From the UHGV virus genome UHGV-0356621: a stretch of 43,895 bases of DNA; one strand, written 5' to 3'. The translations under genes were made by a program, and so were the position numbers. The notes under the pieces were generated by a model, which saw only the letters and a program-made list of their open reading frames with translations, did not search any database and had not been told where the DNA came from. Shown piece after piece: positions 1 through 43,895 of the stretch (positions are counted from its first letter, which is position 1; each line of letters starts with the position of its first letter). This DNA comes from a virus.

Positions 1-166
1 TTTATTAGAAATTTGCACTTAAATCAAAAAGTTACGGACAATCCAACCACCAATCAATAAATTAAAGGGCACATTAAAGTACACAATATTTGTGCCCTTC
101 TCTGTTTCTTTCCCGTTATCAGCTAGCTGGAAACTTTTTATACAGAGTTGAGAGCCCTACTCCATA
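1..166. repeat. Terminal direct repeat, copy 1 (matches 43730-43895, 164/166 identical)
   Basis: Aligned by eye. Mismatches are at 16 (c vs a at 43745) and 87 (t vs g at 43816). The repeat covers the region downstream of the invertase gene plus its last 48 nt, and it runs to the window edge, so its true length is unknown. Confidence 0.95.
65..99 (-). terminator. Hairpin downstream of the invertase gene (possible terminator)
   Basis: AAGGGCACA (65-73) pairs with TGTGCCCTT (91-99), a 9-bp stem with a 17-nt loop. On the minus strand it is followed by the U-rich TAATTTATT. It lies 20 nt after the invertase stop. Confidence 0.45.
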
Positions 167-667
167 CGTTTTTGATACGCTTTGTCGTGATTCACCGGTT
201 GCCATCCGCTCCCCCATTTCCCGCCATTGCTCATCCGTGAACTTAGGCCTGCGACCACCAACTCGCCATTTTGCCCTGGCTACGGCCAGCCCTGCTAAGG
301 TACGTTCGCTATTAAGATCAGATTCATATTGTGCTGCGGAAAGGATGTTACGAAAGTTATAGCGGCCGCTGGCTGTTTTGAGATCCACGCCATCGGTAAT
401 ACTGCGGAAGTTGATACCCTTTTCCTGTAGCTGCTGGAACATCAACAGCGCATGCAGAACGTTGCGGCCTATCCTGTCCAGCTTCCAGACCACCAGTTCA
501 TCCCCCGACTGCATAGTGGCGATCAGCCGTTTTAGAACCGGCCGATTCGATTTCCGCCCGCTGGCATGCTCTTCAAAAATTTTCTCACAACCCGCTGACT
601 TGAGCGCCGTTAGTTGCAATTCAGTGTCCTGGTGGTTTGTTGATACTCGGGCATAACCGTAAATCAT
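119..667 (-). CDS. Serine recombinase, Hin/Gin/Pin/Cin-type DNA invertase
   Basis: MIYGYARVSTNHQ... carries the catalytic Ser motif, then VVWKLDRIGR, and a C-terminal HTH ending GLSTLYKK, as in Pin/Gin. The length of 182 aa is typical. AGGAG lies 4 nt upstream of this ATG; the track ORF (to 766) has a non-homologous N-terminal extension. Confidence 0.9.
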   Translation of the reverse strand: MIYGYARVSTNHQDTELQLTALKSAGCEKIFEEHASGRKSNRPVLKRLIATMQSGDELVVWKLDRIGRNVLHALLMFQQLQEKGINFRSITDGVDLKTASGRYNFRNILSAAQYESDLNSERTLAGLAVARAKWRVGGRRPKFTDEQWREMGERMATGESRQSVSKTYGVGLSTLYKKFPAS

Positions 668-671
668 GGGA

Positions 672-698
672 TTTCTCCTGTTATGAAAACAGGAGAAA
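672..698 (-). promoter_or_regulatory. Perfect 11-bp inverted repeat (TTTCTCCTGTT-atgaa-AACAGGAGAAA) covering the invertase Shine-Dalgarno
   Basis: Read directly. In the mRNA sense the 3' arm AACAGGAGAAA contains the SD and ends 4 nt before the ATG at 667. Confidence 0.7.
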
Positions 699-846
699 CG
701 GCGAAGCATCACCAGATTTTTGATGGTTATAAAAAAGGTTCGTTTAGAACTGGAGGGATGGTGCATGACTATGAAAGACGATGCTATTTAGATAGATAAA
801 CGGCGGGTCTCACTGGTGTGCGGTGATACAGCAAAACCCGTATAGA

Positions 847-1287
847 CTACACCTCTGGAGGAACAGGCCAGTTAACATTCTCGGGGTCGATTGTTACATC
901 AGCCTCTTTAACCTCATTTTTATAGGCCAGCCACGCTGACAACTTCGCTCTGTTGGCGTCGCTGATTTCACCGAGCATCAACTCCGTTCTCCAGTCGAGC
1001 ATAGTGGCGTCAGCTTGATTCAGTAAATGTTGGCGATAGCGCTCTGCTGCGGCCAGTAACTCATCGTAGGTTGGTGTCGGGATATCAACCCATACTGGCT
1101 TCGAATTTTTCGCCCCCAATATTTTCCCAGCAGGAGGAGTTACGCGCCAATATTTCTCGGCATCTTCATTTGAGACCTCAGTTGCATCTTCTGGCCATGT
1201 ATTTTCTGAATATGTGCCATCAGATTTCCATGAAGCAGGAATGAATGAGAGTAATGAGGGAACAAAATATGCGACTGTTTTTGTCAT
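847..1287 (-). CDS. Tail fibre assembly protein (Tfa/U-like chaperone)
   Basis: It lies immediately downstream of a tail fibre gene. The C-terminal half (YDELLAAAERYRQHLLNQADATMLDWRTELMLGEISDANRAKLSAWLAYKNEVKE) is the typical Tfa motif pattern. Confidence 0.8.
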   Translation of the reverse strand: MTKTVAYFVPSLLSFIPASWKSDGTYSENTWPEDATEVSNEDAEKYWRVTPPAGKILGAKNSKPVWVDIPTPTYDELLAAAERYRQHLLNQADATMLDWRTELMLGEISDANRAKLSAWLAYKNEVKEADVTIDPENVNWPVPPEV

Positions 1288-1288
1288 A

Positions 1289-2449
1289 TCAGAATCCTAA
1301 TGCAAACCAGCGGAAACCGTCTGCTGGAGTTGCTGTTGATACCCATGAGAAGAAGAAATTGACATCAGAGTTAGAAATGGCACCAACCTGAGAAAAAACA
1401 TCAATACCGGCATTTCCTGACAAATTGGACGGGGTTGCCATTGCCATCAAGGAGAAATTCGGGAACGGTGTTGGGAAAATAACGTTTTGCACCCCTTCTG
1501 GTATAGACTTTAAAACAGCGCCCCATTGAATTATTAACCCACCAGAAACGTCTGGAATGCGGACAAAATCATTCGCTGCAAAATTTCTCTTTGGAAGAAA
1601 TGATTTCAGGCCGCTGGCATCTACCATTTTTTTAGCCGTACCCGACTGAATATCAGCGGCGGTAGCGATCGGCCCCAATCCCAAACCTGAAAGTACTCCC
1701 GCTGCATCACTCCTGCCGAGTATTGTTCTTGCGAATGCTGTCAGATCGGTTATTGCTACAGTATCTTCGCCAGTGAAGTAAGGTAATTTATTTGCTGAAC
1801 TTGCCAGGGCTGCAATGGCAGTTAAAGTTGCATCCAGTGGTTGTTTCCCATTCAGCAATTCAGTTATGCCAAGGTAGTTCACGATATCAGCAATTTTTTC
1901 TGCCGCCACGACTGTGCGCCCAACGGTTGTAATTCCAGAAAGTCTGGCTGTGTTGCTGTCGTCAAAAAAAGGAAAACTGTTCCCAATGCCATTCAGCGTT
2001 GCGAGCTGCTTTAAACCAAGGTATGTGAGAATGTCAGCAATAGTATTTTTCCCGATAATGTCACGGCCAACAGAAGTTAAATCAGTCTGCGCTGCTGTAT
2101 CATTTCCAGTGAAATATGGGAGTTTATTTGCACCTGTTGCGAGCCCAGCTAATGCCGTCAGCGTGGCGTCAAGCGCCTGGAAATCCTTACCGAACGCGGC
2201 GGACATTTTGGTGATAAACCCGTTCAGGTCACCATCATCAAGCACGTCCAGCCCGCTTTTGTTAGCGGTGTACTGCGCCAACGCTGCCGCTATAAAGCTG
2301 GCCTGTCGAATGGCTTTGTTTACCTGCGCACTGGATGCCTTTCCTGCCATGAATCCAGAGAGTAGAGCCGGAAGTGTTTCCCAGTCAGCCTGGGCTGTCA
2401 CGTTAGCGTTAGGATCAATCGCAAACGCTTTAAAGTTATTTGTTGCCAT
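1289..2449 (-). CDS. Tail fibre protein 2 (side fibre)
   Basis: The N-terminus MATNNFKAFAIDPNANVTAQADWE... is common in enterobacterial prophage fibres. There are three internal repeats of the DATLTAxAxLAxxANKLPYFTGxDT...TDLT motif. AAGGAA SD is present. Confidence 0.8.
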   Translation of the reverse strand: MATNNFKAFAIDPNANVTAQADWETLPALLSGFMAGKASSAQVNKAIRQASFIAAALAQYTANKSGLDVLDDGDLNGFITKMSAAFGKDFQALDATLTALAGLATGANKLPYFTGNDTAAQTDLTSVGRDIIGKNTIADILTYLGLKQLATLNGIGNSFPFFDDSNTARLSGITTVGRTVVAAEKIADIVNYLGITELLNGKQPLDATLTAIAALASSANKLPYFTGEDTVAITDLTAFARTILGRSDAAGVLSGLGLGPIATAADIQSGTAKKMVDASGLKSFLPKRNFAANDFVRIPDVSGGLIIQWGAVLKSIPEGVQNVIFPTPFPNFSLMAMATPSNLSGNAGIDVFSQVGAISNSDVNFFFSWVSTATPADGFRWFALGF

Positions 2450-2458
2450 TTTTATTCC

Positions 2459-2761
2459 TTAAGCCCAGACGCGAGCCAGTGTTTTCGGTGCAACCACAAA
2501 GTCGTTCAGCCCGGATAAATCGAGCGAGTCATTCATGACCCGCAAATTGGCGTGATAGCCGGGTTCGGTGGTGTACTTGATAACTTCGTTTTCCTCGCCG
2601 GAATTGATAACTTCAGCAGGAACAGTGATAACGCCGACGATATCCAGGCTGATATCAGGGTGATAAAAACCACCCTGTCCCTCATCATCCACAAACCCCG
2701 CCGCGATTAATTGCGTGCGCATTTGGTTGGCGTCATTAAAGCGCAGATATAAGTCTCTCAT
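2459..2761 (-). CDS. Hypothetical protein between the two fibre genes (possible fibre accessory/chaperone)
   Basis: 100-aa ORF whose start overlaps the upstream fibre stop by 1 nt (shared base 2761). No recognisable motif; the call rests on position only. Confidence 0.45.
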   Translation of the reverse strand: MRDLYLRFNDANQMRTQLIAAGFVDDEGQGGFYHPDISLDIVGVITVPAEVINSGEENEVIKYTTEPGYHANLRVMNDSLDLSGLNDFVVAPKTLARVWA

Positions 2762-4269
2762 TAGCGGAGTCCATTGATTTGGTTGGGAGTTAGCAGGCGG
2801 TGCCAGATACGGAAATTGCGAATGTGGTAAACAAACCTTACGGATGTAGTTTGGTTTATATTCCCTATATACGAAACGGATTGCGTGATGTCATTAGGAG
2901 TAACGCTATGAGAGTTTGAATTACCGTTGTAGTAGTTTGATATCCTGCCCCTTTCCGTTGTATGAACGAATACTCCGCTACTACCCTGGAGGCAAGGTAT
3001 ACTAATGTCCGTTGAACTTCGATACGATTTTACTGTGTTGTCGTTAACCCACCTGCAAACAATATCATTGCTTGGGCCTTGTACCTTAACAACTTCAATA
3101 TATCCATCGGAAGCCTGTAAATATTTAGGGAAAAATTCAAATGCCAAAGTTCTGTTGAATAGCGTTGCAAGAGTAGGGTATCCACAGTTTTCTTTCGGGA
3201 TTTGCCAGTAATCAGCAGCTCTTGTAACTGTAGTTGCGGCCGTCGGGATATAGGATGTTGGGAATGGGCTATCTTCTAATTGTGCGCCCCAGGCGTATAA
3301 ACCAGATACGCCATCTCCGGTATAGATTGTTGACACACCATTTGCTAATTGAATGCGAATAACTGTTCTCTGACTCGCTCCGGCTGTGAAAACCATCCAG
3401 ACACGGTATATGCCATTTCCGAAATCATCAAAACCACGATCAACAAATTGAGCACCATGGCCAGGCCCAACCCAGGCACCTGCAGCCGGGTCAAAGAAAA
3501 CGCCTGATGTACTACCAGAAGCAACACGCAGATATAAATTACGCGGGCTGGTGTGAGCTTTTACGAAAACCGAATAACAATAAGTTGTTCCTGCTGTTAA
3601 AATAATATTGCGGTCTTGTGCATAGTGTTCAATGGTAGGGGAGGTACTCTCAATTATAAGCGCCATCGTTTTATCGCCGCGAGGCGAGTCGCCGCTATTA
3701 TTCGTTGTGGTAACGTCTTTCCCTGCGTCCCACTGTTCTGAATATGTATACAGGTTCGTAATCTGATGCTCAATTAAAAGCCCCTCTTTCTCAAAGCGCG
3801 GCTCATTAATTGCCGCCGTCTTCAGCACACCAGATTTATCGATGTACGTCGCCGTCGTTGAGCGAGTGAACGTCATCGACTTAGTGGGCAGAGGGTAACT
3901 TGTGCCGGCCACTGTGATTGTGTCCGCCGGCGCGATCCCGGCCAGCAGGCGAAGGTCATCGGACAGCGGCGCCCAGACATCCGGGAACGGCGCATCAACG
4001 TAAACGGTGGCGGCAGCCGAGTTCGCAGCATCAGCTGCGCTCTGGGCTGCTGCAGCGGCTGAACTGGCTGCAGCCTGCGCCGACTGGCTCGCTGATTGCC
4101 CTATCGCAACTACGTCGGCTTGTAGTCCGGCAAGCGTTTTAGCTTTTTTGCCCGTTCTGGTCGTAACCTCCTTACTGCTGGAATTTACGACCTCATCCAG
4201 AGTCTGCTGGTTATCAGCAAAGTCACGCAAATCGCTGGATGGTACTGAGTTATTTGTATTGTAAGGCAT
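2761..4269 (-). CDS. Tail fibre / receptor-binding protein 1
   Basis: It follows the baseplate genes. The N-terminal Ala/Ser/Gln-rich shaft is SASQSAQAAASSAAAAAQSAADAANSAAA. The C-terminal two thirds (about 2761-3700) are visibly more AT-rich than the flanks and rich in beta-strand-like sequence. Confidence 0.7.
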   Translation of the reverse strand: MPYNTNNSVPSSDLRDFADNQQTLDEVVNSSSKEVTTRTGKKAKTLAGLQADVVAIGQSASQSAQAAASSAAAAAQSAADAANSAAATVYVDAPFPDVWAPLSDDLRLLAGIAPADTITVAGTSYPLPTKSMTFTRSTTATYIDKSGVLKTAAINEPRFEKEGLLIEHQITNLYTYSEQWDAGKDVTTTNNSGDSPRGDKTMALIIESTSPTIEHYAQDRNIILTAGTTYCYSVFVKAHTSPRNLYLRVASGSTSGVFFDPAAGAWVGPGHGAQFVDRGFDDFGNGIYRVWMVFTAGASQRTVIRIQLANGVSTIYTGDGVSGLYAWGAQLEDSPFPTSYIPTAATTVTRAADYWQIPKENCGYPTLATLFNRTLAFEFFPKYLQASDGYIEVVKVQGPSNDIVCRWVNDNTVKSYRSSTDISIPCLQGSSGVFVHTTERGRISNYYNGNSNSHSVTPNDITQSVSYIGNINQTTSVRFVYHIRNFRIWHRLLTPNQINGLR

Positions 4270-4297
4270 GGATATTCCTTGAACGATTCACAGGAAA

Positions 4298-5071
4298 TTA
4301 AAACGGCGAATCCCATGCTCCCCGATCGAAACCGGAAACATATTCATCATCGAGGTCGAAACCGAAAAACTGATATCCAGCAGATGGCCTGATAATTTCA
4401 CGGATGCGAACGCCAGCGGGCTTAATAGTCAGATAGCCATTTTTTATTACCCACACCATTTCATTGCTCAGGTCATCAATCGGATTATTGAAATACTGAG
4501 AGGGTGTGTAATCCGCCGGGAGGTCGATAAACGGCCCGCCATTTATAGCCGAGTCTAAAATAAGCCTGTCTGTTGGATTGATAATCGCGTCAGGGTCAGC
4601 GAGAACCCAGACAGACTCTGTCATGTCCAGGTTATCAATTATCGCCATCCTGATGCCGGAGCCAGCCAGCGCCACATCCAGAATATCCGGTATGCTTTCG
4701 TTGCGGCCGTCCCACTGGTTCATTGCCGCCTTGGCATTAAGCACGACACGATAAGTATCGTCGCTTAGCTGCATCAGGCCTTCATCCGGGTCAAATGGCC
4801 CCTGCCAGTTACCGCGATCCCACCCAAGGCTGTCTGTGTCCCAGGAGAAGTAGACGCCGGTTATCGGCGTAGACACCTGCCTGCTGCGGCCGATCCACTC
4901 CCCCAGGATATCCAGTTGGACACCGATGGCTGTGTCCAGGTCAAAGCTGTCAATCAGCCCACCAGTTGCAATATAGGTATCAGTCAGCGGGCGGGTGATC
5001 AGGTCAATGTGCTGCGGGAAGAGTTGCCGGGTCGCGTGATAGTTTGTGATCAGCTCGGTATATTTGCTCAT
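4298..5071 (-). CDS. Baseplate/tail protein (DUF2612-like, gpI position)
   Basis: It lies after the baseplate J-like gene with a 4-nt overlap. FDLDTAIGVQLDILGEWIGR resembles the DUF2612 family (recalled from memory). Confidence 0.6.
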   Translation of the reverse strand: MSKYTELITNYHATRQLFPQHIDLITRPLTDTYIATGGLIDSFDLDTAIGVQLDILGEWIGRSRQVSTPITGVYFSWDTDSLGWDRGNWQGPFDPDEGLMQLSDDTYRVVLNAKAAMNQWDGRNESIPDILDVALAGSGIRMAIIDNLDMTESVWVLADPDAIINPTDRLILDSAINGGPFIDLPADYTPSQYFNNPIDDLSNEMVWVIKNGYLTIKPAGVRIREIIRPSAGYQFFGFDLDDEYVSGFDRGAWDSPF

Positions 5072-6264
5072 GAGGCGGTCACCTTGATGTTTGCCACATC
5101 GCAGTGCGCCGCCTCATCGAACAGAATGGTGATATTGGCTGCTGCGGTAGTGGAAGCGCTTTTCCCGACCTTCAGAGAGGTGATGTCGTAGAACTTGCTC
5201 TCCCCGCCGCTCATTACGCCCAGGTTAGCCGGAGAGTAAACCCGGCTCAGCAGCACGGGGTCGCCGATGCGCAGCGAGTTTATATATTTCGCCACCTCTG
5301 CCTTAATTCTGTCCGCCGTTGAGGTGGTGTAGCCAGGGTAAGTGGTTAACGTGATATCCACGAAAACCTCTACCACTTTCGGGCGCGAGAATCGTATTTT
5401 CTTGGATTCACCATATCGGCCCACCAGGTTTACGGTTGTCGTGCCGAATGGTGTTGTCCCAACATCCTTTTTACCGGCGATCACCGTGGCGATTTCAGTG
5501 GCATCGCCGCCGTCAACGATGCAGCACATAGAATGCGCTGGCAGACCGTTGGAATCGGTAGTTTCAGAGTCGTTCTCATAACTGCGCAGTCGGGTTACGC
5601 CAGTGACGTTAAGCAGCGCCCCGTCCACACCCTCCATGGTGGTTTGTAATGTCAAGGCAGTACTGCGGGCCTGCCGTTCGCGCAGCTGAGCGTCTGTTTC
5701 GCCACTTTCCCCCACGGTTGCTGCAGCCGGGTTATTCACTGTTCTCCACCCGCGCGTCGGCGAGGCTATACGATTTATGGTGTTAGCCAACGCCACCACC
5801 GGGCCAGAAATAGAGCAGGTGGCGGTAACTGTGATAGACTGGGTTTGCGGGATAATCACGCTGGCAGGCAGGTTCCAAACTGTGCCGTTCGCATCACGCA
5901 CACTGCCAGCGGTGATCTGCGTGCCGACGTCGCCTTCAATCACTACGTCTGCCGTGGAGTTGGTCGCCAGCTTCCTGGTAATGCCGTTGATTTTGACGTT
6001 ACTGGACAGCGCCCGCCCCATGCTCGTACTGGGTGAGAACGAGTTATAGGCAGCGATACTGGTGTTGTTCGCGTCATGGATTCCCAGCGCGTAAATCGCC
6101 AGCATTTGTCCGTCTTTGCTGTCTGGTTCGAGGTAGGCATCACTACCGTAAATCTGCCTGAAATAGCTGGTCAGTGTATCAAGGATTGTCTGGTAATCAG
6201 GCGCACTAATCCCCTGGGCGGTTACCGTTGCCGATAGCCCCAGCGTGTCGAGGTTCAAAGCCAT
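5068..6264 (-). CDS. Baseplate J-like protein
   Basis: 398 aa with a GETDAQLRERQARSTAL motif typical of the gpJ/gp47 family. It lies between the W-like and I-like genes. Confidence 0.75.
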   Translation of the reverse strand: MALNLDTLGLSATVTAQGISAPDYQTILDTLTSYFRQIYGSDAYLEPDSKDGQMLAIYALGIHDANNTSIAAYNSFSPSTSMGRALSSNVKINGITRKLATNSTADVVIEGDVGTQITAGSVRDANGTVWNLPASVIIPQTQSITVTATCSISGPVVALANTINRIASPTRGWRTVNNPAAATVGESGETDAQLRERQARSTALTLQTTMEGVDGALLNVTGVTRLRSYENDSETTDSNGLPAHSMCCIVDGGDATEIATVIAGKKDVGTTPFGTTTVNLVGRYGESKKIRFSRPKVVEVFVDITLTTYPGYTTSTADRIKAEVAKYINSLRIGDPVLLSRVYSPANLGVMSGGESKFYDITSLKVGKSASTTAAANITILFDEAAHCDVANIKVTAS

Positions 6265-6618
6265 TTATGCCTCGCTTGTTACAGTCGTCTGGCCGTAGAT
6301 TGTGTCAATGGAGGAAGTGAAGGTGACGCGACGGCTGGTGCCGTCATAATTGGTATCGAAGGAAAGAATCGACAGAACGCCCGGCGTATCCTGTATGCGT
6401 TCGCGTATAGCCAGGATGTAGACGTCAGATCGCTGTTTACCCAGCACTGATTGAACATATGGCGTGCCTTCCGTCAGATCGAGAAACCACTGACCGCGCC
6501 ACAGTTCGAAACGGGTTTTCACGGCCTGGGCGACACACTCCGGACTGTCGATAAGGAAAGTATCGTCACCCTGCCCGAAAGTGTAATCGCCGTCAGCATC
6601 TTCGCGACGGTATCGCAT
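6265..6618 (-). CDS. Small baseplate protein (gpW/Mu gp46 position)
   Basis: 117 aa, directly abutting the J-like gene. The call rests on position and size. Confidence 0.55.
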   Translation of the reverse strand: MRYRREDADGDYTFGQGDDTFLIDSPECVAQAVKTRFELWRGQWFLDLTEGTPYVQSVLGKQRSDVYILAIRERIQDTPGVLSILSFDTNYDGTSRRVTFTSSIDTIYGQTTVTSEA

Positions 6619-6621
6619 AGA

Positions 6622-7260
6622 TTAACCTCCCAGCGGCTTAGTATTGCTTCCGCCGCTCTCAACGCCGCCATGGGTATGCTTATCCACGATAGAACCGTCC
6701 ACCAGCTGCAAGCGACCGTCAGACAGTATTTTGAGCCCGTTAAGGTTGAATCCGCCCGGCGCTGTGCCATTTATTTCCCCGCTGGATGGGTTAAGGCTTA
6801 ATTTTGTACCGCCGTCATCGCTGCGCAGCTCTACCGAACTGGTACTGATGCCGCTGATTTTCTGCGCTTGCGACTGCGGGCCAACGATGGCGAACGCATC
6901 AGATAAGTCATGCTGGCGCGGGTCGACGGTCTCCTGAACGCCGCCGCTCTGCCACCAGAAATCGATGCAACGGTCGGCAAAGATCAGCAGGCACTCGTCG
7001 CCTTCTTTAACCGGAAAGGTCAACGTGCAACCGCCGCCGCGCGGGAAGATGACCGGCACATCCACCAGCGGTTTTAATTCGGTGGAGCCATCGCCAACGA
7101 CACCGCGAAGCGCCACCTCTACCGTGCAGGTAACAGCGTCAGGATCGAACGACTGAATGATGCCGGGCATCGCTACGCGCATCTGGGTAGACACCGAATC
7201 GGCAATGGCCTGCGCGGTCTGCTGCTCGCCGCCGATCTGTGATTGAGTTGGAATTGGCAT
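6622..7260 (-). CDS. Baseplate spike / assembly protein V-like (Mu gp45-like)
   Basis: 212 aa with an N-terminal OB-like region (VTCTVEVALRG...GDECLLIFADRCID) and a C-terminal Gly-rich tip, as in gpV-type spikes. Confidence 0.65.
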   Translation of the reverse strand: MPIPTQSQIGGEQQTAQAIADSVSTQMRVAMPGIIQSFDPDAVTCTVEVALRGVVGDGSTELKPLVDVPVIFPRGGGCTLTFPVKEGDECLLIFADRCIDFWWQSGGVQETVDPRQHDLSDAFAIVGPQSQAQKISGISTSSVELRSDDGGTKLSLNPSSGEINGTAPGGFNLNGLKILSDGRLQLVDGSIVDKHTHGGVESGGSNTKPLGG

Positions 7261-7269
7261 AAAAACCCC

Positions 7270-7296
7270 ATAAAAAAACCCGCTCGGTGGCGGGTT
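7270..7296 (-). terminator. Rho-independent terminator after the lipoprotein moron
   Basis: On the minus strand: AACCCGC-caccga-GCGGGTT followed by TTTTTTT. It lies 30 nt after the moron stop and 10 nt before the gpV-like start. Confidence 0.8.
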
Positions 7297-7326
7297 ATAA
7301 TTTTCTAAAAATATTAAAGAGCCATT

Positions 7327-8049
7327 TTAAAGTAATCCCATTTTTCTGGCAGCTTCAATATTGTAAACATCTCCACGACCACTACACGGGGCAGCTAATG
7401 TAACCATTTCCACATACCCTTTATTACCTTTCTGTTGGCATATGCTCGCATGCATTTTCGCAAGCCTTGCCGCATGCTCGAAATCTATATAACTATCAAA
7501 CGAAGCTTCACTTAATGCGGTATATTTTGTTTTATCAGGTATGCTATTTATTTTTAACATGCCAGAAAAGTCATTCAACGCTTTAGTTAAATTAGATATG
7601 CAAATATTTTTATAATTAGCATTATCATATGCTGAGGCTCTTTTGCATTCTTCAGCGTATCCAGTGATAGCGATTTGTACACGTCTCATTGTTAAATGAT
7701 AACCACCGACTTTCACATAAACGTTATCCATATTCTGTGAATTTGGATAACGAGTAACAAAGCCCAAATTGTTAAGCGCTCTACTTAGTTCGTTTCCACT
7801 TGAACTTGAAGAATCAACATCTAACTTTTCCACTTCTACTTCAGGGTGTGAAGCTTCGAAATTTTCAGCTTCTTCTTTTTGTTTTTTTAACCGATTTTTT
7901 TGATTTTCATCAACTTGCTTTTCATACTCAACTCTTTCTTTCTCTTTTTGTGCCAGCCATTCCCTTTGTGCATTAACACCATTAGGGTCCCAACTGCATG
8001 AAGTCAAAAACATTGAAAAGAAAATGGGAGTTATTGCAAGCATATTCAT
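7327..8049 (-). CDS. Predicted lipoprotein, AT-rich moron inside the baseplate operon
   Basis: The N-terminus MNMLAITPIFFSMFLTSC has a hydrophobic signal plus an L-T-S-C lipobox. A Lys/Glu coiled-coil stretch follows, then a Cys-containing C-terminal domain. The gene is markedly AT-rich compared with both neighbours and has its own terminator. The track start at 8052 is TTG; the ATG at 8049 is used here. Confidence 0.75.
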   Translation of the reverse strand: MNMLAITPIFFSMFLTSCSWDPNGVNAQREWLAQKEKERVEYEKQVDENQKNRLKKQKEEAENFEASHPEVEVEKLDVDSSSSSGNELSRALNNLGFVTRYPNSQNMDNVYVKVGGYHLTMRRVQIAITGYAEECKRASAYDNANYKNICISNLTKALNDFSGMLKINSIPDKTKYTALSEASFDSYIDFEHAARLAKMHASICQQKGNKGYVEMVTLAAPCSGRGDVYNIEAARKMGLL

Positions 8050-8056
8050 CAAAAAT

Positions 8057-9121
8057 TCATCCTGCGGTTTTGTTTATGGACGCTCCTGATTGCAAATCTC
8101 GCGCCCCCCTCGCAAAGCACATCAAATCCATGTACCACGCCTGACCTCTTGTGTCGCCAGTATAGTCGATAGCTTTGACGATATAAACGCCATCTGTAGC
8201 AATGCTGGCAGCCTGTGACGTCGTACCTGTCAGTACGCGGTTGCCGTTCTCTTCCGTCTCGGTGATACGCCCGGGCGACTGCGCGATTTCGCTATTGCCG
8301 AGTGCGGCGCGGTACACTGAAGCCTGATCGAGCTGGATAAGGCCATTAATGCGGATGTTGGGGTTTATCAAACACCGCACGTTTACGCCGCCGCCCATCG
8401 TCTGTTGCGGCATACCGATCAGGCCAGTATCGGCATTCAGCACGATGGCTTCGTGAATATATTTATCCTCCGGCACCATCTGGACCTGACCATCCACCAG
8501 CTGCCATGTCGCTTTGCACTGCGCAGCAATATTATCCATCACGTTACGGGTGGATGAGTAAATCGCGCGGCCACGAGGAAACACGGTATCAGGAAAGTCA
8601 CCGGTTATGCCCTGCGTTACGCCGAACGCGTTGAAATCCTGCATCGTCGCCCGGTGCAGATCCGCAACGGTATAACCGGCTGCAAGCGTGGTGATGGTAG
8701 TCGCATAGAGGAACGCTTCGTGGTCACCAATCGCCTGAATCAACACCCAGGAGTCGGTAATGTTATCCTTCCCGGTGACGGTGAAGCGAATATCACCGTC
8801 AAATATCAGGCCGTAGTTCTGACCGTTCACCTGCCCTACCTGGTCTGGTGAAATCTTCCGGGCGACACCAACCTGGCTCGCATCAACATCCGGCGCAATA
8901 CCGTCATACCCGGCAATGATGCGAATTTTTGCAAACTCCTGCCCCAGTATCTTGTTCGTGGTATCGGTCGAAAGGTTGTAAATTTTCACGTTCGCCACTC
9001 GCGGCCAGCGTGTATCTGCCCACTCGATCTGGAACGTGACCTTAAAATCAGACAGGGAAACGCCCTGCCCGTTCTGGTCCAACAGTTGCAGCTCAAAATG
9101 GCGCATCCAGTTAAGAGACAT
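8057..9121 (-). CDS. Baseplate hub / late-control-D-like tail protein
   Basis: 354 aa, lying between the tape-measure-proximal small genes and the spike gene. The call rests on position and size. Confidence 0.55.
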   Translation of the reverse strand: MSLNWMRHFELQLLDQNGQGVSLSDFKVTFQIEWADTRWPRVANVKIYNLSTDTTNKILGQEFAKIRIIAGYDGIAPDVDASQVGVARKISPDQVGQVNGQNYGLIFDGDIRFTVTGKDNITDSWVLIQAIGDHEAFLYATTITTLAAGYTVADLHRATMQDFNAFGVTQGITGDFPDTVFPRGRAIYSSTRNVMDNIAAQCKATWQLVDGQVQMVPEDKYIHEAIVLNADTGLIGMPQQTMGGGVNVRCLINPNIRINGLIQLDQASVYRAALGNSEIAQSPGRITETEENGNRVLTGTTSQAASIATDGVYIVKAIDYTGDTRGQAWYMDLMCFARGARDLQSGASINKTAG

Positions 9122-9123
9122 TT

Positions 9124-9429
9124 CTACTCCTGTACGAAAATGAGGTGGCTGTATGTGCCGAGGTTGGTTTTGGTGGGCTCGTCTGGTGCGCCCTTATCGG
9201 TCGCCACCACCAGCGCGCCATCAATGCCAAGCTGTGGATATTGTCGTAAAAGGTTTACGCCGGTCAGTAGAGGTACGCCAGAGAGAAGCGCGGCACCGCC
9301 GCTATCCATCACGTCCATAATCCAGCCAGCCGCATCACGCCAGATGATCCTGAGTGTATACGTGGTATTGCCCAGCAAAACTCGGAACCGCTGATTGTCA
9401 GGAGAAAGCGGTATTTCGTTAAACTGCAT
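9124..9429 (-). CDS. Small tail protein
   Basis: 101-aa ORF tightly packed in the tail operon; no motif recognised. Confidence 0.4.
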   Translation of the reverse strand: MQFNEIPLSPDNQRFRVLLGNTTYTLRIIWRDAAGWIMDVMDSGGAALLSGVPLLTGVNLLRQYPQLGIDGALVVATDKGAPDEPTKTNLGTYSHLIFVQE

Positions 9430-9430
9430 A

Positions 9431-10033
9431 TCATCCCCCGAATGCTGATGTAACGCTTCCGCCCAGCTGGCTCAGCAAGGATTCGTTTGGCGGTGTAGTG
9501 GATTTCATCCCGGAATTCTGCACCGCCGATGTGCTGACGCCATCCTGCATATCTGATTTATCTGCAACGCTAACGCTCTGCGTCTGCGACATGATCACTT
9601 CACGCAGGGTAAGCGTGCAGTTCAGCACGTTCTCGCTGGTTTTATCCGTTGTCACCTCGATGGCTCGCACCAGCATATTGCTGTAAACCCGCTTTCCGGT
9701 CACTACATCGAACGGCACCCGAGAGGACTGGAGATCCAGTAGTTGCTGATAGGTCTCTTTGGGGCTAAGTCCGGCGCTGAGGCCGATTGAAGATGTATCA
9801 ATGAAGTCCAGCAACGAACCGCCACCAGCGAAGCCGCATTCCATTGTGACTTCGCTGGGACGCTTATACGCATGATCGGCAATGAAACCCGATGCGCTAT
9901 TCGTTGTCGGCTTCTCCACCGGGTGCTCAGTAATTTCAAGCGCATCAGAATGCTTTTCGGAAACGACTACACTGGGGATGAGTATGCCAATTCGCCGGGA
10001 TTGCTGGCGAAAAATCGCTGATAAAATATCCAT
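9431..10033 (-). CDS. Tail/baseplate protein
   Basis: 200-aa ORF whose start shares base 10033 with the tape measure stop; no motif recognised. Confidence 0.4.
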   Translation of the reverse strand: MDILSAIFRQQSRRIGILIPSVVVSEKHSDALEITEHPVEKPTTNSASGFIADHAYKRPSEVTMECGFAGGGSLLDFIDTSSIGLSAGLSPKETYQQLLDLQSSRVPFDVVTGKRVYSNMLVRAIEVTTDKTSENVLNCTLTLREVIMSQTQSVSVADKSDMQDGVSTSAVQNSGMKSTTPPNESLLSQLGGSVTSAFGG

Positions 10034-12048
10034 TAGCTATTTCTCGTGATGAGTTGCTGAGTTAGAACAGAGTTGACACTCCCTTGGCGTTCAGCTGAGA
10101 GACGAGCCGCTTCACGTGGGTCGGAAACACCGTGGATGTTAATGTTCGTTTCCTGCTGAATCACCGGGGCGCTGGTGGGCATATTGCTCATCACTTTCGG
10201 AATGTAGTTGCGCGTTTCCTGCGGCATTAGCCCCATGCCATAGCGCTGAACGTTGCCGATCCCCCAGTTATATGATGCCAGTGCTTTGCTAAGGTCTCCG
10301 CCGTTCTGCCGCAACAGCTGGCTGAGGTACTTAGCTGCGGCCTGAGCTGACTTTTGCGGGTCGAATACATCGTTTCCGCGAAGGCCCATGTCTCGCGCCG
10401 TGCCATCCATGAACTGGAACAGACCTTTAGCGCCAGCGCCTGAAACGGCGAACTGATTACCGCCAGATTCCGTTATGGCCACACTGCGCAATAACCCCTC
10501 CGGAAGCCGGTAGAGCTGTTCCAGGTTGGTAAGCATCGGCTGCATCCATCCCAGCAGTTCAGAGCCTGCTTTGGTTGGCTGTGGCCGCTTAACTGACTGG
10601 CCGAGCTGTTCAGGCTCATCATCACCGAACCAGCCGCGCACCGTTCGGCCCACGCTGCGAGGATCGAATCCCCAGTGCTCTTTAATCCAGTCGGCTGTAC
10701 CGTTGGCGCTGTCTGTTACCATCGGCATCGCTGACGGATTTTCGCTGCCCTGATTTAGCAGCTGTTTGCCTATACTAGCGGCCTGCGCCCAGTTGCCATC
10801 TTTTATGGCATTCAGCAAATCAGCGATCATGTTCAGCATCTTGCCGAACTCACCCATTTGCGAAATGAAGTTGCTAAAATCCCACTTTAGGGACCATGAC
10901 TTGGGGTCAATACCGAGCAACTTAGCCAGCGCTTTTGTCAGGTCCGTAACAGTCTTTTTCAGGTCACCAATCATTTTGACGGCCTGATCAATTTCAGTCT
11001 TCCATTTCCCCCAGTCAATCAGGCTTTTGCCACCTTCTTTCCACGTCTGGTAATCATCCAAGAGCAGACCAAGTGCAATAATAAGCGTCGTTATCATGCC
11101 CAAGGGTGATGACATGAAAGCGGTATTTAGCAGCCGCCATGCAACCAACAGCCCACTGAACAATGCGATAAGCTGCTGCGTGGCTGGGTTCAGCTTTTTG
11201 AACCAGGCGATCACACCCTCAACAGCTTGCCCAGTTCGCCATAACACGCGGGTAATCGCGTCACCTGCCCAGAGAATTCCTTTGATGATCTTCGTGATGA
11301 CCGCTTCAATCTTCGGCCAGTTGTCGAGTATCTGCCTGCGGAAGTTATCAATACTGCCAGCAAGGCCACCAGCTAGGTTAGAGCCAATCTTGTCTTTCGC
11401 CTGTCCAAGCGTCATCGTCAGATTACGCATGGAGGTCATGAAAATATTGGACTGTTTAGCCGCTGACTCAGCATTAAAACCAATACGCTTTGCCGTCAAC
11501 GCGTACTCAGAACTGAGCTGCCCCATCCCTCTGCGCATCGCCATCAGCGTGTTTTCATCGATGCCAAGCATCTGCGCGTATTGCTTCGCGCGGTAATACG
11601 GCATGTTGTTGAGCTTTTGCCCAACGCCAGTAAAGATGGCCGCAGTATCACGCATCTTTCCGCTGGCATCTCGGGTCTGGACACCCAGACGGTTCAGGAA
11701 GCCTTCCGCCCCCGGATTGCTACGCATGAAACCGGCCAGCCCTTCGAGGGAGGACATGGCCGACTCGGCGCTGGCACCGGTTTGCGACGCGGCATAGCCC
11801 AGCGCTTTGATGCCCTGGACGCTGGCCCCCGTCCGTTGGGATGCCCAGTAAATTTTATCCAGACCATTCGCGATCTGGGTGGTAAATCCGACAATGCTCA
11901 GCGCTGCGCCTTCCACCACCGCGCCGACCTTCAGAACGTTTGCGGTAACGCCTTTCAGCACGGCTTCAAACTTATTAGCGCCAGCCTGATCGATATCGAA
12001 TCCCAGCGAAACAAGGAAGTCTTTAATCGTATCTGCGTTACCGCTCAT
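10033..12048 (-). CDS. Tape measure protein with C-terminal lytic transglycosylase (SLT) domain
   Basis: 671 aa with central hydrophobic/helical segments. The C-terminal LRSVAITESGGNQFAVSGAGAKGLFQFMDGTARDMGL...AAAKYL is the SLT catalytic-Glu motif. It follows the chaperone pair. Confidence 0.85.
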   Translation of the reverse strand: MSGNADTIKDFLVSLGFDIDQAGANKFEAVLKGVTANVLKVGAVVEGAALSIVGFTTQIANGLDKIYWASQRTGASVQGIKALGYAASQTGASAESAMSSLEGLAGFMRSNPGAEGFLNRLGVQTRDASGKMRDTAAIFTGVGQKLNNMPYYRAKQYAQMLGIDENTLMAMRRGMGQLSSEYALTAKRIGFNAESAAKQSNIFMTSMRNLTMTLGQAKDKIGSNLAGGLAGSIDNFRRQILDNWPKIEAVITKIIKGILWAGDAITRVLWRTGQAVEGVIAWFKKLNPATQQLIALFSGLLVAWRLLNTAFMSSPLGMITTLIIALGLLLDDYQTWKEGGKSLIDWGKWKTEIDQAVKMIGDLKKTVTDLTKALAKLLGIDPKSWSLKWDFSNFISQMGEFGKMLNMIADLLNAIKDGNWAQAASIGKQLLNQGSENPSAMPMVTDSANGTADWIKEHWGFDPRSVGRTVRGWFGDDEPEQLGQSVKRPQPTKAGSELLGWMQPMLTNLEQLYRLPEGLLRSVAITESGGNQFAVSGAGAKGLFQFMDGTARDMGLRGNDVFDPQKSAQAAAKYLSQLLRQNGGDLSKALASYNWGIGNVQRYGMGLMPQETRNYIPKVMSNMPTSAPVIQQETNINIHGVSDPREAARLSAERQGSVNSVLTQQLITRNS

Positions 12049-12651
12049 TGGCCGCTCTCCATTTATCTACCCGGGCGTCGTTATCCTCGCGCATGTCGAG
12101 GTAGTCATTGAGAAGCGCGATACGGCAGAGGTCTACCGCACCGCTGTTAAGGTCTTTCTGGTCAATATGGAAGGCAAGCGCCGGACGAAGAATAAAGTCT
12201 TCACCGCCCGGCAGGCTGTTGAAGGTTATTCCGCTGGCGGGGTGGGCGTCTCGCTGGTAGGGAGTCCTTGCAAAAAATTTCCCAGCGAGTCGGCGACCAC
12301 CCGCGCCACCAGTTGCAGCATGGTAAGCAGGTCGATATCGTCAAACGCCATTTCGCCATGCTGGCAGACCGGCACCCAGCCTTTCATGTGCTCGCGTGAA
12401 ACAACGGAAAGGCAGGGGAACAGGATAGCGTCAACGTCGCCATCGCTCAGATCGGACACAGCATTGGCAATCTTTGGCAGGATGGTAGCCATCGCGCCTT
12501 CGGTGTCTTTGCTGCTGATCTTCTCCTGAACGCTCCGGAAGTCAGAAACCATCCCGGCCAGCACCGGCAACAGCTTTCGGGACACCTTCAGCTGTTCGAA
12601 AACGCTGAGCTTTGCGGTGCGATATTTCACGCCTTTAATTTCGAATTCCAT
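12038..12651 (-). CDS. Tail assembly chaperone, -1 frameshift fusion product (GT-like)
   Basis: After A_AAT_TTT (12274-12280) the -1 frame stays open for about 80 codons (KFFARTPYQRDAHPASGITFNSLPGGEDFILRPALAFHIDQKDLNSGAVDLCRIALLNDYLDMREDNDARVDKWRAANER). It stops at 12038, just inside the tape measure gene. I checked this codon by codon. Confidence 0.7.
12226..12651 (-). CDS. Tail assembly chaperone (G-like, zero-frame product)
   Basis: 141-aa acidic protein between the tube and tape measure genes. It carries a slippery site near its 3' end. Confidence 0.7.
   Translation of the reverse strand: MEFEIKGVKYRTAKLSVFEQLKVSRKLLPVLAGMVSDFRSVQEKISSKDTEGAMATILPKIANAVSDLSDGDVDAILFPCLSVVSREHMKGWVPVCQHGEMAFDDIDLLTMLQLVARVVADSLGNFLQGLPTSETPTPPAE
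12274..12280 (-). promoter_or_regulatory. Programmed -1 ribosomal frameshift heptamer A_AAT_TTT
   Basis: Minus-strand sequence is ctg gga aat ttt ttg. The heptamer sits in the correct X_XXY_YYZ phase of the chaperone frame. Confidence 0.7.
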
Positions 12652-12654
12652 GCG

Positions 12655-13095
12655 TTAAAACTCCCCGAGCAGCTGGTCAATCTTGCCGCAGTCGAATACC
12701 CAGGCGACGGTTCCGCCCTCTTTAGCGTTATTGAAATCAGGCTGTTTCTGGAATGCACACGAACGCGCAGTAGAAATATCACCCGATGCCGTGTTGCGAA
12801 TAACGATCACGTTATTGCCCCAGGTTGCAGAGGACTGGCTCTGCGCGTTGTACGCCAGCGACAGCTTCTTGTTTACCGGTGATGTTTTCAGCAGGGTGAC
12901 CGTGATTGTTCCGCTTTTCCCGGCGTGCAGGCTATGCATCACCTCGCCGCCAGCTCCGATCGTCATGGTGTTTTTGTTCTCGGTCATGGTGACCGTGATG
13001 CCCTCTTCCGAGTTGGCAGAGCCGTAACCGAGATCGATAACCCCAGTTGGTCCGGTCATGGACGCGGTGACATCTATAAAGCTATAGGTTGACAT
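12655..13095 (-). CDS. Tail tube protein (DUF3277-like)
   Basis: 146 aa, directly after the sheath gene and before the chaperone. The family assignment is from memory. Confidence 0.65.
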   Translation of the reverse strand: MSTYSFIDVTASMTGPTGVIDLGYGSANSEEGITVTMTENKNTMTIGAGGEVMHSLHAGKSGTITVTLLKTSPVNKKLSLAYNAQSQSSATWGNNVIVIRNTASGDISTARSCAFQKQPDFNNAKEGGTVAWVFDCGKIDQLLGEF

Positions 13096-13105
13096 TCATT
13101 GCTCC

Positions 13106-14596
13106 TTAGCGAACCACATTGATGAGGACATCAGCGAAGTGAATGGCGCCCGCCAGTTTCGCCGCCACCTGAATCACCGGAGCTTTACGCGCTTCGCGAT
13201 CTGCCTGCGCCTGAGAGTTGAGGGGATTCGCGTAAACGTAATAACCCTTTGTCAGCGTGTCGCCCGGAGCTAACTGGCCGATACTTCCGCCGTTCCATAA
13301 CCCCGGAGCAACCAGCCCGTTATTCACTGACTGATCCATCGACTGCTCGATGTTCGTCACCAGGCGTGTCACACCGGCTTCGGTTTGTGGGATTTTGGTG
13401 GTGGAGGTGTAAAGCAGATTCCAGAGGTTGTTCTGGACATAGTTCTGTAGCCAGTCGAGACCGTGGCGCTCATCGAAGAAATCACCGTTGCACATCACGC
13501 CTTCCTGGATGATGGCGGTGTCGTTGGTGTAGCGTACGAACACGTTGCAGTTTTTGGCCTTCAGCGTGTCTGCCTGCTGCGCGGTGATCGTCTCTGCAGC
13601 GATGCCGGGCTCCTGCTTGAACTTCAGGGTAATGGTGGTGTTATTGCCCAGGAAGTTCACGGTAAATGCCCGGCCAAATGCTGACGCCGCGGCATAAGGC
13701 ACCTGGCTGTACTGACAGAAGGTGCGGCCGTAGCCCGCCGCTTTCAGCTTGTAGGCAATATCCGTGGTACTGGTTGCATCCAGAACCGCCGATGCGGAAG
13801 TGGTTACACCATACACGCGGGAGTCACTTGCAGAGCCAATCAGCGCGGAAACATCGATATGGTTCTGATCTGTCATCGCCGTGTCGGCAATTACCAGGCC
13901 ATACCAGTCGGCGGAGTAGTTCAGGGCGGTAGTGACCGACGGGAGAACTGAAGAGGACGCCGCCTGGCCGTTTACCACCGTGGGGTTGTGTGCTGAATCA
14001 ATGCCCAGTAGTGGAGCCAGGTCGGTGCCGGTTCCCGCAGCCGTCGGGATCCCGATAGCAGACGCCGCCCCGGTGGTGGTCGAGGTGATAACGAACTGGC
14101 TGGAGCCAGCCACCCAGGACACCGTAGCGCCGGTCATCTTCGCTGTAATCGCCGTCGCGACGCCAGCAAGGTCGGTAACCGCCGAGAGGTTAATCGCGGT
14201 GAGCGTTACAACTGTGCCGTTAATCGAAAGCTTCAGAGCGCCAGCTGTCACCGCTGTGAAGTTCGACAGCGCCTTTTCAGCCGTGGAGAGGACAGCGCCG
14301 GTCAACTTGCCTGATGAGGCAGAGACAGAGGTGCGGGCCAGTTTGCCGATGTACAGATCGCGAGGCTGCGGCGACTGCTGGAAGTAAAGATTAGCCGCTT
14401 TGTACTCTTCAGCACTGGTGCCAAAGTCCGTAGCGACGCTTTCAATGCTCTGATAGAGGCGCATCACCTCTGGTGCGGTGATCACGCTGGACGTGCCAAG
14501 CACCAGCAGCGCCCCAAAGTTGCGCCCGGCCGCCGCACGAACGGCGAGCGACACCTGCACGTTCACGACGCGCTGGACAGATAAGCCGTTAGGCAT
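13106..14596 (-). CDS. Tail sheath protein (DUF3383-like)
   Basis: 496 aa, upstream of the tube gene. The Ala/Thr/Ser-rich central insertion and conserved C-terminal region are typical of this sheath family (from memory). Confidence 0.65.
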
Positions 14597-14599
14597 GGT

Positions 14600-15163
14600 T
14601 TATTCTCCAAAAAAGGTGACTGGCGCTTCCACCAGCGATTTAATGCCGTACTCGCGCACAACCTTCCGGCGCAGGCGCACCGTCATGTCGTAGCGGCGAA
14701 CCCATTGCTGGTTGATAAGTTCGGGGAAAGGGGTCAGACCGGTATAGTCGCCCAGGGACAAACCAAGCGCGTTCAGCTCAGCATTGTTTTGCGGGACAGA
14801 TATGCCATCACGAAAACGGGAAGCATAAGACATACCAGCCGGGCCATAGAACGACGCCATGCACTCGAACGTTTCATGCCGCCAGAGCTGAGCGCCCTCA
14901 TCGGTCTGCCTGGTGAATGCAGGACTGTTATCAATGGGCCACCCGGTAACGCCGAACGCACACCAGTTCGTTTCAACTGACGGTAGTGATGGCTGTTCTT
15001 TCTGCCAGCGCGGGCGAACCATCCCAGCCGGCAAGCCGGAAACGTTGCGCATCCACTGGCTTAACAGCCTGTCGAGCGCTTCGTCATAATCCGGATCGCC
15101 GCTGGTAGGTGTCAGCCAGCCGCGCTGTGTGCTGGTGTTATTGCTCAACGGGAGTACCCCCAT
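14600..15163 (-). CDS. Neck/tail-terminator region protein
   Basis: ORF in the head-tail joining block. Start taken at the internal ATG (MGVLPLSNN...); the track start at 15205 is also possible. Confidence 0.45.
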   Translation of the reverse strand: MGVLPLSNNTSTQRGWLTPTSGDPDYDEALDRLLSQWMRNVSGLPAGMVRPRWQKEQPSLPSVETNWCAFGVTGWPIDNSPAFTRQTDEGAQLWRHETFECMASFYGPAGMSYASRFRDGISVPQNNAELNALGLSLGDYTGLTPFPELINQQWVRRYDMTVRLRRKVVREYGIKSLVEAPVTFFGE

Positions 15164-15527
15164 CAAACGGCAACAGTTCGCAATGTGCCTGGACGAAGCC
15201 AGCACCGTAAGCGGTATACGGATCGACGAATGTCACACGATAATCACGGTTCTGATACGTCACGATATCGGCATCACGGCCAGTCTGCCCCTGCGTCAGT
15301 CGCTCAGTCGTCACGATGAGAATCGCGCCACTGATAACCTGTCCGGCCTGCATGCGGCGGTTTTCCAGAGAGCGGTCAACGGTAACAACTCCGGCAAACT
15401 GCGTTTTAACATCGCTGTCGCTGCCGATCCCGTCCTCGTCCACCGTTTGCGCGCGACGCGTTACCCACAGGTTGAAGTCGCAAAAATCGGGGTCAAAAAG
15501 CACGTCTGTTACATCAAGAGTCGGCAT
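15138..15527 (-). CDS. Head-tail joining protein
   Basis: 129-aa ORF in the connector block; position only. Confidence 0.4.
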   Translation of the reverse strand: MPTLDVTDVLFDPDFCDFNLWVTRRAQTVDEDGIGSDSDVKTQFAGVVTVDRSLENRRMQAGQVISGAILIVTTERLTQGQTGRDADIVTYQNRDYRVTFVDPYTAYGAGFVQAHCELLPFDGGTPVEQ

Positions 15528-16101
15528 CTTTATCCCTCACAACATGGGTAATGGCTCTGCGGTATTGTCCGGTATCAATCAACGGCCTTACATTCTCATT
15601 GCTTATCAATTGACCAGAATCTGGGTTGATAGCATTAAGCTTTCCGTCTGCCGATCTGCGTGCTAACTCCGCTTTCGCCCCTTTACGCCCGCGACGCGCG
15701 CGTGCTTCAACGGTGCTATCAGCAAGCGGCGTAAAACCGGTAATGGTCATGTAACGCCTGACACCGTTAGCAGCCAGCGTACCCGCCTGGTTGAGAGCTC
15801 TTTCAGCGCCATCCGCATTACCATCAAGCGCAGCCTGCGCCGCTGCTTTGAGCTGCGGCACTGTCTGTTCCTCTACTGATTTAACGCCGGGGACCAAGTG
15901 CGGGCGTGGGGGGATGTTTTGCGCCGGTGAGCCGTATTCGTTGACGTAACCGATCCCGGCATTGCCAAACGGAACATCTTCACGCTCGCTGTCTTCCGAA
16001 GGGATGCCGACCAGCACATCCTTTTTGGTTAGCGACCTGAGCGCATCCAGAATGGCCTGAGCGTTATCCACCCTCGTTGTTACACCGCTTTTGAAACTCA
16101 T
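15514..16101 (-). CDS. Head-tail joining / head completion protein
   Basis: 195-aa ORF in the connector block; position only. Confidence 0.4.
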
Positions 16102-16505
16102 AGCTGGCGACCGCCCGCACCGAACATCGTGATCAGCTGATAAAATTCAGCGCCATATCGGGTGTTATTCCAGAAGCCCGCGTCTGGATTGAGTGTCATG
16201 CTGGTGTCATAGCTGACGCTAACCTTGTCAACAGACTTGGAGGACTGCACGCCATTGGTTGAACCACCCGGGCCACCAACCAGCATCGCCCGGCTATCTG
16301 CCGCCCAGAGCGTCATGTAGTGCGCCACGAACAACTCGGCAAAGTACGGAAACAACTTTTTGCCGGTGACGTTTTCACTCAGCAGCTCATCGGCCAGATT
16401 CAGGCGAAATTCGATTTGGGGATCGGGATATTTTGCCGGGTCAGCAAACTGCGGGAAGTCGCGCCGAAAATCACTTACTGTTGGCAGGCTTTGATTCTTT
16501 GACAT
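16098..16505 (-). CDS. Head-tail connector protein (DUF4054-like)
   Basis: [22 protein letters not shown]... resembles the DUF4054 N-terminus (from memory). The ATG at 16505 is chosen over the track start at 16541. Confidence 0.5.
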
Positions 16506-16839
16506 CTTTCGCCCCATTACCGCCAGTCTGGGCGGCAGCAATCTGCGCTTGCAGGCCGTCGTTCTGCTCCTGCAGCTTGAGCAGCGCTTCTTTCAGATCG
16601 GCAATCAGCTTATCTTTATCGGCAATCTGCGCTTGCAGGCCGTCGATAATGGGTTGCAGATCATCGGTGTTGCTAATCACGCTTTCGGAAAGCTCAGAGT
16701 GCGCCTGGGTGAACCAGTGCGCCGCGACCTCTTCCGACACATTATGCCGCCCCCGGCCAAACTCCTGTTTTGACTGATCGCCGAGCGTCAGCGTAAACGG
16801 GGTGTGAACATGGATGGTAACCAGCTTTTCTTTCGCCAT
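16471..16839 (-). CDS. Small coiled-coil head-associated protein
   Basis: 122 aa, just downstream of the capsid gene. It contains a duplicated DGLQAQIA heptad segment encoded by a perfect 24-bp repeat. Confidence 0.5.
16538..16645. repeat. Perfect 24-bp direct repeat GCAATCTGCGCTTGCAGGCCGTCG (16538-16561 and 16622-16645)
   Basis: Read directly. The period is 84 bp (28 codons), inside the coiled-coil ORF. Confidence 0.9.
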
Positions 16840-16854
16840 TTTCAGTTTCCTTCT

Positions 16855-16870
16855 GGCCCCTTTCGGGGCC
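16855..16870 (-). other. GC hairpin GGCCCC-gaaa-GGGGCC directly after the major capsid gene
   Basis: 6-bp GC stem with a GAAA tetraloop, 11 nt after the capsid stop. There is no U-tract, so it is more likely an mRNA-stabilising or attenuating hairpin than a full terminator. Confidence 0.6.
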
Positions 16871-16880
16871 GTTCTGGTTA

Positions 16881-17822
16881 TCAGATACCGTCCACGTAGG
16901 ACAGGGTTTCTTTGTACACTGGCTCAACCGCACCGAGCTTGCCGTAGTAGGTCGCAATCTGGTACAGACCGCGATACTGGATAGGAACGCTCTGCAACGG
17001 CACCAGCGGATAGCGCACGTATTTCTTGTCGTTGGTGTAGGCGACCATACGGTCTTTACCGCCAACCCCGCGCCCTTTCAGCCATTTAACCGCTTTGATT
17101 TCCAGCGGAACGCCGTTCTGGTGGAAAGCGATAGTGTTCACGGCCAGATAGGTCAGCAGCGACTGGTTACCCGCTTCGGAAACCTTACGGCTCGCCAGCA
17201 GTGAATACTGCTCTGGCGGAATGCGCAGATCAGAAGGCACGACGGAATAACCGGATGCTGCCCAGGCATTCGACAGAATGCTGTTCACGCTATCGAGAAT
17301 CTCGTCGTTGGTGGAGTTCGCCCAGGTCTTCGGCGCATTGTTCAGCGTCACACCGACAAGGTTTGCCAGCCCTTTCAGGCCGAGCGCATCATCGCCAATG
17401 TAAACCTGCTCGTCGTTGTCCATTTGCCATTTGAGCTGCATCCCGTCGTACTTCTGGGTATCAATCGGGCGACCTACCTGCTGAGCTGCTGCCAGCTCTA
17501 CAACGGTCCAGCCCAGTTCCATGCCCCAGAGGTTCAGCGGATTGCCGTCTTTGCCGATATCAACATTCACGCCAGCAATAGCAGTGGAGTCTTTGCCTAC
17601 CCAGTTTTTACCGTTCGGATTTGCGCCAGTACCAGCAGCGCCAAAACTGGTGTTAGTCCAGCTGGAAATGTCATCTGCGATAGAAACGTCTTCACGCAGC
17701 TGAATATCGCGGGTCCAGGTGTAACCCACCAGCGGCAGGTTCAGCGTCTGGTCGAGTCGCTCCAGCTCCCCGATGAGAAAGGCACCAGAGCTATCAACGG
17801 TTGCCTGATCAAAAGTAATCAT
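16881..17822 (-). CDS. Major capsid protein
   Basis: 313 aa. It lies after the scaffold and decoration-like genes and before the connector genes, followed by a strong hairpin. The sequence composition is typical of HK97-fold capsid proteins of this head module. Confidence 0.75.
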   Translation of the reverse strand: MITFDQATVDSSGAFLIGELERLDQTLNLPLVGYTWTRDIQLREDVSIADDISSWTNTSFGAAGTGANPNGKNWVGKDSTAIAGVNVDIGKDGNPLNLWGMELGWTVVELAAAQQVGRPIDTQKYDGMQLKWQMDNDEQVYIGDDALGLKGLANLVGVTLNNAPKTWANSTNDEILDSVNSILSNAWAASGYSVVPSDLRIPPEQYSLLASRKVSEAGNQSLLTYLAVNTIAFHQNGVPLEIKAVKWLKGRGVGGKDRMVAYTNDKKYVRYPLVPLQSVPIQYRGLYQIATYYGKLGAVEPVYKETLSYVDGI

Positions 17823-17833
17823 TCGTCTGTTCC

Positions 17834-18337
17834 TTAAATCTTCCAGGAGATTTCTGCATTGCCGTTAGCGTCACCGGCCCCTGTGAATTCGGCGTTGGTC
17901 AGCGCCACGTTTTTGCCACTGACGGACGTGGACATGAAGCCGCCCAGCGGCACTTTGATGGATACATCAGTGGAGACGACAACGTATACCGGGTCGCCTT
18001 TTTTGATGGTGCTGGCATCAAAATCAGAACCGAGATTAACGGTCATGTAGCCACGCTTCATGGCGTCACCCGGGAAGTTCTTATCCGTCCCCACCTGGCG
18101 AACCATGTCTGGCTGCGATGTGGTCGGATACGGACGAACGTAGATCCCCTTCACCTTGTCGGCGGTGTCACCGTCCGCCAGCGGCACGAAAAAGCCGTCA
18201 GCATCATATTTGCCAGCCAGACCATAGGCAGCGAAGGCGTTAGCGGATTTAAGGATCACCGGTTCGACGGTTAAGTCCTGCGGGCGAGAGATAGCCCCGG
18301 CAATGCCAACAGGCATCCGGTACAGATATGCAGTCAT
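17834..18337 (-). CDS. Head structural/decoration-like protein (DUF2190-like)
   Basis: 167 aa, immediately upstream of the capsid gene. The family assignment is from memory. Confidence 0.45.
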   Translation of the reverse strand: MTAYLYRMPVGIAGAISRPQDLTVEPVILKSANAFAAYGLAGKYDADGFFVPLADGDTADKVKGIYVRPYPTTSQPDMVRQVGTDKNFPGDAMKRGYMTVNLGSDFDASTIKKGDPVYVVVSTDVSIKVPLGGFMSTSVSGKNVALTNAEFTGAGDANGNAEISWKI

Positions 18338-18341
18338 TGGA

Positions 18342-19574
18342 TTATCCTTTGCGGTTAGACCAGAAGTCGGCGTTTTGTTTGTTCAGGGAAGCGATGCTGG
18401 TCATGCCCATATTTGGACGTTGTGCATCGCCCGTGGTGCTGCGGGTGTTTCGCCCTTTGGCAATCTCTGACACGGCGTTAAACGCCATATCTACCGATTG
18501 CTTGGGCAATTTGCGGATATCCGCATCACCGACAACCTGGCGAACCAGTGTTTTGTCAGCGGCGGACAGCACATCACGTTTGAACGCGGTCGGTTTCACC
18601 TTACGGCTCAGATCGATACCCGGAACGATAACTTCGGCACGATAAGCAGCGTCACCGGTAATCGTGGTTTCCTCTTCGTCGTCCTCACCGTCGCCGGTAG
18701 GGTCTTTGTTATCTTTGCCGTCAGGCTTATCGTCGTTATCGCCCGTTGCAGTACCTTCCAGCTTAGCCAGCAGGGCTTTGAGCAAGGTTTTGATATCGTC
18801 CTCGCCGTCGCCGGTTGGCTCTCCGCCCATTTCCGGCTTTTTGTCCGGCAATGGTTGCTGCGGTGAAAGGTTAATGTTGAGGTTAACGCCGCTCGGCAGA
18901 TCCACTTCGTCACCCGTTACCGCCGCTGGCGCAGAGTCCAGCAGTTCGTTCATGGTGTCAGCATCACCCGTTTTGATGGCCGTGCGCATGCGGGTCCACC
19001 AGCTTTTCTTTTGATTTGCCATTGTGTCTCTGTCTCCAATTGCACAACGATTTCCGGCTCTGCCTTTAGGGACAAGAGCCACATGGTTTCCGGTAATATC
19101 GACCTGCTCGGCTTTTCCGGGTTCGGTCTGCTTGTACTCAGCGTCATAGCCGCACGACACTTCGCGCAGACCATCTTCGATAAGCTGAATGGCGCTTTCG
19201 TCTTTGACGATAAGATCAGCCAGCATCAAATCAGACTGGTCACCAGTCCCGCGCCGCACGTTCTGAAGATGCCCGACAGCAAGCTCTTTCCAGTTCTCGG
19301 GATTTACCAGCCGCACATTCCCGTTTTCATCTTCAGGATGCAGGATCGTGATGCTCATCCCTTCGAATGAGGCGAGCGTGGCCGGATGGAATACCTGCTC
19401 AGGAGAGCGCGTTACGACTATCTCACCGAGCTTGTCGGGTTTGAGGTTTGGCAGATCGGCAGCGCCGTAGAGCTGTTTACCCGTTCGACCTATCGGCACG
19501 TCTTTGCACAGCAGCGAGCCGTCAGCCAGCTGATAACGGGTTTCCCCCAGCCGGGTATTGAAAAAATATTTCAT
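18342..19574 (-). CDS. Scaffold / prohead-protease-like protein (DUF2213-like)
   Basis: 410 aa with a folded N-terminal domain followed by a highly acidic Asp/Gly/Glu/Lys linker, as in scaffolding proteins. It lies between the Mu F-like gene and the capsid gene. Confidence 0.5.
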   Translation of the reverse strand: MKYFFNTRLGETRYQLADGSLLCKDVPIGRTGKQLYGAADLPNLKPDKLGEIVVTRSPEQVFHPATLASFEGMSITILHPEDENGNVRLVNPENWKELAVGHLQNVRRGTGDQSDLMLADLIVKDESAIQLIEDGLREVSCGYDAEYKQTEPGKAEQVDITGNHVALVPKGRAGNRCAIGDRDTMANQKKSWWTRMRTAIKTGDADTMNELLDSAPAAVTGDEVDLPSGVNLNINLSPQQPLPDKKPEMGGEPTGDGEDDIKTLLKALLAKLEGTATGDNDDKPDGKDNKDPTGDGEDDEEETTITGDAAYRAEVIVPGIDLSRKVKPTAFKRDVLSAADKTLVRQVVGDADIRKLPKQSVDMAFNAVSEIAKGRNTRSTTGDAQRPNMGMTSIASLNKQNADFWSNRKG

Positions 19575-19588
19575 GGTTTACCTGCGAT

Positions 19589-20362
19589 TCAGGCGAGATA
19601 AGAATGAGGGTTGGGGAAGACGATTTCTTTGTAACAGCGGCAGTTCGGGAGCTCGCCAGCGTGACCGGTCATGCCGTCAAGCGTTGGAGGTCGGCCCCAT
19701 TCGACAAACTTCCCTTCCATCTCTCGATGAGAATGCCGGACGTCGCCATCTTCGACTGTACGCCAGATATAACCATTCGAGCCGATTGACAGCGCACGCG
19801 CCTGATCCAGCGCGCCGGTTGCGCGTCCAAGCTCGGTACGGGCAATAAGGTTCGCTCGTGAGCGTGACACGTCACCGGAAGCAGCTATCTCTTTCGCGAA
19901 TGGCTCAGCGCGGCCACCAGTTACTACAGCCTCGATGGCCTTGTTCTGAATGTCATACACCCGATCGGCGGCCTCAAGAGGCAGAGATTTGATGTACTTA
20001 ATTTGCTCGGCGACGATGGATTTCATCACCTGGCCTACCGGGGCGCGGTCGACCATGTTGCGTAGTTCTGCGCTGATGTTCCGACTGTGCTGACGCCACT
20101 GCTTTTCATTCTGGCGCGCAATGTCGGCGGTGAAGCTCTCAGCAACCTTAGTCGCCCAGGGGGTGATGATTTCGCTGTAGCGCTCCAGCGCATCCATTAT
20201 TTCGGTGACGCTATCGTTTGAACCATCGTAGCGCCCATTTACGATATCCCCGACCGCCCGCGCTATCTGCCGTAGGCTCGTTCGATATCGGATCTCCGCC
20301 TGTCGGCTCTGGCGGTTTGTCGCCAAGTTCGCCGATGCCTGGCGGCGCTTCGTCTTCGGCAT
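19589..20362 (-). CDS. Head morphogenesis protein (Mu F / SPP1 gp7 family)
   Basis: The C-terminal motif DGDVRHSHREMEGKFVEW...PPTLDGMTGHAGELPNCRCY matches the Phage_Mu_F signature. It overlaps the portal 3' end by about 150 nt. Confidence 0.7.
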   Translation of the reverse strand: MPKTKRRQASANLATNRQSRQAEIRYRTSLRQIARAVGDIVNGRYDGSNDSVTEIMDALERYSEIITPWATKVAESFTADIARQNEKQWRQHSRNISAELRNMVDRAPVGQVMKSIVAEQIKYIKSLPLEAADRVYDIQNKAIEAVVTGGRAEPFAKEIAASGDVSRSRANLIARTELGRATGALDQARALSIGSNGYIWRTVEDGDVRHSHREMEGKFVEWGRPPTLDGMTGHAGELPNCRCYKEIVFPNPHSYLA

Positions 20363-21680
20363 TCTCGATATCCTCGTCGGTAATGGATGCCCCGATACCG
20401 GTGACGTCAGAGTTTTCGCGCAGGTCGGTCATCGCCGCCTTACGCGTCATCAATCCGTCGCCCAGCGCGGTGCTGATCGCGTTGGTGGTGTTTACGGCCA
20501 CCGTTGAGCGGTCAACGTCAGACATTTGCCATAGCGGGTTAAACTCAAACGTGAAATCGTCCGGCAGCGGCTTACCGAGTTCCGAGCGGTGCATAATGTC
20601 CAGTATCCGGCGCATCGGCAGCCGTAAGCGGCGCTCCTGCAATGAGCTCACCCGGTCGTAATAGTTGGCGAGGTCTGCGTCACCAGTAGAGAAGCCTTTC
20701 GGGGATTGACCGAACAGGCGCACCAGCGGGATACCAACGGCACCGCTGATCTGCTCAGCGAACTGCGAAAGAATGTCATCCAGACCGCTGAAGCTGTACT
20801 GGTGGGTTTCGAACTTATCCCGCGAGTCCATGAGCGTCATACCTTCATTGCTCTGGAACTGGCGGATCAGGTCGATGTTCTTCAGCAGCGCCTCGAACGC
20901 CGGGCCGCCAAGCGCGATAAGCTCGCGCAGCTTCTCCACGCTGTAGGTGCGCAGATGCGCTTTGTAGACCAGCTGCGCCGCGCCGACAGTGGCGCTGTCG
21001 AACGCAGTAAGCCGATCCCAGATACGCTCTACAACCGACATTCCCCATTCGTTTTCGGTCATCTTCTGCTGGAATGGCAGCGTCACCCCGTCGAAGCGAA
21101 TCAGGCGGCTGTGATGGATGCGCCAGGCCGGGATGCCCGTTGCAGTGGTCACCACGTCGTAAAACTCAGGTTTGCCGAGATCTGGCCCCATCTCTTTAAT
21201 GCGGCGGGTCAGGACCGGGTTAATCATCCAGCGGTCGAGCGGGAGAATGCCCTTAAACTTGCCTTCTCCAATGGTTTCGAGCCGCAACGGGGTCATTGGT
21301 GCCTGCCCCTCAATCATGATGAAGCCGACCGCGCCGCCGTAGAGACGCGACCATTTCAGCACGTCGTTCAGCGCATCCCAGATCTGCAACTCATCCAGCT
21401 GCGCTTCGAGGGTGCCACGGCCTTTCGCGTCAATCTCCGAAGTGATGCGAATGCCTTTCCGGGTCATATCGTCCGGGATGGCGTCGACCGCTTCGCCAAT
21501 AACCCACGATCCGCGATATGACCATTCCACCAGCATGCGGTTGCGGCTGGTGAAGTTCGCCCGGTAGGTTGATGCTGAATGCTGGTTAGGCGTCTGCATC
21601 CCCACGCGGGCGACAAAGTTCTCATAGCCATCAGCGGTGGCCTGCGCCGTTCGCTGAGAGGCTTGCTTGTTTCGTGCCAT
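20211..21680 (-). CDS. Portal protein
   Basis: About 490 aa, directly after the large terminase gene (TGATG junction at 21680), with an acidic C-terminus. This is the standard portal position. Confidence 0.8.
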   Translation of the reverse strand: MARNKQASQRTAQATADGYENFVARVGMQTPNQHSASTYRANFTSRNRMLVEWSYRGSWVIGEAVDAIPDDMTRKGIRITSEIDAKGRGTLEAQLDELQIWDALNDVLKWSRLYGGAVGFIMIEGQAPMTPLRLETIGEGKFKGILPLDRWMINPVLTRRIKEMGPDLGKPEFYDVVTTATGIPAWRIHHSRLIRFDGVTLPFQQKMTENEWGMSVVERIWDRLTAFDSATVGAAQLVYKAHLRTYSVEKLRELIALGGPAFEALLKNIDLIRQFQSNEGMTLMDSRDKFETHQYSFSGLDDILSQFAEQISGAVGIPLVRLFGQSPKGFSTGDADLANYYDRVSSLQERRLRLPMRRILDIMHRSELGKPLPDDFTFEFNPLWQMSDVDRSTVAVNTTNAISTALGDGLMTRKAAMTDLRENSDVTGIGASITDEDIENAEDEAPPGIGELGDKPPEPTGGDPISNEPTADSAGGRGYRKWALRWFKR

Positions 21681-23083
21681 CAGGCTTGCCTCCCGAGCAA
21701 TTCCCAAATATCCATTGTTGTATCGGTCGGCGCGAACGCCATTATGAAAGCGTCGGCAATGTTAGGTGAGGGGATATCGCGCTTAGCCAAATCTTTCTTG
21801 CTTTCAACCATAACCCTACCGTTACGATCAAAGTCTCGGTGCGGGGTCGTCAGCTCAAGCTTTAGTTTCTCCAGGTGCGGGCACGATGAATCGATACTTA
21901 TCAACTCATCAACAGGATATTCCTCTCCATTTTTCACCGCGTTGAACGTATTACGAAAGCGATCAGCTACCAGCCACCATGCCTGGGCTTTCAGATTGGC
22001 AAAGAAGTCTTTATTCGGAATGCCGTTATATTCAGAATCTGGCTCGTTCACACCAGCGCCAGCATTGAAGCGTTGATAATTAACTGGTCGTGAATAAGGA
22101 TTTTCACGTCGTCTGTCTTCGTTAATTTCCGAGAATTTAGCACCAGCAGAAGCGCCAACACCAATGGAGTCATAAACGATATCAGCACTTCTCTCTGTGG
22201 CTGCCTGATATGCCCGCTGGCAGCTTTTAAGAAGCTCGTCTTCTTTTGCCTTCCATTCATCAGCCCAATACACAACGGAGCCATGACGATAAACATTGGA
22301 GCACTTATCCGCACCGCTATCGGCAACGTCGAAGCCTATTCGCTTTCGTCCGTTTGGCTCAAAACCAAGCACCTTATGGGCATCTATTGCAGCCTCAATC
22401 CACGAAAGTTTAATAATTGCCGCGTCATCATCAGATTCGGGAACCCCCATATAAACGTGGTCAAACCCCTCCGGATCACGACGCTTTGCAGCCGAGATAA
22501 CCTTAAGCATGGTGTCTGAGAGGAATGGGTTTTCGTCGTAATTGATTTTTCTCACCAACGTATCTTCTGGTGGATCAACAACGAAATTACGCCATACAAA
22601 GTCAGTCACCAGACCAGGGTTAAAAATAAACCAGCATTCAGATCCGCTTTTACGAATGGTTGGTTCCAGTATCTTCCACTGGTATTCCGTTAGTGCATGG
22701 GCTTCTTCAAGCCACAAAACGCTGATACCTTCCAGGGATTTAATTTCTTCGATATTGCGCCATAAACCGTAAAACACGAATTCTGAGCCAGTGACCCGGT
22801 TGATAATTTTATTATTCAGAATTCGGAAGCGATGCCGCAGCCCAAACCGTTCAATCTGTATTTTGAGCAGGGTATAAACCGACTCTTCGATTTTGTTCTG
22901 AATTTGACGTGCGCAACAGAAACGCAGGTTGTATTTATTTGCCAGAAAGACAGCAAACCCAGCAGCATCCCATGACTTTGACGATGAGCGCCCACCAAAA
23001 AGTACTTTATTTCGAGCCTGTGTCGTCCAGAAGTTCCTTAGAGCCGGATTCAGGGTCGGTTTGGATGTCAGAGTAGAAGTCAT
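21680..23083 (-). CDS. Terminase large subunit (Terminase_3/PBSX-like)
   Basis: Walker A GGRSSSKS lies near the N-terminus, LWLEEAH is Walker B-like, and there is a C-terminal nuclease region (GFDVADSG...). The start is uncertain (ATGs at 23083-23125); all candidates overlap the terS 3' end. Confidence 0.85.
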   Translation of the reverse strand: MTSTLTSKPTLNPALRNFWTTQARNKVLFGGRSSSKSWDAAGFAVFLANKYNLRFCCARQIQNKIEESVYTLLKIQIERFGLRHRFRILNNKIINRVTGSEFVFYGLWRNIEEIKSLEGISVLWLEEAHALTEYQWKILEPTIRKSGSECWFIFNPGLVTDFVWRNFVVDPPEDTLVRKINYDENPFLSDTMLKVISAAKRRDPEGFDHVYMGVPESDDDAAIIKLSWIEAAIDAHKVLGFEPNGRKRIGFDVADSGADKCSNVYRHGSVVYWADEWKAKEDELLKSCQRAYQAATERSADIVYDSIGVGASAGAKFSEINEDRRRENPYSRPVNYQRFNAGAGVNEPDSEYNGIPNKDFFANLKAQAWWLVADRFRNTFNAVKNGEEYPVDELISIDSSCPHLEKLKLELTTPHRDFDRNGRVMVESKKDLAKRDIPSPNIADAFIMAFAPTDTTMDIWELLGRQA

Positions 23084-23762
23084 TAAGGTCACGATCTCCA
23101 TTACCGTCATCAACGCCAGCATCACGACGAAGGCGATCCGCTTCCAGAGACACTTTGTCAGTGGAGGCGAGCCGATGCTCTATAGATGCCTTTGTGAATT
23201 CCAGCGACTCAATGCGGGCCGTGTTACGGTGCATGGCCTTTTCAGCAGAGGAAATCAGCGAGTGGAGTTCCTTCGCTTTGTCATCATCGGCCAGCTCCAG
23301 CTCAGCCTGCCAGCGCCCGATATTCTCCGCCGCCGTCAGATTCGCCGCGCGCAGCCAGAACAACTCATCGTCGAGCGTGAGCAGCTTCGCGTCTTCGGTG
23401 ATTGCGTCAGAGAGCAGCATCCTGCGACCGTAGCCGCCGTGCTTCAATGCGTTCTGATTTCCGGGTCTGGAATTATAATGAGCGCGTTTCGTTTCTGGTG
23501 AGTTTGATGGTTTTGCGACTTCGCAGTTATCCACTAAGCCCGCTGGTGGCTTACTCTTTGCCACTTTCTCCTTTTGCGAATTCGCAGTTTTATTCGCACT
23601 TTTCTTTTGCGAATTCGCACTACCATTCGCAATTTTGATATAGCGCTTTGCAGTCGAGTAATTCAGTCCCTGCGCTTCGCACCATTCTTTGGGGGAAATG
23701 CCGGTTTTGGCATGTTCGGACAGGAACCGTTGCTGAAGCTCGCCCCAGTCCGGCTTTGCCAT
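23007..23762 (-). CDS. Terminase small subunit
   Basis: The N-terminal HTH (GISPKEWCEAQGLNYSTAKRYI) is followed by a Lys/Ser/Asn-rich linker and a coiled coil. It lies immediately upstream of terL. Confidence 0.7.
   Translation of the reverse strand: MAKPDWGELQQRFLSEHAKTGISPKEWCEAQGLNYSTAKRYIKIANGSANSQKKSANKTANSQKEKVAKSKPPAGLVDNCEVAKPSNSPETKRAHYNSRPGNQNALKHGGYGRRMLLSDAITEDAKLLTLDDELFWLRAANLTAAENIGRWQAELELADDDKAKELHSLISSAEKAMHRNTARIESLEFTKASIEHRLASTDKVSLEADRLRRDAGVDDGNGDRDLNDFYSDIQTDPESGSKELLDDTGSK
23572..23637. repeat. 33-bp tandem duplication carrying TGCGAATTCGCA palindromes and ATTCGCA half-sites, inside terS
   Basis: Palindromes are at 23575-23586 and 23608-23619, with a related TGCGACTTCGCA at 23514-23525. 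ATTCGCA half-sites are at 23592-23598 and 23625-23631. Confidence 0.85.
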
Positions 23763-23819
23763 GAATATTTCCTCTTAATGACATTATCGAAGCCCCTCAG
23801 TGAAGAGCTTCTGTAATGG

Positions 23820-24077
23820 CTACTTCGTTTTTGCTTCCGCTCTTTTACGGCGGCGCTCTTCTTTCTTCTCGGCGTTTGCCATGTCCATGAATGCCTGCAT
23901 GATCGAGTTCCTCATCATGTAACTGACAAAGTGATGATTGACGCAGCCGTTGAGACGGAGTTGCTCGCCAAACTGATCAACCGAGGCCAGCACTTCCATC
24001 ATGCCCTTCTCGCCTTTCATGAACTCTGAGAAGTCGCGCCCCGCTCTGGAGGCGCATTCAATGACACGATCACTCAT
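23820..24077 (-). CDS. Hypothetical protein
   Basis: 85-aa ORF with an ATGA overlap to the KilA-N gene and a Lys/Arg/Glu-rich C-terminus. Confidence 0.4.
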   Translation of the reverse strand: MSDRVIECASRAGRDFSEFMKGEKGMMEVLASVDQFGEQLRLNGCVNHHFVSYMMRNSIMQAFMDMANAEKKEERRRKRAEAKTK

Positions 24078-24571
24078 CCCGGAAGCCCGGGGATCGTAAT
24101 CTGCAGCTGGTTAGCCAGGGAGTTAATCTCAGCGACCAACACTGGCTTCGTATAGCGCCATGCCGCCAGCCCTTGTCCGCAGAAACTCGCCATGTCTTTC
24201 TTCTGGTCAAACTCATGACATTTCATGTTGAGCTGCGCACTTAAGCTGTTGCGATGCTGAAGTTCTCCGGTGAAGTAGTCATCGAGGACTTTATAGGCCG
24301 CGTACTTGAACCCGGGGTTTAACCAAGCCGCATAATCGTAAGCAACAAACTTCCCGCCATATGTTCCACCGTGTACACCGCGCTCAGTAAAAACCACAGA
24401 TTCGTGGTTTTTCTCCAGCTCGGCTAAGAACTCTTTGGTCTGCTTGTTTCGCAGGTAGTGGTAAGGCGATTCAGATTCACTTTTGCCACTGGCTTTCCAC
24501 ATATCGGTGAGGCAGATCATGCCGTCTTCCCCGACACGGATTGGTTGATTGAAGAGGGTTAATGATTTCAT
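24074..24571 (-). CDS. KilA-N domain protein
   Basis: MKSLTLFNQPIRVGEDGMICLTDMWKASGK...KQTKEFLAEL is the KilA-N DNA-binding domain pattern. The start is taken at the internal ATG. Confidence 0.65.
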   Translation of the reverse strand: MKSLTLFNQPIRVGEDGMICLTDMWKASGKSESESPYHYLRNKQTKEFLAELEKNHESVVFTERGVHGGTYGGKFVAYDYAAWLNPGFKYAAYKVLDDYFTGELQHRNSLSAQLNMKCHEFDQKKDMASFCGQGLAAWRYTKPVLVAEINSLANQLQITIPGLPG

Positions 24572-24719
24572 TTCGCTGATACCTTTTGGTGGTTGAGCCT
24601 GTTCTCGTAGATACGGGCAGCCCAAGAGCGGTCAGCGTTACCACTGCCCTATCTCAAGCTCTACCCCGAAAGGCTCTTGGTTGATATGCGCACGAGAATG
24701 CGCGTGTTTACTTCAGGCA

Positions 24720-24744
24720 TAAAAAAGCCCCGCTATTGCGAGGC
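24720..24744 (-). terminator. Rho-independent terminator at the end of the lysis cassette
   Basis: On the minus strand: GCCTCGC-aata-GCGGGGC followed by TTTTTT. It overlaps the Rz1 stop codon. Confidence 0.8.
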
Positions 24745-24996
24745 TCTTGATGATTCGATTTTCCTGATTGCTGCCTTATCCAGATTGCACTGCCCCAGCG
24801 CCGTATAGAGCTGAGTGTTTAACTCCAGACTTGCCTGCCACGTGAACGGAACCGCCATTCCGGGGATCGGCGTGTCAGCTGTCAGGTCAGCGCTTATCGG
24901 CACCACCGGGGCCGGAACGTAAACTGTCTGCGTATTCCCGCAGGCTGTCAGCAGCGGCAGAAGGAACAAGCTGGTTAGCGCACGGATCGCCTTCAA
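24733..24996 (-). CDS. Rz1: o-spanin (Rz1-like lipoprotein), overlapped architecture
   Basis: From the TTG at 24996 the product is MKAIRALTSLFLLPLLTAC, a textbook lipoprotein signal with an LLTAC lipobox, followed by a Pro-rich mature part. It starts inside Rz in another frame and extends 154 nt beyond the Rz stop. Confidence 0.7.
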   Translation of the reverse strand: MKAIRALTSLFLLPLLTACGNTQTVYVPAPVVPISADLTADTPIPGMAVPFTWQASLELNTQLYTALGQCNLDKAAIRKIESSRASQ

Positions 24997-25273
24997 GCGC
25001 CTGCCTGATGTAGACAATGCGCGTCTCGCCTTTATGGGCCAGTTCGTTCTTTGCATTCTGGGTAGCCTGTGAGATGTCACGGATGAGGTTCATCGTGGTG
25101 ATCACGTTGTTGGTGATCGCCTCTGATTTGTCTGCCCTGACCGTTTCTTTATCGCGCTGGTCTTTGTAGGCGATGGCGTTGTTGCGGTAGTGGTTCACGA
25201 AGAACGCCAGCACGCCGATTAACGCCAGCACCAGCAACTGCATCCAGTAACGTTTAACCAGCGCGCCAATCAT
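24887..25273 (-). CDS. Rz: i-spanin (Rz-like)
   Basis: N-terminal TM helix (WMQLLVLALIGVLAFFV) plus a coiled-coil periplasmic domain. ATGA overlap with the lysozyme stop. Confidence 0.8.
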   Translation of the reverse strand: MIGALVKRYWMQLLVLALIGVLAFFVNHYRNNAIAYKDQRDKETVRADKSEAITNNVITTMNLIRDISQATQNAKNELAHKGETRIVYIRQALEGDPCANQLVPSAAADSLREYADSLRSGPGGADKR

Positions 25274-25710
25274 GACAGGAACAGAGCGCGCTCCGCCTCC
25301 CGGCGACGTGTCAGCCCATTCAGCACCTTCCCACCAGCTTTATTCCAGCGCAGGAACTCATCGGCTGCACCAGCGTAATCACCAGCGTTGAGTTTTCGCA
25401 ATAGCGTAGATGTCGACAATGACCTAGCACCGAGGTTGTACGTGAACGACACCAGAGCATCGAATTGCCCCTGAGTCAGACCGACTTTAACCAGGCGGGA
25501 CACGTCACTTTCGTAGCTGACCAGTCCGGTTTTCAGCAGGCGATCCGCAGTTTCCTGCTTAATCGTCATCCCGGCGCGGATCGGTTTACCGTCGACAGGC
25601 TGAGTCCAGCCATAGCCGATCGTCCACACTCCGACGCTGTCCTGGTAGGCAGTGAGCTTGCAACCTTCGAACTGCTTGATCAGGGCAATGCCTTTATCAC
25701 TGGTTTGCAT
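25270..25710 (-). CDS. Endolysin, GH24 (T4/P22-type) lysozyme
   Basis: [36 protein letters not shown]... carries the catalytic E-8x-D-5x-T pattern. GGGAG SD is present. Confidence 0.9.
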
Positions 25711-26017
25711 CGTCAACTCCCGCCTTTTTTGCTGCAAGTTTTTTAATCAGATTGCCGATCGAATCGGTGCCGATGTATCCAATAAAGACGCTGGCTATGT
25801 AGGCGAGGTTGCTGCTCAGGCCGATAAAGTCCAGAAAGTCACGAACGAACCAGGCAATCATCGCGCACATCAGCGCATCAATTAGCGTTTTTGTTACCGC
25901 GCCGCCGTTATAGCGACCACGCAGATACGCCATGATAAAAGCCAGCATTGCACCAATACCCTGCTCCTTGGCGGCAAGTAGCGCAGCGATGAAATCTTGT
26001 TTGTATGGCATTTTCAT
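25697..26017 (-). CDS. Class I holin (lambda S / P22 gp13-like) with dual-start motif
   Basis: [39 protein letters not shown]...[12 protein letters not shown] closely matches P22 gp13 as I recall it. Met1-Lys2-Met3 is the holin/antiholin dual start, and GGAGG SD is present. Confidence 0.85.
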
Positions 26018-26124
26018 AGGCCTCACCTCCGATTTTCCGGATGGTGCTGTGTGTGTTTGTAGGGGAAAGGCCGTCAGACTCTGATTGCTACATGGCATCT
26101 GAAAATGATATCTGCGGCCTGCAA

Positions 26125-26149
26125 TAAAAAAGCCCACGGCGCGGTGGGC
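26125..26149 (-). terminator. Second intrinsic terminator between the tRNA and the holin
   Basis: On the minus strand: GCCCAC-cgcgcc-GTGGGC followed by TTTTTT. Confidence 0.7.
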
Positions 26150-26199
26150 AATAGAGGGTAGTGCGTTGAGCTTTTGCTCTTATGGTCCTGGTAGGTATT

Positions 26200-26274
26200 T
26201 GGCGGGACAGGAAGGATTCGAACCTTCGACCATTCGGTTAACAGCCGAACGCACAACCGCTGTGCTTCTGACCC
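26200..26274 (-). tRNA. Phage-encoded tRNA-Asn (anticodon GUU), atypical
   Basis: Hand-folded cloverleaf. The acceptor stem is GGGUCAG/CUGUCCC with a U4-U68 mismatch. The D arm is GCAC-AGCGGUU-GUGC, the anticodon arm UUCGG-CUGUUAA-CCGAA, the variable loop 5 nt, and the T arm GAAGG-UUCGAAU-CCUUC. G73 and CCA are encoded. Position 8 is A rather than U. Confidence 0.75.
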
Positions 26275-26279
26275 TGAAA

Positions 26280-26307
26280 CGAAAAAGCCCCGCACGATGG
26301 CGGGGCT
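26280..26307 (-). terminator. tR'-like intrinsic terminator about 65 nt downstream of Q
   Basis: On the minus strand: AGCCCCGC-catcgt-GCGGGGCT followed by TTTTTC. This is the position of the Q-overridden terminator of lambdoid late operons. Confidence 0.8.
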
Positions 26308-26371
26308 TGGAATTTATTCATGTTACACACAACAATGGCAACATATACGAATTAGTTTGCTCATTTGTTCA

Positions 26372-26869
26372 TTAAATTGCAAGCACGTTGTGTGATTTAT
26401 TTGCAATTTTCCTCACATTTTCGCGATCGTTAAACGCATTTTGAAGCGGTTGGTATAAACAGAACAATGAAGCATTGATTATTTGCTTCACCTCTCTACG
26501 GATTGTCGAGATGCTTGGGTGTTTGTACTGATTGCCGCCACGCGTCTTCATAAGGCGAGGCTTACTTACTGCATGCTGCCATGATGCAATTCGGATCTCG
26601 CTGGAGTTGCAGACGTAGTAGGCGAAGATAACCCGCCAGGCATTTTCATCCACATTCTTCAGATAGTGACGAATGACAGCATCAATGAGCATCCCGTCAT
26701 CATCACTACATACCGGTCGTGATGCTTGCTGGGGCTCGACGGTAGCCATGAATCTGGCAATCATGTTGATCATCGCTTTATCAATCTTGCCGGTCTGGCA
26801 CCATGCGCCCCACAACTGGAGCCACTGGTCTACCCATTGATGCTGGTCGTTGGTTAATTCCAGTTTCAT
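26372..26869 (-). CDS. Q: Late-gene antiterminator Q
   Basis: 165 aa. WLQLWGAWCQTGK...CSDDDGMLIDAVIRHYLK...FAYYV matches the Phage_antitermQ family pattern (from memory). It is the last gene before the terminator, tRNA and lysis genes. Confidence 0.75.
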   Translation of the reverse strand: MKLELTNDQHQWVDQWLQLWGAWCQTGKIDKAMINMIARFMATVEPQQASRPVCSDDDGMLIDAVIRHYLKNVDENAWRVIFAYYVCNSSEIRIASWQHAVSKPRLMKTRGGNQYKHPSISTIRREVKQIINASLFCLYQPLQNAFNDRENVRKIANKSHNVLAI

Positions 26870-26985
26870 TATGCGGCTTCCTTCTGTGGCTGGTTGGTTT
26901 TGGTCTGGCTGTGCTTTGCTACTGGCGGCATGCTGGCGCGCTTAACGCTTTCTGCCTGGTACTGGAGGAGGTCGGCGTGGTTCAT
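26869..26985 (-). CDS. 38-aa ORF bridging HNH stop and Q start (not in the ORF track)
   Basis: MNHADLLQYQAESVKRASMPPVAKHSQTKTNQPQKEAA. Its ATG overlaps the HNH stop (ATGA) and its TAA overlaps the Q ATG (TAATG). The only support is this exact coupling. Confidence 0.3.
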   Translation of the reverse strand: MNHADLLQYQAESVKRASMPPVAKHSQTKTNQPQKEAA

Positions 26986-27623
26986 GCGGACTCCTTCTGC
27001 TTTGGTCCGCGATATTCACCATACAGAGGTGCTCTTCCTCTTGGCCTGGTATGCCTGTGGGTTACTTTGGGAGAAAAAAGCGCATCCTCTACATTCATTC
27101 CATTTTTTAGTCGACGCTTGATGGATGTTTCTGATACTGAAACGCGAGGATCCCTTGACCATTCTGTGGCGGTTTTCGTTTCGCCATTAAAAGTTATGGC
27201 TGTGCGTCCTTTTTTTGTGTGCTCAGGGATATGCACTCGAGATCGCATGACATTACACGCCCTGCACAGCACCCTAAGATTTGAGTCCGCATTGTTATCA
27301 ACAACCTCATCAATGTGATCAATATGCGCGGTTTTCCATGTGACCTCCTTGCCGCATTTTTCGCATGGTGGAAGTGTTTCTCCATAACGGTCGTAAACAA
27401 CTTTTCGGTGCTCATATACGCAACCATTCGCCATTGATAGTGGGTGATCAGGAATTTTGAGCATTTGATATCCTTTCGCATTTTTATGCCTGAATTTCCC
27501 TTTACCGTTTTTTGTGAGTTCGTAGGTCCCGTAGCGCATCATTCGGAAGTAGTGCATTTGACAGATACCCTTCCCTGGGTAGTGTTTGCATTCACGATCA
27601 CAACCTTCAACTTTGCATTTCAT
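26982..27623 (-). CDS. Free-standing HNH (homing-type) endonuclease
   Basis: An N-terminal zinc-ribbon-like CxxC...C...H, the HNH core VYEHRKVV...CEKCGKEV...AHIDHIDEVVDNNADSNLRVLCRACN, and a C-terminal helix-turn-helix tail (TATEWSRDPRVSVSETSIKRRLKNGMNVEDAL). Confidence 0.8.
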   Translation of the reverse strand: MKCKVEGCDRECKHYPGKGICQMHYFRMMRYGTYELTKNGKGKFRHKNAKGYQMLKIPDHPLSMANGCVYEHRKVVYDRYGETLPPCEKCGKEVTWKTAHIDHIDEVVDNNADSNLRVLCRACNVMRSRVHIPEHTKKGRTAITFNGETKTATEWSRDPRVSVSETSIKRRLKNGMNVEDALFSPKVTHRHTRPRGRAPLYGEYRGPKQKESA

Positions 27624-28267
27624 GCTGCACTCTCCTGTAATTTTTGACGGCGCTTCATCAGTGCACTGGCCCTGCGGGAAAAAATTGCTTTCACCCGCTT
27701 CAGGTAGGTAACGTCAAACCGGCGTGGGGCATTGTCAGCTTCGAGCCGCTCTACGCGCTCAAGGCCAATGCGATTAACCAGGCGGATCCGGTACTCGACA
27801 GCATTACCGCTCAACTGTCGGTTACAGCGGGTGCAAGCGGAGTGGACGTTAAACACGTTGAATTTGAGGTGTGAGGCAGCGCCGCGTGAACGGTAATGGC
27901 TGGCGTCAATGGCGCTGCCAGTCAGGTAATTGCTTTTTCCCATAAGTGGATTGCCGCAACTGACACATGGCTTACCTTCATCGCGGATCCGGATGTAGCG
28001 ATTGAAAGCTGATTGAGCCTCTTTATCCCACTGAGATTTAGACTTGAGTGACTCACGCTTGGCCTTACGGCGTTTGCGCCCGGCCTTCTCTGCCTCCTTC
28101 TGCTCTTTGATGCGCTTCGCCGCGGCCTTAACCTTCTCCTTTTCGCGCTCTTCCATCGCGAGGATTGCGCCGTGCTCCGGGCTGCACCAGCGGATCCGGA
28201 TATCGTGGAATTTCGGCACGAAGTATTCCCCGCATACTTTGCACTTACGGCGGGATGGTTTACGCAT
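27620..28267 (-). CDS. ninG: NinG/Rap recombination endonuclease
   Basis: [16 protein letters not shown]...WCSPEHG...CVSCG...[35 protein letters not shown] aligns with lambda NinG as I recall it. Confidence 0.85.
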
Positions 28268-28928
28268 GTTCACCGCCTTGCACCTTTACCAGCGTGAGGT
28301 TTCCGCAGAACACGGCGCCGGTGTCGATGTACATCTGGTTGGCATACTTCAGGGGCTGGCGCGCTGGGGTGTGGCCGAAGATAAACAGATCAGCACCGGC
28401 TATCGTCGATACAATGCCGTCCTGTGCGTCGCTAACCCTCTCACGATTCCAGATGACCATATCTTTCGGGATGGGCTTATCGAACGCATATTCGTTATGC
28501 GGGTAGTCAGCGTGGCAGATAACGATTTTACGCTCAGCGGTAACCAGCTCGATGACGAGTGGCAGCTCAGCTGCTTTGTGAACCAGAGCCTTAGCCAGCA
28601 CTTCTTTGTCATAGTCGAGATTGAAGAACCAGCCGCCACCATTTGCCAACCAGTGATTGACGTTTCCATACTCCGATAGCCCATCAATCATCATCTGCTC
28701 ATGGTTGCCACGAACAGCACGGAACCACGGCATAGTAATCAGATCCAGGCATTCGACGTTTTCCGCGCCGCGGTCAACAAGGTCTCCAACCGAAATCAGC
28801 AAATCGCACGCAGGGTCGAACGAAACTTTTTCGAGCTCATTCATCAGCAGGGTGTAGCACCCATGCAGATCGCCGACAACGAAGATATTGCGCCAGTCAG
28901 CGCCATTAATGCGTTGATACATGCTCAT
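28260..28928 (-). CDS. Ser/Thr protein phosphatase (lambda PPase / NinI-like)
   Basis: Metallophosphatase motifs are present: [19 protein letters not shown], and the downstream GHTP. Confidence 0.9.
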
Positions 28929-29095
28929 GCGGATTTTCTCCTCGCCGCGAGACGCAGCCATTTCTGATCCACCAGGCGGGCGGTGTAGCCCTTCAGTGTC
29001 GGGATGTCGGACGGCTTAACCGCGGGCTTGCGCTGGCGGCGCGCCGGAACGCGGAAGATTTCGTTTGTGATGACGCGTGCGAGAGGGTTATTCAT
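28925..29095 (-). CDS. ninE: NinE-like small protein (not in the ORF track)
   Basis: 56 aa: [56 protein letters not shown]. The C-terminal ...YTA.L.D..WLR...R resembles lambda NinE. There are ATGA overlaps at both ends (NinB stop, phosphatase start). Confidence 0.5.
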
Positions 29096-29529
29096 GCAAG
29101 CCTCCCAAAGTAATCGCCACGATAACGGACATCGCGAAGTTGGATGTTCTGGCTGACGGCGAAAGCCTGGGTGTACTCAATCAGGCTGTTCATCCTTTTG
29201 ATCCCCATCGATGAGGTGCTTTCGCGAATTGCCACCAATTCTCCCTCAAGTCCGGCAATAACCTTCCCCCGCCCGCCAGTGGCAATGGAGTGACCGGAAA
29301 CCAAAATTGATTTCCACGACGGAAGCGACCACGCAGAGCCAGCCCACTGAATGCGATGCTTTGCCAGATCGCCGCAAAGCGCGTGGAACAGTGAATTCTG
29401 AGGAAGAGTGCGCTTAGGGTCGGCAAAACTCACCACGAGCGGGAAATCTGCGTTTACAGGCTGCTTGTTGATGTAGTCGATGAGGTTGCGGCGAACCTGC
29501 TCATCACGTAGGTAGAATTTGATACTCAT
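29092..29529 (-). CDS. ninB: NinB (Orf-family recombination mediator)
   Basis: MSIKFYLRDEQVRRNLIDYINKQP...PKRTLPQNSLFHALCGDLA is the NinB signature. GGAGG SD precedes the internal ATG. Confidence 0.85.
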   Translation of the reverse strand: MSIKFYLRDEQVRRNLIDYINKQPVNADFPLVVSFADPKRTLPQNSLFHALCGDLAKHRIQWAGSAWSLPSWKSILVSGHSIATGGRGKVIAGLEGELVAIRESTSSMGIKRMNSLIEYTQAFAVSQNIQLRDVRYRGDYFGRLA

Positions 29530-29740
29530 ACGCCACCTCCGAGAGGTAACGCAGAATGCAGAAAATCGCAGGTGCATTTCTGCATCTGTGACAAGGTGAG
29601 GATTTCAGATTGTGGTCGCATTTAAGTCCCCTTAAATGCGAAGAAGTCACCGGAGTTGTTCAGGCTCCGATGACTTAATTATGGATGGATGATTATTGGA
29701 AATCAAACGTTGCTTGACGTTTAGTTATGCGTCGAATGGG

Positions 29741-29995
29741 TTAGGTATTATGTGATACCACTGTTGGCGAACTGAGTGGGTAGGCGACGCCGATAGGGTG
29801 CTTGCCATTGCAGATAAAACACCGCATCTCGCTAAGCACCTGAGGAGAGGTAGTGATCGTCTTCGGATGATCGTCCTCGCTCAATGCATCACGGAACGCT
29901 ACCGCAACAACCTTCCCGCCGAAAGCCTCCATGTGGGCATGCACTGGCGGCTCCTTGCCGTCTTCAAACTCAATGACGAAAGTTAACTTACCCAT
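29741..29995 (-). CDS. Hypothetical protein
   Basis: 84-aa ORF with a TAATG junction to the upstream gene. Confidence 0.4.
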   Translation of the reverse strand: MGKLTFVIEFEDGKEPPVHAHMEAFGGKVVAVAFRDALSEDDHPKTITTSPQVLSEMRCFICNGKHPIGVAYPLSSPTVVSHNT

Positions 29996-30576
29996 TACGC
30001 CTCCTGCTGCGGTGCTGCTGGCAGCGATTTAATCCAAGCGGCTGCCAGAAGACGACTCCACGCATCCTTAGAATCCTCAGCGCCGTAATCAATAATCGAG
30101 TCGAATTCGTCTAGAATGGCTATCGTAGGTTCAACCGGCACCGCAACCCAACCATCCGGAATCACCGGAGAGTTGAGTTGTTCGGAATTACCGAACGACT
30201 GAAGCATGGCGGCGCGGCAGGCGTTCCAGCCGACAGCTTTTCCGTGTTCAAACGCGCTGTCAAAGTCATCATCAATTTCCATCGCAGCGGGCACAGATAC
30301 CGGCGCTGGCGGGGCGGTGTAGAGAGTACGAGTGTCCTCACCGTCGCTGCTAAGGCGAATCATTTCATCCTCGTCTACGTCAGACCAGGTATCATCGCTG
30401 TTGCCGTAGACTTGATGCACAGCCTCCGCTTCGAGCGATGCCAGCGCGATACGCGCATTATTAATCAGGAGGCTATCAGCAGGAGATAAAACAACATGAG
30501 CGTTACCATCCGCATCAATTTCAGAATTCGTAATTTTTCTGAACAGCTTTGCCAGTTCTTTGGTAATATTGCTCAT
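29995..30576 (-). CDS. Hypothetical acidic protein (lambdoid ea/nin-region type)
   Basis: 193 aa, with LYTAPPAP...GWNACRAAMLQ modules that I recall from enterobacterial prophage accessory proteins. GAGGA SD is present. Confidence 0.5.
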   Translation of the reverse strand: MSNITKELAKLFRKITNSEIDADGNAHVVLSPADSLLINNARIALASLEAEAVHQVYGNSDDTWSDVDEDEMIRLSSDGEDTRTLYTAPPAPVSVPAAMEIDDDFDSAFEHGKAVGWNACRAAMLQSFGNSEQLNSPVIPDGWVAVPVEPTIAILDEFDSIIDYGAEDSKDAWSRLLAAAWIKSLPAAPQQEA

Positions 30577-30579
30577 GGG

Positions 30580-31011
30580 TTAGTCCTCACCTTTCTGTTG
30601 CACTACCGGAACCGATAAATCGACGCACCAGGAGATAACGCCGAATTGATCATCGTTCTGCGCTTCACCCCAAACGTAATATTTTGATCCTGGCCGACCC
30701 ATTGCCGGGTCAAATACTTCTATGCCGCGTTCTGCCGTTAACGACATCAGAATCTGATGCAGGCCGCCTTTGATGTTCAGTGACGGAACGGTCAGGAAGT
30801 AAATAAACCCGTAAAGCAATTCGGCCTTGCGCTGGCTTCCGTAAAAATACGGGATTTTGTAATAATCCAGCGCGTCGTCGAGCCAGTCTGTTTTGTCGTG
30901 GAATTTCTGATGCCAGCGTTCCACTACCTCATCGACAGGTTGACCGGCAACCATTGCAACGCAGGTAGCCATGCAGGTGTTAAATGTTGGCTGCATTTGA
31001 TGTTGAAGCAT
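30580..31011 (-). CDS. Putative papain-fold (C39-like) cysteine peptidase
   Basis: QPTFNTCMATCVAMV (Gln ... Cys nucleophile context), then GGLHQILM (His) and EVFDP (Asp), in the order expected for C39-like peptidases. This is motif-level inference only. Confidence 0.45.
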   Translation of the reverse strand: MLQHQMQPTFNTCMATCVAMVAGQPVDEVVERWHQKFHDKTDWLDDALDYYKIPYFYGSQRKAELLYGFIYFLTVPSLNIKGGLHQILMSLTAERGIEVFDPAMGRPGSKYYVWGEAQNDDQFGVISWCVDLSVPVVQQKGED

Positions 31012-31724
31012 CACTCCCCCTTACCGATGCCAGCGGCGCGGTCTATGCGTTCGATTTCAGCCAGAATTAAAGCCCCTGCTTTTACCAGGTTGCGACGGCG
31101 GGCATTTGGCTTCCACCATGAAGCATCCCAAGGCCACCCCCACGGCTTGCCACCATTGCGGTTAACAGTTCCTGTTTCGTTTATGTAACAAACCGCCGCC
31201 ATTGCCAGTTCCCCGTTGCAGTGTTCGTCATCATGCTCAGGCGTCCATCCCTCAACTGATTGATGGCGTTGACGCTCTGCAATTACTGACTGAACGGCAT
31301 TGGATAGCGATTTCACACCCTGCGCACGCACTTCAGCCAGGAAAGCGTCGGTGGCTGGGGTTTTGGCATTCTCCAATAATGCTATTGAATCCTGAGCGTC
31401 ACAAAGACGTAATAGTGCGTCCATTTGCTCGCCATCAGCGTCATAGCTGAATAGACCATGATCATCATGATGTGCTTCCATATTTTCTGAGGCCTGCAGT
31501 ATTCCAGACTTCAGCCCAGCATTCTCCACAGCCAGCGCCGCGCACTTGGCCTCAAGGTTATCAATCGTGATTCCAGCAGAACGACACTCCCGCAACGCCG
31601 TTTCTAGTTTTGATTCAAGTTCACCGAACTTACGGACAAGATATTCAGCGTTTGTTTCGTTAACCTTTAAATCTCGTGGAATGCACTTGCCACGCAGAAA
31701 ACCTTCCATCTCAAATAATTTCAT
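31011..31724 (-). CDS. Ea22-like coiled-coil protein with C-terminal MazG/DUF550-like NTP-pyrophosphohydrolase module
   Basis: Start taken at the internal ATG (ATGA overlap with the upstream stop). The N-terminal coiled coil is followed by EGWTPEHDDEHCNGELAMAAVCYI...WPWDASWWKP...LVKAGALILAEIERIDR, which resembles the DUF550 / all-alpha MazG-like fold (from memory). Confidence 0.5.
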   Translation of the reverse strand: MKLFEMEGFLRGKCIPRDLKVNETNAEYLVRKFGELESKLETALRECRSAGITIDNLEAKCAALAVENAGLKSGILQASENMEAHHDDHGLFSYDADGEQMDALLRLCDAQDSIALLENAKTPATDAFLAEVRAQGVKSLSNAVQSVIAERQRHQSVEGWTPEHDDEHCNGELAMAAVCYINETGTVNRNGGKPWGWPWDASWWKPNARRRNLVKAGALILAEIERIDRAAGIGKGE

Positions 31725-32065
31725 ACCCCTGCCCTCCCCCAAACCATCAATACTCGCTTCATCGCCGCGCTGTTGCGGCACTCCTGGCAGATCACGTTTG
31801 CCTCTGTACGCTGCACCAGCTTCGAATTTCCCTTCGGCATAGCCGGGATTGTTTCTGGTGCGTATTTCATGCCGTAATCGGTCAGCCGATAAAGCCGCTG
31901 TCCGTGCTTGCCTTCGAACTCGATCAAGCCGTCTGCCAGCAGCGTGCTCACCGTTCCGGATATCTTTTTGGTGGTCATGCCGATCATGCTGGCAATACGA
32001 GCACTGTTCAGGCACGGGTTGTTACGCAGGGCTGCCAGCACCTGCTCACGGATTGTTATGTTCAT
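31721..32065 (-). CDS. Winged-helix DNA-binding protein
   Basis: MNITIREQVLAALRNNPCLNSARIASMIGMTTKKISGTVSTLLADGLIEFEG is an HTH/wHTH pattern. The start is taken at the internal ATG, 1 nt after the P stop. Confidence 0.5.
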   Translation of the reverse strand: MNITIREQVLAALRNNPCLNSARIASMIGMTTKKISGTVSTLLADGLIEFEGKHGQRLYRLTDYGMKYAPETIPAMPKGNSKLVQRTEANVICQECRNSAAMKRVLMVWGRAGV

Positions 32066-32066
32066 G

Positions 32067-32756
32067 TCACACCATCCCGTTCGACTTGTTGCGGTTGTAC
32101 TTGGCCAGCAGCAGCTGGATCGGCGTCGGCCCTTGCTCGGCAGCTGGTGCGGCAATAGCCCGGCGTACCGGCGGCACTGGCTTACCCTCGGTGACGCGCC
32201 TTTCCCACATGTCCAGCAGATCGCCTGCCTCGCGTGCCAGTTCACCATGCGTTAACTGGCGCTCGGTGCTGCGGTGGCGCAATTCTACGCAAATGTGGTA
32301 CATGACCGGCTGCGACCATGGAAATTGCTCGCTGGAGATGAATTCGAACGAGCGGTTACGCCAGTCCCAGTATTCGGCGATCACCTGGTCAACGTTGACG
32401 CCCAGCGCGCCGCCGCTCTGCTTGCACCAGGCGACGAACTGGCCCGGCGACGGCAGGAATGGGCGCTCCTGGCGGCGGGCAATGCGCATGCCGGCATCGA
32501 CCTGAGCCATGGTGTGGATCCCGTTCTCCTGAAACGCCAGCAGCCACTGACGGCGGAATTCGTTCAGGTCTTCCTGGGTGCGGAAGTTCGCCATGCTGGC
32601 CGGGAACGCGGCGCGCAGCTCGTTGAACAGCTTGTTGAATACCTGCGCTACCTGCTCGACCGGTGCACGTTCCTGGTACTGCTCTGGCAGGTTATGGGCC
32701 ATGCGGCTCATCTGCTCGCGGTCGTGGTTACGCATCTGCTCTGCAAGAGATTTCAT
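32067..32756 (-). CDS. P: Replication protein P-like (DnaB loader)
   Basis: VFNKLFNELRAAFPASMANFRTQEDLNEFRRQWLLAFQENGI...QVDAGMRIARRQERPFLPSPGQFVAWC matches the lambda P family pattern. ATGA overlap with O. Confidence 0.8.
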   Translation of the reverse strand: MKSLAEQMRNHDREQMSRMAHNLPEQYQERAPVEQVAQVFNKLFNELRAAFPASMANFRTQEDLNEFRRQWLLAFQENGIHTMAQVDAGMRIARRQERPFLPSPGQFVAWCKQSGGALGVNVDQVIAEYWDWRNRSFEFISSEQFPWSQPVMYHICVELRHRSTERQLTHGELAREAGDLLDMWERRVTEGKPVPPVRRAIAAPAAEQGPTPIQLLLAKYNRNKSNGMV

Positions 32757-33742
32757 CGCATCACCTCATAGGCCCAGTCAGTGTTGTTGAAGTCCAGATC
32801 CGGCTTGCCAGATTCTTCGCCTGTCTGCTGCTTGTTGCGTTTGATATCGAGCTGAGTCCACTTGTCGCGCAGCGTTGCCGGACATAGAACATTTCCCTTC
32901 CAGAACTTGTCGTTACAGGCCCATTTGAACAGGGCAGCAATTTCGTAGTGGGTGCGATCGTCACGCTCGCGCATCAGGCGGATGTCGTTAGCCCACGCTG
33001 CATAGTTTGGTTTTTTGGCAGATGGTGAAATGCTTTGCACCATGGTGAACAGCCATTCCGCGCAGCGAAGGTCTTCAGAGTTACCCCACTTTGTGCCGCT
33101 CTGAATTGCCGCTTCAGGTTTCATGACAGGCGGTTTCTTTCCGGGCTTGTCAGAGGATTCGTCAGAATTCTCGGACGTAGAGTTATTTATATTCTTGTTA
33201 TTACCTTCTTGTTCATGATGTGCGGGGAATTGTGCGGCCTTATGTGCGGCATACCCATCTGAACCCGCGCCGTTACTGACTTCATCATGTGCGCCTGTAT
33301 GTGCGGCTTTATGTGCGGGTAAATCGTCCATTTTTTGAGCATATTCGACGTAATTTGTGATGGTGATCACCCTGCCTTTTCGTTTCTCTCCCTCGATGGA
33401 AATCATCCCTTCGCGGACGAAAACTGACAGCATTCTCTCCACAGCGTCGCGGCTTGTCGGGTTGCCCTGACGGTCACACAACTGAAGGCCAAGATCTGCA
33501 GCAGTGACGACCAGTTGACCGGGTTGCAGAGGCCATTGCTTGCCCTTGAAGAATGCCGTGTATGGCTGTCTGGCTGCGTCAATGAGCAGGTTCTCCCACA
33601 GCGCGCGCAGGAACACATCCTTAGCCCAGGACTTCTTCTTGATGCTCCGGTACAACGGGACGTAACCAGACTTCTGGTTCTCCATCCTGTTGCTCCTTGC
33701 GGCTGAGTGCGCCGCGAAATTTGCGTAAGCGACGTTCGACAC
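32753..33742 (-). CDS. O: Replication initiator (O-like)
   Basis: GTG start with AGGAGG 7 nt upstream. An N-terminal winged-helix-like region (GYVPLYRSIKKKSWAKDVFLRALWENLL...) is followed by a low-complexity linker and a C-terminal domain. It lies directly upstream of P. Confidence 0.7.
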   Translation of the reverse strand: MSNVAYANFAAHSAARSNRMENQKSGYVPLYRSIKKKSWAKDVFLRALWENLLIDAARQPYTAFFKGKQWPLQPGQLVVTAADLGLQLCDRQGNPTSRDAVERMLSVFVREGMISIEGEKRKGRVITITNYVEYAQKMDDLPAHKAAHTGAHDEVSNGAGSDGYAAHKAAQFPAHHEQEGNNKNINNSTSENSDESSDKPGKKPPVMKPEAAIQSGTKWGNSEDLRCAEWLFTMVQSISPSAKKPNYAAWANDIRLMRERDDRTHYEIAALFKWACNDKFWKGNVLCPATLRDKWTQLDIKRNKQQTGEESGKPDLDFNNTDWAYEVMR

Positions 33743-33823
33743 AGTTAAACCTCCTGCGCCTGGCGTTTTGGATTAGCGTTTGTCATAATGACCTCGCAAT
33801 TGACTGACGTTTGTTGCACCAGA

Positions 33824-33852
33824 AAGCCGGTTCTGTTCGCGCAGACCGGCTT
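33824..33852 (-). terminator. Hairpin between cII and O (tR1-like candidate; bidirectional shape)
   Basis: AAGCCGGT(T)CTG-ttcgcg-CAGACCGGCTT, a 10-bp stem with one bulge. It is followed by TTTC on the minus strand and by TTTTCCCCTTTC on the plus strand. Confidence 0.5.
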
Positions 33853-33867
33853 TTCCCCTTTCTACGT

Positions 33868-34089
33868 TCATGCTTCAAAATCTCCCTTCTCTCCATCCCT
33901 GTTCGAAATCAGGATGGCAAGCAGCAGCGACATGTTCGGTACCAGGTTTTCCCGCCACCGGCTGACTGTGGATTTGTTGATGCCAGCTACTTCGGCTATC
34001 CGGGCGGTACCCAGATCAGCGATTTGCCGCTGCACCCAGCTCTCAATTCGTCGTGCCTCCGCTTTGTTGCGTGTCGTTAAGGTCTCCAT
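33868..34089 (-). CDS. cII: CII-like transcriptional activator
   Basis: RNKAEARRIESWVQRQIADLGTARIAEVAGINKSTVSRWRENLVPNMSLLLAIL parallels lambda CII (RNEALRIES...LGTEKTAEAVGVDKSQISRW...SMLLAVL). GAGGAA SD is present. Confidence 0.75.
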   Translation of the reverse strand: METLTTRNKAEARRIESWVQRQIADLGTARIAEVAGINKSTVSRWRENLVPNMSLLLAILISNRDGEKGDFEA

Positions 34090-34116
34090 TTGCGATACTT
34101 CCTCTGAATTAATTGG

Positions 34117-34350
34117 TTATGCCGCGGTATTTCGCGGCGAGGCAAAAACCAGGCTCTCTTTGAGCACCGGATCCTGGCGGTGAAATTTTTTTGTGGCATC
34201 TTCGATAGCCGATGCCATTTCTGGTGATGCGCGACGATTTCCGTAAGCGATCTGGTCCAGATAACCTGGCGTTGTGTTTGCCAGTTTTGCGAGCTGCGCC
34301 CATTCGTCTGTAGTGGCGCCCTTACGCCAGCGATGCAGTTCAGTACTCAT
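34117..34350 (-). CDS. cro: Cro-like repressor (YdaS/Cro HTH family)
   Basis: 77 aa and first gene of the leftward operon, divergent from cI. The HTH is WAQLAKLANTTPGYLDQIAYGNRRASPEMASAIEDAT. GGAGA SD is present. Confidence 0.7.
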   Translation of the reverse strand: MSTELHRWRKGATTDEWAQLAKLANTTPGYLDQIAYGNRRASPEMASAIEDATKKFHRQDPVLKESLVFASPRNTAA

Positions 34351-34380
34351 TGGTGTCTCCGGTTGAGTCGTTTGATTTGG

Positions 34381-34409
34381 AGTTTAGCGTTATGCTAAAT
34401 ACTACGCAA
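34381..34409 (-). promoter_or_regulatory. pR candidate: TTGCGT-17 nt-TAAACT
   Basis: On the minus strand, -35 is at 34409-34404 and -10 at 34386-34381. Operator OR1 fills the spacer. It lies about 24 nt upstream of the cro ATG region. Confidence 0.6.
34383..34399. promoter_or_regulatory. Operator OR1: TTTAGCGTTATGCTAAA (perfect TTTAGC-N5-GCTAAA palindrome)
   Basis: Read directly; it overlaps the pR spacer and -10. Confidence 0.7.
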
Positions 34410-34415
34410 GCAACA

Positions 34416-34432
34416 TTTAGCAATTTGCACAT
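34416..34432. promoter_or_regulatory. Operator OR2 candidate: TTTAGCAATTTGCACAT
   Basis: The left half-site is perfect; the right half matches 3/6. Confidence 0.45.
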
Positions 34433-34448
34433 TTATCATTTTGCTAAA
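34432..34448. promoter_or_regulatory. Operator OR3 candidate: TTTATCATTTTGCTAAA
   Basis: Half-sites match 5/6 and 6/6. It lies next to the cI start, and an AACAAT -10-like hexamer (34455-34460) sits 7 nt before the cI ATG, which suggests a leaderless pRM-type transcript. Confidence 0.55.
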
Positions 34449-34466
34449 AGCAGTAACAATGCAGGG

Positions 34467-35144
34467 ATGGAAAATAAAGAAATCAGAAAAGCCAACCTGG
34501 AAGCGCTGTATGAGAAGCGCCAGCACGAGTCTGGAATGACAAAGGCGCAGTTCGCCGAGCTCATCGAGACAAGTCCGGCTGCGCTTAGCCAGCTGCTGGG
34601 ACCAAACCCTCATCGCAATATCGGCGATAAGATGGCTCGCAAAATTGAAAGTGCGCTTGATCTGCCTTTTGGTTGGATGGATGTTTTACACACCAGTGAA
34701 GAACCTTCGAACGTTGCATTTCGAGGACTGAACGAGACAAAAGGAAGTTATCCTGTAATCAGCTGGGTAAGCGCGGGGCAATGGATGGAAGCTGTAGAAC
34801 CTTATCACCGAAGAGCGATAGATCGCTGGTATGACACGACTGTTGACTGCTCAGAAGATTCATTCTGGCTGGACGTTAAAGGGGATTCTATGACCTCCCC
34901 GGCTGGACTGAGCATACCCGAGGGAGCAGCGATACTTGTTGATCCTGAAGTCGAGCCGCGCAACGGAAAGCTGGTTGTCGCGAAGCTAGAAGGCGATAAC
35001 GAAGCGACCTTTAAGAAGCTTGTAATCGATGCCGGCAGACGCTTCCTAAAGCCCCTTAACCCCGCATATCCAATGCTAGAAATTAATGGAAACTGCAAAA
35101 TCATCGGCGTTGTGGTTGATGCCAAAATACTAAACATCCCATAA
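34467..35144 (+). CDS. cI: CI-type repressor (HTH + LexA/S24 autocleavage domain)
   Basis: The N-terminal HTH (MTKAQFAELIETSPAALSQLL) is followed by a C-terminal S24 domain with GDSM (Ser nucleophile) and VVAKLEGDNEATFKKL (Lys), as in lambda CI. The upstream part of the track ORF covers the operators and is rejected. Confidence 0.85.
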   Translation: MENKEIRKANLEALYEKRQHESGMTKAQFAELIETSPAALSQLLGPNPHRNIGDKMARKIESALDLPFGWMDVLHTSEEPSNVAFRGLNETKGSYPVISWVSAGQWMEAVEPYHRRAIDRWYDTTVDCSEDSFWLDVKGDSMTSPAGLSIPEGAAILVDPEVEPRNGKLVVAKLEGDNEATFKKLVIDAGRRFLKPLNPAYPMLEINGNCKIIGVVVDAKILNIP

Positions 35145-35162
35145 CCTCACGCAAAACCCCTC

Positions 35163-35188
35163 AAGCCCGCCATCGCGCGGGCTTTTTT
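35163..35188 (+). terminator. Rho-independent terminator after cI
   Basis: AAGCCCGC-catcgc-GCGGGCTT followed by TTTTTT, 19 nt after the cI stop. Confidence 0.85.
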
Positions 35189-35227
35189 ACGTCCCGAATT
35201 CCTTCGCTGTAAATTTTTAATCGCTTA

Positions 35228-35244
35228 TTAATCAATACGCTAAA
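35228..35244. promoter_or_regulatory. Operator OL3 candidate: TTAATCAATACGCTAAA
   Basis: Half-sites match 4/6 and 6/6. Confidence 0.45.
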
Positions 35245-35260
35245 TAAAACCATTCAACAA

Positions 35261-35277
35261 TTTAGCATTTTGCTATT
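35261..35277. promoter_or_regulatory. Operator OL2 candidate: TTTAGCATTTTGCTATT
   Basis: Half-sites match 6/6 and 4/6. Confidence 0.5.
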
Positions 35278-35304
35278 GCGCATAATTTAGCATCACGCTA
35301 AATT
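35276..35304 (+). promoter_or_regulatory. pL candidate: TTGCGC-17 nt-TAAATT
   Basis: It mirrors the pR architecture (the same -35/-10 words with an operator in the spacer) and fires rightward into the early-left operon. Confidence 0.6.
35286..35302. promoter_or_regulatory. Operator OL1: TTTAGCATCACGCTAAA (perfect half-sites)
   Basis: Read directly; it overlaps the pL spacer and -10. Confidence 0.7.
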
Positions 35305-35862
35305 TACCCCATCGAAACGAAACATCGACAGCTGAGCGAAGTTAGCCAGCGGCGGACAGCAAGTCGCCTGCTTTTTTAACAAATCAGACTGAGTGACAGG
35401 CAAGCCGTAGCTCTCCTGGCAAAAAGAAATGGCACCCGATGGGATCGAGGTAAGCACTGAGTCCGTATGCGTACGGTAGGTGTAGAGGACCACGCTGCGA
35501 TGAGCTGATAAGTCACTCAATTTGAAGCGCTCCGATGATGGGGCGCTGATTCAACTTAGAGGAGTGATTCCAATGAAGAACTAAAGCGGACAGACCGCAG
35601 CCTAAAGGCAATGCAGCAGTAATGATGCCGCCCTGAGTCGCCGAATGGCGAGCCTGTGTAGTGATGGGTCAAGGTTCTTATATCAAAACAAGCTCCGGTA
35701 AAGCAGCGCGAACGCCAGACGCGCACCGGTTATGAGCGGCGATGAGCGACAAGGTCTCAAGGGCATGTGCGCGGCCACTGCGAGAGTGTGGCGAAGTTTA
35801 CCAGCAGCTCTTTGCGAGGGGCTGACGGCAAATCTACTCCACTTATTTAAAAGAGACGGTAT
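35305..35862 (+). ncRNA. Long untranslated pL leader (candidate cis-regulatory/antitermination RNA)
   Basis: No forward ORF of 60 aa or more. By eye, stop codons are frequent in all three forward frames. There are several local hairpins and a long-range 8-bp pairing. GC content is similar to coding DNA. Confidence 0.4.
35348..35378 (+). terminator. Hairpin + U6 about 40 nt after the predicted pL start (attenuator/terminator; U-tract embedded in a boxA-like TGCTTTTTTAACAA)
   Basis: AGC-GGCGG-acagcaag-TCGCC-(T)-GCT followed by TTTTTT. See findings for interpretation. Confidence 0.5.
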
Positions 35863-36036
35863 ATGGATAATCAGGATAATGAGTTAAGAAAGGTTGTTCA
35901 GGAACTTGCTGATGAAGAAGGCATCAGCTTTTCCGATGCCCTAGATGTTTCGATTAAAGCGCTGCGTTATGAGGTAGAGCGCAGAAAATCGTTTAACGGT
36001 GAAGCTGCTTGTGATGGCTCTGCAATTACTTCTTAG
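35863..36036 (+). CDS. 57-aa acidic hypothetical protein (not in the ORF track)
   Basis: MDNQDNELRKVVQELADEEGISFSDALDVSIKALRYEVERRKSFNGEAACDGSAITS. It sits in an AT-rich segment, has a weak SD, and its 3' end overlaps the convergent gene by 11 nt. Confidence 0.3.
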   Translation: MDNQDNELRKVVQELADEEGISFSDALDVSIKALRYEVERRKSFNGEAACDGSAITS

Positions 36037-36304
36037 CCAAGTACCAAGAGGTGTCTGCGGCTTCGGAAACCAGTACGTAATAGCTTTGCTTTACACTACT
36101 AGCTATACCTCTGACTTCCTCTCTAACGTTATATGCAGTTGATGTTTTTACGGTTGTATATTCAGCTGTTGGGAGGTTAAACCAAGTGCCATTACCATCC
36201 TGTATCTCACGCGAATAACCCTTTGCTTTCATCTTTTCATGAAGATTTTCATAGTCTTCAGAATCAGCGCCGCGCAACTCAACTCGAACAATATATCTTG
36301 CCAT
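36026..36304 (-). CDS. 92-aa hypothetical protein, antisense to the early-left operon
   Basis: MARYIVRVELRGADSEDYENLHEKMKAKGYSREIQDG... shows an alternating beta/alpha (ferredoxin-like) pattern and is AT-rich. The long track ORF (to 36595) has a Cys/Ser-rich, implausible extension. Confidence 0.5.
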   Translation of the reverse strand: MARYIVRVELRGADSEDYENLHEKMKAKGYSREIQDGNGTWFNLPTAEYTTVKTSTAYNVREEVRGIASSVKQSYYVLVSEAADTSWYLAKK

Positions 36305-36319
36305 AAGAAGATTCCTATA

Positions 36320-36364
36320 TTGACTGTGGAATGAGCAACATATCAGTTTCCTTTGACTGTGGAA
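36320..36364. repeat. Direct repeat TTGACTGTGGAA (36320-36331 and 36353-36364), period 33 bp
   Basis: Read directly. Similarity extends to ...GAGCAA / AGCAAA. The repeat sits 16-60 nt upstream of the 92-aa gene start. Confidence 0.85.
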
Positions 36365-36530
36365 AGCAAAGGGACACGGGCCGGGCGTGGATAAAAATCC
36401 CGGCAATAACTGGAATGTTTTGTAGTGCAGTGAATTGCAGCTGCATCGACGGCAACCGGAAGATAAGCACCCGGCGCTGCACCACAAAGCATTTCTCCCG
36501 CATCCGCGGGTAACGACAGAGGGTAAAAGG

Positions 36531-36827
36531 ATGATCGACGACATCAAGCGCATCGACTCAATGATAAATGTGCTTCGAAATATGAAACAGGACATTAAGC
36601 GCCAGCAGAAACTAAGTGAAATAAACAGCTTAGACCTTACGCCAAAGCAAGCTCAAAAGCGCAATGCCGATGCTGGCTGGATTGCGATGGAACAGATTAA
36701 GCGCCGGCATGAGCTGCACGCTCTGTCAGTTGAGCTTGGGTTCGCTGAACGCCGGGAAAGTTATGCTCCATTTGAATTAACTGACGGGTGGCACCGATTC
36801 AACCACAAGCCGCGCGAACCTCAATAG
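36531..36827 (+). CDS. Hypothetical early protein
   Basis: 98 aa starting MIDDIKRIDSMINVLRNMKQDIKRQQK, with a GAGGGTAAAAGG SD region. The internal ATG of the track ORF is used. Confidence 0.45.
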   Translation: MIDDIKRIDSMINVLRNMKQDIKRQQKLSEINSLDLTPKQAQKRNADAGWIAMEQIKRRHELHALSVELGFAERRESYAPFELTDGWHRFNHKPREPQ

Positions 36828-36848
36828 CCGCCTAGCCAGCGGCTTTTT
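36826..36848 (+). terminator. Intrinsic terminator inside the early-left operon
   Basis: AGCCGC-ctagcca-GCGGCT followed by TTTTT; it overlaps the stop codon of the preceding ORF. Confidence 0.65.
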
Positions 36849-36980
36849 CATACCTGGAGTCATTTACGAGTGGCTTAGTTATGACAACCGGCGGCCATCC
36901 ATCGCCCATTGAAACACATAAAAGTGCGTTGAAGTCTTGTATTAACCGTTCCGTTCGCCGCGATAAGGCTAAGAGGATTT

Positions 36981-37241
36981 ATGAGCACTGTAAAGATGAT
37001 TGGCGCCAGTCCACTAACTGGAACAATTTTCGAAGGACGACTTAACCCAGTCAAAAGCTGCTGGGTTGGAAAGAAAACAGATGTTACCGATATGGTTCTG
37101 AGAGCTACCGCTGACCACCTCTACGTTGTGAAAAAGGAATATGCGTTCCCGTTACGAGACGGAAAGGTGGCTGTGTTGAGCATGCATATTTTCGATGAAT
37201 TGCCAGAGCGCTTCATTGGTGGCACGGAGCATGGCGAATGA
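36981..37241 (+). CDS. Hypothetical early protein
   Basis: 86-aa ORF with an AAGAGG SD. It is the first of a chain of ATGA-coupled ORFs. Confidence 0.45.
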   Translation: MSTVKMIGASPLTGTIFEGRLNPVKSCWVGKKTDVTDMVLRATADHLYVVKKEYAFPLRDGKVAVLSMHIFDELPERFIGGTEHGE

Positions 37242-37399
37242 TGACAGTCACCCACAACGGCAAGCAGTACACCGCCAAAAAGCTCAACGATAACGAGTGG
37301 CAGCTGACGTCCGTATCGGCACCGCGTGAAAAGCTGACGCTTAACCGCTGGCAGATGCATATGGCTGGCCTCCTGGTACAGGTAGAGGTGAAGGTATGA
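37238..37399 (+). CDS. 53-aa hypothetical protein (not in the ORF track)
   Basis: MMTVTHNGKQYTAKKLNDNEWQLTSVSAPREKLTLNRWQMHMAGLLVQVEVKV, with ATGA overlaps at both ends. Confidence 0.35.
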   Translation: MMTVTHNGKQYTAKKLNDNEWQLTSVSAPREKLTLNRWQMHMAGLLVQVEVKV

Positions 37400-37602
37400 T
37401 TGGAATGCACTACGGCACCGCATCAGTGCCACGTAGCGAGGTTTTACCTGGCACAATGCTGCAACACCACGGCAAAACTTATCGCGCCTCTGCGAACGTT
37501 GAGAAAGGCCTGTACGCCTTCAACATCTTCGAAAAAACCATCATCAAAAGTGATTCCGTCGTTGTGCTGCTGAATGAGCGCGGCGAGCCGATGGTTCACT
37601 GA
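37396..37602 (+). CDS. Hypothetical early protein
   Basis: 68-aa ORF, ATGA-coupled to the previous ORF. Confidence 0.4.
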   Translation: MIGMHYGTASVPRSEVLPGTMLQHHGKTYRASANVEKGLYAFNIFEKTIIKSDSVVVLLNERGEPMVH

Positions 37603-37678
37603 TACCAACCAACCTATTCAACCGATCGGCCTGGCTAAAAGCGGGCGGGATCTGCACATCCAAATTTCAGGAGAAACC

Positions 37679-38650
37679 ATGAGCGAAGTAACGGACTTAA
37701 CTGTCATCGAAATCAAGCCGGAACAGGCCCCAGTGCTTTACGTAGCGGGCGGCCTTGACGCGTACCTTGAGCAAATCCGCCAGGCTGTAAACGAAGTGCC
37801 GGACCTGTCCACGAAGAAAGGCCGTGACCGTGTTGCCTCTCTGGCAGCGCAGGTGTCCCGCAGCAAGACGGCAATCGAAAAGCCGGGCCGTGAGTACCTG
37901 AAGCGCCTGAAAGAGGCTGTACGCCCTGCCGAGGCCGAAATTAAGCGATTCGTTGATGCCTGCGACGAGCTGCGCGATGCGACCCGCCGCCCACTCACCG
38001 AATGGGAAGCCGAGCAGGAACGCATTAAGGCTGAAGAAGCCATGAACGCGATGCACGCCGAAGCGCTGGAGATGAACATCAGGTTCGATCAGGAGCTGGC
38101 TGCCAAGTTCGAAGCGGACCACGAAATGGCTCTACTGATGAACAAGGATTTTGACCGTGACCGCGAAGAGCAGCGCCGTCTGGCGGAACAGGCTCAGCGT
38201 GAACGTGATGAGCGGCTGAAACAGGAAGCGGCAGAACAAGCCCGCCGCGATGCCGAAGCGAAGCACAAAGCGGAGATTGAAGCCGCAGCGCGCCGTGAAG
38301 CTGAAGAGAAAGCACGTGCAGAGCTGGCTGAACGCCAGCGCGTCGAAGCGGAACAGCGTGCAGCTCGCGAGAAGCAGGAAGCAGAAGCCCGGGCAGAACG
38401 CGAAAAAGCCGCGGCGGTTGAAGCCGAGCGCCTGAAGGCCAAACAGGCCGAAGATGCCCGCCTGGCCGAAGAGAAGCGCCTCGCCGATGAGCAGGCAAAG
38501 CGTGAAGCTGACGTTAAGCACCGCAAGACGGTCGGCACCAACATCGTTAACGCGCTCACCAGCAACACCAGCTTAACCCGCGAACAGGCTATCGAAGTGC
38601 TTACCGCTCTGAAAGATGACCTCATCCCCTGCGCGAAAATTCATTACTGA
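37679..38650 (+). CDS. DUF1351-like protein with long Glu/Ala/Arg/Lys coiled-coil (TolA-like) region
   Basis: Start at MSEVTDL, with a CAGGAG SD. The folded N-terminal part is followed by about 150 aa of EAxRxAExK low-complexity helix. It lies just upstream of the SSAP gene, as DUF1351 proteins often do (from memory). Confidence 0.55.
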   Translation: MSEVTDLTVIEIKPEQAPVLYVAGGLDAYLEQIRQAVNEVPDLSTKKGRDRVASLAAQVSRSKTAIEKPGREYLKRLKEAVRPAEAEIKRFVDACDELRDATRRPLTEWEAEQERIKAEEAMNAMHAEALEMNIRFDQELAAKFEADHEMALLMNKDFDRDREEQRRLAEQAQRERDERLKQEAAEQARRDAEAKHKAEIEAAARREAEEKARAELAERQRVEAEQRAAREKQEAEARAEREKAAAVEAERLKAKQAEDARLAEEKRLADEQAKREADVKHRKTVGTNIVNALTSNTSLTREQAIEVLTALKDDLIPCAKIHY

Positions 38651-38657
38651 GGCAACC

Positions 38658-38942
38658 ATGAACGCATACCTCACTTACGACCGAATCGAAGATCGGCGCT
38701 GGGTTGAGCAGCAGCTCACCGACGAGAAAGAGAAGTGGATTGACGACCGGGCGCAGGAAATCATCGACATGATGCCGAAAGACCCGACCGGCATCTTTCA
38801 CTTCTCAGTACCAATCGATTCCAGCCCGTACGAAGGACTTCGCAGCGATAAAGCTTGCGAGGCCTATAACGACTTTGTTTCGGCAGTGGCCTATGCCCAG
38901 GCAGAACACGACTGGGAACACCGCACCGGCTGCCCGTTTTAA
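38658..38942 (+). CDS. Hypothetical early protein
   Basis: 94 aa from the internal ATG, with a GAGG SD. Confidence 0.45.
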   Translation: MNAYLTYDRIEDRRWVEQQLTDEKEKWIDDRAQEIIDMMPKDPTGIFHFSVPIDSSPYEGLRSDKACEAYNDFVSAVAYAQAEHDWEHRTGCPF

Positions 38943-38960
38943 TTTTTGAGGGGATTAACG

Positions 38961-39806
38961 ATGACAAACGAATTAACAATCACCGCGACTTCGCTTCAGG
39001 AAAAAGGTATCGATGTCGCTACCTGGAGCGCGCTGAAGAACAGTATCTACCCTGGTGCCAAAGACGAATCGGTAATGATGGCGCTCGATTACTGCCGTGC
39101 CCGCCAGTTGGATCCACTGCTGAAGCCCGTTCACCTCGTGCCGATGAGCGTCAAAGACTCAAGAACGGGTAAAAGCGAATGGCGCGACGTGGTCATGCCG
39201 GGCATCGGGCTTTACCGCATTCAGGCGGACCGCTCCGGCGATTATGCCGGGGCCCGCGAACCAGAGTTCGGTCCAGACGTAACTCAGACGCTTACTGGTG
39301 TAGAGGTGACTTTCCCTCAGTGGTGCAAATACACCGTCTACAAGCGCATGCCCAGCGGGGAGATCGTCGAGTTCAGCGCCAAAGAATATTGGATTGAAAA
39401 CTACGCCACCGGCGGCCGCGACACCACGGCGCCGAACGCGATGTGGAAAAAGCGCCCATACGGACAGCTGGCGAAATGCGCAGAAGCCCAGGCGTTGCGT
39501 AAGGCATGGCCTGAGATTGGACAGCAGCCTACCGCCGAAGAAATGGAAGGCAAATCACTGGACGTTGATATCCGTGACGTCACGCCGCGCAGCACCACAG
39601 AAGCGCTTCCACCAGCAGCAAGCGAAGAAACGCTTCAGGCCATCACCGATCTCTTAACATCGCTGAATAAAGACTGGGAGCAAGACTTCCTCCCAGTGTG
39701 CAGCGACATCTTCAAACGACCAATTCTTGAGGCGTCAGACCTCACTGAAGAAGAGGCACAGAAAGGGTTCAACTTCCTTCAGAAAAAAGCTAAGGCGGCA
39801 GCATGA
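38961..39806 (+). CDS. bet: Single-strand annealing protein, lambda Bet / RecT superfamily
   Basis: The C-terminus TLQAITDLLTSLNKDWEQDFLPVCSDIFKRPILEASDLTEEEAQKGFNFLQKKA parallels lambda Bet (MQEINTLLIALDKTWDDDLLPLCSQIFRRDIRASSELTQAEAVKALGFLKQKA, from memory). The middle region matches the RecT/Bet core. Confidence 0.85.
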   Translation: MTNELTITATSLQEKGIDVATWSALKNSIYPGAKDESVMMALDYCRARQLDPLLKPVHLVPMSVKDSRTGKSEWRDVVMPGIGLYRIQADRSGDYAGAREPEFGPDVTQTLTGVEVTFPQWCKYTVYKRMPSGEIVEFSAKEYWIENYATGGRDTTAPNAMWKKRPYGQLAKCAEAQALRKAWPEIGQQPTAEEMEGKSLDVDIRDVTPRSTTEALPPAASEETLQAITDLLTSLNKDWEQDFLPVCSDIFKRPILEASDLTEEEAQKGFNFLQKKAKAAA

Positions 39807-40423
39807 ACGCCAATCCACTTATGCCCGGTGAAAAATACGGGCACTTAACCGTCAAAGAACACTCGCACATGCTGAGAGGTAGAAGGATGTATCTCTGCCT
39901 TTGTGTGTGCGGTAATTCCTGCTATAGGGCCGCAAATCAGCTCAAAAACAACTCAATAAGCAGCTGCGGATGCATGATAGGAAAAAACTCCACTCATGGC
40001 CAGCGCAATACCCGCGTTTACAGGATTTGGAGCGGGATGAAAAATCGCTGCACAAACCCAAAAAACAAAGACTTCGAAAAATACAGTCAGCGCGGTATCT
40101 GCGAAAGATGGCTGACGTTCGAGCTATTTCTTGAAGATATGGGGCCACCTCCTACGCCTAAGCATCAGCTAGATCGGAAGAACAATGAAGGCCCGTATTC
40201 AAAAGAAAATTGCAGATGGGCAACGGTTACCAAGCAGGCGGAAAACAGAAGCACATCGTTTTACTGGTTTGTTGATGGGTTGCGTTTTGAAAGCGCCGGA
40301 GCCGCCGCGAATCATTTTGGCGTGAAATCAGCAACCATCCACAAATGGTGTCACGGCTACAACAATAGAGGCATTAACATCCCGCCAAGAGCCAACTGCC
40401 GTAAGGAGAGGAAATATGGATAA
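39803..40423 (+). CDS. Homing-endonuclease-like protein inserted between bet and exo (Cys cluster + degenerate HNH_3-like motif + C-terminal HTH)
   Basis: [28 protein letters not shown], then [23 protein letters not shown]...[28 protein letters not shown], then [24 protein letters not shown] (NUMOD-like HTH). The GC content is lower than in the neighbours. Confidence 0.6.
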
Positions 40424-41102
40424 CACGTGGCTCATTAAATTTGAGCAAATATTTGGGCCAATTGCACAAATTGAGCAAGGCAGCGAGACATGGGCAAGGG
40501 CGAGACTCGGAGTTATTACTGCCTCTGACGCTCACAACGTCATTTCCAAGCCTCGATCTGGCACCAAATGGACAGACATGAAAATGTCCTATTTCCACAC
40601 GCTGCTCGCCGAGGTATGCACCGGTGTAGCGCCAGAGGTTAACGCCAAGGCGCTGGCCTGGGGCAAGCAGTACGAAGAAGACGCCCGCACCCTCTTCGAG
40701 TTCACCACTGACGTGAAAGTCACGGAGTCTCCGATCTTGTTCCGTGACGAGAGCATGCGCACCGCCTGCTCCCCTGACGGCCTGTGCAGTAACGGGTTCG
40801 GCCTTGAGCTTAAATGCCCGTTCACCTCCCGCGACTTCATGAAATTCCGCCTTGGCGGTTTCGAAGCCATCAAGTCTGCGTACATGGCCCAGGTGCAGTA
40901 CAGCATGTGGGTGACCGGGAAAGATGCCTGGTTTTTTGCCAACTACGACCCTCGCATGAAACGCGAAGGCATTCACCATGTCGTCGTTGAGCGGGATCCG
41001 CAGTACATGACCGATTTCAACGAAATGGTGCCGGAGTTCATTGAGAAGATGGACGAGGCGCTGGCGGAAATCGGCTTCACGTTCGGGGAGCAGTGGAAAT
41101 GA
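40416..41102 (+). CDS. exo: Lambda exonuclease (Red-alpha, YqaJ fold)
   Basis: From RLGVITAS to the end, the sequence is nearly identical to lambda Exo as I recall it ([49 protein letters not shown]...[37 protein letters not shown]...[20 protein letters not shown]). Only the first 25 aa or so differ. Confidence 0.92.
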
Positions 41103-41527
41103 AACGCACACCCTTCTATCGCCGGCCAGGGCGAGCCGGGCAATTCTCGGGCCTCCGCGAGCGCGTTATCTGGATGATTCAGACGCGCGGTCGCCAGGTA
41201 ACCGGCAGCGAAATCGCTGAGAAGTTTGGCGTAACGCTGATTGAGTTTAACCGGGTAGCCAACGGCATCACCCGCGGTACCGGACAGATAGCCCAGGTAG
41301 TTGAGTCGGAAAAGTGGATCAACGAGGACGGCATCTGCGACCGGACTTTCGACCTGGTCACGAAGCCGAAGGTTGTGACGCCGCAGGGCAAATCGCGCCT
41401 GTTCACCCGGCGCGCCATTGAGCAATCGCAGGAAGGTAGACGGCAGGAGTGCATAGCCCGTGCCGCCCGCCGTAGCCGCCTGATTGCTCAGGGCCTCTAC
41501 ATCGACGAAATGGAGTCCATCCTATGA
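41099..41527 (+). CDS. Hypothetical protein (possible wHTH)
   Basis: ATGA overlap with the exo stop; [24 protein letters not shown] is HTH-like. Confidence 0.45.
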
Positions 41528-41853
41528 CTCACGCTCACGACGACATCAGGGTTGGCGCGGTGCGCCTTCCCTGGCTCAAAGAGAAAAACGGATGGTTGCT
41601 GCCGTGGGGTGAAGTCGTTACCAACCCACTGAAGGCGCAACGACTGGCTGAAGAACTTAACGAAAAGCAGGTGGCAGCCCACCAGCGTGGGGCAAAAGTG
41701 GTGATCAGCAATTCTACCGCTCCGCGCGTAATTGAACTTTACGAACAGCACGGCTTCACGCTGCACCGCGTCAGTGCTCGCCGGGCTATATCCAGCAAAG
41801 GCAGTACCCGCGAAACAGCGAGTGATGTCGTAGCCACTTTGGGAGTGCAGTGA
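41524..41853 (+). CDS. Hypothetical protein
   Basis: 109-aa ORF, ATGA-coupled. Confidence 0.4.
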   Translation: MTHAHDDIRVGAVRLPWLKEKNGWLLPWGEVVTNPLKAQRLAEELNEKQVAAHQRGAKVVISNSTAPRVIELYEQHGFTLHRVSARRAISSKGSTRETASDVVATLGVQ

Positions 41854-42095
41854 TGATGAAGCTGATTAATCGCAGTAAGCAATCACCTATTGGTCGCCGC
41901 GCTTGCGATGTTGCGCTGGCAGCTCACTTGCAAACATATGGCGACTATGGGCGAAGCAAGATGAAAGAGACTTATACGGTGAAGGTTGAAGGCGTGAAAG
42001 TCTGGGTGGAGGTGGTGAACCGAAAGGCGAGCTACGTGGCCACAGCGATGACCGGCATGCGCCGTCTCCGCTCCCTGCCCGGGCAGGTTGGTTGA
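41853..42095 (+). CDS. Hypothetical protein
   Basis: About 80-aa ORF. The track start at 41850 is GTG; an ATG follows at 41853. Confidence 0.4.
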   Translation: MMKLINRSKQSPIGRRACDVALAAHLQTYGDYGRSKMKETYTVKVEGVKVWVEVVNRKASYVATAMTGMRRLRSLPGQVG

Positions 42096-42136
42096 AAAAG
42101 ATTTTGAATGGCCCGAACGGGCAACTGGAGAGAGCT

Positions 42137-42334
42137 ATGGATGATATTTTGGTAACGTCAGACCTGACCAGTCGCTACAAAATTTCACGCAAAACCCTTT
42201 GGTCATGGCAAAGTGCAGACACAATGCCTCGGGGCTTCGTATGCCCGTTCCCACCCCCTGACTGGCCCGGCAACCCTAACCGCTGGCGCTCTGAGTCAAT
42301 CAAAGAGTGGGAGGATAAAAAGAAGATAAATTAA
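42137..42334 (+). CDS. AlpA/excisionase-like small HTH protein
   Basis: [34 protein letters not shown]...WRSESIKEW resembles AlpA/Xis (MerR-like winged helix). GGAGAG SD is present, and it converges on int with a 4-nt overlap. Confidence 0.55.
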
Positions 42335-43524
42335 CTGAAGGGCTCTCCGATGATCTCTTCAAGATGGCTCTGCCAAACGCGGAGCCAGTGTTTCTGATCA
42401 TCGATATAGTCATGAAGGTTGTAATGCGCCATAACCCCCACCATCTGATGCCCGAGCAGCTTTTCAATTACGTGCGGCGGGCAACCTAACTCAGAGAGAT
42501 TTGTGGCTATCGTCCGCCTCATATCATGAAGCGACCACTCTGCCATACCTGTTCCATTCCAAATAGAACGGGCGTAATTGGATGCCACAGGTGAATGAAC
42601 GGGCGAATCTTTGATCCCGCCATCAATTTTACGTTGTGAAGTCACCAGGTGATTGGTGTTTATTTTCTTGAGGTGATTTCTGACCAGGTTAACGGCGGCG
42701 TCTGAGAGTCCCCTTCTAATATGTACCCGAGTTTTATAACTGCCCGCAGGCACGACCCACTCATTATCATCCAATCGAAACCATGATCTCTCACTAAGTC
42801 GAATCTCAGCCGTACGGCATCCGGTAAGCATAATAAATTTCACCAGGAAAACGGACTCTATCGACATATGGCTTTTCAACCACTGATAGATTTTGCGCAG
42901 ATCGTCATCGTCCATCCTGCGAGTTCTCTTTTTAGGCTTTTGCCCGACATCAGATGGCAGTAATCCCTCGAGTGGGTTTGAGGCGATCACACTTCTGTTA
43001 ACGCAGAACCTAAACGCCCGTTTGCACAGCGAAAGCATGTAATGAGCCATCACCCTGCTTTCTATAGAATCGAAGACGTTGATCCAGTGCATTTTCGCTG
43101 TGTTATCGACTTTGACATTCTTCATCGGTTCGGCGATATGTTTCTCAAACACCTGGCGATAGTAATCGACTTTAACTAGCCCGTTAGCGATACAGTGCCT
43201 TTCAATCCAGTAATTGAACGCTTCGGCAACGGACATCGCTTCCTGTCGGGTCTGCTTATCCAGCTTCACCTGCTCTCGCGGATCCAGTCCCTCAGTTAAC
43301 CAGTTTCTGAATTGTTGGCGACGCTCTCTTGCCTGGGTGATACTCATTGCAGGATAATCACCAACATTGAGTTTTACCGCTTTACCGGCCCAGCGATACC
43401 GATAGAAAAATGATATTTTTCCGGCCTGGCTGATTCTGGCGTTGAGCCCGTGCGAATCAGAAATAATCTCGATATCATCTCTTTTCTTGCCGAGCGCCTT
43501 CCTGAGCTTTGTGTCGGTGATCAT
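42331..43524 (-). CDS. int: Tyrosine integrase, P4-like (DUF4102 N-terminal arm-binding domain)
   Basis: [10 protein letters not shown]...[35 protein letters not shown] is the P4-type N-terminal domain. The catalytic region carries R (GCRTAE), HDMRRT, and LGH...Y (HYNLHDY). The start is taken at the conserved MxTDTKLR. Confidence 0.9.
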
Positions 43525-43530
43525 TGAATG

Positions 43531-43570
43531 GGTACACATTTTTGTTTTTGGGTACACAAAAGTGTACACA
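43531..43570. repeat. Three TGTGTAC(C/A) words upstream of int (GGTACACA at 43531-43538 and 43551-43558; TGTACACA at 43563-43570)
   Basis: Read directly. They lie within 50 nt upstream of the int start codon. Confidence 0.8.
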
Positions 43571-43729
43571 AAGTTGCCCACTCAAAGCTACACGCAATGT
43601 AACACTAGTTCGCAGAGTGTTATGGTTTACATCCTTGAAAGCCTGCTGGATAAGGGTTTAGCGTAACAGAACGTTTTTACGCGGAATTGTTCGTAATATG
43701 CCAAATGACAATTTAAGAAAGTGTTCTAA

Positions 43730-43895
43730 TTTATTAGAAATTTGAACTTAAATCAAAAAGTTACGGACAATCCAACCACCAATCAATAAATTAAAGGGCA
43801 CATTAAAGTACACAAGATTTGTGCCCTTCTCTGTTTCTTTCCCGTTATCAGCTAGCTGGAAACTTTTTATACAGAGTTGAGAGCCCTACTCCATA
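43730..43895. repeat. Terminal direct repeat, copy 2
   Basis: Same sequence as 1-166 with 2 mismatches. It contains the 3' end of an invertase reading frame (43848-43895) that would continue beyond the window. Confidence 0.95.

Follow-up and report, generated by a model that had tools for sequence, protein, structure and literature searches.

Organization of the phage genome

We analyzed a 43,895-nucleotide stretch of DNA, UHGV virus genome UHGV-0356621 (the window), which represents a complete, mosaic temperate phage genome of 43,729 bp and contains no host genes. Its genes and modules are as follows.

0.1 to 4.3 kb: tail fiber assembly and fiber genes, together with the invertase
119 to 667, minus strand: pin-like serine DNA invertase (Resolvase and HTH_7), with its stop codon at 119 to 121; its last 16 codons and the stop lie within the terminal repeat
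13106 to 14596: DUF3383/E217_gp31-like gene of the baseplate, tape measure, and contractile-tail module; the head genes come next
20211 to 21707: portal
21680 to 23125, minus strand: terminase large subunit (Terminase_3)
23007 to 23762, minus strand: terminase small subunit
After the terminase genes: spanin, endolysin, Q, the nin region, the O and P replication genes, and cII
34350 to 35144, plus strand: cI-like repressor
Before Xis and Int, toward the end of the window: N, Kil, Gam, RecT, and YqaJ exonuclease
42137 to 42334, plus strand: excisionase, Xis (phrog_1553 match, 7e-34)
42331 to 43581, minus strand: tyrosine integrase, Int, 416 aa (Arm-DNA-bind_3 and Phage_integrase)

The 416-aa Int open reading frame is identical to the Int of HK225, of mEp237, and of the phi80 remnant in DH10B. 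The remaining genome, however, is unlike that of phi80, and the structural genes of the window are similar to those found in Citrobacter phage Omnitron and Salmonella phage SEN34 (89 to 94% identity over part of the query). The phage joins an int-xis-attP-pin module of phi80 type, together with an early region like that of lambda, to an Omnitron/SEN34-like module for the contractile tail and Terminase_3 packaging, and it can be recorded as complete with this pairing of integration and tail modules. Escherichia coli G3/10 carries a prophage in which the tail and head module recurs, with 67% of the first 25 kb matched at about 95% identity, and no phage record or complete E. coli genome covers at least 80% of the same 25 kb. 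Taken as a whole, the phage combines known modules into a new mosaic; the att site itself is nothing new.

Two further observations concern the genes listed above. The pin-like invertase appears to be orphaned (region 119 to 4269), as we found neither inverted crossover sites nor an alternative set of fiber or assembly genes and saw no convincing inverted repeats flanking the fiber genes. The 5' part of the small-terminase gene contains an imperfect tandem of two 33-nt units (CTTTTGCGAATTCGCAGTTTTATTCGCACTTTT, 85% identity) at positions 23571 to 23636, a possible location for pac or for TerS binding.

An imperfect direct repeat at the two ends of the window

Direct comparison of positions 1 to 166 with positions 43730 to 43895 showed that they are identical save for two substitutions, C/A at 16/43745 and T/G at 87/43816. 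A repeat search over the whole window returned this pair as the sole long direct repeat (166 nt, 99% identity, spacing of 43,729), in agreement with the initial annotation, which had described the ends as a 166-bp direct repeat with two mismatches. Such a repeat is beyond chance. Its two copies differ in what precedes them.

1 to 166: left copy, a P' arm that starts 2 bp past the core; alleles C16 and T87
43730 to 43895: right copy, a P' arm that follows a P arm and the core as part of an intact attP; alleles A43745 and G43816

The final 79 nt of the right copy, past the second mismatch, match the left copy exactly. Both copies reach the edge of the window, and it had been suggested that the repeat might extend further. 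This is borne out by free relatives with an intact attP, in which the 40 bases past the equivalent of 43895 are colinear with window positions 167 to 206; the repeat is therefore limited only by the window edge. Exact-pattern scans of IMG/VR, GTDB genomes, and JGI/ENA metagenomes, as well as protein look-ups, yielded no contig with sequence past the edges of the window. The 3' end of the invertase gene and a hairpin had also been placed within the repeat, in accordance with the stop codon and with the stems that we located at 65 to 73 and 91 to 99. The region from 43525 to 43729, noted earlier as AT rich, has a GC content of 38.5%, compared with 52.5% for the entire window and 32% for positions 1 to 118.

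The positions that vary are informative when set against 13 relatives. An A at position 16 is a natural allele, found only in HK225 among the relatives compared, and a G at 87/43816 occurs in 0 of the 13. Both window copies carry a C at 43/43772, where all 13 relatives have a T, and this private base common to the two copies indicates that they belong to one lineage.

The right end matches the attachment site of phi80

Phage phi80 integrates at yciI (PMC5727415), and in E. coli lysogens the prophage is located between yciI and kch. For comparison with free phages we used phi80, HK225, mEp237, and mEpX1 (GenBank JX871397, X04051, JQ086371, JQ182730, and JQ182727). The following att features were located.

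43711 to 43727: attP core, 17 bp, ATTTAAGAAAGTGTTCT, present in E. coli lysogens at both attL and attR; it overlaps the final codons of yciI
43582 to 43710: P arm, the AT-rich spacer from the int start to the core, 100% identical, up to 43727, to attR of DH10B, ECCRA-119, and others
22 to 34, plus strand: predicted IHF consensus AATCAAAAAGTTA, corresponding to the IHF site annotated in phi80; second copy at 43751 to 43763
52 to 64, plus strand: second predicted IHF consensus AATCAATAAATTA; repeat copy at 43781 to 43793
65 to 99: hairpin with GC-rich stems of 9 to 10 bp (the two stems given above) and a 17-nt loop; second copy at 43794 to 43828
43552 to 43571, plus strand: two GTACACAA motifs, candidate arm-type Int sites, in the P arm next to the int start

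From end to end, the 336 bases at 43560 to 43895 align colinearly with the int-attP-pin region of the free phages HK225, mEp237, mEpX1, and phi80 (98.8 to 99.4% identity). These four phages have the same 17-bp core as the window, an identical P arm, and a P' arm that is 98 to 99% identical and includes the annotated IHF site; they also share the order int, attP, pin and the 3' end of yciI as host target. The P' arm of the window departs from this group by its private C43, in both copies, and by G87, in one. The GenBank annotations place the attP core at the equivalent of 43708 to 43724 in phi80 and of 43711 to 43727 in HK225, and the latter segment is identical in all four phages.

The integrated forms delimit the core from either side. 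In attL of E. coli lysogens (yciI, core, P' arm), the match to the window begins at 43708 to 43711, and in attR, which we found in about 176 E. coli genomes as the same int followed by host DNA, identity to the window ends at 43727 to 43730 on the kch side. From this onset and this end, the core is 43711 to 43727 and the repeat is the P' arm 2 bp beyond it. The att site is thus located at single-base resolution, its host target being the 3' end of yciI, and the earlier assignment of attP to the interval between the invertase and int holds, with a core identical to those annotated in phi80 and HK225.

Prophages at yciI-kch in E. coli G3/10 and ECCRA-119 have an attL made up of yciI, core, P' arm, and pin, as the window would require, but they end in attR (P arm, core, kch side), whereas the window ends in attP. 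In a survey of 5,426 complete E. coli genomes, the int/att module was present in about 176 and the P-core-P' junction in 0, from which we take a chromosomal origin of this junction to be uncommon. One of 297 matches to the int/att region in E. coli lies on a plasmid record rather than on a chromosome. In metagenomic data, an intact int-attP-pin junction of the same family is present in an 11-kb human gut contig (ENA OWZX01000017). Two related phages in IMG/VR (UViGs 2585428014_000001 and 3300045988_002995) start exactly at base 1 of the core, the equivalent of 43711; assemblies typically break at this point, where the attL path joins the attP path.

The IHF consensus has six matches in the whole window, four of which are the two sites listed above and their repeat copies. 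The GTACACAA motif occurs four times in the window, compared with 0.65 expected, and all four copies lie in the att arms (79 to 86, 43552 to 43559, 43564 to 43571, and 43808 to 43815): two are by the int start and promoter, and one, in the hairpin loop of P', is counted twice through the repeat. We regard these copies as candidate arm-type Int binding sites. A near-copy of the motif is present at 43532 to 43539, and mismatch 87 is the base directly after the P' copy. The hairpin at 65 to 99 folds with −13.7 kcal/mol (z of about −4) and has T/U-rich runs on both strands; its features are terminator-like for the invertase gene and, after integration, for yciI. A terminator scan made no call at this hairpin, whose 17-nt loop exceeds the limit of the scanner, while folding supports it. 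Mismatch 87 sits in the loop and leaves the fold unchanged. The Int lineage, the identity of the core, the P and P' arms with their predicted IHF sites, and an adjacent excisionase gene were all found. In sequence, the window closes on the right with an intact attP, in the order int, P arm, core, P' arm, and not with an attR.

The attP junction in an independent assembly

Protein look-ups recovered the private proteins of the window in only one other data set, the Logan contigs of run SRR6504918. These contigs match the window with 0 mismatches over positions 17 to 2858, 2833 to 22048 and beyond (a 29,264-bp contig), and 35704 to 43740, and they end where the assembly graph forks. Logan contig numbers above 46,000 suggest that SRR6504918 is a metagenome; a literature search found no paper that mentions the run.

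One contig, L020, crosses the core and continues 13 bases into P'; at 43727 it shows no branch leading to attR. The sample behind SRR6504918 therefore contains the attP junction, and its attR path is either missing or has been pruned. L020 stops at 43740, with the final 31-mer that still distinguishes the attL path from the attP path, and this end implies that the attL junction is in the sample as well. Another contig, L013, begins at position 17, the base after the first mismatch, as would be expected where position 16 has two alleles; L013 has a T at 87. Since the SRR6504918 assembly breaks at 16/17, the difference at position 16 is probably real and present in the reads, and G87 may be real or an error. 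The initial annotation had found the two mismatches unexpected for a trivial wrap-around, a concern that gains weight from an independent assembly breaking exactly after position 16.

A second break lies further inside. L013 and L030 overlap by just 26 nt, from 2833 to 2858, inside the 3' end of a gene for a 502-aa fiber protein. We considered an invertible tail fiber segment as the cause and rejected it, as the 26-mer has no second copy in the window even at 3 mismatches and the fiber genes lack convincing inverted repeats on their flanks. The break is probably a mosaic joint or a sequence common to another prophage in the sample.

Origin of the terminal repeat

We consider it very probable that the repeat is a phi80-type P' arm written twice and that the window is one complete genome of 43,729 bp plus 166 bp. 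The true genome unit would then measure 43,729 bp, which calls for trimming of the final 166 bases. Of the two forms that had been proposed, a circular genome or a headful-packaged, terminally redundant one, the wrap-around stands, as it passes through attP, whereas headful packaging does not agree with the terminase genes at 21.7 to 23.8 kb, about 20 kb away. This explanation is ordinary, the phi80-type attachment site being already known, and the repeat implies no new mechanism.

How a sequence of this form came to be written is less certain, and we lean, if only slightly, toward a trimmed provirus whose attP junction derives from free, excised, or replicating phage DNA present beside the lysogen. 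The left edge speaks for trimming. Position 1 corresponds to the base that directly follows the stop codon of yciI, where the coding sequence ends, in attL of ECCRA-119. The chance that a random linearization point falls within 10 bp of the core is about 5 in 10,000, which ties the left edge of the window to att. Its position at the yciI stop suggests a provirus cut from a host contig. CheckV writes contiguous regions in the style "host 1-X, viral X+1-end," and the trimmed-provirus reading of the left edge draws both on this coordinate style and on the coincidence with the yciI stop. We rejected the alternative that position 1 is the raw start of a de Bruijn contig, because attL and attP paths converge at 43711, where the two IMG/VR sequences start, and not at 43730; a cut at the gene boundary after yciI appears to fit the left edge better than a de Bruijn break.

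The events behind such a record might have been the following. Int, IHF, and Xis would recombine attL with attR at the core, which would restore attP on the excised circle, and each replicating or packaged copy of the phage would likewise bear attP. In a metagenome assembly, the source contig would run from the host through yciI and attL, across the whole phage to attP, and 166 bp further to its end: the far end of the contig would have taken reads from excised, replicating, or virion DNA through attP and not attR, and assembly would have halted on reentering sequence already used. The provirus would then, most likely, have been trimmed from the host contig at a gene boundary. The exact match of the last 79 bases is a hint, and only that, of a side path that rejoined the main one through an overlap of about 79. 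As for the two mismatches, they would reflect sequence variation that separates the integrated copy from attP-bearing molecules, or else residual errors in a thinly covered junction path.

Two observations run counter to this account. Excised DNA with the same genome as the prophage would not be expected to carry the two mismatches, and the fork at position 16 indicates two haplotypes and not a single clone. Moreover, free phage in great excess should have led to the pruning of attL like that of attR, yet attL is seen and attR is not.

The same observations can be read as a real duplication in a chromosome, a rival that we take seriously but hold to be somewhat unlikely. Tandem or diverged copies, and integration next to a related invertase gene, were also among the alternatives raised in the initial annotation. 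This could be a tandem double lysogen (attL, phage, attP, phage, attR) or an integration at the attL of a phi80-like remnant that kept its P' arm and pin; with the same degree of doubt, the right repeat copy would belong to a second, slightly diverged element. Tandem integrants and polylysogens, known for lambda, phi80, and CRIM plasmids, regenerate attP between the copies and would give the order seen in the window, attL ... int, attP, P' arm. Attachment-site integrants of this tandem, attP-regenerating type are said to be routine with phi80-attP CRIM plasmids (attributed to Haldimann and Wanner in 2001). The two substitutions separating the repeat copies, the natural occurrence of A16 in HK225, and the Logan break at 16/17, which places both alleles in the reads, are all in favor of two elements. 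So is the lack of an attR fork at 43727 in L020, which is expected if the int-proximal junction is solely P-core-P'. Double phi80-type lysogens occur in laboratory strains (PMC5727415). On the other hand, this arrangement of a phi80-type module is absent from the complete E. coli genomes surveyed, with no P-core-P' junction in any of the 5,426 despite the roughly 176 that carry int/att. The private C at 43/43772 in both copies would require the second element to be a very close relative, the unbroken 29-kb Logan contig argues against two copies diverged genome-wide, and in a full tandem the coverage of attR would equal that of attP and should fork L020. In its specific form, a natural and probably gut E. 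coli in which the phage integrated beside a second, slightly diverged phi80-family element (as tandem polylysogen or at a remnant attL), we judge the idea unlikely. If it were true, an intact, recombination-competent attP would lie inside a chromosome, and the P' arms with C16/T87 and with A16/G87 would mark the two elements.

An assembly artefact is quite unlikely in our estimate. It would consist of an untrimmed circular or looped overlap that contains errors or of a chimera in which the conserved P arm and core were joined to the P' arm belonging to another phi80-family phage in the metagenome. G87/43816, absent from all 13 relatives and replaced by T in the Logan contig, has the look of an error, and both differences are transversions (C>A and T>G), classes that are common among Illumina artefacts. 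The sequence stops 79 nt past the last mismatch, a distance that may reflect a k-mer overlap, cross-joins are easy because all members of the family have identical P arm and int sequences, and the Logan numbering points to a metagenome. Random error at position 16 is nevertheless argued against by the fork in an independently built graph, and an unrelated donor phage by the private C43 in both copies.

Redundancy of the virion DNA through headful or direct terminal repeat packaging is extremely improbable: Terminase_3 large terminases (PBSX/SPP1-like) are usually linked to headful packaging and would make virion DNA terminally redundant, but the repeat starts 2 bp past the att core and about 20 kb from terS/terL, its copies are nonidentical (two substitutions), and a headful redundancy is permuted and kilobase sized and does not assemble as a fixed 166-bp end. 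We rejected headful redundancy on account of the position of the repeat. Hardly any probability attaches, either, to the two copies being the attL and attR of a single prophage with a 166-bp duplication of the host target, as at icd for e14; yciI does lie directly left of position 1 in relatives, but the right copy follows a P arm and core, colinear with the attP of free phages, true attR sequences leave the window at 43728 for kch-side DNA, and the core is absent from the left copy. We likewise rejected a long target duplication of the e14/icd kind, as the right flank is phage P' DNA and not host DNA. The true att duplication that the initial annotation had left open is not supported: what is repeated is the P' arm rather than the core, and no host B' sequence follows the right copy.

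Under a trimmed provirus with attP-bearing DNA beside it, as under a tandem, the attP junction means that phage genomes with joined ends were in the sample, whether excised, replicating, packaged, or in tandem. If these joined-end copies were free rather than in tandem, they would be weak evidence for an active prophage.

Effect of integration on yciI

Integration retains the reading frame of yciI and exchanges its stop codon. On the attR side, T-GA follows the core (positions 4508 to 4510 of L001 and the attR of L002), and an unoccupied yciI would accordingly end in TGA. In attL, the P' arm of the phage provides TAA at the equivalent of 43727 to 43729, followed by the phage hairpin at 65 to 99, which could serve as a replacement terminator for yciI.

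Follow-up and report, generated by a model that had tools for sequence, protein, structure and literature searches.

The left end of the window (by which we mean the whole 43,895-nt stretch of DNA that we analyzed) carries a DNA invertase, a tail-fibre chaperone and a fibre gene. The reading that we favor, with reasonable though not high confidence, is that this is a Din-family inversion module whose two-allele segment was replaced by a one-allele cassette lying between two hybrid crossover sites, and that the module is now locked. What was lost would be a classical two-allele invertible segment, and what took its place would be a cassette with a single fibre tip and its chaperone. The fibre would then be locked ON, the invertase would be a retained passenger of a conserved att80-proximal module, and any residual role for the enzyme would be in trans on other prophages. 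The segment probably no longer flips, or does so only very rarely. The locus is a fixed one-allele derivative of a known system and is in that sense ordinary, so the apparent anomaly of an invertase with nothing to invert comes down to a known system in a fixed state.

Gene layout and the invertase

The invertase gene (119-667), tfa (847-1287) and the fibre gene (1289-2449) are all on the minus strand, and Pfam and PHROGs confirm the layout that the first-pass annotation had described. It had also seen no second fibre tip or tfa copy, and this holds up as well: the plus-strand ORFs in 668-2460 are without any Pfam match, and the largest of them (1914-2462, 182 aa) is antisense to the fibre gene. 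A promoter and terminator scan of positions 1-2600 found no excess over chance.

Positions 1-118, 3' of the invertase stop codon, are the end of the prophage on its att80 side (the yciI/tonB side). Over its first 745 positions the window shows 95-99% identity to the pinL regions of phi80, HK225 and mEp237, and the same holds for E. coli prophages next to yciI. In the phi80 annotation, the attP core falls 6-22 bp outside base 1 of the window.

The fibre gene is identified by a Gp53-like_C match in Pfam, with which PHROGs agrees, and it has two parts. The constant N-terminal part (2020-2449, aa 1 to about 143) is common to a family of prophages with a DUF2612 baseplate. It has more than 2300 homologues with 88-95% identity over it and with many different C-termini, and PHROG 11303 spans aa 1-150 of the fibre. 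The variable C-terminal part (1289-2017) runs from about aa 145 (GLKQLATLNG...) to the end, includes the gp53-like_C receptor-binding domain and is carried by the cassette. The start codon of tfa is 1 bp past the fibre stop codon, as is typical of Tfa genes, and the 146-aa product matches Caudo_TAP (PF02413, E 1e-22) and PHROG 188. This exact Tfa protein is present in 71 blocks of a public collection. Two more minus-strand genes (2459-4269) separate the fibre gene from the DUF2612 wedge gene; they encode an additional tail protein of 502 aa (2761-4269) and its 100-aa partner (2459-2761). The evidence for this pair is PHROG 5939/1419 'tail protein' and a weak Laminin_G_3 match. The relatives that we examined do not have them; in L001, L009, L011 and L015-L018 the wedge gene adjoins the fibre gene.

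The 182-aa invertase is a Gin/Pin-type serine DNA invertase of the pinL type. It has the domains that define the Din family (Gin/Hin/Pin/Cin), namely a resolvase catalytic domain (PF00239, E 8e-38, 130 bits) followed by HTH_7 (PF02796, E 1.5e-9, 38 bits) in a protein of about 180-190 aa, and it belongs to that family. It falls in PHROG 125 'DNA invertase' (E 2e-73) and aligns with Gin over residues 1-181 (E 1e-55). In database terms it is 99% identical to WP_000639140.1, and P54S and G134W set it apart from the common E. coli allele.

The first-pass annotation had named an inactive recombinase, for example one with mutated catalytic residues, as something that would undo its interpretation, and the answer is mixed. 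In the Gin alignment the catalytic residues Y5, R7, S9, D64, R65, R68, E121 and R122 are all kept, as they are by at least 140 of the 150 diverse representatives compared. E33 occupies a D/E position (73 E and 71 D among the representatives). The ORF runs its full length, with the recognition helix of the HTH (LSTLYKK) intact. A near-invariant glycine, in contrast, is replaced. Position 134 is glycine in 137 of 140 aligned diverse homologues (98%) and tryptophan in none of them, and it is also glycine in 7/7 relatives; W134 occurs in the window and in L020. The glycine closes helix E, ahead of the minor-groove arm, and corresponds to G137 of gamma-delta resolvase. The window enzyme thus departs from a position that Din-family invertases conserve, and G134W possibly weakens it.

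One could go further and take the module for a pure fossil, with the invertase killed by G134W, both sites dead and everything decaying in the absence of any activity. We consider this very unlikely. The position of G134W at the junction of helix E and the arm agrees with it, and there is decay elsewhere: a frameshifted invertase lies beside the same cassette in L006, the cassette of Citrobacter L019 has decayed, and phi80 has an orphan pinL with a fibre pseudogene fragment. Set against this are the full-length ORF with its catalytic residues and recognition helix, and a fibre gene and tfa that are intact and presumably in use. One point weighs against our own locked, passenger reading: over 200 E. 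coli genomes conserve an intact invertase ORF, an argument for selection on this type of enzyme.

A palindrome at 673-699, called 'IR3' in the phi80 annotation, overlaps the Shine-Dalgarno sequence of the invertase gene and is kept in relatives. In the mRNA it is predicted to form a 12-bp hairpin in which AGGAG is paired (the minus-strand fold of 655-760 has -26.3 kcal/mol, z = -4.45). Din-family invertase genes have a Fis-bound recombinational enhancer in their 5' part; a scan with a crude Fis consensus gave isolated matches here and none that were paired about 48 bp apart.

Hybrid crossover sites

The first-pass annotation could not find a pair of 26-bp crossover sites by eye. We found two, in inverted orientation. 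Site R (727-752, core TT at 739-740) reads TTATAAAAAAGG-TT-CGTTTAGAACTG and lies beside the invertase gene, with its core 72 bp from the ATG as against 67 bp between gixR and gin in Mu. Site L (2006-2031, core AA at 2018-2019) reads CTGCTTTAAACC-AA-GGTATGTGAGAA and lies inside the fibre gene (codons ...LTYLGLKQ...). Since the core AA of L and the core TT of R are complements, the two sites have opposite orientations, and one site within the fibre gene with another next to the invertase is the arrangement expected of an inversion segment. The central bases are AAAGG-TT-CGTTT and AAACC-AA-GGTAT. Both depart from AAACC-NN-GGTTT, which is why they were overlooked by eye.

A computational search for inverted repeats had been proposed as the way to find such sites. 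We ran one on positions 1-6000 and R and L were not among the 25 longest pairs, because they are mutually complementary only over the 2-bp core and about 5 flanking bases. Homology to most relatives ends at 745, homology to E. coli relatives restarts at about 2006, and the two sites are positionally homologous to those of two-allele sister prophages. These relatives, of the kind with which the first-pass annotation had also suggested a comparison, carry both sets. For recognizing other such loci, we would look for hybrid crossover sites at homologous positions and not for perfect inverted repeats.

The outer halves of the window sites (727-738 and 2020-2031) are identical to those of L001, L015, L016, L017 and L018. 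The inner halves are different. In the two-allele loci L001, L015 and L016 the inner half is GGTTTGGGAGAA at both sites, while L017 has it at site L only and has CATTTGGAAGAA at site R; as read at site L, the inner half is TTCTCCCAAACC in 4/4 two-allele loci (L001, L015, L016 and L017). The inner halves of the window, GGTTTAAAGCAG and CGTTTAGAACTG, finish with CAG and CTG and not with (G/T)AA. In a half-site weight matrix they score 3.1 and 1.6, as against 12.8 and 13.7 for the outer halves, so the sites are not near-perfect inverted repeats in which both halves fit the family consensus. The sites are thus hybrids: in each, the half that faces the phage backbone is canonical, and the half inside the cassette is degenerate and travels with the cassette.

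Degeneracy of a half-site is no proof of inactivity. The inner halves retain the core-proximal (C/G)GTTTA, and when the published consensus is taken together with its alternates (PMC4134206, Table 3) they agree with it at 9-10 of 12 positions. Some outer halves that adjoin an invertase in other loci (L005, L006) do no better than the inner halves of the window. Cin reportedly recombines at quasi-sites, in work ascribed to Iida and Hiestand-Nauer (1986, 1987; cited in PMC4134206). By analogy, the hybrid sites of the window may be comparable to the products of such events, in which a good half and a poor half are joined at the central dinucleotide.

With the same matrix, R and L are the two best sites of the 43.9-kb window, at 15.9 and 15.3 (the third has 7.5), but shuffled sequence scores 11.6 on average and 19.9 at maximum, and the matrix was trained partly on the R and L halves themselves. 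Because the score is not significant against shuffles, we base the sites on their positional homology and on where the cassette begins and ends, and we used the matrix scan only to exclude additional sites. It found no further full site above the shuffled background in the 43.9-kb window.

These results bear on the three options that had been offered for the invertase. That the alternative alleles were lost and the invertase orphaned agrees with the one fibre-tip/tfa set that is left, but not with the persistence of both sites. That the sites are divergent or cryptic is correct for the inner halves, which are degenerate, and incorrect for the outer halves, which are canonical. Action at sites elsewhere finds no support inside the prophage, which has no other full site. 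The label 'shufflon' should also be dropped: Rci is a tyrosine recombinase that acts on multiple 19-bp sfx repeats, whereas here there is a serine invertase and only two sites.

The closest textbook case is the G segment of Mu with Gin (also the C segment of P1 with Cin and the P segment of e14 with Pin). As in the window, a serine invertase alignable to Gin over its full length is encoded just beyond one end of the segment, with about 70 bp between its gene and the proximal site; the distal site is in the fibre gene, where the constant part meets the variable part, and the sites are 26 bp long with a 2-bp core and are inverted. Mu differs in having two fibre-tip/chaperone sets (Sv-U and U'-Sv') where the window has one, and its sites are perfectly symmetric (TTATCCAAAACC..GGTTTACAGGAA) where those of the window each have one degenerate half. 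Unlike the G segment, the window locus shows no evidence of flipping in the public data that we reached.

Sister att80 prophages of E. coli (e.g. ET896, WEM25 and GPEC60-12-649) have in common with the window the integration site, an invertase at 99% identity, the outer half-sites, the constant fibre part and the DUF2612/baseplate-J tail module. They differ in carrying classical two-allele cassettes with canonical inner halves (GGTTTGGGAGAA) and in being without the 502-aa and 100-aa tail proteins. In phi80 (and HK225, mEp237 and mEpX1) the invertase, the palindrome and the att-proximal DNA are 95-99% identical to the window, and there too the invertase has no functional invertible segment. 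These are lambdoid siphoviruses, unlike the window prophage. In phi80 one canonical site R is followed by a fibre-tip pseudogene fragment, with no second site and no cassette, whereas the window keeps both sites along with a fibre and tfa that, by their sequences, appear to work.

A cassette shared among unrelated phages

From core to core, the cassette covers 739-2019 (1.28 kb) and consists of the fibre C-terminus, tfa and a 106-bp non-coding tail (741-846) between site R and the tfa stop codon. It has a single fibre-tip/tfa set between the sites and not the two alleles of an inversion segment. In nearly the same form, the cassette also occurs in E. coli and Citrobacter prophages of the Mu-like, P2-like and DUF2612-baseplate kinds. 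We found the identical Tfa in ten distinct contexts: Mu-like L005, L007 and L008, P2-like L010 and L012, DUF2612-type L009 (with an invertase) and L003 and L011 (without), and also L006 and L004. The P2-like pair (L010 and L012, with P2-type H-G genes) has the identical one-allele cassette and the same two boundary sequences as the window, but no invertase gene; next after the cassette comes the sheath gene or the tail gene cluster.

At site R, identity stops at the core in 10/10 of the loci that carry this Tfa. At site L it does so in nine of the ten, and L004 breaks elsewhere. Past the cores, the half-site is specific to the phage in each of the nine (for example TTCTCNNAAACC or CGTTTCCGATAA). 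The cassette tail is identical up to the core dinucleotide in ten loci with unrelated phage backbones, and L024 and L025, one-allele cassettes that have diverged, conserve about 70% of it. The one-allele architecture also occurs with other cassettes in E. coli (L018, L024 and L025). At the protein level, 22 clusters (at least 80% identity) carry the fibre tip, all of them fused to various N-terminal parts.

The cassette is a horizontally mobile module, and we infer that recombination at the crossover cores, or no more than a few bases away from them, put it in place. Either the invertase would have done this, using a quasi-site as partner, or recombination driven by microhomology between the 26-bp sites. 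The ten loci are a clean natural record of a fibre-tip and chaperone cassette that moves among unrelated temperate phages with its boundaries at crossover sites. An old idea, said to go back to Sandmeier (1994), is that phages also exchange host-range modules at their inversion sites, and these boundaries support it.

A possible, if doubtful, alternative to the passenger role is that the invertase is kept for flipping the canonical segments of other prophages in trans or for cassette exchange, and not for its own sites. Hin-family enzymes strongly prefer intramolecular inverted sites, which weighs against this, as does the lack of another full site in the prophage. The cassette boundaries at cores in unrelated backbones fit exchange at the sites, although microhomology-based recombination could give the same boundaries. 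The 99% conservation of an intact pinL-type ORF in many E. coli genomes is in favor, and the gene is also found beside the one-allele cassettes of L018 and L009; G134W, on the other side, may impair the window copy. Inversion in trans by Din invertases is documented (PMC4134206): in Phi4 of EC958 the invertase is truncated and yet inversion persists, i.e. by trans action (PMC4134206). If the invertase does import cassettes, the sites would be landing pads for host-range modules of Mu-like, P2-like and DUF2612-type phages.

Orientation of the segment

Inverting the segment in silico gives an in-frame and quickly terminated fibre of 160 aa, made of the constant part plus RLELEGWCMTMKDDAI, for which the cassette tail would supply 16 codons and a stop in the predicted translation. 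The predicted inverted junctions are ...ACATACC-TT-CGTTTAGAACTGGAGGG... (also written ACATACC-TT-CGTTTAGAACTGG) and ...GCTGCTTTAAACC-AA-CCTTTTTTATAACC....

One rival reading is an ON/OFF switch, in which the invertase flips the 1.28-kb segment between a full 386-aa fibre with Tfa and a 160-aa stub with no chaperone. OFF virions would then rely on the 502-aa tail protein alone as receptor-binding protein, and the phage would be one with two receptor-binding proteins, the second of them phase-variable. The segment is flanked by inverted sites with complementary cores and intact outer halves, and the inner halves keep 9-10 of the 12 consensus positions. At site R, 10/12 positions of the inner half are conserved in cassettes whose tails otherwise have only about 70% identity. 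The unusual extra tail protein module upstream also fits. We nevertheless think a switch improbable. Cassette and invertase also occur together in single-fibre phages (L005, L007-L009), where OFF would be a dead end, the enzyme carries G134W, and the inverted state was seen in none of the eight loci described next and in none of the protein searches.

All eight independent loci that combine a one-allele cassette with an intact invertase are in the ON orientation; this is a small census, and 8/8 has a probability of about 0.4% under the 50:50 of frequent flipping. A protein search did not find the predicted 160-aa fibre of the inverted state, in a database clustered at 90% identity in which a truncated fibre could hide in the cluster of a longer protein. 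Its 16-aa tail peptide (queried as a triple repeat of an 18-aa sequence) was absent from 5.8 billion cluster representatives. We found no free fibre-tip ORF of about 248 aa, as 22/22 tip clusters are fusions of 273-405 aa. The only other record of the exact fibre is a 2.8-kb Logan contig, which is unbroken across both sites in the ON state and so also counts against a switch.

Three DNA collections (genome_contigs, viral_contigs and metagenome_contigs) do not contain the cassette: an orientation-neutral pattern had no hits in the viral or the metagenome set, and in genome_contigs a scan based on Tfa found two relatives only, at 65-70%. The zero count of inverted junctions in these collections is therefore uninformative. 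Public records did not yield the locus in both orientations, within limits set by sample size and database clustering. Of the inverted sites with inversion that had been named as counterevidence to the first-pass interpretation, the site pair is present and evidence of inversion is not. We continue to prefer a locked one-allele module. In annotation, an adjacent invertase should not be taken to imply that the host range of a prophage is switchable.

P0070, a 160-aa truncated fibre from Citrobacter meridianamericanus, was a candidate for the inverted-state product, but it comes from a frameshifted, decayed two-allele cassette. When we queried with the WEM25 cassette inverted in silico, no near-identical inverted att80 prophage was found. 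Querying with ET896 inverted in silico led to COL60J, so that a 95%-similar two-allele cassette is present in both orientations beside pinL-type invertases, a pair which at 95% identity is no proof of recent flipping. In contrast to the one-allele loci, one two-allele cassette was found in both orientations among P2-like prophages.

The invertase module at the prophage end

The window begins with one end of a prophage inserted at att80, beside yciI/tonB. Over positions 1-745 it shows 95-99% identity with the pinL region of phi80, HK225 and mEp237, and likewise with DNA of more than 200 E. coli chromosomes, where yciI adjoins the matching stretch. Reading outward on the minus strand, we found baseplate J (5068-6264), the DUF2612 wedge (4298-5071), a 502-aa tail protein (2761-4269; PHROG "tail protein", with a weak ConA-like lectin C-terminus) and its 100-aa partner (2459-2761), the 386-aa fibre (1289-2449; Gp53-like_C), Tfa (847-1287; Caudo_TAP) and the 182-aa invertase (119-667; Resolvase+HTH_7). 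Plus-strand ORFs of 668-2460 gave no family signal. From these ORF and family searches, the order described in the first-pass annotation (fibre, tfa and invertase on one strand, with no second allele) therefore holds. In all relatives we examined the fibre directly follows the wedge, and here the 502-aa and 100-aa genes (2459-4269) lie between them, so the window phage appears to have two receptor-binding modules.

An invertase disabled by mutated catalytic residues is not what we found. The protein aligned with Gin over residues 1-181 (E 1e-55) and keeps Y5, R7, S9, D64, R65, R68, E121 and R122, with the GGR arm and the LSTLYKK recognition helix also retained. Two residues set it apart from the common E. 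coli allele. P54S falls in a variable column, and G134W (codon 134, about 266-268) replaces the glycine at the end of helix E. Among 140 aligned diverse small serine recombinases, 137 (98%) have G at this position and none has W. G134W is also present in a contig from Logan SRR6504918, the sole other public record of the exact fibre.

Hybrid crossover sites

Sister E. coli prophages ET896, WEM25, GPEC60-12-649 and ET846 have the same locus, the same invertase and the same constant (N-terminal) fibre part, with the classical layout of fibre, tfa, inverted tfa' and inverted alternative fibre tip. The segment in the first three is bordered by TTATAAAAAAGG-TT-GGTTTGGGAGAA beside the invertase and by TTCTCCCAAACC-AA-GGTATGTGAGAA within the fibre gene. 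In ET846 the fibre-gene site is the same and the invertase-side inner half, facing the segment, is CATTTGGAAGAA. The first-pass annotation saw no pair of crossover sites, but the window has one at the homologous positions: site R (727-752, TTATAAAAAAGG-TT-CGTTTAGAACTG) on the invertase side and site L (2006-2031, CTGCTTTAAACC-AA-GGTATGTGAGAA) in the fibre gene. In the suggested comparison with two-allele relatives, the outer halves, on the phage-backbone side, match theirs exactly and the inner halves differ. Both sites are hybrids, and they enclose a single allele. With cores TT and AA on the same strand, R and L are inverted repeats in the sense relevant to this enzyme class. The R core lies 72 bp from the invertase start codon, compared with 67 bp from gixR to gin in Mu.

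The case for R and L as crossover sites is built on positional homology. A half-site matrix ranked them first and second in the window and gave no third candidate there, with scores not above shuffled background from a matrix trained partly on these halves.

The fibre holds repeated units (KLPYFTG...DLT...LG[LI]; 1864-1894 versus 2011-2041). The coding motif at the crossover site, YLGL, reappears as NYLGI 147 nt downstream and further on as SGLGLGP, where the plus-strand DNA (about 1676-1687, CAATCCCAAACC) resembles a lone canonical half-site, possibly a relic of a former junction point.

Orientation of the segment

No inverted state is on record. When 739-2019 is inverted in silico, the constant part runs on for 16 codons (RLELEGWCMTMKDDAI) to a stop; the product is a 160-aa stub that no chaperone gene follows. 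Among 5.8 billion protein cluster representatives, this chimera matched more than 2300 fibres with the constant part and none with the inverted-state tail, and the tail peptide searched alone had no match. With the fibre tip as query, 22 clusters reached 80% identity or more; they are all 273-405-aa fusions to some constant part, and the free ORF of about 248 aa expected from the inverted state was not among them. The cassette is missing from the scanned DNA collections, so their lack of inverted junctions is uninformative.

The Logan contig (2.8 kb) is unbroken over both sites and is ON, the orientation giving full fibre and Tfa. All eight independent loci with one allele and an intact invertase are ON (the window, L005, L007, L008, L009, L018, L024 and L025), whereas two-allele cassettes are seen both ways: one in P2-like prophages (SOI121 versus strains 1409 and C10), and a 95%-similar one beside pinL-type invertases (ET896 versus COL60J). 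In published PacBio data such segments are about 50:50 mixtures, and inversion in trans has also been shown (PMC4134206).

The module is a system of a known kind, in a state that is derived and probably non-switching. The cassette would have come in through recombination at the crossover sites, either catalysed by the invertase with a quasi-site partner or mediated by microhomology, and the segment would now be fixed ON. Quasi-site recombination has reportedly been described for Cin. The invertase may persist as one component of the conserved module near att, or to act in trans. A different reading is that rare inversion of the one-allele segment works as an ON/OFF switch. The inner halves of R and L match 9-10 of 12 consensus positions (PMC4134206), which could still permit rare inversion, and so we give this reading a small probability. 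Such a switch would be more meaningful in this phage than elsewhere, because of the extra tail protein module.

Mobility and boundaries of the cassette

The exact Tfa protein occurs in 71 blocks of the public collection, among which we read ten distinct contexts. These are Mu-like prophages with an invertase downstream (L005, L007, L008), P2-like prophages without one (L010, L012), DUF2612-type prophages, of which one has the window's invertase type (L009) and two at thrS lack an invertase (L003, L011), a locus with the same cassette end at thrS joined to a different fibre N-terminus (L004), and a locus with a frameshifted invertase (L006). In all ten, DNA identity with the window spans tfa and the 106-bp tail and ends at CAGTTCTAAACG-AA, past which comes a phage-specific half-site, such as CGTTTCCGATAA, CCTTTGATAGAA or CGTTTACGAAAA. 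On the L side, in every locus but L004, identity reaches GGTTTAAAGCAG and ends at the TT core, with a phage-specific TTCTCNNAAACC-like half before it. Since identity ends at both cores in several unrelated backbones, the cassette (fibre tip, tfa and tail) is delimited at both crossover sites, and it is mobile with core-level boundaries. This boundary pattern is the most useful by-product of the analysis.

At megablast level, the exact cassette was absent from 5,426 complete RefSeq E. coli genomes; draft assemblies of E. coli and Citrobacter freundii, the two hosts that the sources name, do carry it, as do assemblies of sequencing runs. Though rare, it is found across several phage types. Further one-allele cassettes with the same fibre-tfa-invertase layout are in E. 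coli M172-1 (L018, pinL type) and in P2-like prophages L024 and L025. In these last two the cassette tail is a diverged version of the window's, and the R inner half, CGTTTCGAACAG, is the same.

L006 and the trio L003, L004 and L011 are different decay stages of the same module. In L006 the frameshifted invertase (5620-6174) adjoins the same cassette, and in L003, L004 and L011 (5540-5570) the cassette sits at the prophage end beside thrS, without invertase and with an outer half-site, CGTTTACGAAAA, kept. In Citrobacter meridianamericanus CP101051 (L019, 5001-7460) frameshifts have broken down a two-allele cassette and left a 160-aa truncated fibre ORF, with both crossover sites and an intact Gin-like invertase still present.

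The att80-proximal invertase module is common to lambdoid siphoviruses (phi80, HK225, mEp237, mEpX1) and to the contractile-tail family of the window prophage. In phi80 (L002, 4700-4800) a canonical site R is kept, and after it come the opening codons of a fibre tip (LGLGEAAKRDVG...), which the annotation gives as a pseudogene fragment. The arrangement resembles a relic of phage morphotypes exchanging modules at a common attachment site.

At 673-699 a 25-bp palindrome, TTCTCCTGTTATGAAAACAGGAGAA, which the phi80 record names "IR3", overlaps the ribosome-binding site of the invertase. Its outer TTCTC...GAGAA arms are similar to the outer parts of a crossover site but are spaced one base less apart. 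In the mRNA it is predicted to form a 12-bp hairpin that pairs AGGAG (z = -4.45), and it may throttle translation or act as an autoregulatory binding site.

Follow-up and report, generated by a model that had tools for sequence, protein, structure and literature searches.

Accessory envelope proteins encoded in phage tail operons are already known as a kind, examples being HK97 gp15, Cor, Llp and Lom. The gene of T5 Llp adjoins that of the receptor-binding protein. In contractile-tailed phages, T4 Spackle (Sp) and P1 Sim are periplasmic exclusion proteins with a signal peptide; Sp inhibits the gp5 lysozyme of the incoming tail tip, and Sim acts against DNA entry. The Ltp protein of the Streptococcus thermophilus phage TP-J34 acts on the tape measure protein. 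Ltp is a prophage-encoded lipoprotein tethered on the outside of the cytoplasmic membrane that mediates superinfection exclusion (PMC3952083). T5 Llp is a lipoprotein of the inner leaflet of the outer membrane (PMC9586334; bioRxiv 10.64898/2026.03.26.714494). HK97 gp15 is encoded by a tail-operon moron with deviant GC content and blocks DNA entry, its specificity being set by the tail of the infecting phage; morons in the sense of Juhala and Hendrix are recognized by sporadic presence, deviant composition, their own promoter and terminator, and expression from the repressed prophage (PMC3594210).

Here we analyzed a locus in the virus genome UHGV-0356621, the whole 43,895-nt stretch of which is referred to as the window. 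Relatives of this phage are SEN34, Mulock, yong1 and Omnitron; an analogy to ST64B and sseK3 was rejected, since the window is not ST64B-like. Citrobacter phage Omnitron and E. coli vB_EcoM-689R2 are among the phages that share its tail type. An earlier note, made from the sequence alone, had described an exported, nonstructural and compositionally foreign lipoprotein gene sitting between the baseplate hub and spike genes, and this description held. Sporadic presence and deviant composition were found for this gene, and its own promoter was not.

The AT-rich lipoprotein gene and its product

The features of the locus are listed in Table 1. The open reading frame (ORF) starts with an ATG at position 8049, with an in-frame TTG at 8052 as an alternative start, and ends with TAA at 7327-7329. 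Its GC content is 0.357, compared with 0.526 for the window, and its GC3 is 0.26; GC and GC3 are 0.54 and 0.63 in the hub gene and 0.58 and 0.66 in the spike gene. It is the lowest-GC stretch and the sole 723-nt stretch below 0.42 GC in the window (z = -3.9), in agreement with the previous statement that this 240-aa ORF is strikingly AT-rich relative to its flanks. The homologues are also AT-rich (GC 0.33-0.43, versus 0.43-0.56 in their own hub genes). Comparison with the allele of E. coli M172-1 gave a dN/dS of 0.09, which argues that the gene is functional. As judged from sequence comparison, the lipoprotein family is under purifying selection.

Table 1. Coordinates of the analyzed features in the window
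Feature	Position	Strand	Evidence or description
Lipoprotein ORF	7327..8049	(-)	240 aa, coordinates including stop codon
Signal peptide with lipobox L-T-S-C, residues 1-18	7996..8049	(-)	Sequence
Lys/Glu/Gln-rich long helix, residues 25-67	7849..7977	(-)	AlphaFold2 model
Head domain, residues 68-240	7330..7848	(-)	Motifs SHPEV, FVTRYP, CKRxSAY, FEHAARLAKMH, GYVEMVTxAxPC
Baseplate hub gene	8057..9121	(-)	phrog_196, 1.4e-83; PF22759
Central spike gene	6622..7260	(-)	PF18352 N-terminal domain, 1.8e-41; PF18946 GpV apex motif
Intrinsic terminator	7272..7296	(-)	7-bp GC-rich stem, 6-nt loop, T7
Hub-to-lipoprotein junction	8050..8063	(-)	AGGA 8060-8063, hub stop TGA 8057-8059, 7-nt spacer
Candidate slot promoter, TTTATA-17-TATACT	8159..8187	(-)	Only sigma-70-like match upstream, in hub coding sequence
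Q-family antiterminator gene	26372..26869	(-)	PF06530, 1.4e-21
Rz-like gene	24887-25273		Beside lysozyme gene
Rz1-like lipobox ORF (LLTAC)	24733-25080		Overlaps Rz-like gene

Residues 4-15 of the protein are hydrophobic and are followed by L15-T16-S17-C18 (Cys codon at 7996-7998), which satisfies the lipobox pattern [LVI][ASTVI][GAS]C after a hydrophobic core. In an alignment of 30 homologues, Cys18 is invariant and L15 nearly so. Nearly all of these homologues have a Lys or Arg ahead of the hydrophobic core, while the window allele (MNMLAITP) has none. Cys18 is the predicted lipidated N terminus. In the Lol pathway, the residue at position +2 of a lipoprotein governs its membrane destination, and the Ser found here predicts sorting to the outer membrane.

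The AlphaFold2 model (mean pLDDT 88.7) shows the order anchor, helix and alpha/beta head (residues 84-236). The helix is continuous (pLDDT about 89-94) and is predicted from the model to act as a spacer that keeps the head ~6 nm away from the lipid anchor. Four head cysteines, C135, C150, C204 and C222, occur without exception in the 30 aligned homologues; the first two are invariant superfamily-wide, the last two in the closer subfamily only. The hydrophobic signal with its lipobox, the Lys/Glu-rich segment behind it, taken there for a coiled coil, and the unrecognized Cys-containing C-terminal domain, all of which the earlier note had read from the sequence, were recovered, and the family had no relative in Pfam, PHROG, PADLOC or PDB.

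Scans of the lipoprotein against Pfam, PHROG, NCBIfam and PADLOC gave sub-threshold noise only (Cas6f/Csy4, BamD, Slp), attributable to the signal peptide and the helices, and when 24 diverse members were scanned against Pfam at E values up to 10, neither a common family nor an LprI/DUF1311 signal emerged. A profile search of the PDB with the lipoprotein returned signal-peptide and charged-helix matches only, and a fold search of the model against PDB and BFVD yielded no match. No similarity to known exclusion proteins or defence models was detected in the profile and fold searches, in line with the suggestion that the protein is unrelated to the known small exclusion lipoproteins Cor and Llp. 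Furthermore, a tblastn search matched neither INPHARED phages nor PLSDB plasmids. The family is small, with 36 representatives among 1.84 billion proteins; its 54 homologous clusters are all from Enterobacterales and are all named 'hypothetical'.

The gene was present in 1 of 51 complete E. coli genomes with the same hub/spike module (1 of all 5,426 genomes); most close relatives (50 of the 51) lack it. All close and moderately distant homologues that were looked up, from Serratia, Pantoea, Citrobacter koseri and Cronobacter and including one long form, are located directly after the hub gene in the same tail module. A very distant long-form homologue is located directly before the hub gene, and another distant long-form homologue was found outside a tail operon, as cargo of an integrase/primase island beside a TumE toxin-antitoxin pair. 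The link between the lipoprotein family and the hub of one tail-module type is almost exclusive, at identities from 86% down to 17%.

The slot between the hub and spike genes in related phages

The profile matches of both flanking genes (Table 1) are those expected of a baseplate hub and a gpV-like spike, as previously assigned. We surveyed 72 species-representative loci of related phages and scored the first gene after the hub. This position, the slot, was filled in 64 of the 72 loci, and in 62 of these 64 the first gene encodes an exported protein: one of the STY1065/phrog_3443 type in 54 loci, of the lipoprotein family in six and of another kind in two. The slot was empty in eight relatives, in which hub and spike genes are adjacent or overlapping. 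The first slot gene starts -7 to +24 nt from the hub stop codon. The insertion into an otherwise uninterrupted hub-spike junction that the earlier note implied was therefore not supported. On the basis of this gene-order survey, the lipoprotein gene is a rare alternative occupant of a conserved exported-protein position after the hub.

The usual occupant, STY1065/STY2022 (NCBIfam name; phrog_3443), shares with the lipoprotein the slot, export, the presence of Cys residues and a GC content below that of the flanks, but it is only ~95 aa long in its mature form and has an ordinary signal peptide without a lipobox. The lipoprotein did not match the phrog_3443 profile, and sequence similarity between them was not detectable. 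A survey profile built from seven STY1065-type sequences matched STY1065-type proteins and two chimeras only, and none of the six proteins with the lipoprotein-family head. In Enterobacter bugandensis and Phytobacter, the long-form N-domain of the lipoprotein family is fused to a C-terminal STY1065 domain, suggesting that the two heads are exchangeable modules. Serratia aquatilis carries five STY1065 paralogues in tandem, an expansion typical of immunity/exclusion genes. Later slot positions harbor Phd/Doc, YafO, Mrr-type nuclease and T5orf172 genes, which points to a defence-type cargo site. In six relatives, a STY1065-type slot gene without terminator and without extra cargo is a plain late-operon gene. 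In E. coli AF20, the spike is 97% and the hub 95% identical, yet the slot protein is of the STY1065 type; which type is present does not follow the spike/hub allele, and this weakens the idea that the slot protein is matched to the tail tip.

The strong terminator placed by the earlier note at 7270-7296 was confirmed, its coordinates being right to within 2 nt. Its stem AACCCGC/GCGGGTT spans 7296-7277 and its seven T residues 7278-7272 (RNAfold, -11.2 kcal/mol). Between the T-run and the spike ATG at 7260 there are 11 nt (A-T-GGGG-TTTTT), in which GGGG at 7266-7269 is the Shine-Dalgarno sequence. No other minus-strand site in positions 1-20000 has an unbroken T-run of this kind. However, it is probably not the lipoprotein gene's own terminator, as had been claimed, because a hairpin with a T-run precedes the spike gene in 58 of the 64 occupied slots, whatever the cargo and in every cargo variant examined. 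All 17 hand-checked loci keep the terminator, with compensatory stem changes (CCCGC/GCGGG, GCCGC/GCGGC, CCAGC/GCTGG and CCCAC/GTGGG). This comparison was based on per-sequence folds; in a MAFFT alignment the stems did not line up with each other, and a covariation count was dropped. Judging by its conservation, the slot terminator is a conserved downstream boundary of the cargo slot.

At the other end of the slot, the Shine-Dalgarno sequence AGGA of the lipoprotein gene falls inside the last hub codons, and since the ATG is only 7 nt past the hub stop codon, no promoter would fit between the two genes. When hub 3' ends were aligned, the final ~14 codons differed by cargo type, which suggests that recombination at the left side of the cassette has its boundary within the hub gene. 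The count of sigma-70-like matches upstream of the lipoprotein gene equals the shuffled expectation. Moreover, the hexamers of the match at 8187..8159 coincide with the conserved hub peptide VYIVKAIDYTGD, and the -10 element reads TACACT in several lipoprotein-bearing relatives. With a 7-nt spacer and a sole match that is at chance level and in conserved hub coding sequence, the proposal of a self-contained moron with a promoter in 8050-8200 was not upheld. The Q-family antiterminator gene is located upstream on the same strand, near genes for a holin, a lysozyme, NinB and NinG, and this makes the formerly suggested read-through of the slot terminator by Q-modified polymerase plausible. Given the tight late-operon coupling and the lack of a visible promoter, a late role in the service of the phage is no less compatible with the data than prophage expression.

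Possible functions of the slot proteins

We propose that the lipoprotein is an envelope-located, nonstructural superinfection-exclusion protein that is transcribed with the late operon, a function to which we assign slightly less than an even chance. [quoted passage not shown] The phages concerned are SEN34-like (Brunovirus-type) temperate myoviruses with lambdoid regulation. In these phages, the slot gene sits directly after the hub gene with a spacing suited to translational coupling, the small signal-peptide STY1065/STY2022 type (phrog_3443) is its usual form, and the lipoprotein family is a rarer, interchangeable replacement. Transcription would occur at least within the Q-antiterminated late operon and would pass the conserved slot terminator. 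The lipoprotein could intercept the incoming tail tip near the peptidoglycan layer, with the spike, the hub or the tape measure with its C-terminal transglycosylase domain at 10033-12048 as targets, or it could disable an envelope component needed by related phages. As an outcome, lysogens and infected cells would be protected from productive entry of related phages. The negative searches for known exclusion proteins and defence models, and the n-region of this allele without a basic residue, speak against this proposal.

Expression from the repressed prophage would instead suit a lysogenic-conversion factor with a non-phage benefit for the bacterium, such as serum/complement resistance like that conferred by lambda Bor, adhesion, or immunity to toxins that act in the periplasm, such as colicins, T6SS effectors or tailocins. 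The gene is strongly AT-rich and sporadic among close relatives, the terminator behind it would insulate the downstream tail genes in the lysogen, and the long-form homologue beside the TumE pair shows that a distant family member occurs outside a tail operon. We nevertheless consider such a factor unlikely, because promoter space is absent, the sole promoter-like match is at chance level, and a near-exclusive hub link maintained from 86% to 17% identity is unexpected for a generic host-fitness gene. The close spacing to the hub gene, which suits translational coupling, and the location inside a Q-dependent late operon are also in line with a late-phase helper of the phage's own progeny. Such a helper, made along with the tail proteins, would keep released virions from being lost on dying cells and their debris by masking or inactivating the receptor or entry route there; T5 Llp has also been assigned this progeny-sparing role, besides exclusion. 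The six relatives with a plain STY1065-type gene agree with this, and the filling of 64 of 72 slots suggests a benefit to the phage itself. However, late-only synthesis leaves little time for Lol-dependent export and action, and the AT-richness and the terminator kept in most lineages point to regulation apart from the tail genes. We regard this role, which overlaps mechanistically with exclusion and differs from it mainly in timing, as improbable too.

The position between two baseplate genes could indicate a role in baseplate structure or assembly, but the lipoprotein signal peptide exports the protein from the cytoplasm, where tails assemble. In addition, of 51 E. coli prophages that share this hub and spike, 50 lack the gene, and eight relatives have the hub and spike genes adjacent or overlapping. 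The phage also has its own Rz/Rz1 pair in the lysis cassette (24733-25273), ~17 kb from the lipoprotein gene, and identity with an outer-membrane spanin (Rz1) was rejected. A baseplate component or a spanin is thus very improbable.

Returning to superinfection exclusion, a more general proposal, which we judge somewhat doubtful, is that the slot after the hub in SEN34-like temperate myoviruses encodes a previously unrecognized, near-universal modular self-exclusion system, in which interchangeable heads neutralize related contractile tail tips and possibly tailocins. Its exported proteins would combine either a signal peptide or a lipid anchor with a helical spacer, a head and, optionally, an N-domain. 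At least two unrelated heads would be in use, the STY1065 type and the Cys-rich helical head of the lipoprotein family, and they would meet the spike, the hub or the transglycosylase-bearing tape measure in the periplasm. Head swapping would be a way to change exclusion specificity.

New in this analysis are an uncharacterized lipoprotein family without a sequence or fold relative, a conserved exported-protein slot beside the hub gene, rather than a random insertion site, that is filled in about 90% of the group, and domain chimeras showing that alternative heads can be exchanged. Slot-bearing prophages are widespread in enterobacteria (E. coli, Salmonella, Klebsiella, Enterobacter, Serratia, Pantoea, Yersinia and Photorhabdus). 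If the slot proteins exclude phages, they would add to clinical Enterobacterales a layer of phage resistance that is common but unannotated, with a bearing on host-range failures in phage therapy, and the passage of a contractile tail through the periplasm would become accessible in a tractable system. Should they have another function, the conservation of the slot still marks an unknown step in the life cycle of this phage group.

Comparison with known systems

Like the gene of HK97 gp15, the lipoprotein gene is an accessory envelope-protein gene with deviant GC content in a tail operon. [quoted passage not shown] In contrast, our candidate is a 240-aa lipoprotein, its gene follows the hub gene and lacks promoter space, and the Pfam and PHROG scans indicate no homology between the two. 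T5 Llp and phi80/N15 Cor are receptor-blocking outer-membrane lipoproteins of about 60-80 aa that target FhuA. Unlike them, the lipoprotein is ~222 aa long when mature, combines a long helix with a novel head, and is encoded beside the hub gene. TP-J34 Ltp differs by its Gram-positive host, its location in the lysogeny module and its helix-turn-helix repeat domains, and is not homologous. Sp and Sim, which are unrelated in sequence to the lipoprotein, are not lipoproteins themselves and are encoded outside the baseplate operon, share with it the type of mechanism proposed here.

The lipoprotein gene and its family

The sequence observation of the earlier note, an AT-rich ORF with a lipobox and a terminator, was borne out in every particular (see the table). 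The ORF has a GC content of 0.357 (GC3, 0.26), compared to 0.54 (0.63) for the hub and 0.58 (0.66) for the spike gene, and is the only 723-nt stretch below 0.42 GC in the 43.9-kb window (z = -3.9). The encoded protein begins with MNMLAITPIFFSMFLTSC, which comprises a hydrophobic core and, after it, the lipobox L-T-S-C18. The AlphaFold2 model, based on 30 homologues (mean pLDDT, 88.7), predicts a single long Lys/Glu/Gln-rich helix (residues 25 to 67) and an alpha/beta head (residues 84 to 236).

Features of the window around the lipoprotein gene and of its late regulatory region
Feature	Coordinates	Strand	Remarks
Lipoprotein ORF	7327-8049	minus	240 codons; ATG at 8049, TAA at 7327-7329
Baseplate hub gene	8057-9121	minus	phrog_196, 1.4e-83; PF22759
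Central spike gene	6622-7260	minus	PF18352 N-terminal domain, 1.8e-41; GpV apex motif
Canonical intrinsic terminator	7272-7296	minus	30 nt past ORF stop
Shine-Dalgarno AGGA	8060-8063		within the hub's final codons
Sigma-70-like match	8187..8159		TTTATA-17-TATACT
Hub's final ~14 codons	8057-8100		
Q-family antiterminator gene	26372-26869	minus	upstream of the lipoprotein gene
Rz/Rz1 spanin pair	24733-25273		directly downstream of the lysozyme gene

When 5.8 billion proteins were searched by word index, 54 clusters of homologues came up, every one named "hypothetical" and belonging to Enterobacterales (E. coli, Enterobacter, Citrobacter, Salmonella, Serratia, Pantoea, and Cronobacter); an exhaustive profile search covering 1.84 billion representatives yielded only 36. 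In a 30-sequence alignment, the lipobox Cys and C135, C150, C204, and C222 were invariant, and the motifs SHPEV, FVTRYP, CKRxSAY, FEHAARLAKMH, and GYVEMVTxAxPC were invariant or nearly so. Of the cysteines, only C135 and C150 remain invariant in the wider superfamily. The conserved cysteines of the head would fit an oxidising compartment. Long forms of the protein (330 to 380 aa) have an additional helical N-domain between lipobox and spacer.

Comparison with the 86%-identical allele of E. coli M172-1 gave a dN/dS of 0.09, showing purifying selection on the gene. The gene's dS of 0.73, against 0.27 for the neighbouring hub, indicates cassette exchange rather than simple co-descent. The window flanks share ~94% identity with Citrobacter phage Omnitron and with prophages found in 51 of 5,426 complete E. 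coli genomes, only one of which (1/51) has the lipoprotein gene; none was detected in the phage or plasmid collections searched.

The homologues looked up (Serratia, Pantoea, Citrobacter koseri, Cronobacter, and one long form) lie directly after the hub in the same type of tail module, with two exceptions. One, a long form at the limit of detection (17% identity), is directly before the hub and likewise has a terminator after it; the other, a still weaker relative, neighbours a TumE toxin-antitoxin pair within an integrase/primase island. In a low-GC relative (~0.43; L024 5683-6770 and L025), a 341-aa long form has the baseplate plug gene on one side and the hub on the other, again with a hairpin and T-run on its 3' side, and hub and spike overlap. 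The metagenome scaffold L027 (7001-8071) encodes P0087, a very distant long-form relative without a tail-operon setting. Its gene is next to a TumE/HVO_A0114 toxin-antitoxin pair, in an island that also encodes an integrase and a DUF927/Toprim primase and is itself inserted among phage head genes.

The hub-to-spike slot and its cargo

Eighty species-representative loci were fetched via hub alignment, and 72 of them have both hub and spike. The implication that the junction is otherwise uninterrupted proved wrong: in relatives it is mostly occupied (64/72 loci), and the eight empty junctions (gap of at most 58 nt) all belong to hubs at most 49% identical to that of the window. The first gene was of the STY1065 type (phrog_3443) with a signal peptide in 54 loci, a count that takes in two chimeras and one 51-aa fragment. 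It had the lipoprotein family's head in six loci, encoded another small exported protein in two, and lacked an export signal in two. In the occupied loci, the hub-spike gap is 348 to 2,818 nt, and the first slot gene begins within -7 to +24 nt of the hub stop, the two exceptions being a non-exported ORF at +40 in locus L037 and the 51-aa STY1065-type fragment. The other genomes with matching flanks have different cargo rather than an empty junction: the STY1065/STY2022-type gene is accompanied by two hypothetical genes in E. coli AF20, by Phd/Doc in ECONIH5, by DUF4236 in PEC422, and by a second signal-peptide protein in Omnitron. More distant phages likewise carry other cargo at the junction; in SEN34 and Hafnia phage yong1, the signal peptide of the first slot gene became visible after correction of the annotated start. 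At the sequence level, conservation of the tail module does not extend to the lipoprotein gene, which replaces another predicted exported protein at a fixed position.

The deposited starts of yong1 gp67 (L021 4056-4532) and SEN34_20 (SEN34 gene 20; L019 4071-4412) are too far downstream, and the signal peptides are lost. Upstream starts make gp67 a secreted protein of 158 aa with a distant relationship to the head of the lipoprotein family, and SEN34_20 a STY1065-type protein of 113 aa. Beyond the 72 loci, a truncated copy of the family's gene was also detected in Shimwellia, at the end of a contig.

Two first-slot proteins are chimeric (Enterobacter bugandensis, L031 5599-6489, 296 aa; Phytobacter ursingii, L045 5575-6441, 288 aa). 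Both combine a lipobox and the lipoprotein family's long-form N-domain with a C-terminal STY1065/phrog_3443 domain, which shows that the two slot families have shuffled domains. Furthermore, Serratia aquatilis (L066 6075-10071) harbors five tandem STY1065 paralogues 3' of the hub; a spike gene was not found in the 4.5 kb fetched downstream. Later slot positions hold accessory or defence-like genes: Phd/Doc, a YafO toxin pair, a membrane-anchored Mrr-type restriction nuclease, a T5orf172/MUG113 protein, and a P22-type antirepressor (L004 2008-2828, L016 6866-7862, L046 5980-6828, L041 2830-4059, and L089 7093-8052), as well as DUF4236. Judged by predicted gene content, the slot is also a hotspot of defence-like cargo. 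A type III effector gene, sopE, is present in the SEN34-like prophages of Salmonella Paratyphi B (PMC11632088).

Slot boundaries and late transcription

The terminator has the stem AACCCGC/GCGGGTT (7296-7277), seven T residues (7278-7272), and a fold energy of -11.2 kcal/mol; past it, A-T-GGGG-TTTTT leads to the spike ATG. It is the only minus-strand site with an unbroken T-run in 1-20000. A hairpin and T-run just 5' of the next structural gene were present in 17/17 hand-checked loci, with compensatory stem variants (CCCGC/GCGGG, GCCGC/GCGGC, CCAGC/GCTGG, CCCAC/GTGGG, and CCCGTC/GACGGG). Rather than being particular to the lipoprotein gene as its "own terminator," the same element was found in 58 of the 64 occupied slots, and the six without it contain a STY1065-type gene alone. 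Since the terminator is kept across loci and cargo, it marks the boundary of the cargo slot.

Upstream, the ATG lies 7 nt past the hub stop, without intergenic space. The hub's final codons vary with cargo type in the window and in the hub 3' ends of L001-L023; the form that goes with the lipoprotein, RDLQSGASINKTAG, is shared by the window, M172-1, and Serratia. Therefore, the left recombination boundary of the cassette is inside the hub coding sequence. The window spike has 212 aa and those of Omnitron (L001 2682-3422) and M172-1 (L002 1211-1951; 67% overall identity) have 246 aa, departing from it past residue ~150, which makes the C terminus of the spike mosaic irrespective of the cargo.

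The sole sigma-70-like match falls on the conserved VYIVKAIDYTGD peptide of the hub, its -10 reads TACACT in several lipoprotein-bearing relatives, and the number of such matches equaled the shuffled expectation. The proposal that the gene is a moron held for its sporadic presence and deviant composition, but not for a promoter of its own, and the terminator fits in the shared sense only. The phage regulatory genes are of predicted lambdoid type. The Q-family gene and the nearby holin, lysozyme, NinB, and NinG genes are all on the same strand upstream of the lipoprotein gene, making Q-modified late read-through of the slot terminator plausible, as the earlier note argued. The spanin pair consists of a 128-aa Rz-like inner-membrane spanin gene and, overlapping it in another frame, a lipobox ORF (LLTAC) of the kind typical of Rz1.

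Proposed function and comparison with known systems

The anatomy of the gene and its slot is clear and experimentally tractable; the function we infer entirely. We tentatively suggest, at somewhat less than an even chance, that the lipoprotein acts in superinfection exclusion at the envelope. The 43-residue helix (~6 nm) would place the head close to the peptidoglycan layer, and the lipoprotein would intercept the incoming tail tip; alternatively, it may disable a required envelope component. Exclusion is suggested by the linkage to membrane-piercing tail parts, by the interchangeable heads and paralogue expansion, which suggest diversifying specificity, and by the defence-type neighbours. The precedents for exclusion at the envelope, which include T4 Sp and P1 Sim, also argue for it. 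Matching of the cargo to the tail is countered by E. coli AF20, whose spike and hub are 97% and 95% identical to those of the window, yet whose cargo is of the STY1065 type.

A host-benefit conversion factor or a toxin-immunity protein made in the lysogen seems unlikely. We regard as equally doubtful a strictly late helper that shields progeny from debris; this would overlap mechanistically with exclusion. A structural or spanin role is highly improbable. Sequence and fold tests for membership of the Cor, Llp, gp15, Bor, spanin, and STY1065 families were negative and thus place the lipoprotein outside all of them, in line with the earlier view that it is of a type not obviously related to the known small exclusion lipoproteins.

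The lipoprotein family is uncharacterised, and its home is a conserved, modular exported-protein slot that has apparently not been described before. Among the papers listed for STY1065, STY2022, SEN34, and Brunovirus, we found none using the terms STY1065 or STY2022. Further precedents on which the exclusion reading draws are HK97 gp15 (PMC3594210), T5 Llp (PMC9586334; a 2026 bioRxiv preprint), and Ltp (PMC3952083). In its way of working, the lipoprotein may be likened to the accessory envelope proteins of tail operons.

Follow-up and report, generated by a model that had tools for sequence, protein, structure and literature searches.

A tRNA-Asn(GUU) gene of a phage-specific lineage between the Q and lysis genes of lambdoid prophages of the Enterobacterales, and its possible role as a spare for host tRNA-Asn

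Results

Organization of the Q-holin junction

The 43,895-nucleotide viral genome UHGV-0356621, referred to here as the window, corresponds approximately to one mosaic prophage, in which a phi80/HK225-like early region carrying the integrase is joined to an Omnitron/SEN34-like late region of the sheathed-tail type. The junction considered here is read on the minus strand. It begins with a Q antiterminator gene of the Q21 family (26372-26869, minus strand; 165 aa), identified by its match to phrog_943 (E = 4.5e-70) and by a phmmer match of its product to the Q21 structures 6P18 and 6JNX in the PDB (E = 4.3e-46). Strict sigma-70 scans found no PR' promoter at this locus, and the candidate put forward here (26354-26382, minus strand) came from a relaxed scan combined with conservation. 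It consists of a -35 element TTGCAA (26382-26377), a 17-nt spacer and a -10 element CAAACT (26359-26354), and agrees with the consensus at 7 of 12 positions. Sister loci that have this type of Q retain the -35 element, whereas their -10 element reads CAATAT, CATTAT, CAGAAT or CAAAAT, with A2 and T6 constant. Transcripts from this candidate PR' that stop at the first terminator would be about 65-70 nt long.

That first, tR'-like intrinsic terminator (26275-26308, minus strand) was detected by a terminator scan and recovered in both the MFE and the centroid folds. Its stem (26308-26285) has 9 bp, 7 of them GC, and a 6-nt loop, and its U-rich tail, UUUUCGUUUCA, reaches position 1 of the tRNA gene (26200-26274, minus strand). 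The tRNA is followed by a 50-nt spacer (26150-26199, minus strand), which starts at a mosaic junction located exactly at CCA|AAUACC, and by a second intrinsic terminator (26122-26149, minus strand; terminator scan and fold) with a 6-bp stem (26149-26132, 5 GC pairs), a 6-nt loop and the tail UUUUUUAUU. The first protein gene of the late operon encodes a holin of the lambda-S type that has an M-K-M dual start (25697-26017, minus strand; phrog_126, E = 8.5e-39), and endolysin, spanin and terminase genes lie 3' of it. The arrangement proposed in an earlier note on this DNA, with two terminators bracketing a tRNA between Q and the holin, is thus upheld by the terminator scan and by the assignments to phrog_943 and phrog_126.

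Nothing promoter-like that could serve the tRNA gene itself was found in the approximately 10 nt between the terminator stem and G1. Since the gene starts this close to the terminator, with neither room nor signal for a promoter, its transcription would depend on Q and be late, carried out essentially only by Q-modified RNA polymerase reading through from PR'. RNase P and 3' trimming would then release the mature tRNA from this transcript.

An intact tRNA-Asn(GUU) gene

Over the 43.9-kb window ARAGORN reports a single tRNA, located on the minus strand at 26200-26274 and typed as tRNA-Asn(gtt). The Rfam model RF00005, which has a gathering score of 29, matches 26203-26274 (minus strand) with 63.9 bits (E = 1e-11). 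Direct reading of the sequence confirms a 75-nt gene with anticodon GUU, A8, a short D loop, G73 and an encoded CCA, as previously described. Divided into its structural elements, the tRNA reads GGGUCAG-AA-GCAC-AGCGGUU-GUGC-G-UUCGG-CUGUUAA-CCGAA-UGGUC-GAAGG-UUCGAAU-CCUUC-CUGUCCC-G-CCA. The acceptor stem is formed by G1-C72, G2-C71, G3-C70, U4·U69, C5-G68, A6-U67 and G7-C66; the U·U mismatch had been noted before as U4-U68, and the mismatch is real but the number is not, 68 being the linear position of the base that is 69 in standard numbering. A8 and A9 precede a D stem GCAC/GUGC closed by a 7-nt D loop, AGCGGUU, which compares with 8 nt in host asnT and 8-10 nt in the relatives described below. 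At the positions engaged in tertiary contacts, the tRNA has A14, G18-G19 and the T loop UUCGAAU, whereas position 8 is A instead of U and position 21 is U instead of A.

The identity elements by which the class II AsnRS of E. coli recognizes tRNA-Asn are G34, U35, U36 and the discriminator base G73. The anticodon loop of the window tRNA (C32-U33-G34-U35-U36-A37-A38) and its G73 are the same as in E. coli asnT, and because the G34-U35-U36 and G73 elements are shared with asnT the tRNA would be expected to be charged through them by the host AsnRS.

Scored with the same Rfam model, host asnT reaches 72.6 bits, glyT 64.9, tyrU 53.4 and the tRNA-Asn of phage T5 55.4, so that the window tRNA, with 63.9 bits, scores within the limits set by functional tRNAs of the host and of T5. 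The T5 tRNA-Asn, which is functional in vivo, was used here as a score comparator. In an alignment of nine tRNA-Asn sequences, 92.9% of the cells of the cloverleaf are paired and compensatory changes occur in 17 of the 22 pairs, while in controls in which the pairing partners were slid only 39-46% are paired, which places the cloverleaf far beyond chance. The window thus has an intact gene for tRNA-Asn(GUU) that belongs to a phage-specific lineage.

These data also bear on the reading of the gene as a decayed pseudogene or, alternatively, as a substitute for a tRNA-Asn gene of the host that integration has disrupted. At first sight U4·U69, A8 and the short D loop seem aberrant, and a precedent for tRNA-dependent lysogeny is documented in mycobacteriophages (PMC10865867). 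Besides the bit score, what opposes this reading is that A8/U21 and the weak 4:69 pair are found throughout the lineage, that the gene is base-for-base identical in 110 of the 134 full copies among the matches listed, with none further decayed, and that the search for an att-site remnant near the integrase end of the window revealed neither a fragment of asnT nor a match to any further tRNA or RNA family. We consider both versions highly improbable. Score, covariation and conservation all led us to reject the pseudogene, in agreement with the outcome of the predictor check suggested in the earlier note, in which ARAGORN called a tRNA and the Rfam score was not that of a pseudogene.

A phage lineage of tRNA-Asn genes

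In BLAST searches for distant relatives, the closest relatives of the gene are tRNA-Asn genes of other phages and not host tRNAs. Identity is 95% with Citrobacter phage Omnitron, 87% with Aeromonas phage AhSzq-1 and 82% with APT65, and, at a greater distance, 80% with Salmonella phage pSal-SNUABM-01, 78% with Vibrio phage X1 and 76% with Erwinia phage phiEa21-4. In the alignment all seven lineage members have GGGU at positions 1-4, A8-A9 and G73-CCA in common. Around A14 and U21 the D stem of the lineage reads GCAC/GUGC, replaced by GCAU/AUGC in Vibrio X1. The A8 and U21 bases, for which canonical tRNAs have U8 with A21, co-occur in 7 of 7 members, a combination that would allow an A14-U21 pair. 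Four members have U·G at 4:69 and the other three, from the window, Omnitron and Erwinia, have U·U; among the aligned tRNA-Asn sequences a U-A pair is confined to T5 and E. coli. A8 is found as well in the tRNA-Thr of T5. As judged from this alignment, A8, the weak 4:69 pair and the short D loop are traits common to the phage tRNA-Asn lineage and point neither to a decoy nor to a defect, so that the atypical features listed in the earlier note lend no support to the decoy considered there.

A mobile terminator-tRNA cassette

The distribution of the gene was examined with an exact 33-nt anchor taken from the anticodon and T arms. It matches at least 120 IMG/VR contigs and prophages in at least 14 other species of Enterobacterales, the prophage carriers including Serratia, Symbiopectobacterium, Cedecea, Atlantibacter, Enterobacter, Lelliottia and Citrobacter. 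The gene is also found in HK639 and in phages of Klebsiella, Enterobacter and Citrobacter. A 221-nt query spanning the cassette matches 84 of 5426 E. coli genomes, some of the matches covering the downstream spacer only. No variant repairing pair 4:69 was seen among the 134 full copies in the matches listed. The flanks, by contrast, differ widely among these matches, in 74 versions on the upstream side and 75 on the downstream side.

In spite of this variability, a GC hairpin followed by a T-run ends 7-11 nt before G1 in all of the 130 loci with enough upstream sequence among the matches listed, and this hairpin occurs in 46 distinct sequences. The cassette is found behind four unrelated Q families (phrog_304, 943, 127 and 753) and a Q gene lies upstream in the large majority of 98 loci, in both cases among the matches listed. 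An HNH gene is sometimes located between the Q gene and the hairpin. Downstream, 84 of 126 cassettes among these matches have a terminator-like hairpin within 250 nt of the last tRNA, mostly about 55 nt away. The placement of the tRNA in the Q-dependent late leader, as advanced in the earlier note, is thus supported well beyond the window.

The tRNA-Asn gene always comes first, and it heads an array in 87 of the 126 loci (about 70%) among the matches listed, the remaining 39 having tRNA-Asn alone, as the window does. The arrays consist of Asn-Thr(UGU) in 32 loci, Asn-Arg(UCU) in 30, Asn-Gly(UCC)-Thr in 10 and other combinations in 15. Thr(UGU), with 51 occurrences in the 126 arrays among the matches listed, is the commonest partner, and no Thr tRNA is present in the window; Lys(UUU) is absent from all 126. 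Hence, lambdoid phages and prophages of the Enterobacterales carry between Q and the lysis genes a mobile cassette made of a terminator and tRNA genes, the first of which is constantly that for tRNA-Asn.

Comparison of individual genomes locates homology breakpoints at both edges of the tRNA. In HK639, Q, terminator and tRNA are 99.3% identical in DNA sequence to those of the window and homology stops at 26199; in the Klebsiella phages homology spans only about 26290-26197; and in the prophage of E. coli 730V1 (L146) the shared sequence runs from CCA|AAUACC through the holin gene, with unrelated sequence and no tRNA upstream. The tRNA edges are, to judge from these comparisons, mosaic breakpoints. 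One could accordingly envisage that the gene serves chiefly as an RNase P site severing the terminator leader from the late mRNA, as a linker for recombination among lambdoid phages, or as both, decoding being secondary. The fixed spacing of 7-11 nt from the terminator agrees with this reading, as do the breakpoints themselves and the HK639 chimera of tRNA-Gly with glyT, which indicates that tRNA genes at this position do recombine. Against it stand the near-perfect conservation of the identity and tertiary positions and the compensatory changes seen in distant relatives residing in the tRNA clusters of lytic phages, which together point to selection on the function of the tRNA itself. Many lambdoid phages, such as lambda, SEN34 and L146, moreover have no tRNA at this junction, and we regard a processing or linker role as the main reason for carriage as decidedly unlikely.

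Annotated copies and similar layouts

Identical 75-nt genes have already been annotated in the Klebsiella phages vB_Kpn_Chronis, GZ7, RCIP0034 and ST11-VIM1phi8.1 and, as tRNA-Asn by PGAP, in E. coli prophages. These copies are 100% identical to that of the window and occupy the same position between the antiterminator and lysis genes, and the records provide annotation only; in HK639 the gene is present and carries no annotation. The literature searched contained no functional study of this tRNA-Asn. The gene is therefore already annotated in related phages and belongs to a known kind of element.

The earlier note had pointed out that lambdoid Stx phages carry tRNAs at this position, and phage 933W (NC_000924) is indeed annotated with an analogous layout, comprising Q, pR', qut, terminators, ileZ-argN-argO, a terminator and stx2; both are lambdoid phages of E. 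coli. In 933W, however, about 160 nt with an annotated putative tRNA promoter, pT, separate the last terminator from the first tRNA, and its Ile, Arg and Arg tRNAs read rare codons, whereas the tRNA of the window reads Asn codons.

Codon demand

AAC and AAU are common codons, and E. coli has four copies of the tRNA-Asn gene. The late genes of the window contain 50.6 Asn codons per 1000, compared to 36.1 in the late genes of lambda and 37.6 in 50 kb of E. coli, while the AAU fraction is 0.39 in the phage and 0.37 in the host, AAC being preferred in both. This comparison with the host, called for in the earlier note, would be compatible with a plain supply boost, in which additional tRNA-Asn capacity serves the synthesis of Asn-rich late virion proteins and nucleases are irrelevant. 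The position of the gene, which implies co-expression with the late genes, agrees with such a boost. So do the array partners Arg(UCU), Gly(UCC) and Thr(UGU), which read A-ending codons that are commoner in the phages than in the host sample (ACA, 13.6 versus 5.4 per 1000; AGA, 3.6 versus 1.2; GGA, 10.3 versus 6.0).

On the other hand, the abundance of AAC and AAU, the four host gene copies and the host-like preference for AAC speak against such a boost, and Asn demand does not predict carriage. Downstream of the cassette, carriers have a median of 43.8 Asn codons per 1000 (range 32-51), a modest enrichment for the group. SEN34, the late module of which is 89% identical to that of the window, manages 47.4 per 1000 although it has no tRNA gene whatsoever, and HK97, which lacks the tRNA-Asn in that it is not among the BLAST matches for this gene, has 50.0 per 1000. 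Codon demand as the reason for carriage is weakened by these two controls, even though the window is rich in Asn, and a supply boost does not account for a divergent phage-lineage sequence that remains nearly invariant across host genera. We judge it possible but somewhat unlikely. The suggestion that simple codon supplementation is not at work here was thus a reasonable one, given that the Asn codons are not rare and that carriage does not follow demand.

Discussion

Determinants of tRNA-targeting nucleases

The earlier note had linked the gene to evasion of anticodon nucleases of the colicin E5 type. Colicin E5 recognizes U33-Q34|U35 in the anticodon loop (PMC1635277), and evasion of colicin E5- and PrrC-type nucleases through anticodon-loop mutations is the model presented in PMC10264068. 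This version of the idea was rejected, because the loop of the window tRNA is the same as that of host asnT and the U-Q|U site is intact. HepS (with Thr, Ile and Ser targets), bacterial Schlafen proteins (Lys, Ala and Met) and PrrC170 were also considered, and none of them points to Asn; a phage tRNA-Asn did not rescue from PrrC170. To our knowledge there is no phage-defence nuclease with a preference for tRNA-Asn. Self-immunity to a tRNase encoded by the prophage itself was likewise explored by running PADLOC, PHROGs and Pfam on accessory ORFs of the window, among which neither a tRNA-targeting system of any known kind nor a Gam domain of Pfam was found.

A broader form of the nuclease hypothesis receives circumstantial backing from three enzymes published as cleaving host tRNA-Asn at sites other than the anticodon loop, AriB and P2 Old in the anticodon stem and CdiA-CT(EC869) in the acceptor stem. 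The PARIS nuclease AriB cuts E. coli tRNA-Lys(UUU), its main target, as well as the tRNAs Thr(UGU) and Asn(GUU), between positions 40 and 41 beside U36-A-A-U39; a U39 to A change abolishes cleavage, A41 to C inhibits it and U16 to C impairs it (PMC12409363). Host asnT has UAAUCC at positions 36-41 and U16, while the window tRNA has UAACCG and C16, amounting to U39 to C, C41 to G and U16 to C. The P2 Old nuclease, part of the classic anti-lambdoid system, depends on a paired CNG motif at 28-30/40-42, cutting thrU fastest and tRNA-Asn(GUU) too (PMC12445682). This motif is C28-G-G/C40-C-G in asnT, whereas the window tRNA has U28 and A42 and the CNG motif is shifted by 1 bp. Finally, the acceptor-stem nuclease CdiA-CT(EC869) requires G73 and a weak U1-A72 pair and cuts a G1-C72 variant poorly (PMC9071432); asnT has U1-A72, and the window tRNA has G1-C72 while keeping G73. 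By sequence, then, the window tRNA is devoid of the published determinants of all three nucleases and retains the AsnRS identity elements, so that of the nuclease evasion proposed earlier the colicin E5 version falls and the general idea stands circumstantially.

The differences at positions 39, 41, 16, 28/42 and 1/72 are nonetheless permissive and not diagnostic, because every stem of this tRNA differs from that of the host, as would be the case for any foreign tRNA-Asn. The array partners give a mixed picture. The main type of Thr(UGU) partner has G39 and U41 in place of host U39 and A41, and the CNG motif at 28-30/40-42 is kept both in this Thr(UGU) type and in the Gly(UCC) partner.

Known phage tRNAs that counter such nucleases provide a further yardstick. 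The Lys, Thr and Asn tRNAs of T5 jointly neutralise PARIS, and escape requires a resistant tRNA-Lys (PMC12409363). The experimentally tested T5 tRNA-Asn shares with that of the window, known from sequence, the anticodon, G1-C72, G73, CCA and the absence of U39 (UAAGUU in T5 and UAACCG in the window, against a UAAUC motif in the host). It belongs to another lineage, however, having U8, a D loop of 10 nt and mismatching in the anticodon stem. In addition, T5 is a lytic phage with about 24 tRNAs transcribed from their own promoters and possesses the Lys and Thr partners needed for PARIS escape, whereas the window places its tRNA in a Q-late leader and has neither partner. Another parallel is the tRNA-Thr(UGU) of the lambdoid phage 21, which protects against P2 Old in a system in which the rescue screen yielded Thr(UGU) tRNAs only (PMC12445682). 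Both tRNAs belong to lambdoid temperate phages, and the Q protein of the window is of the phage 21 family, but the amino acid is different and a Thr tRNA is missing from the window. When the Thr(UGU) partner of the sister cassettes was compared against the phage collection, it matched no record of phage 21. The window cassette, which encodes tRNA-Asn alone, could consequently not by itself defeat PARIS, for which tRNA-Lys is needed, or P2 Old, from which only Thr(UGU) rescued.

A possible Q-gated spare for host tRNA-Asn

With these data in hand, it seems reasonable to postulate, as the reading we tentatively prefer and would not call established, that the gene supplies a cleavage-resistant spare for host tRNA-Asn, made late under the control of Q. 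The phage would thereby gain a private Asn-decoding tRNA during late protein synthesis. Such a tRNA would keep only what AsnRS and the ribosome need and drop the features read by nucleases that act outside the anticodon loop, the candidate opponents being AriB of PARIS and Old of P2, both Toprim nucleases of the OLD family, and tRNases that attack the acceptor stem in the manner of CdiA-CT(EC869). As a rule it would act jointly with its neighbours in the arrays, for example a tRNA-Thr(UGU), a partner that the window does not have. We have counted against a spare role that two of the partners, Arg(UCU) and Gly(UCC), belong to the classic readers of rare codons, and also that Lys(UUU) is missing from the arrays and that the late genes of the window are rich in Asn.

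A more specific and rather speculative version, which we consider unlikely, would make the cassette a dedicated counter-defence module against an uncharacterised nuclease of the Enterobacterales, either a PARIS/OLD variant or an acceptor-stem tRNase, with tRNA-Asn as its prime target. The core features A8, A14-U21, the weak 4:69 pair, G1-C72, C16 and C39 would in that event hide the tRNA from the nuclease while recognition by AsnRS is kept.

A spare-tRNA role has been shown mainly in large lytic phages (T5 and T4-like phages) and in one lambdoid case, that of the phage 21 tRNA-Thr against P2 Old. If the spare-tRNA reading is correct, a compact anti-defence module gated by Q would be present in small temperate phages that infect E. 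coli, Klebsiella and Enterobacter, with a bearing on the competition among prophages (P2/P4 versus lambdoids) and on host range in phage therapy. If the gene merely supplies tRNA, the finding would be an ordinary one. The extreme conservation of a single sequence across genera, its position flush with the terminator and the A8/U21 core may be of interest to specialists.

Mosaic junctions and variation at the tRNA-Asn gene

The edges of the tRNA-Asn(GUU) gene of the window (26200-26274, minus strand), at 26199/26200 and at about 26290, coincide with the start and end points of homology blocks common to different phages. A prophage of E. coli 730V1 (L146) shares its spacer, terminator and holin with the window, and at positions 1500-1503 of its locus these are joined, at ...ACCA/AAUACC, to unrelated sequence that carries no tRNA. 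Since the homology blocks of different phages break at the tRNA edges, and since the 730V1 prophage is joined precisely in this manner, sequence comparison indicates that the ends of the window tRNA act as mosaic junctions.

The corresponding region of phage HK639 (locus L001, NC_016158) harbors a tRNA-Asn with 100% identity to the window copy at positions 2827-2901, which is annotated in neither of the two GenBank records for this phage (HM208537 and NC_016158). Directly after it lies a second, chimeric "tRNA" (2906-2982), with a 5' half that agrees with the phage tRNA-Gly(UCC) found in sister cassettes and a 3' half that, starting at the anticodon loop, shows complete identity to E. coli glyT. 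The pairing of the acceptor strands has been lost in this chimera, for which ARAGORN makes no tRNA call and which looks like the product of recombination between phage and host tRNA genes.

Variation within the phage tRNA-Asn lineage was analyzed in an alignment including the window copy. The lowest position of the anticodon stem is a mismatched G27·A43 in most members and a U27-A43 pair in the window tRNA. In a relative from Erwinia phage phiEa21-4 (locus L144, 301-376), the gene for which lacks annotation in many records, the acceptor stem would hold three consecutive U·U pairs (4:69, 5:68 and 6:67). The copy in an IMG/VR contig (L119) differs by six substitutions grouped in the T-stem and the 3' strand of the acceptor stem (…AG..A.G.GA…), a pattern more suggestive of a junction, either recombinant or truncated, than of point mutation.

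Other genes of the window

An HNH endonuclease gene (26982-27623, minus strand) is located directly upstream of Q in the window, and Q is separated from the tRNA cassette by an HNH gene in six sister loci (e.g. L020). Many HNH genes are likewise interspersed in the tRNA region of T5, and homing endonucleases and tRNA cassettes may be linked. In the immunity/early region, a 189-aa ORF (36026-36595, minus strand) matches phrog_8894, a family without assigned function; PADLOC returns no match for this ORF, and its Pfam match to the GhoS endoribonuclease antitoxin is sub-threshold (20.6 bits versus a cut-off of 21, E = 4e-4). Finally, the holin directly downstream of the tRNA cassette begins with M-K-M, with start codons at 26015-26017 and 26009-26011 (minus strand), as do S107/S105 of lambda, which implies that the same dual-start device times holin and antiholin here.

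What the first reader, a model, noticed from the sequence alone, without database searches (positions are those of the whole stretch)
35305..35862. Early-left operon without an N-type gene: about 560 nt of stop-dense, hairpin-rich leader after pL, opening with a hairpin/U-tract fused to a boxA-like TGCTTTTTTAACAA
Seen in the sequence:
- The OL operators and a TTGCGC-17-TAAATT promoter (35276-35304) point rightward. No forward ORF of 60 aa or more exists before 36435. By eye, all three forward frames are interrupted every few dozen nt up to the weak 57-codon ORF at 35863.
- About 40 nt after the predicted start lies AGC-GGCGG-acagcaag-TCGCC-(T)-GCT plus TTTTTT (35348-35378).
- The U-tract is part of TGCTTTTTTAACAAATCAGACTGAGTG. 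From memory this resembles the rrn / P22-type boxA-boxC leader (TGCTCTTTAACAATTTATCAGACAATCTGTGTG), with the hairpin placed before boxA as in rrn operons.
- Further in are CCGTA-tgcg-TACGG (35463-35476), TCGCC-gaat-GGCGA (35638-35651), a long-range TGAGTGAC/GTCACTCA pairing (35390-35397 with 35512-35519), and recurring words (GCGGACAG x2, CTGAGT x3, GATGAGC x3).
- The operon still contains an intrinsic terminator at 36826-36848.

Established knowledge: lambdoid early operons need processive antitermination. This comes either from N plus nut sites or, in HK022, from cis-acting put RNA with no phage protein.

Inference: this phage may rely on an RNA-only or host-Nus-only (rrn-like) antitermination element, or the leader may be a processed regulatory ncRNA. 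Either would be an undescribed variant of the lambdoid switch.
Basis: partly seen in the sequence, partly recalled or inferred. Interest (0 to 1): 0.65.

Follow-up and report, generated by a model that had tools for sequence, protein, structure and literature searches.

The report
Mosaic phi80-type N-gene leader RNA
The operon is not N-less: this stretch is the long untranslated leader in front of a phage phi80-type antiterminator gene, assembled from swappable folded-RNA modules, one of which is a widespread RNA motif that matches no Rfam family.

Summary
The sequence features are mostly real, but the premise is wrong. The ORF at 36531-36827 is 96% identical to the phage phi80 protein recorded as N (Swiss-Prot REGN_BPPH8, Pfam PF26859 Phage_N_antitermin). 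It is followed by the phi80 tL1-type terminator at 36826-36848.

The hairpin, U-tract and boxA-like word at 35348-35382 are 97.5% identical to the start of phi80's annotated nutL. They have the rrn order, hairpin then boxA.

The rest of the interval is a mosaic of three conserved RNA modules:
- Module B (35383-35547) is a multi-helix domain whose closing helix covaries.
- Element C (35559-35792) is a strong ribosome-binding site plus a 3-codon mini-ORF, followed by a ~220-nt fold. Of its 40 tested pairs, 22 show compensatory changes. It occurs in well over 120 IMG/VR contigs, in 128 of 5,426 complete E. coli genomes and in 32 GTDB species genomes, and has no Rfam match.
- A 36-nt hairpin (35797-35832) is shared with the annotated putL-like RNA of phage HK639.

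A covariance model of HK022/HK639 put RNA finds nothing in the leader.

Best reading: N- and Nus-dependent antitermination nucleated at a phi80-type nutL, with accessory RNA modules of unknown role. RNA-only antitermination is not supported and not fully excluded.

The parts
35276..35304 (+). pL promoter (-35 TTGCGC, -10 TAAATT), overlapped by an operator palindrome ATTTAGC-N6-GCTAAAT
   Evidence: The -10 hexamer aligns with the annotated phi80 pL -10 and the putative HK639 pL. The consensus scan gives 7 of 12 matches, below its threshold. The operator repeats are read from the sequence.
35348..35368 (+). Leader hairpin (AGC-GGCGG / TCGCC-T-GCT), about 45 nt after the inferred start. It is terminator-like when read together with the following U-tract
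   Evidence: Called terminator-like. It is identical in phi80, ENT1 and several IMG/VR loci. L119 carries GGCGG/CCGCC with a different loop. It occupies the position of the rrn boxB hairpin.
35369..35382 (+). boxA-like TGCTTTTTTAACAA
   Evidence: It is homologous to the feature annotated 'nutL boxA; putative' in phi80 JX871397. Phage 606R2 has a perfect GCTCTTTAACAA at the same place, and yong1 has GCTCTTTAA. The rrnB boxA was fetched for comparison.
35383..35547 (+). Module B, a multi-helix RNA domain closed by 35389-35397 / 35512-35520 and ending in the hairpin 35526-35547.
   Evidence: It is about 85% identical in the pL leader of phage vB_EcoM-606R2, which has a different immunity region. 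It is about 79% identical over its first 110 nt in ENT1 and L061. The closing helix covaries: GAGTGAC/GTCACTC, GCGTGAC/GTCACGC, AGCAGC/GCTGCT. Only three lineages were compared.
35559..35584 (+). 5' edge of element C: Shine-Dalgarno GGAG (35561-35564), then the mini-ORF ATG AAG AAC TAA (35573-35584)
   Evidence: A Shine-Dalgarno, a start codon and an in-frame stop are present in 69 of 81 distinct 5' flanks. In 61 of these the ORF is 1-3 codons. In 43 of the 69 the stop lies 1-2 nt before helix P1. The peptide sequence is not conserved.
35572..35792 (+). Element C core, a ~220-nt structured RNA. Helices: P1 35586-89/35595-98; P2 35600-02/35607-09; P3 35613-18/35626-31; P4 35638-42/35647-51; P6 35695-99/35725-29; P7 35706-10/35720-24; P10 35746-48/35770-72; P9 35756-59/35766-69; P8 35774-78/35788-92
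   Evidence: In 62 representatives, 93.4% of cells are paired against 22-39% when partners are slid. 22 of 40 pairs change on both sides, against a shuffle mean of 9.7 (0 of 500 shuffles reach it). P9 shows compensatory changes in a set anchored on the 5' half. One-nucleotide indels exclude coding. Many G-U pairs fit only the + strand. No Rfam hit was found.
35797..35832 (+). 36-nt hairpin TTTACC-AG-CAGC...GCTG-AC-GGCAAA
   Evidence: It is 97% identical to HK639 L001:2645-2680, inside the feature annotated 'putL-like antiterminator RNA', but downstream of the two-stem put core. It is also present in ENT1. The near-identical E. coli prophage leaders end their homology at 35832.
35863..36036 (+). 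57-aa ORF with no family match, part of an insert relative to related leaders
   Evidence: No PHROGs, Pfam or NCBIfam hit.
36026..36307 (-). Opposite-strand 93-aa gene (phrog_8894; weak YmfI / GhoS-like matches), a moron inside the leader
36437..36530 (+). 3' part of the N leader, shared with phi80, ENT1 and (first half) the mEp213 N leader
   Evidence: The sequence compared. The marker AAGCATTTCTCCCGCAT is found in many loci.
36531..36827 (+). phi80-type N gene (98 aa)
   Evidence: It matches phi80 N in 94 of 98 residues. The cluster carries the name REGN_BPPH8 'Probable regulatory protein N'. The Pfam family is PF26859 Phage_N_antitermin. It has no hit to the classical N_peptide family.
36826..36848 (+). 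Intrinsic terminator, the equivalent of phi80 tL1A
   Evidence: phi80 annotates tL1A in the same place, overlapping the N stop codon.

Best explanation
Window 35305-35862 is the first half of a 1.2-kb untranslated leader that runs from pL to a phi80-type N gene (36531-36827) and its tL1 terminator.

Proposed mechanism:
1. Shown by homology: the transcript starts just after 35304 and makes the hairpin and boxA-like word that it shares with phi80's nutL.
2. Inferred from the phi80 database records and from established N/Nus biology: the phi80-type N protein, together with host Nus factors bound at boxA, converts RNA polymerase into a termination-resistant form. This form reads through tL1 into kil, gam and the recombination genes.
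3. Shown: relative to phi80, the leader has been rebuilt by module exchange. phi80's distal nutL segment is replaced by structured module B. Element C and the 36-nt hairpin are inserted. A small cassette of two genes, one on the opposite strand, splits the leader from its 3' end.
4. Inferred, low confidence: element C is a portable cis-acting module that engages a ribosome at its mini-ORF. The stop codon abuts helix P1, so an initiating or terminating ribosome must open P1. I propose that it sets the fate of the downstream part of an antiterminated, poorly translated transcript. That fate could be folding, protection from Rho or RNases, or expression of the next gene. It does not itself create antitermination.
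For: N and its terminator:
- The window protein matches phi80 N in 94 of 98 residues.
- The phi80 records annotate pL, nutL boxA, N and tL1A in the same order. M11919 annotates a 278-nt 'nutL regulatory signal', 'N protein' and 't-L1'.
- The protein cluster is named REGN_BPPH8 and the family is PF26859 Phage_N_antitermin.
- The terminator is called at 36826.

Leader start:
- It is 97.5% identical to phi80.
- Hairpin followed by boxA is conserved in phi80, 606R2, yong1 and rrnB.

Operon content: kil and gam-like genes lie downstream.

Module exchange:
- The same flanks hold put in HK639, B-prime in ENT1, the phi80 nutL segment in L019, L098 and L129, and B in the window.
- Element C is present or absent independently of which of these modules is there.

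Element C:
- Covariation supports its fold.
- The mini-ORF is conserved.
- It always lies on the strand of the surrounding operon. It is found in pL leaders before N genes, after Q and the late terminator, and between lysis and packaging genes.
Against: - The phi80 'N' family has no arginine-rich motif and no similarity to the classical N family. It is predicted to be a folded helical hairpin plus beta-hairpin (pLDDT 89.6), with no informative structural match.
- In Hafnia phage yong1 and in a Proteus prophage it lies beside a canonical arginine-rich N. It may therefore be an accessory protein, not the antiterminator.
- The part of phi80's nutL that carries its annotated 'nutL core' hairpin is absent from the window, yet the N proteins are 96% identical.
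- No boxA-like site or other leader module is found in the rightward operon.
- The original phi80 papers could not be read.
- Nothing computed here shows what element C does.
Confidence: 0.6

Rival explanations
1. RNA-only processive antitermination. Module B or element C, perhaps with the 36-nt hairpin, acts like HK022/HK639 put RNA. It would bind the elongating polymerase and make it terminator-resistant without a phage protein. The PF26859 protein would have some other role.
For: - HK639 carries put in exactly this slot, between the same 5' leader (92% identity over 52 nt) and the same 36-nt hairpin (97%).
- That hairpin lies inside HK639's annotated putL-like RNA.
- B and C are conserved folds at the head of operons that must pass terminators.
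- PF26859 co-occurs with a canonical N elsewhere.
Against: - The put covariance model gives 64 bits on HK639. It gives at most 4.3 bits in the window leader and 2.5 bits in the phi80 leader with filters off.
- There is only one copy per phage and none in the rightward operon.
- C also lies in leaders that have a canonical N. In Klebsiella phage RothC it lies downstream of Q and of a terminator-like hairpin I read as tR', so it cannot be what gets polymerase past that terminator.
Confidence: 0.12
2. Host-only, rrn-like antitermination. The hairpin plus boxA recruits NusB/NusE/NusA/NusG (with SuhB and S4) as in ribosomal RNA operons, with no phage factor.
For: Hairpin followed by boxA is the rrn order. 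It is conserved in four phage pL leaders. Phage 606R2 has a perfect GCTCTTTAACAA.
Against: - The window's boxA has C5 changed to U and an extra U.
- The sequence after boxA is not conserved, so there is no boxC.
- A phi80-type N gene is present.
- From established knowledge: rrn-type complexes mainly counter Rho and are weak against intrinsic terminators such as tL1.
Confidence: 0.08
3. Element C, with or without B, is cut out of the leader and acts in trans as a stable non-coding RNA. It might act as a decoy or sponge for a host ribosome-associated or defence factor.
For: - C is a self-contained module with sharp conservation boundaries.
- It sits in many unrelated operon contexts and next to unrelated genes.
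- It is widespread in Enterobacterales prophages.
Against: - It has no promoter or terminator of its own. Terminator-like sites lie within 200 nt downstream in only 33 of 167 contexts, against 21 of 334 control windows.
- It always lies on the operon strand, inside operons.
- No processing data are available.
Confidence: 0.15
4. The interval hides a small protein gene, an unrecognised N-like peptide.
For: ORFs of 51 aa (35732-35887) and 57 aa (35863-36036) exist.
Against: - Homologues of the interval differ by many 1-nt indels.
- The 57-aa ORF matches no family and lies beyond the point where related prophages stop being homologous.
- The only conserved reading frame is the 1-3 codon mini-ORF.
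Confidence: 0.03

Closest known systems
Phage phi80 early-left control region: pL, nutL, N, tL1 (GenBank M11919 and JX871397)
   Same: - The -10 hexamer is in the same position and the first ~80 transcribed nt are 97.5% identical, including the hairpin and the annotated putative nutL boxA.
- About 55 nt before N are shared.
- The N proteins are 96% identical.
- The terminator overlaps the N stop codon in both.
   Different: - phi80's ~150-nt distal nutL segment, with its annotated 'nutL core' hairpin, is replaced by module B.
- Element C, the 36-nt hairpin and a two-gene insert are added, so the leader is 1.2 kb instead of 0.42 kb.
- The operators and repressor are different.
put antiterminator RNAs of HK022 and HK639
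   Same: - Both lie directly downstream of pL.
- HK639 shares the 5' leader and the 36-nt hairpin that flank its put core.
   Different: - There is no put core by covariance model.
- There is no second (R) copy.
- An N-type gene is present.
- B and C are much larger (about 165 and 220 nt against about 70 nt).
E. coli rrn leader antitermination site (boxB hairpin, boxA, boxC)
   Same: A hairpin is followed immediately by a boxA-like UGCU(C/U)UUUAACAA.
   Different: - boxA is imperfect, with one substitution and one extra U.
- No boxC is conserved.
- The element lies in a phage operon that has its own N-type protein.
Lambda N / nut system
   Same: - N is the first conserved gene after pL and is followed by tL1.
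- boxA is in the leader.
- kil, gam and recombination genes lie downstream.
   Different: - The hairpin precedes boxA instead of following it.
- The protein is unrelated to the arginine-rich N peptide family and is predicted to be folded.
- No nutR is recognisable.
Lambda bar minigenes (own knowledge: Shine-Dalgarno plus two-codon ORFs in the pL transcript, toxic to cells short of peptidyl-tRNA hydrolase)
   Same: A strong Shine-Dalgarno plus a 1-3 codon ORF inside an early-left or other phage operon transcript.
   Different: Here the mini-ORF is fused to a conserved ~220-nt fold and its position relative to helix P1 is fixed. No toxicity or drop-off data exist. The resemblance is recalled from memory and was not tested.

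Membership tests
phi80-type N / nutL antitermination system | Homologue of the phi80 N protein (REGN_BPPH8, PF26859) | tested here: met
   94 of 98 residues identical.
phi80-type N / nutL antitermination system | Leader homologous to the phi80 nutL region (M11919 661-938) | tested here: inconclusive
   Only the promoter-proximal ~55 nt of that 278-nt region are shared: the hairpin and boxA, 97.5% identical. The remainder, including the annotated 'nutL core', is replaced by module B.
phi80-type N / nutL antitermination system | Intrinsic terminator directly after N (tL1A) | tested here: met
   36826-36844 plus a T-run. phi80 annotates it at the same place.
phi80-type N / nutL antitermination system | N-dependent read-through of tL1 | not testable with these tools
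   This needs a reporter assay. The phi80 papers could not be read.
Lambda/P22/21-type N-nut system | Arginine-rich N peptide (Pfam N_peptide) | tested here: not met
   No N-family hit for any early-left ORF. The mEp213 N, used as a positive control, hits N_peptide at 7.7e-16.
Lambda/P22/21-type N-nut system | boxA followed by a boxB hairpin, with a second nut site in the rightward operon | tested here: not met
   The hairpin precedes boxA. No other boxA-like word or leader repeat is found in the window.
HK022/HK639 put RNA | The put sequence and two-stem fold | tested here: not met
   Model R1 scores 64.4 bits on HK639. With filters off it scores at most 4.3 bits in window 35250-36560 and at most 2.5 bits in the phi80 leader.
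HK022/HK639 put RNA | Paired L and R copies after both early promoters | tested here: not met
   No second copy of any leader module is found in the window.
HK022/HK639 put RNA | Protein-independent antitermination that is blocked by RNA polymerase beta-prime zinc-binding-domain mutations | not testable with these tools
   This needs genetics or in vitro transcription. The mechanism is taken from PMC9378689.
rrn-type antitermination leader | boxA consensus UGCUCUUUAACAA preceded by a hairpin | tested here: inconclusive
   The hairpin is present. boxA has one substitution and one inserted U. Related leaders have one or no mismatch. The word alone is not significant.
rrn-type antitermination leader | Conserved boxC-like segment after boxA | tested here: not met
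   The sequence after boxA differs among the window, phi80, 606R2 and yong1. The window's TGAGTG is one strand of module B's covarying closing helix.
Any Rfam 15 family (for B, C and the hairpins) | Covariance-model match | tested here: not met
   Only noise appears, at E-values of 2.2 or more, in window 35300-35870. Nothing hits element C in seven homologous loci or in 33500-38000.

The most novel reading that the evidence does not exclude
Element C, alone or together with module B, is a new class of portable, ribosome-engaging leader RNA. It would make transcription complexes or their transcripts resistant to termination or decay without a dedicated phage protein. That would be a second RNA-based solution, unrelated to put, that phages move between pL leaders, late-operon leaders and internal operon sites. 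The phi80-type 'N' would then be an accessory factor.
Probability: 0.12. Interest if true: 0.85.

Novelty: new variant of a known kind. Interest (0 to 1): 0.5.

Why it matters
- It corrects a tempting misreading. phi80-type N proteins escape the classical N-family models (PHROGs and the local Pfam copy gave no N hit), so such operons look N-less.
- It shows that the region between pL and N in phi80-like phages is a cassette site. Functionally different RNA modules are exchanged there: put, the phi80 nutL segment, B and B-prime.
- It brings to light a well-supported structured RNA with an attached mini-ORF. The RNA is common in Enterobacterales prophages, including Stx2c phages, and matches no Rfam family.
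- If that RNA acts on elongation, Rho or mRNA fate, it would add a new cis-element to the textbook lambdoid switch.
- It also raises a testable question: is the folded phi80 'N' really an N analogue?

Tried and rejected
- Rfam scans of the window and of eight related loci, seven of which carry element C, gave nothing for B or C.
- A put covariance model gave nothing in the window, phi80 or ENT1 leaders. By eye I had noted put-like strings, namely a stem-loop followed by U(C/A)GG(G)UG and ACGG(G)CAA. The model did not bear them out, so I dropped them.
- Coding potential was rejected because of 1-nt indels and the lack of any conserved frame.
- A self-BLAST of the leader against the window found no second copy.
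- Word repeats and the whole-leader folding energy are at chance.
- A CGGTAG word in B resembles the RfaH ops core. It is not conserved in 606R2 or ENT1 and was rejected as chance.
- Two further pairings in element C could not be tested because the columns do not vary. These are a long-range alternative to P1 (35595-98 with 35736-39) and a P3-loop/GUUAU pseudoknot.
- Terminators near C are enriched about threefold downstream, but are present in only 20% of contexts. C is therefore not an obligatory attenuator.
- Two copies of C in E. coli ABWA45 turned out to belong to two tandem prophages, not to an L/R pair.
- The Pas, STnc100 and other prophage sRNAs are unrelated.
- King et al. 2011 (HK639) and the phi80 genome paper are not held in the library.
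- Sequence and fold searches with the phi80-type N gave only generic coiled-coil hits.
Full report
**Layout.** The window carries a lambdoid immunity region.
- A cro-like gene lies on the minus strand at 34117-34350.
- An S24-peptidase repressor lies at about 34470-35144 on the plus strand.
- A terminator lies at 35163-35184.
- Operator palindromes (ATTTAGC-N-GCTAAAT) follow.
- TTGCGC-17-TAAATT lies at 35276-35304 and points rightward.

The consensus scan does not call this promoter, at 7 of 12 matches. However, its -10 hexamer aligns base for base with the annotated pL -10 of phi80 and with the putative pL of HK639. The next ~50-80 nt are 92-97.5% identical to those phages. I accept it as pL.

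**The observation.**
- There is no forward ORF of 60 aa or more before 36435.
- The hairpin and U-tract lie at 35351-35378.
- The boxA-like TGCTTTTTTAACAA, the two small hairpins and the long-range pairing TGAGTGAC/GTCACTCA are present.
- The terminator lies at 36826.

Several of the statistical impressions do not hold.
- GATGAGC occurs twice, not three times.
- The repeated words are at chance level.
- The stop frequency is ordinary, at 5.6% of positions.
- The leader as a whole folds no better than shuffled sequence (z = -0.11).

**The premise fails.**
- The ORF listed from 36435 contains, from the ATG at 36531, a 98-aa protein. It matches in 94 of 98 residues the phi80 protein annotated 'early transcription antiterminator protein N'.
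- Record M11919 ('phi-80 cI immunity region encoding the N gene') annotates a 278-nt nutL signal, the N protein and tL1 in the same order.
- The protein cluster carries the Swiss-Prot name REGN_BPPH8, 'Probable regulatory protein N'. Its Pfam family is PF26859 Phage_N_antitermin.
- The terminator at 36826-36848 corresponds to phi80 tL1A, which likewise overlaps the N stop codon.

**The hairpin and boxA.**
- Positions 35304-35382 are 97.5% identical to phi80, including the feature annotated 'nutL boxA; putative'.
- I fetched the E. coli rrnB leader and aligned it with four phage pL leaders: the window, phi80, vB_EcoM-606R2 and Hafnia phage yong1.
- All have a hairpin followed directly by (A/U)GCU(C/U)UUU(U)AA(C/A)AA. 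606R2 has the perfect rrn word.
- The rrn-like order, hairpin then boxA, is therefore real and conserved.
TGAGTG belongs to a covarying helix of module B.
- No boxA-like word occurs anywhere else in the window.

**A mosaic of modules.** Comparison of related leaders shows a fixed 5' part, made of pL, the hairpin and boxA. An exchangeable middle follows:
- the two-stem put core in HK639;
- the phi80 nutL segment in phi80 and in several IMG/VR prophages. Its boxB-like hairpin covaries: CACG-UAAA-CGUG against CGCA-CAAAA-UGCG;
- module B in the window and in 606R2;
- a related B-prime in Enterobacter phage ENT1.

Element C is present or absent independently of which middle module is there. The 36-nt hairpin at 35797-35832 is shared with HK639 and ENT1. 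In HK639 it lies inside the annotated 'putL-like antiterminator RNA', but downstream of the part homologous to HK022 putL and putR.

In the window, a 57-aa ORF and an opposite-strand YmfI/GhoS-like gene (35863-36307) separate these modules from the 3' leader (36437-36530). That 3' leader precedes N in phi80.

**Module B (35383-35547).**
- It follows boxA in the window and, at about 85% identity, in 606R2, whose repressor and operators are different.
It covaries across the three available lineages: GAGUGAC/GUCACUC, GCGUGAC/GUCACGC, AGCAGC/GCUGCU.
- The sample is small, so I regard B as a probable structured domain at the place where nut 'core' elements sit.

**Element C (35559-35792).** This is the best-supported new object.
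- Distribution.
  - A pattern from its 5' half found many more.
  - C is in 128 of 5,426 complete E. coli genomes, mostly under no annotated feature and never as an RNA gene.
  - It is in 32 GTDB species representatives, almost all Enterobacterales.
  - It is in phages that include mEp213, Stx2c phages, Hafnia yong1, Klebsiella RothC and a Providencia phage.
- Boundaries and strand. Conservation starts and stops sharply at 35572 and 35792. One-nucleotide indels exclude a coding region. Frequent G-U pairs fit only the plus strand.
- Structure.
  - I tested nine helices on 62 representatives that are less than 93% identical to one another.
  - 93.4% of cells are paired, against 22-39% when partners are slid.
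  - 22 of 40 pairs carry changes on both sides, against 9.7 +/- 1.9 in shuffles (0 of 500 reach it).
  - There are 99 compensatory cells against 22 in shuffles.
  - The set anchored on the 5' half adds compensatory changes in P9 (CUCA/UGAG to CUCG/CGAG and CCCA/UGGG). It also reveals a subtype with a different 3' insert.
- Rfam. No family matches C in the window or in seven homologues.
- Mini-ORF. Immediately 5' of the fold, 69 of 81 distinct flanks have a Shine-Dalgarno, a start codon and a stop codon. In 61 of the 69 the ORF is 1-3 codons, and in 43 of the 69 the stop lies 1-2 nt before helix P1. The codons themselves vary. In the window this is GGAG (35561-35564) followed by ATG AAG AAC TAA (35573-35584).

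**Where C sits.** It always lies on the strand of the surrounding operon.
- It lies in pL leaders upstream of canonical arginine-rich N genes in Stx2c phages, yong1 and mEp213.
- It lies after phi80-type nutL segments.
- It lies 110-175 nt after Q genes. In RothC it comes after a terminator-like hairpin that I read as tR', and before tRNA genes.
- It lies between lysis and packaging genes in vB_EcoS-733R5.
- It lies downstream of the N and PF26859 pair in a Proteus prophage.
- It is single-copy per phage.
- Terminators within 200 nt downstream occur in 20% of contexts, against 6% in controls.

C therefore does not establish antitermination at nut or qut. It rides on transcripts made by already modified polymerase.

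**Is any of this put?** I built a covariance model from 15 putL and putR sequences from HK022, HK639 and IMG/VR relatives.
- It recovers HK639 put at 64 bits.
- It finds nothing in the window leader, in phi80 or in ENT1 with default filters.
- With filters off, it finds at most 4.3 bits in the window leader and at most 2.5 bits in the phi80 leader.

Membership in the put family is therefore tested and not met.

**Caveats about N.**
- AlphaFold gives a confident model for the phi80-type protein (pLDDT 89.6): a long helical hairpin plus a small beta-hairpin. This is unlike the disordered lambda N peptide.
- Sequence and fold searches return only generic coiled-coil matches, none significant.
- A 62% identical homologue lies two genes downstream of a lambda-like N in yong1. 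Another lies directly after an arginine-rich N-like ORF in a Proteus prophage.
- The window's N is 96% identical to phi80's, yet the annotated phi80 'nutL core' is not in the window.
- Either the recognition site is the shared hairpin and boxA, or the protein does not read a specific boxB, or it is not the antiterminator.
- I could not read the 1985 and 2012 phi80 papers or King et al. 2011.

**Verdict.**
- The interval is the 5' half of a phi80-type N leader. The most likely mechanism is N- and Nus-dependent antitermination nucleated at the hairpin and boxA (confidence about 0.6).
- Modules B, C and the 36-nt hairpin are conserved accessory RNAs.
- For C, I propose a ribosome-engaging cis module that acts on the fate of the downstream transcript. 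This is inference only.
- RNA-only antitermination (about 0.12) and host-only rrn-like antitermination (about 0.08) are not excluded.
- The finding as written is not a new kind of switch. The RNA motif it led to deserves experimental follow-up.

Noticed in passing
window 35559-35584, and the same position in 69 of 81 distinct element C flanks: A strong Shine-Dalgarno plus a 1-3 codon mini-ORF (here MKN-stop) sits directly before helix P1 of element C. The stop codon lies 1-2 nt from the helix in 43 of the 69 flanks. The peptide varies while the signals are kept. It recalls the lambda bar minigenes.
   Followed up: partly
window 36026-36307 (- strand) and 35863-36036 (+ strand): A 93-aa opposite-strand gene (phrog_8894; weak YmfI and GhoS-like hits) and a 57-aa ORF with no match lie inside the N leader. 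They overlap tail to tail by 11 nt. This looks like a moron insertion.
   Followed up: partly
L005:3395-3694 (Hafnia phage yong1); L286:3223-3803 (Proteus mirabilis prophage): The phi80-type 'N' family (PF26859) coexists with a canonical arginine-rich N in the same early-left operon. This questions whether PF26859 proteins are N analogues or accessory factors.
   Followed up: partly
window 36531-36827 (model m736f4deabab8): The phi80-type N is confidently predicted as a long antiparallel helical hairpin plus a C-terminal beta-hairpin. Among the non-significant fold matches are the secondary-channel factors DksA2 and Gfh1 (E-values 2.4-3.8). This is only a lead.
   Followed up: no
L185:2648-2761 (phage vB_EcoM-606R2): A sub-threshold Rfam match to the RprA sRNA (50 bits against a gathering score of 70, E = 0.0014) lies in the early-left region of this phage.
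   Followed up: no
L008 and L186 (E. coli ABWA45, NZ_CP022154 near 2.70 and 2.75 Mb): Two prophages 47 kb apart carry the same early-left operon, including element C and phi80-type N (WP_000564503.1). Their repressors differ, and one has an added YafO toxin gene.
   Followed up: partly
window 39171-39228 (+ strand): This is the best put-model hit in the window (11.6 bits, E = 0.11). It lies inside the RecT-like gene and is probably chance.
   Followed up: no
window 33823-33850: A G+C-rich hairpin lies just after the cII-like gene, with a T-run on either strand. It is at the place where phi80 annotates the oop-like M3 RNA.
   Followed up: no
L012:2813-2965 (ENT1); L061 and L076: The gene at the 'N position', behind the same 3' leader, differs between relatives. 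It is phi80 N in the window, a 51-aa ORF in ENT1 and a 72-aa ORF (MSYITENIHLL...) in L061 and L076.
   Followed up: no
alignment A3, columns ~183-233 (window ~35652-35694): Element C has at least three alternative versions of its central variable region. A further subtype replaces AGCGGC...GCGACA with an extra hairpin.
   Followed up: partly

Follow-up and report, generated by a model that had tools for sequence, protein, structure and literature searches.

The closest described counterpart of the locus examined here lies in the e14 prophage of Escherichia coli K-12, which has an equivalent arrangement (ymfK-ymfJ>/<ymfI). There ymfI is antisense to the early-left genes, just past the gene for the CI-like repressor YmfK, and converges on and overlaps a small acidic open reading frame, ymfJ. 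Of 58 MG1655 transcriptomes, at least half contain convergent ymfI and ymfJ transcripts that overlap (PMC12288877), and SOS induction is strong for ymfJ and far weaker for ymfI (PMC11002266; PMC2634741). The sieB-ydaF pair of the Rac prophage is also among the convergent overlapping transcription units of these 58 transcriptomes (PMC12288877) and, like lambda rexAB, is oriented against or independent of pL near the immunity region. For the encoded protein the relevant comparisons are GhoS (YjdK), whose gene in K-12 heads the ghoS-ghoT operon with both genes on one strand, and Cas2, which has a small RNase/DNase fold. In GhoS the residue most important for RNase activity is reported to be R28 (PMC4010927).

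Within the 43.9-kb window, the whole stretch of viral DNA that was analysed, we identify a convergent pair encoding proteins of 57 and 92 residues, p57 and p92. Like YmfI, p92 belongs to PHROG 8894 (phrog_8894; E 9.7e-33 over its full length, against E 8.6e-40 for K-12 YmfI), is encoded antisense to the early-left genes, close beyond a repressor gene, and converges on and overlaps a small acidic open reading frame; the same stems are found upstream of both genes, and both have a TG-extended -10. In contrast, p92 has no BLAST-level similarity to YmfI and stays under the NCBIfam YmfI cut-off, YmfJ is not a homologue of p57, and the e14 promoter has a single CCACA-type element where p92 has two 12-mers. 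SieB and Rex resemble p92 in their setting, but have no homology to it, and p92 has no PADLOC match. The original prediction had assigned the gene to a sieB-type niche, and the resemblance to Rac sieB is supported by the appearance of both sieB-ydaF and ymfI-ymfJ among the convergent overlapping units (PMC12288877). The p92 family is large and common in enterobacterial prophages, including ymfI/ymfJ of K-12, and has no known function. A search of the literature on DUF2622, GhoS-like phage proteins and Dazbog gave nothing usable.

Setting of the pair and its variable slot

The setting was defined by a search for the CI operator pattern TTTAGC-N5-GCTAAA with up to two mismatches, all five matches of which fall in oR or oL, and by alignment with phage phi80. 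The features are as follows.

34383-34448: oR, cluster of CI operators (TTTAGC-N5-GCTAAA), from operator-pattern matches
35228-44, 35261-77 and 35286-302, plus strand: oL operators, from operator-pattern matches
35276-81 and 35299-304, plus strand: predicted pL, -35 TTGCGC and -10 TAAATT, from alignment with the annotated phi80 pL
35797-35836, plus strand: conserved left-flank element of the slot (TTTACCAGCAGCTCTTTGCGAGGGGCTGACGG), common to HK639 and E. coli LR-28
35863-36036, plus strand: p57, putative early gene in the sense of pL, 57 aa, acidic protein of two helices, C-terminal tail disordered
36026-36036: tail-to-tail overlap of p57 and p92, 11 nt, read off the sequence
36026-36304, minus strand: p92, YmfI-family gene with a predicted GhoS/Cas2 fold, 92 aa, antisense to pL
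36375-78 with 36386-89: stem B, right edge of the slot, interleaved with stem A, double changes at four of four pairs
36380-85 with 36399-404: stem A, right edge of the slot, 95% paired, with GC<->UA double changes
36531-36827, plus strand: phi80-type N gene

The sequence from 35304 to 35382 is 97% identical to the phi80 pL leader, including nutL boxA. Since oL and pL occupy 35228-35304 and N starts at 36531, the p57/p92 pair lies between pL and N, with p92 opposing pL. Both reading frames and their 11-nt overlap are present as originally predicted, as is the AT-rich patch, with a GC content of 43.7% over 35790-36405 compared to 52.5% for the window. The placement of the pair in the early-left operon needs adjustment: p92 is indeed antisense to pL, but the pair sits in a long pL leader upstream of N and not deep inside the operon.

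As the explanation of the locus as a whole we lean towards a self-contained two-gene accessory cassette, 35837-36374, inserted in a variable slot between pL/nutL and N. Among similar prophages the pair is present or absent between conserved flanks. E. coli LR-28, which is without N, is 99.7% identical over 35790-36405, and other prophages whose cI and flanks are the same have instead the ECs_2282/HK639_45 cassette or an HNH gene in the slot. In some prophages the pair is placed after N rather than before it. Of the traits looked for in a prophage moron, the cassette has a distinct, low GC content and a conserved promoter-like sequence, and a scan for intrinsic terminators found none on either strand within 35863-36400.

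The flanks can be followed into other phages. The left-flank element forms the 3' part of an annotated putL-like RNA in HK639; a full HK639-type putL RNA upstream of the cassette was ruled out, as only the last ~40 nt are in common. Stems A and B also occur in HK639 and in one further locus (L006), both of which have a different cassette, and are part of the backbone and not of the cassette. Rfam returned nothing relevant for 33000-38000.

The position of the gene recurs. More than 30 prophages have a p92-like gene that opposes the early-left operon, at 0.7-4 kb from cI in the downstream sense of pL transcription, with a small acidic open reading frame ending within the 3' end of the gene. A CI-type repressor was detected in 34 loci, and in each of them it is 0.7-4 kb away and on the opposite strand. 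Most prophage relatives have a small minus-sense open reading frame that ends 4-15 nt inside the p92-like gene. The locus shows the synteny of the YmfI family, being antisense to the early-left genes, near the repressor and converging on a small open reading frame.

The p92 and p57 proteins

Translation of p92 starts at an ATG at 36304, with a Shine-Dalgarno sequence, AGGAA, at 36312-36316. The gene is conserved in relatives and under purifying selection (dN/dS 0.04-0.13), in agreement with the original view of it as a real minus-strand gene set against pL, and across p57 and p92 together the dN/dS values (0.04-0.25) rule out spurious reading frames. The family comprises 2043 clusters (50% identity) matching at E<=1e-3, with members also outside phages. 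Against the NCBIfam model YmfI_phage (NF051477) p92 scores 59.6 bits (E 3.3e-16), short of the cut-off of 140, and is related to this family but no equivalog. The match to Pfam GhoS (PF11080, formerly DUF2622) covers residues 2-72 and is marginal, with an E value of 9.8e-5 and 22.7 bits against a cut-off of 21.

The AlphaFold2 model of p92 (pLDDT 95.3) has the order beta-alpha-beta-beta-beta-alpha-beta. GhoS is its best structural match and the fold agrees with the solved GhoS structure, so that the ferredoxin-like impression gained originally from the sequence is confirmed in the model as a GhoS/Cas2-like fold. The predicted likeness to Cas2 is limited to this fold; p92 has neither Cas1 nor CRISPR sequences around it, does not resemble Cas2 in sequence, and is predicted as a single chain. 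The invariant polar residues of the family (R7, E9, H22, R32, E48, K53 and E63) would fit an RNA-binding or RNA-cleaving protein, and we infer that p92 acts on RNA. When the two proteins are aligned by hand along the Pfam match, the invariant H22 of p92 takes the place of R28 of GhoS, which suggests that catalysis in p92 may differ or be absent.

The partner protein, p57, has a net charge of about -6 and is modelled by AlphaFold2 as a helix hairpin (pLDDT 83). Its homologues form 39 clusters of 65-98% identity across the Enterobacterales, with a dN/dS of 0.10-0.25 and third-position bias. No match was found in Pfam, PHROG, NCBIfam or PADLOC, nor a significant one in a Foldseek search of the PDB with the model. 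Every p57 homologue that we located is adjoined by a convergent 92-aa gene. p57 is no chance neighbour but a constant partner of p92.

This arrangement suggests how the two genes may be expressed. p57 would be read from pL as an early gene and p92 in the opposite direction from its own promoter, such that p92 alone would be made while pL is repressed. After induction, transcription from pL would meet no terminator before p92 and would cross first the gene and then its promoter in the opposing direction. Transcriptional interference, together with antisense pairing, would then be expected to reduce p92 expression at the time when p57 is made. Both the activity of the p92 promoter and this timing are inferred. 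The most likely role of p92 would be an RNA-acting one in the lysogen, either in exclusion or defence or in the control of prophage transcripts. If p92 were a lysogen-specific RNase, this would be a new kind of prophage exclusion or lysogeny-control function, and would explain the relatives that adjoin DndB/DzbA-like defence genes.

The constant pairing, together with the mobility of p57 and p92 as a single cassette, could also indicate that p92 is a harmful or antiviral RNase of the lysogen, which early p57 binds and neutralises on induction beside the convergent shut-off. In other prophages non-homologous small acidic helical reading frames occupy the same convergent overlapping position, GhoS is made toxic by two point mutations (PMC4010927), and p57 has a weak, non-significant likeness to ribbon-helix-helix antitoxins. 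We nevertheless consider an effector and inhibitor unlikely. The partner classes are mutually non-homologous, with hhalign detecting no homology between the p57-like, MKFxEL-type and YmfJ-like classes, and the defence-island relatives have no such partner. The adjacency could just reflect the insertion site of the cassette, and in several pairs p57 is more conserved than p92, which is not expected under tight co-evolution.

Rather more speculative is an induction-licensed RNase switch, in which a lysogen-only RNase of the GhoS/Cas2 fold, autoregulated through the 12-mers, would guard against superinfecting phages or leaky prophage transcripts and be turned off on induction by head-on pL transcription, antisense 3' ends and inhibition by p57. 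Were this doubtful proposal true, e14 ymfJ/ymfI and the DndB/DzbA-linked relatives would be versions of the same logic, and the switch may be of a kind not yet described.

Putative promoter of p92 and its two repeats

The region upstream of p92 contains the following features, all on the minus strand.

36320-36331: proximal repeat, TTCCACAGTCAA on the p92 strand, about +1 to +12, immediately upstream of the Shine-Dalgarno sequence
36337-36345: predicted extended -10 of the p92 promoter, TGaTATGTT, with a conserved hexamer
36353-36364: distal repeat, TTCCACAGTCAA on the p92 strand, overlapping the -35 TTTCCA
36360-36365: putative -35 hexamer of p92, TTTCCA, with a 17-bp spacer to the TG-extended -10 TATGTT

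We predict that p92 has its own sigma-70 promoter, with a transcription start near 36330-36333. Across 36 distinct upstream sequences the -10 hexamer varies only as TAnnnT (TATGTT, TAATCT, TAACCT, TAGACT, TACGTT and others), mostly with TG in front. A consensus promoter scan of 34000-37000 gave no hit at threshold, even for pL and pR. The 75 nt upstream of p92 homologues are 70-95% identical where the coding sequences are 56-73% identical and third positions 32-55%, and synonymous sites are close to saturation. The promoter region is better conserved than the coding sequence, although this could be due in part to recombination at mosaic boundary sequences rather than to function. An 8-codon upstream open reading frame (MLLIPQSI) with translational coupling was considered and rejected, its start and frame not being kept in relatives.

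The original prediction of a repeat-bearing promoter region specific to the 92-aa gene agrees well with these alignments, which reveal a conserved, promoter-like sequence with the repeats inside it. As had been reported, TTGACTGTGGAA occurs in two exact copies with a 33-bp period, 36320-36331 and 36353-36364, and these are the only two in the window. For exact direct repeats that are 12 nt or longer and within 60 bp the expectation is 0.18 per window, and 13.5% of Markov-1 simulated windows contain one, so the pair taken alone is only mildly unusual. The real evidence for the repeats is instead their recurrence, since dozens of other loci have the same 12-mer pair in front of their p92 homologue, again at -60 and -27. 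The motif is present in 43 of 147 loci, and only at these two positions of a p92-like gene; a role as a genome-wide target is excluded by its two copies in the window and its absence elsewhere in the 4-kb flanks of the 147 loci. It is also absent from the alternative cassette of the slot. Among 32 aligned loci the CCACA core of the proximal repeat is invariant and the other positions of its 12-mer nearly so, while in the distal repeat CTTTCCACAG is invariant.

Several candidate roles for the repeats could be set aside. CI and Cro operators have a different consensus (TTTAGC-N5-GCTAAA) and are confined to oR and oL, and the repeats accompany the p92-like gene across prophages with different repressors; binding of CI or Cro is therefore unlikely. 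Pairing of the repeats as arms of an RNA hairpin (TTCC...GGAA) that masks the Shine-Dalgarno sequence was rejected, given that we observed no covariation and that breaks in the pairing are tolerated. The two 12-mers would seem to be sequence-specific sites and not RNA stems. Their location on the -35 and on the predicted transcript start, three helical turns apart, is what is commonly seen where a repressor or autoregulator binds. Because the 12-mers move with the cassette, the first candidate for the binding protein is the cassette's own product. Both copies carry an identical change in three loci (L015, L097 and L115), and again in L120. No residues of p92 were found to co-vary with the repeat variants, which are few and come from a small sample. 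The locus provides a testable module in a model organism, comprising a gene that is always set against the early-left operon, a small acidic early gene that ends inside it and a promoter conserved beyond the level of the coding sequence, with two co-varying 12-mers.

It is possible, but in our view improbable, that the repeats are instead sites for a conserved host factor, or that they just record a past tandem duplication of 33 bp in the promoter region and bind no dedicated regulator. Across hosts of a single order the motif has changed less than the protein, and in e14 ymfI and other relatives the promoter is shorter, as if one unit of ~33 bp had been taken out of this region. The repeat core (TTTCCACA / TATTCCACA), which we take to resemble a DnaA box, would be one lead for a host factor. 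However, conservation extends to 12 of 12 positions, including the GTCAA that a DnaA box can do without. Concerted change of the two copies, seen in at least two lineages, is easier to reconcile with gene conversion or a factor specific to the cassette than with a fixed site for a host protein. At the divergence seen in the synonymous sites, a neutral remnant would have decayed.

A main function of the antisense promoter itself, limiting how far transcription from pL continues into N and the downstream early genes (cf. lambda paQ, oop), with the protein secondary, would suit a promoter that is head-on to pL, 170-200 bp upstream of N and the best conserved part of the cassette, but is very improbable given the strong purifying selection on p92 (dN/dS 0.04-0.13), the size of its family, which extends outside phages, and the occurrence of the pair elsewhere after N or in prophages without N.

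The GhoS label and the neighbours of distant relatives

Equally hard to sustain is a true type V toxin-antitoxin system, in which p92 would act as the GhoS antitoxin by cutting the mRNA of its partner, a membrane toxin. This reading would account for the name ghoS given to a near-identical gene in RefSeq, the Pfam GhoS match above cut-off and the rank of GhoS as top structural match. Yet sequence identity to GhoS is only 15%, and p92 is borne on a prophage and converges on its neighbour, whereas ghoS is followed by its toxin gene on the same strand. There is no adjacent co-transcribed gene for a GhoT/OrtT-type membrane toxin: a tblastn search of the window with K-12 GhoT gave a best E value of 1.2, at an unrelated place, and the small open reading frames adjoining p92 have no match in Pfam, GhoT included, and none of them is strongly hydrophobic. 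The constant partner, p57, is acidic, soluble and convergent, and is not co-transcribed downstream. Among 147 loci a GhoT-like open reading frame was present in one only, 4 kb away. The invariant His in place of R28 in the hand alignment is a further difference. As no GhoT-type toxin is present nearby, p92 and its neighbour are not a GhoS/GhoT pair, and the RefSeq label "type V antitoxin GhoS" for the near-identical gene is probably an over-annotation. Genome pipelines apply the name "type V antitoxin" to members of the family in the absence of the toxin, and surveys of toxin-antitoxin and defence systems can be misled by it.

In keeping with the sieB/rexAB-type niche of the original prediction, siblings with the same cI have other cassettes in the slot, and distant p92 relatives lie in defence islands. 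No model of PADLOC-DB 2.0 matches p92, p57 or four distant relatives of p92. The defence-island relatives, which are only 35-45% identical, have DndB-like, DzbA-like, helicase-nuclease and CBASS cyclase genes as neighbours, and among the neighbours PADLOC-DB 2.0 matched DndB, DzbA and the CBASS cyclase.

The convergent pair and its place in the early-left region

An AT-rich patch (43.7% GC at 35790-36405 versus 52.5% in the window) contains all of the elements named in the original prediction: two convergent ORFs with an 11-nt tail-to-tail overlap and, upstream of the minus-strand ORF, two exact copies of the 12-mer TTGACTGTGGAA. The finding holds up, and on firmer ground than the sequence alone could give. 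The ORFs encode an acidic 57-residue protein (p57) and a 92-residue protein (p92), in the following setting.

Features of the early-left region and the gene pair
34117-34350 (-), Cro-like gene
34383-34448, oR operators, TTTAGC-N5-GCTAAA
about 34467-35144 (+), S24/HTH repressor gene
35163-35184, intrinsic terminator 3' of the repressor gene
35228-35302, oL operators, TTTAGC-N5-GCTAAA
35863-36036 (+), p57 ORF, 57 aa, net charge about -6
36026-36304 (-), p92 ORF, 92 aa, ATG start at 36304
36312-36316 (-), AGGAA Shine-Dalgarno of the p92 gene, read in the sequence

The operator pattern, with up to two mismatches, gave five matches, all at oR or oL and none elsewhere. The stretch 35304-35382 matches the phi80 pL leader at 97% identity, from the annotated -10 end through the nutL boxA, and 36485-36900 is 95% identical to phi80 N plus the tL1 terminator; phi80 lacks the 1.1 kb that separates these matches. 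Flanked in this way, the pair lies upstream of N in the pL transcript and the p92 gene opposes pL, so that the predicted antisense orientation is borne out by the operator positions and the phi80 matches together. Within 35304-36530, this 1.1 kb replaces 293 bp of phi80 between pL leader and N, including the annotated nutL core hairpin, and therefore places the N start about 1.2 kb from pL. Right after pL, a plus-strand terminator-like hairpin with a T run (35351-35368) overlaps the phi80-type nutL boxA, and its sequence is identical in phi80. Klebsiella phages RothC/RothD have, shortly after the Q antiterminator gene, a sequence that matches about 200 bp at 35593-35791 with 90% identity. The wider segment 35451-35789 is absent from the prophage of E. 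coli LR-28, which is otherwise nearly identical.

Both ORFs proved to be conserved in relatives, and both are real genes under purifying selection. For p57 we found 39 homologue clusters across Enterobacterales (65-98% identity), with dN/dS of 0.10-0.25 and differences mostly at third codon positions; for p92 dN/dS is 0.04-0.13, with synonymous sites near saturation. p57 matched nothing in Pfam, PHROGs, NCBIfam or PADLOC. Its AlphaFold2 model (pLDDT 83) has two helices and a disordered C-terminal tail, and a Foldseek search with this model gave no significant match, the weak top hits being ribbon-helix-helix antitoxins and repressors.

A cassette in a variable slot

The p57/p92 pair is a cassette occupying a variable slot between pL/nutL and N. 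The stretch 35790-36405 is 99.7% identical in the LR-28 prophage, which has the same cI and no N gene, while other E. coli prophages with this cI carry in the slot either an HNH gene or one that RefSeq calls "ECs_2282-family zinc-binding protein". In HK639 the slot is occupied by gene 45, and in Klebsiella and Cronobacter prophages the pair sits just after an N gene, not before it.

Flanks common to the slot occupants
35797-35836, left flank, TTTACCAGCAGCTCTTTGCGAGGGGCTGACGG
36375-36404, right flank, an interleaved stem pair, then AATAACTGGAATGTTTTGTAGTG

The left element (32-40 nt, conserved) precedes the first ORF of the slot and contains a boxA-like GCTCTTT. It is shared with the 3' part of an RNA named putL-like in the HK639 record; the rest of that put-like RNA is absent from the window. 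In the right flank, 36380-85 pairs with 36399-404 and 36375-78 with 36386-89, and a comparison of 32 loci shows compensatory changes in these stems. Read in the direction of pL, the topology is that of a pseudoknot with a 1-nt first loop and an A-rich last loop, AUAAAAAU. The stems also occur in HK639 and an E. coli prophage, both without a GhoS-like cassette, and so belong to the backbone upstream of N. For one piece of slot DNA, present in an E. coli prophage with another cassette (L006, 3432-3986) and in HK639 (L002, 2548-2895), the records place the gene on different strands: RefSeq has a minus-strand "ECs_2282 family putative zinc-binding protein" whose start reaches into N-leader sequence, and the HK639 record has gene 45 on the plus strand. 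Probably at most one of these calls is right over its full length.

We fetched p92 relatives from one-genome-per-species contigs and IMG/VR, and the antisense position and convergent overlap are recurrent. A CI-type repressor gene lies 0.7-4 kb past the 3' end of the p92-like gene, on the opposite strand, in 34 of 34 loci with a recognisable repressor; RecT, where detected, is on the other side. The 3' end of the p92-like gene is overlapped, at most prophage loci, by the last 4-15 nt of a small acidic ORF running the other way. We distinguish at least three classes of such partners (p57-like, MKFxEL...AFIAME-type and YmfJ-like), between which no homology was detectable. Wherever a fetched locus contained a p57 homologue, this converged on and overlapped a p92-like gene (28/28), and four further homologues, looked up independently in Klebsiella, Citrobacter, Cronobacter and Franconibacter, all had the same arrangement. 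E. coli K-12 e14 shares this layout, with the repressor gene ymfK, then ymfJ, the convergent overlapping ymfI, and ymfH-xisE-intE.

Family and fold of p92

The proposed ferredoxin-like fold is also that of the AlphaFold2 model (pLDDT 95.3). p92 narrowly passes Pfam GhoS (PF11080; 22.7 bits, cut-off 21) and belongs to an already named, uncharacterised family, YmfI / phrog_8894 / DUF2622. It matches phrog_8894 with E 1e-32 (9e-40 for e14 YmfI), and scores 59.6 bits against the NCBIfam YmfI equivalog, under the cut-off of 140. A profile of 21 relatives found 2043 clusters at 50% identity (E<=1e-3), nearly all of them stand-alone and about 92-100 aa long. Among the residues that do not vary in close relatives are R7, E9, Y18, H22, R32, E48, Y49, K53, E63 and W87. 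E9 lies at the end of strand 1, the place of the catalytic Asp in Cas2. A hand alignment in the register of the Pfam match sets H22 opposite GhoS R28, the residue on which GhoS RNase activity is reported to depend most (PMC4010927). We infer that p92 acts on RNA, in a role that could be exclusion, defence or control of prophage transcripts.

A type V GhoT/GhoS system is very unlikely, as the GhoT partner is absent: no GhoT homologue was found in the window or beside relatives, and the small ORFs neighbouring p92 gave no Pfam hit and none is strongly hydrophobic. The RefSeq product name of the LR-28 gene (type V antitoxin GhoS) is therefore unsupported as a functional claim. In K-12, unlike here, ghoS and ghoT are co-oriented neighbours.

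Outside phages, relatives of 35-45% identity occur in Acidobacteria, sphingomonads and other groups. They directly follow, on the same strand, one of three kinds of gene: DndB-like (Pfam PF14072, E down to 2e-56), a PADLOC DzbA match (E 3e-29) or an AAA_16 ATPase. The DndB-/DzbA-like arrangement is seen at loci L024, L028-L031, L047, L050 and others (about 4001 in each). Downstream of the relative comes a gene for a large helicase-nuclease, replaced in one case by a CBASS cyclase. By this guilt by association, the distant relatives may be small, so far undescribed parts of defence islands; PADLOC gave no match for p92 or for the four distant relatives searched. At one locus, in Tatumella punctata (L039, 1956-2230), the p92-like gene is interrupted after 49 codons and continues in a second frame, and the p57-like partner and promoter repeats are kept.

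The predicted repeat-bearing promoter and proposed expression of p92

The two 12-mers, 33 bp apart, are the only copies in the window. By itself the repeat is only mildly unusual: at this composition a window should hold 0.18 exact direct repeats of at least 12 nt within 60 bp, and one turns up in 13.5% of the simulations. We take it as real because it is conserved in other genomes. The p92 promoter region is under stronger constraint than the coding sequence, with 12-mers at -35 and +1. Identity to the window over the 75 nt 5' of the start codon is 70-95% at loci where that of the coding sequence is down to 56-73%, of third codon positions to 32-55% and of the protein to 38-85%. Aligning 32 upstream regions (a first version had 36 distinct sequences) gave the consensus, on the p92 strand, ctgCTTTCCACAGtCaAaggAAa.TGa-TA.gtTggt.atTCCACAGtCAAtata.G.a...ATG.

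Elements of the predicted p92 promoter region, minus strand
36360-36365 (-), predicted -35, TTTCCA, 17 bp upstream of the -10 hexamer
36353-36364 (-), distal 12-mer, overlapping the predicted -35
36337-36342 (-), predicted -10 hexamer, varying only as TAnnnT, usually after TG
36320-36331 (-), proximal 12-mer, from about the predicted start to just before the Shine-Dalgarno

The hexamer variants (TATGTT, TAATCT, TAACCT, TAGACT, TACGTT, TAATTT, TAAACT and others), with the preceding TG, are the signature of an extended -10. A simple consensus scan of 34000-37000 called no promoter at its threshold, and missed pL and pR too.

The 12-mer is present in 43 of 147 loci; the alternative cassette of this slot lacks it. 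The copies are unrelated to the CI/Cro operator TTTAGC-N5-GCTAAA. Apparent TTCC...GGAA pairings around each copy lack covariation and broken pairing is tolerated, so the copies look like sequence sites, not RNA stems. Both copies carry an identical T-to-A change at three loci (L015, L097, L115) and an identical A-to-G change at L120; several further changes affect one copy only. Such concerted change fits a cassette-borne factor or gene conversion between the copies, and a fixed host site less well. In a small sample, no p92 residues tracked the variants. The 12-mers would bind a regulator, perhaps a cassette product.

We propose that repression of pL would leave p92 expressed from a promoter of its own, and that on induction pL read-through would lower its expression; a terminator scan found none between the pL and p92 promoters. 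The main rival is that p57 may be a direct inhibitor of p92 as well, which would account for the inseparability of the two genes. Published e14 data fit the proposed expression pattern. Of 58 MG1655 transcriptomes, at least half show transcript overlap for the convergent ymfI-ymfJ pair (PMC12288877), ymfJ is among the late, strongly SOS-induced genes (log2 change 4.8, only 2.0 for ymfI; PMC11002266), and SOS genes cluster with ymfJ, xisE and ymfL (PMC2634741). The system-level picture, an orphan GhoS-fold gene against pL with a constant convergent partner and a repeat-bearing promoter, appears undescribed; the literature that could be searched gave no account of it.

The promoter is shorter in other subfamilies, e14 ymfI among them: the upstream stems abut the TG-extended -10, and just one element, TTCTCACAC or TTCCACAC, stands before the Shine-Dalgarno. 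Apart from the 12-mer pair, the window has a single exact direct repeat of this kind (at least 12 nt, within 60 bp): CTTTTGCGAATTCGCA at 23571-23619, which also has a 33-bp period and lies in or beside ORFs 23007-23762 (-) and 23574-23816 (+). At the checked loci the 12-mer is confined to two positions on the strand of the p92-like gene, about -60 and -27 from it. The exception is the IMG/VR locus L096: its two copies (2637-2681) are followed about 1.3 kb downstream by a truncated p92-like match, which points to a rearranged cassette or a second one.
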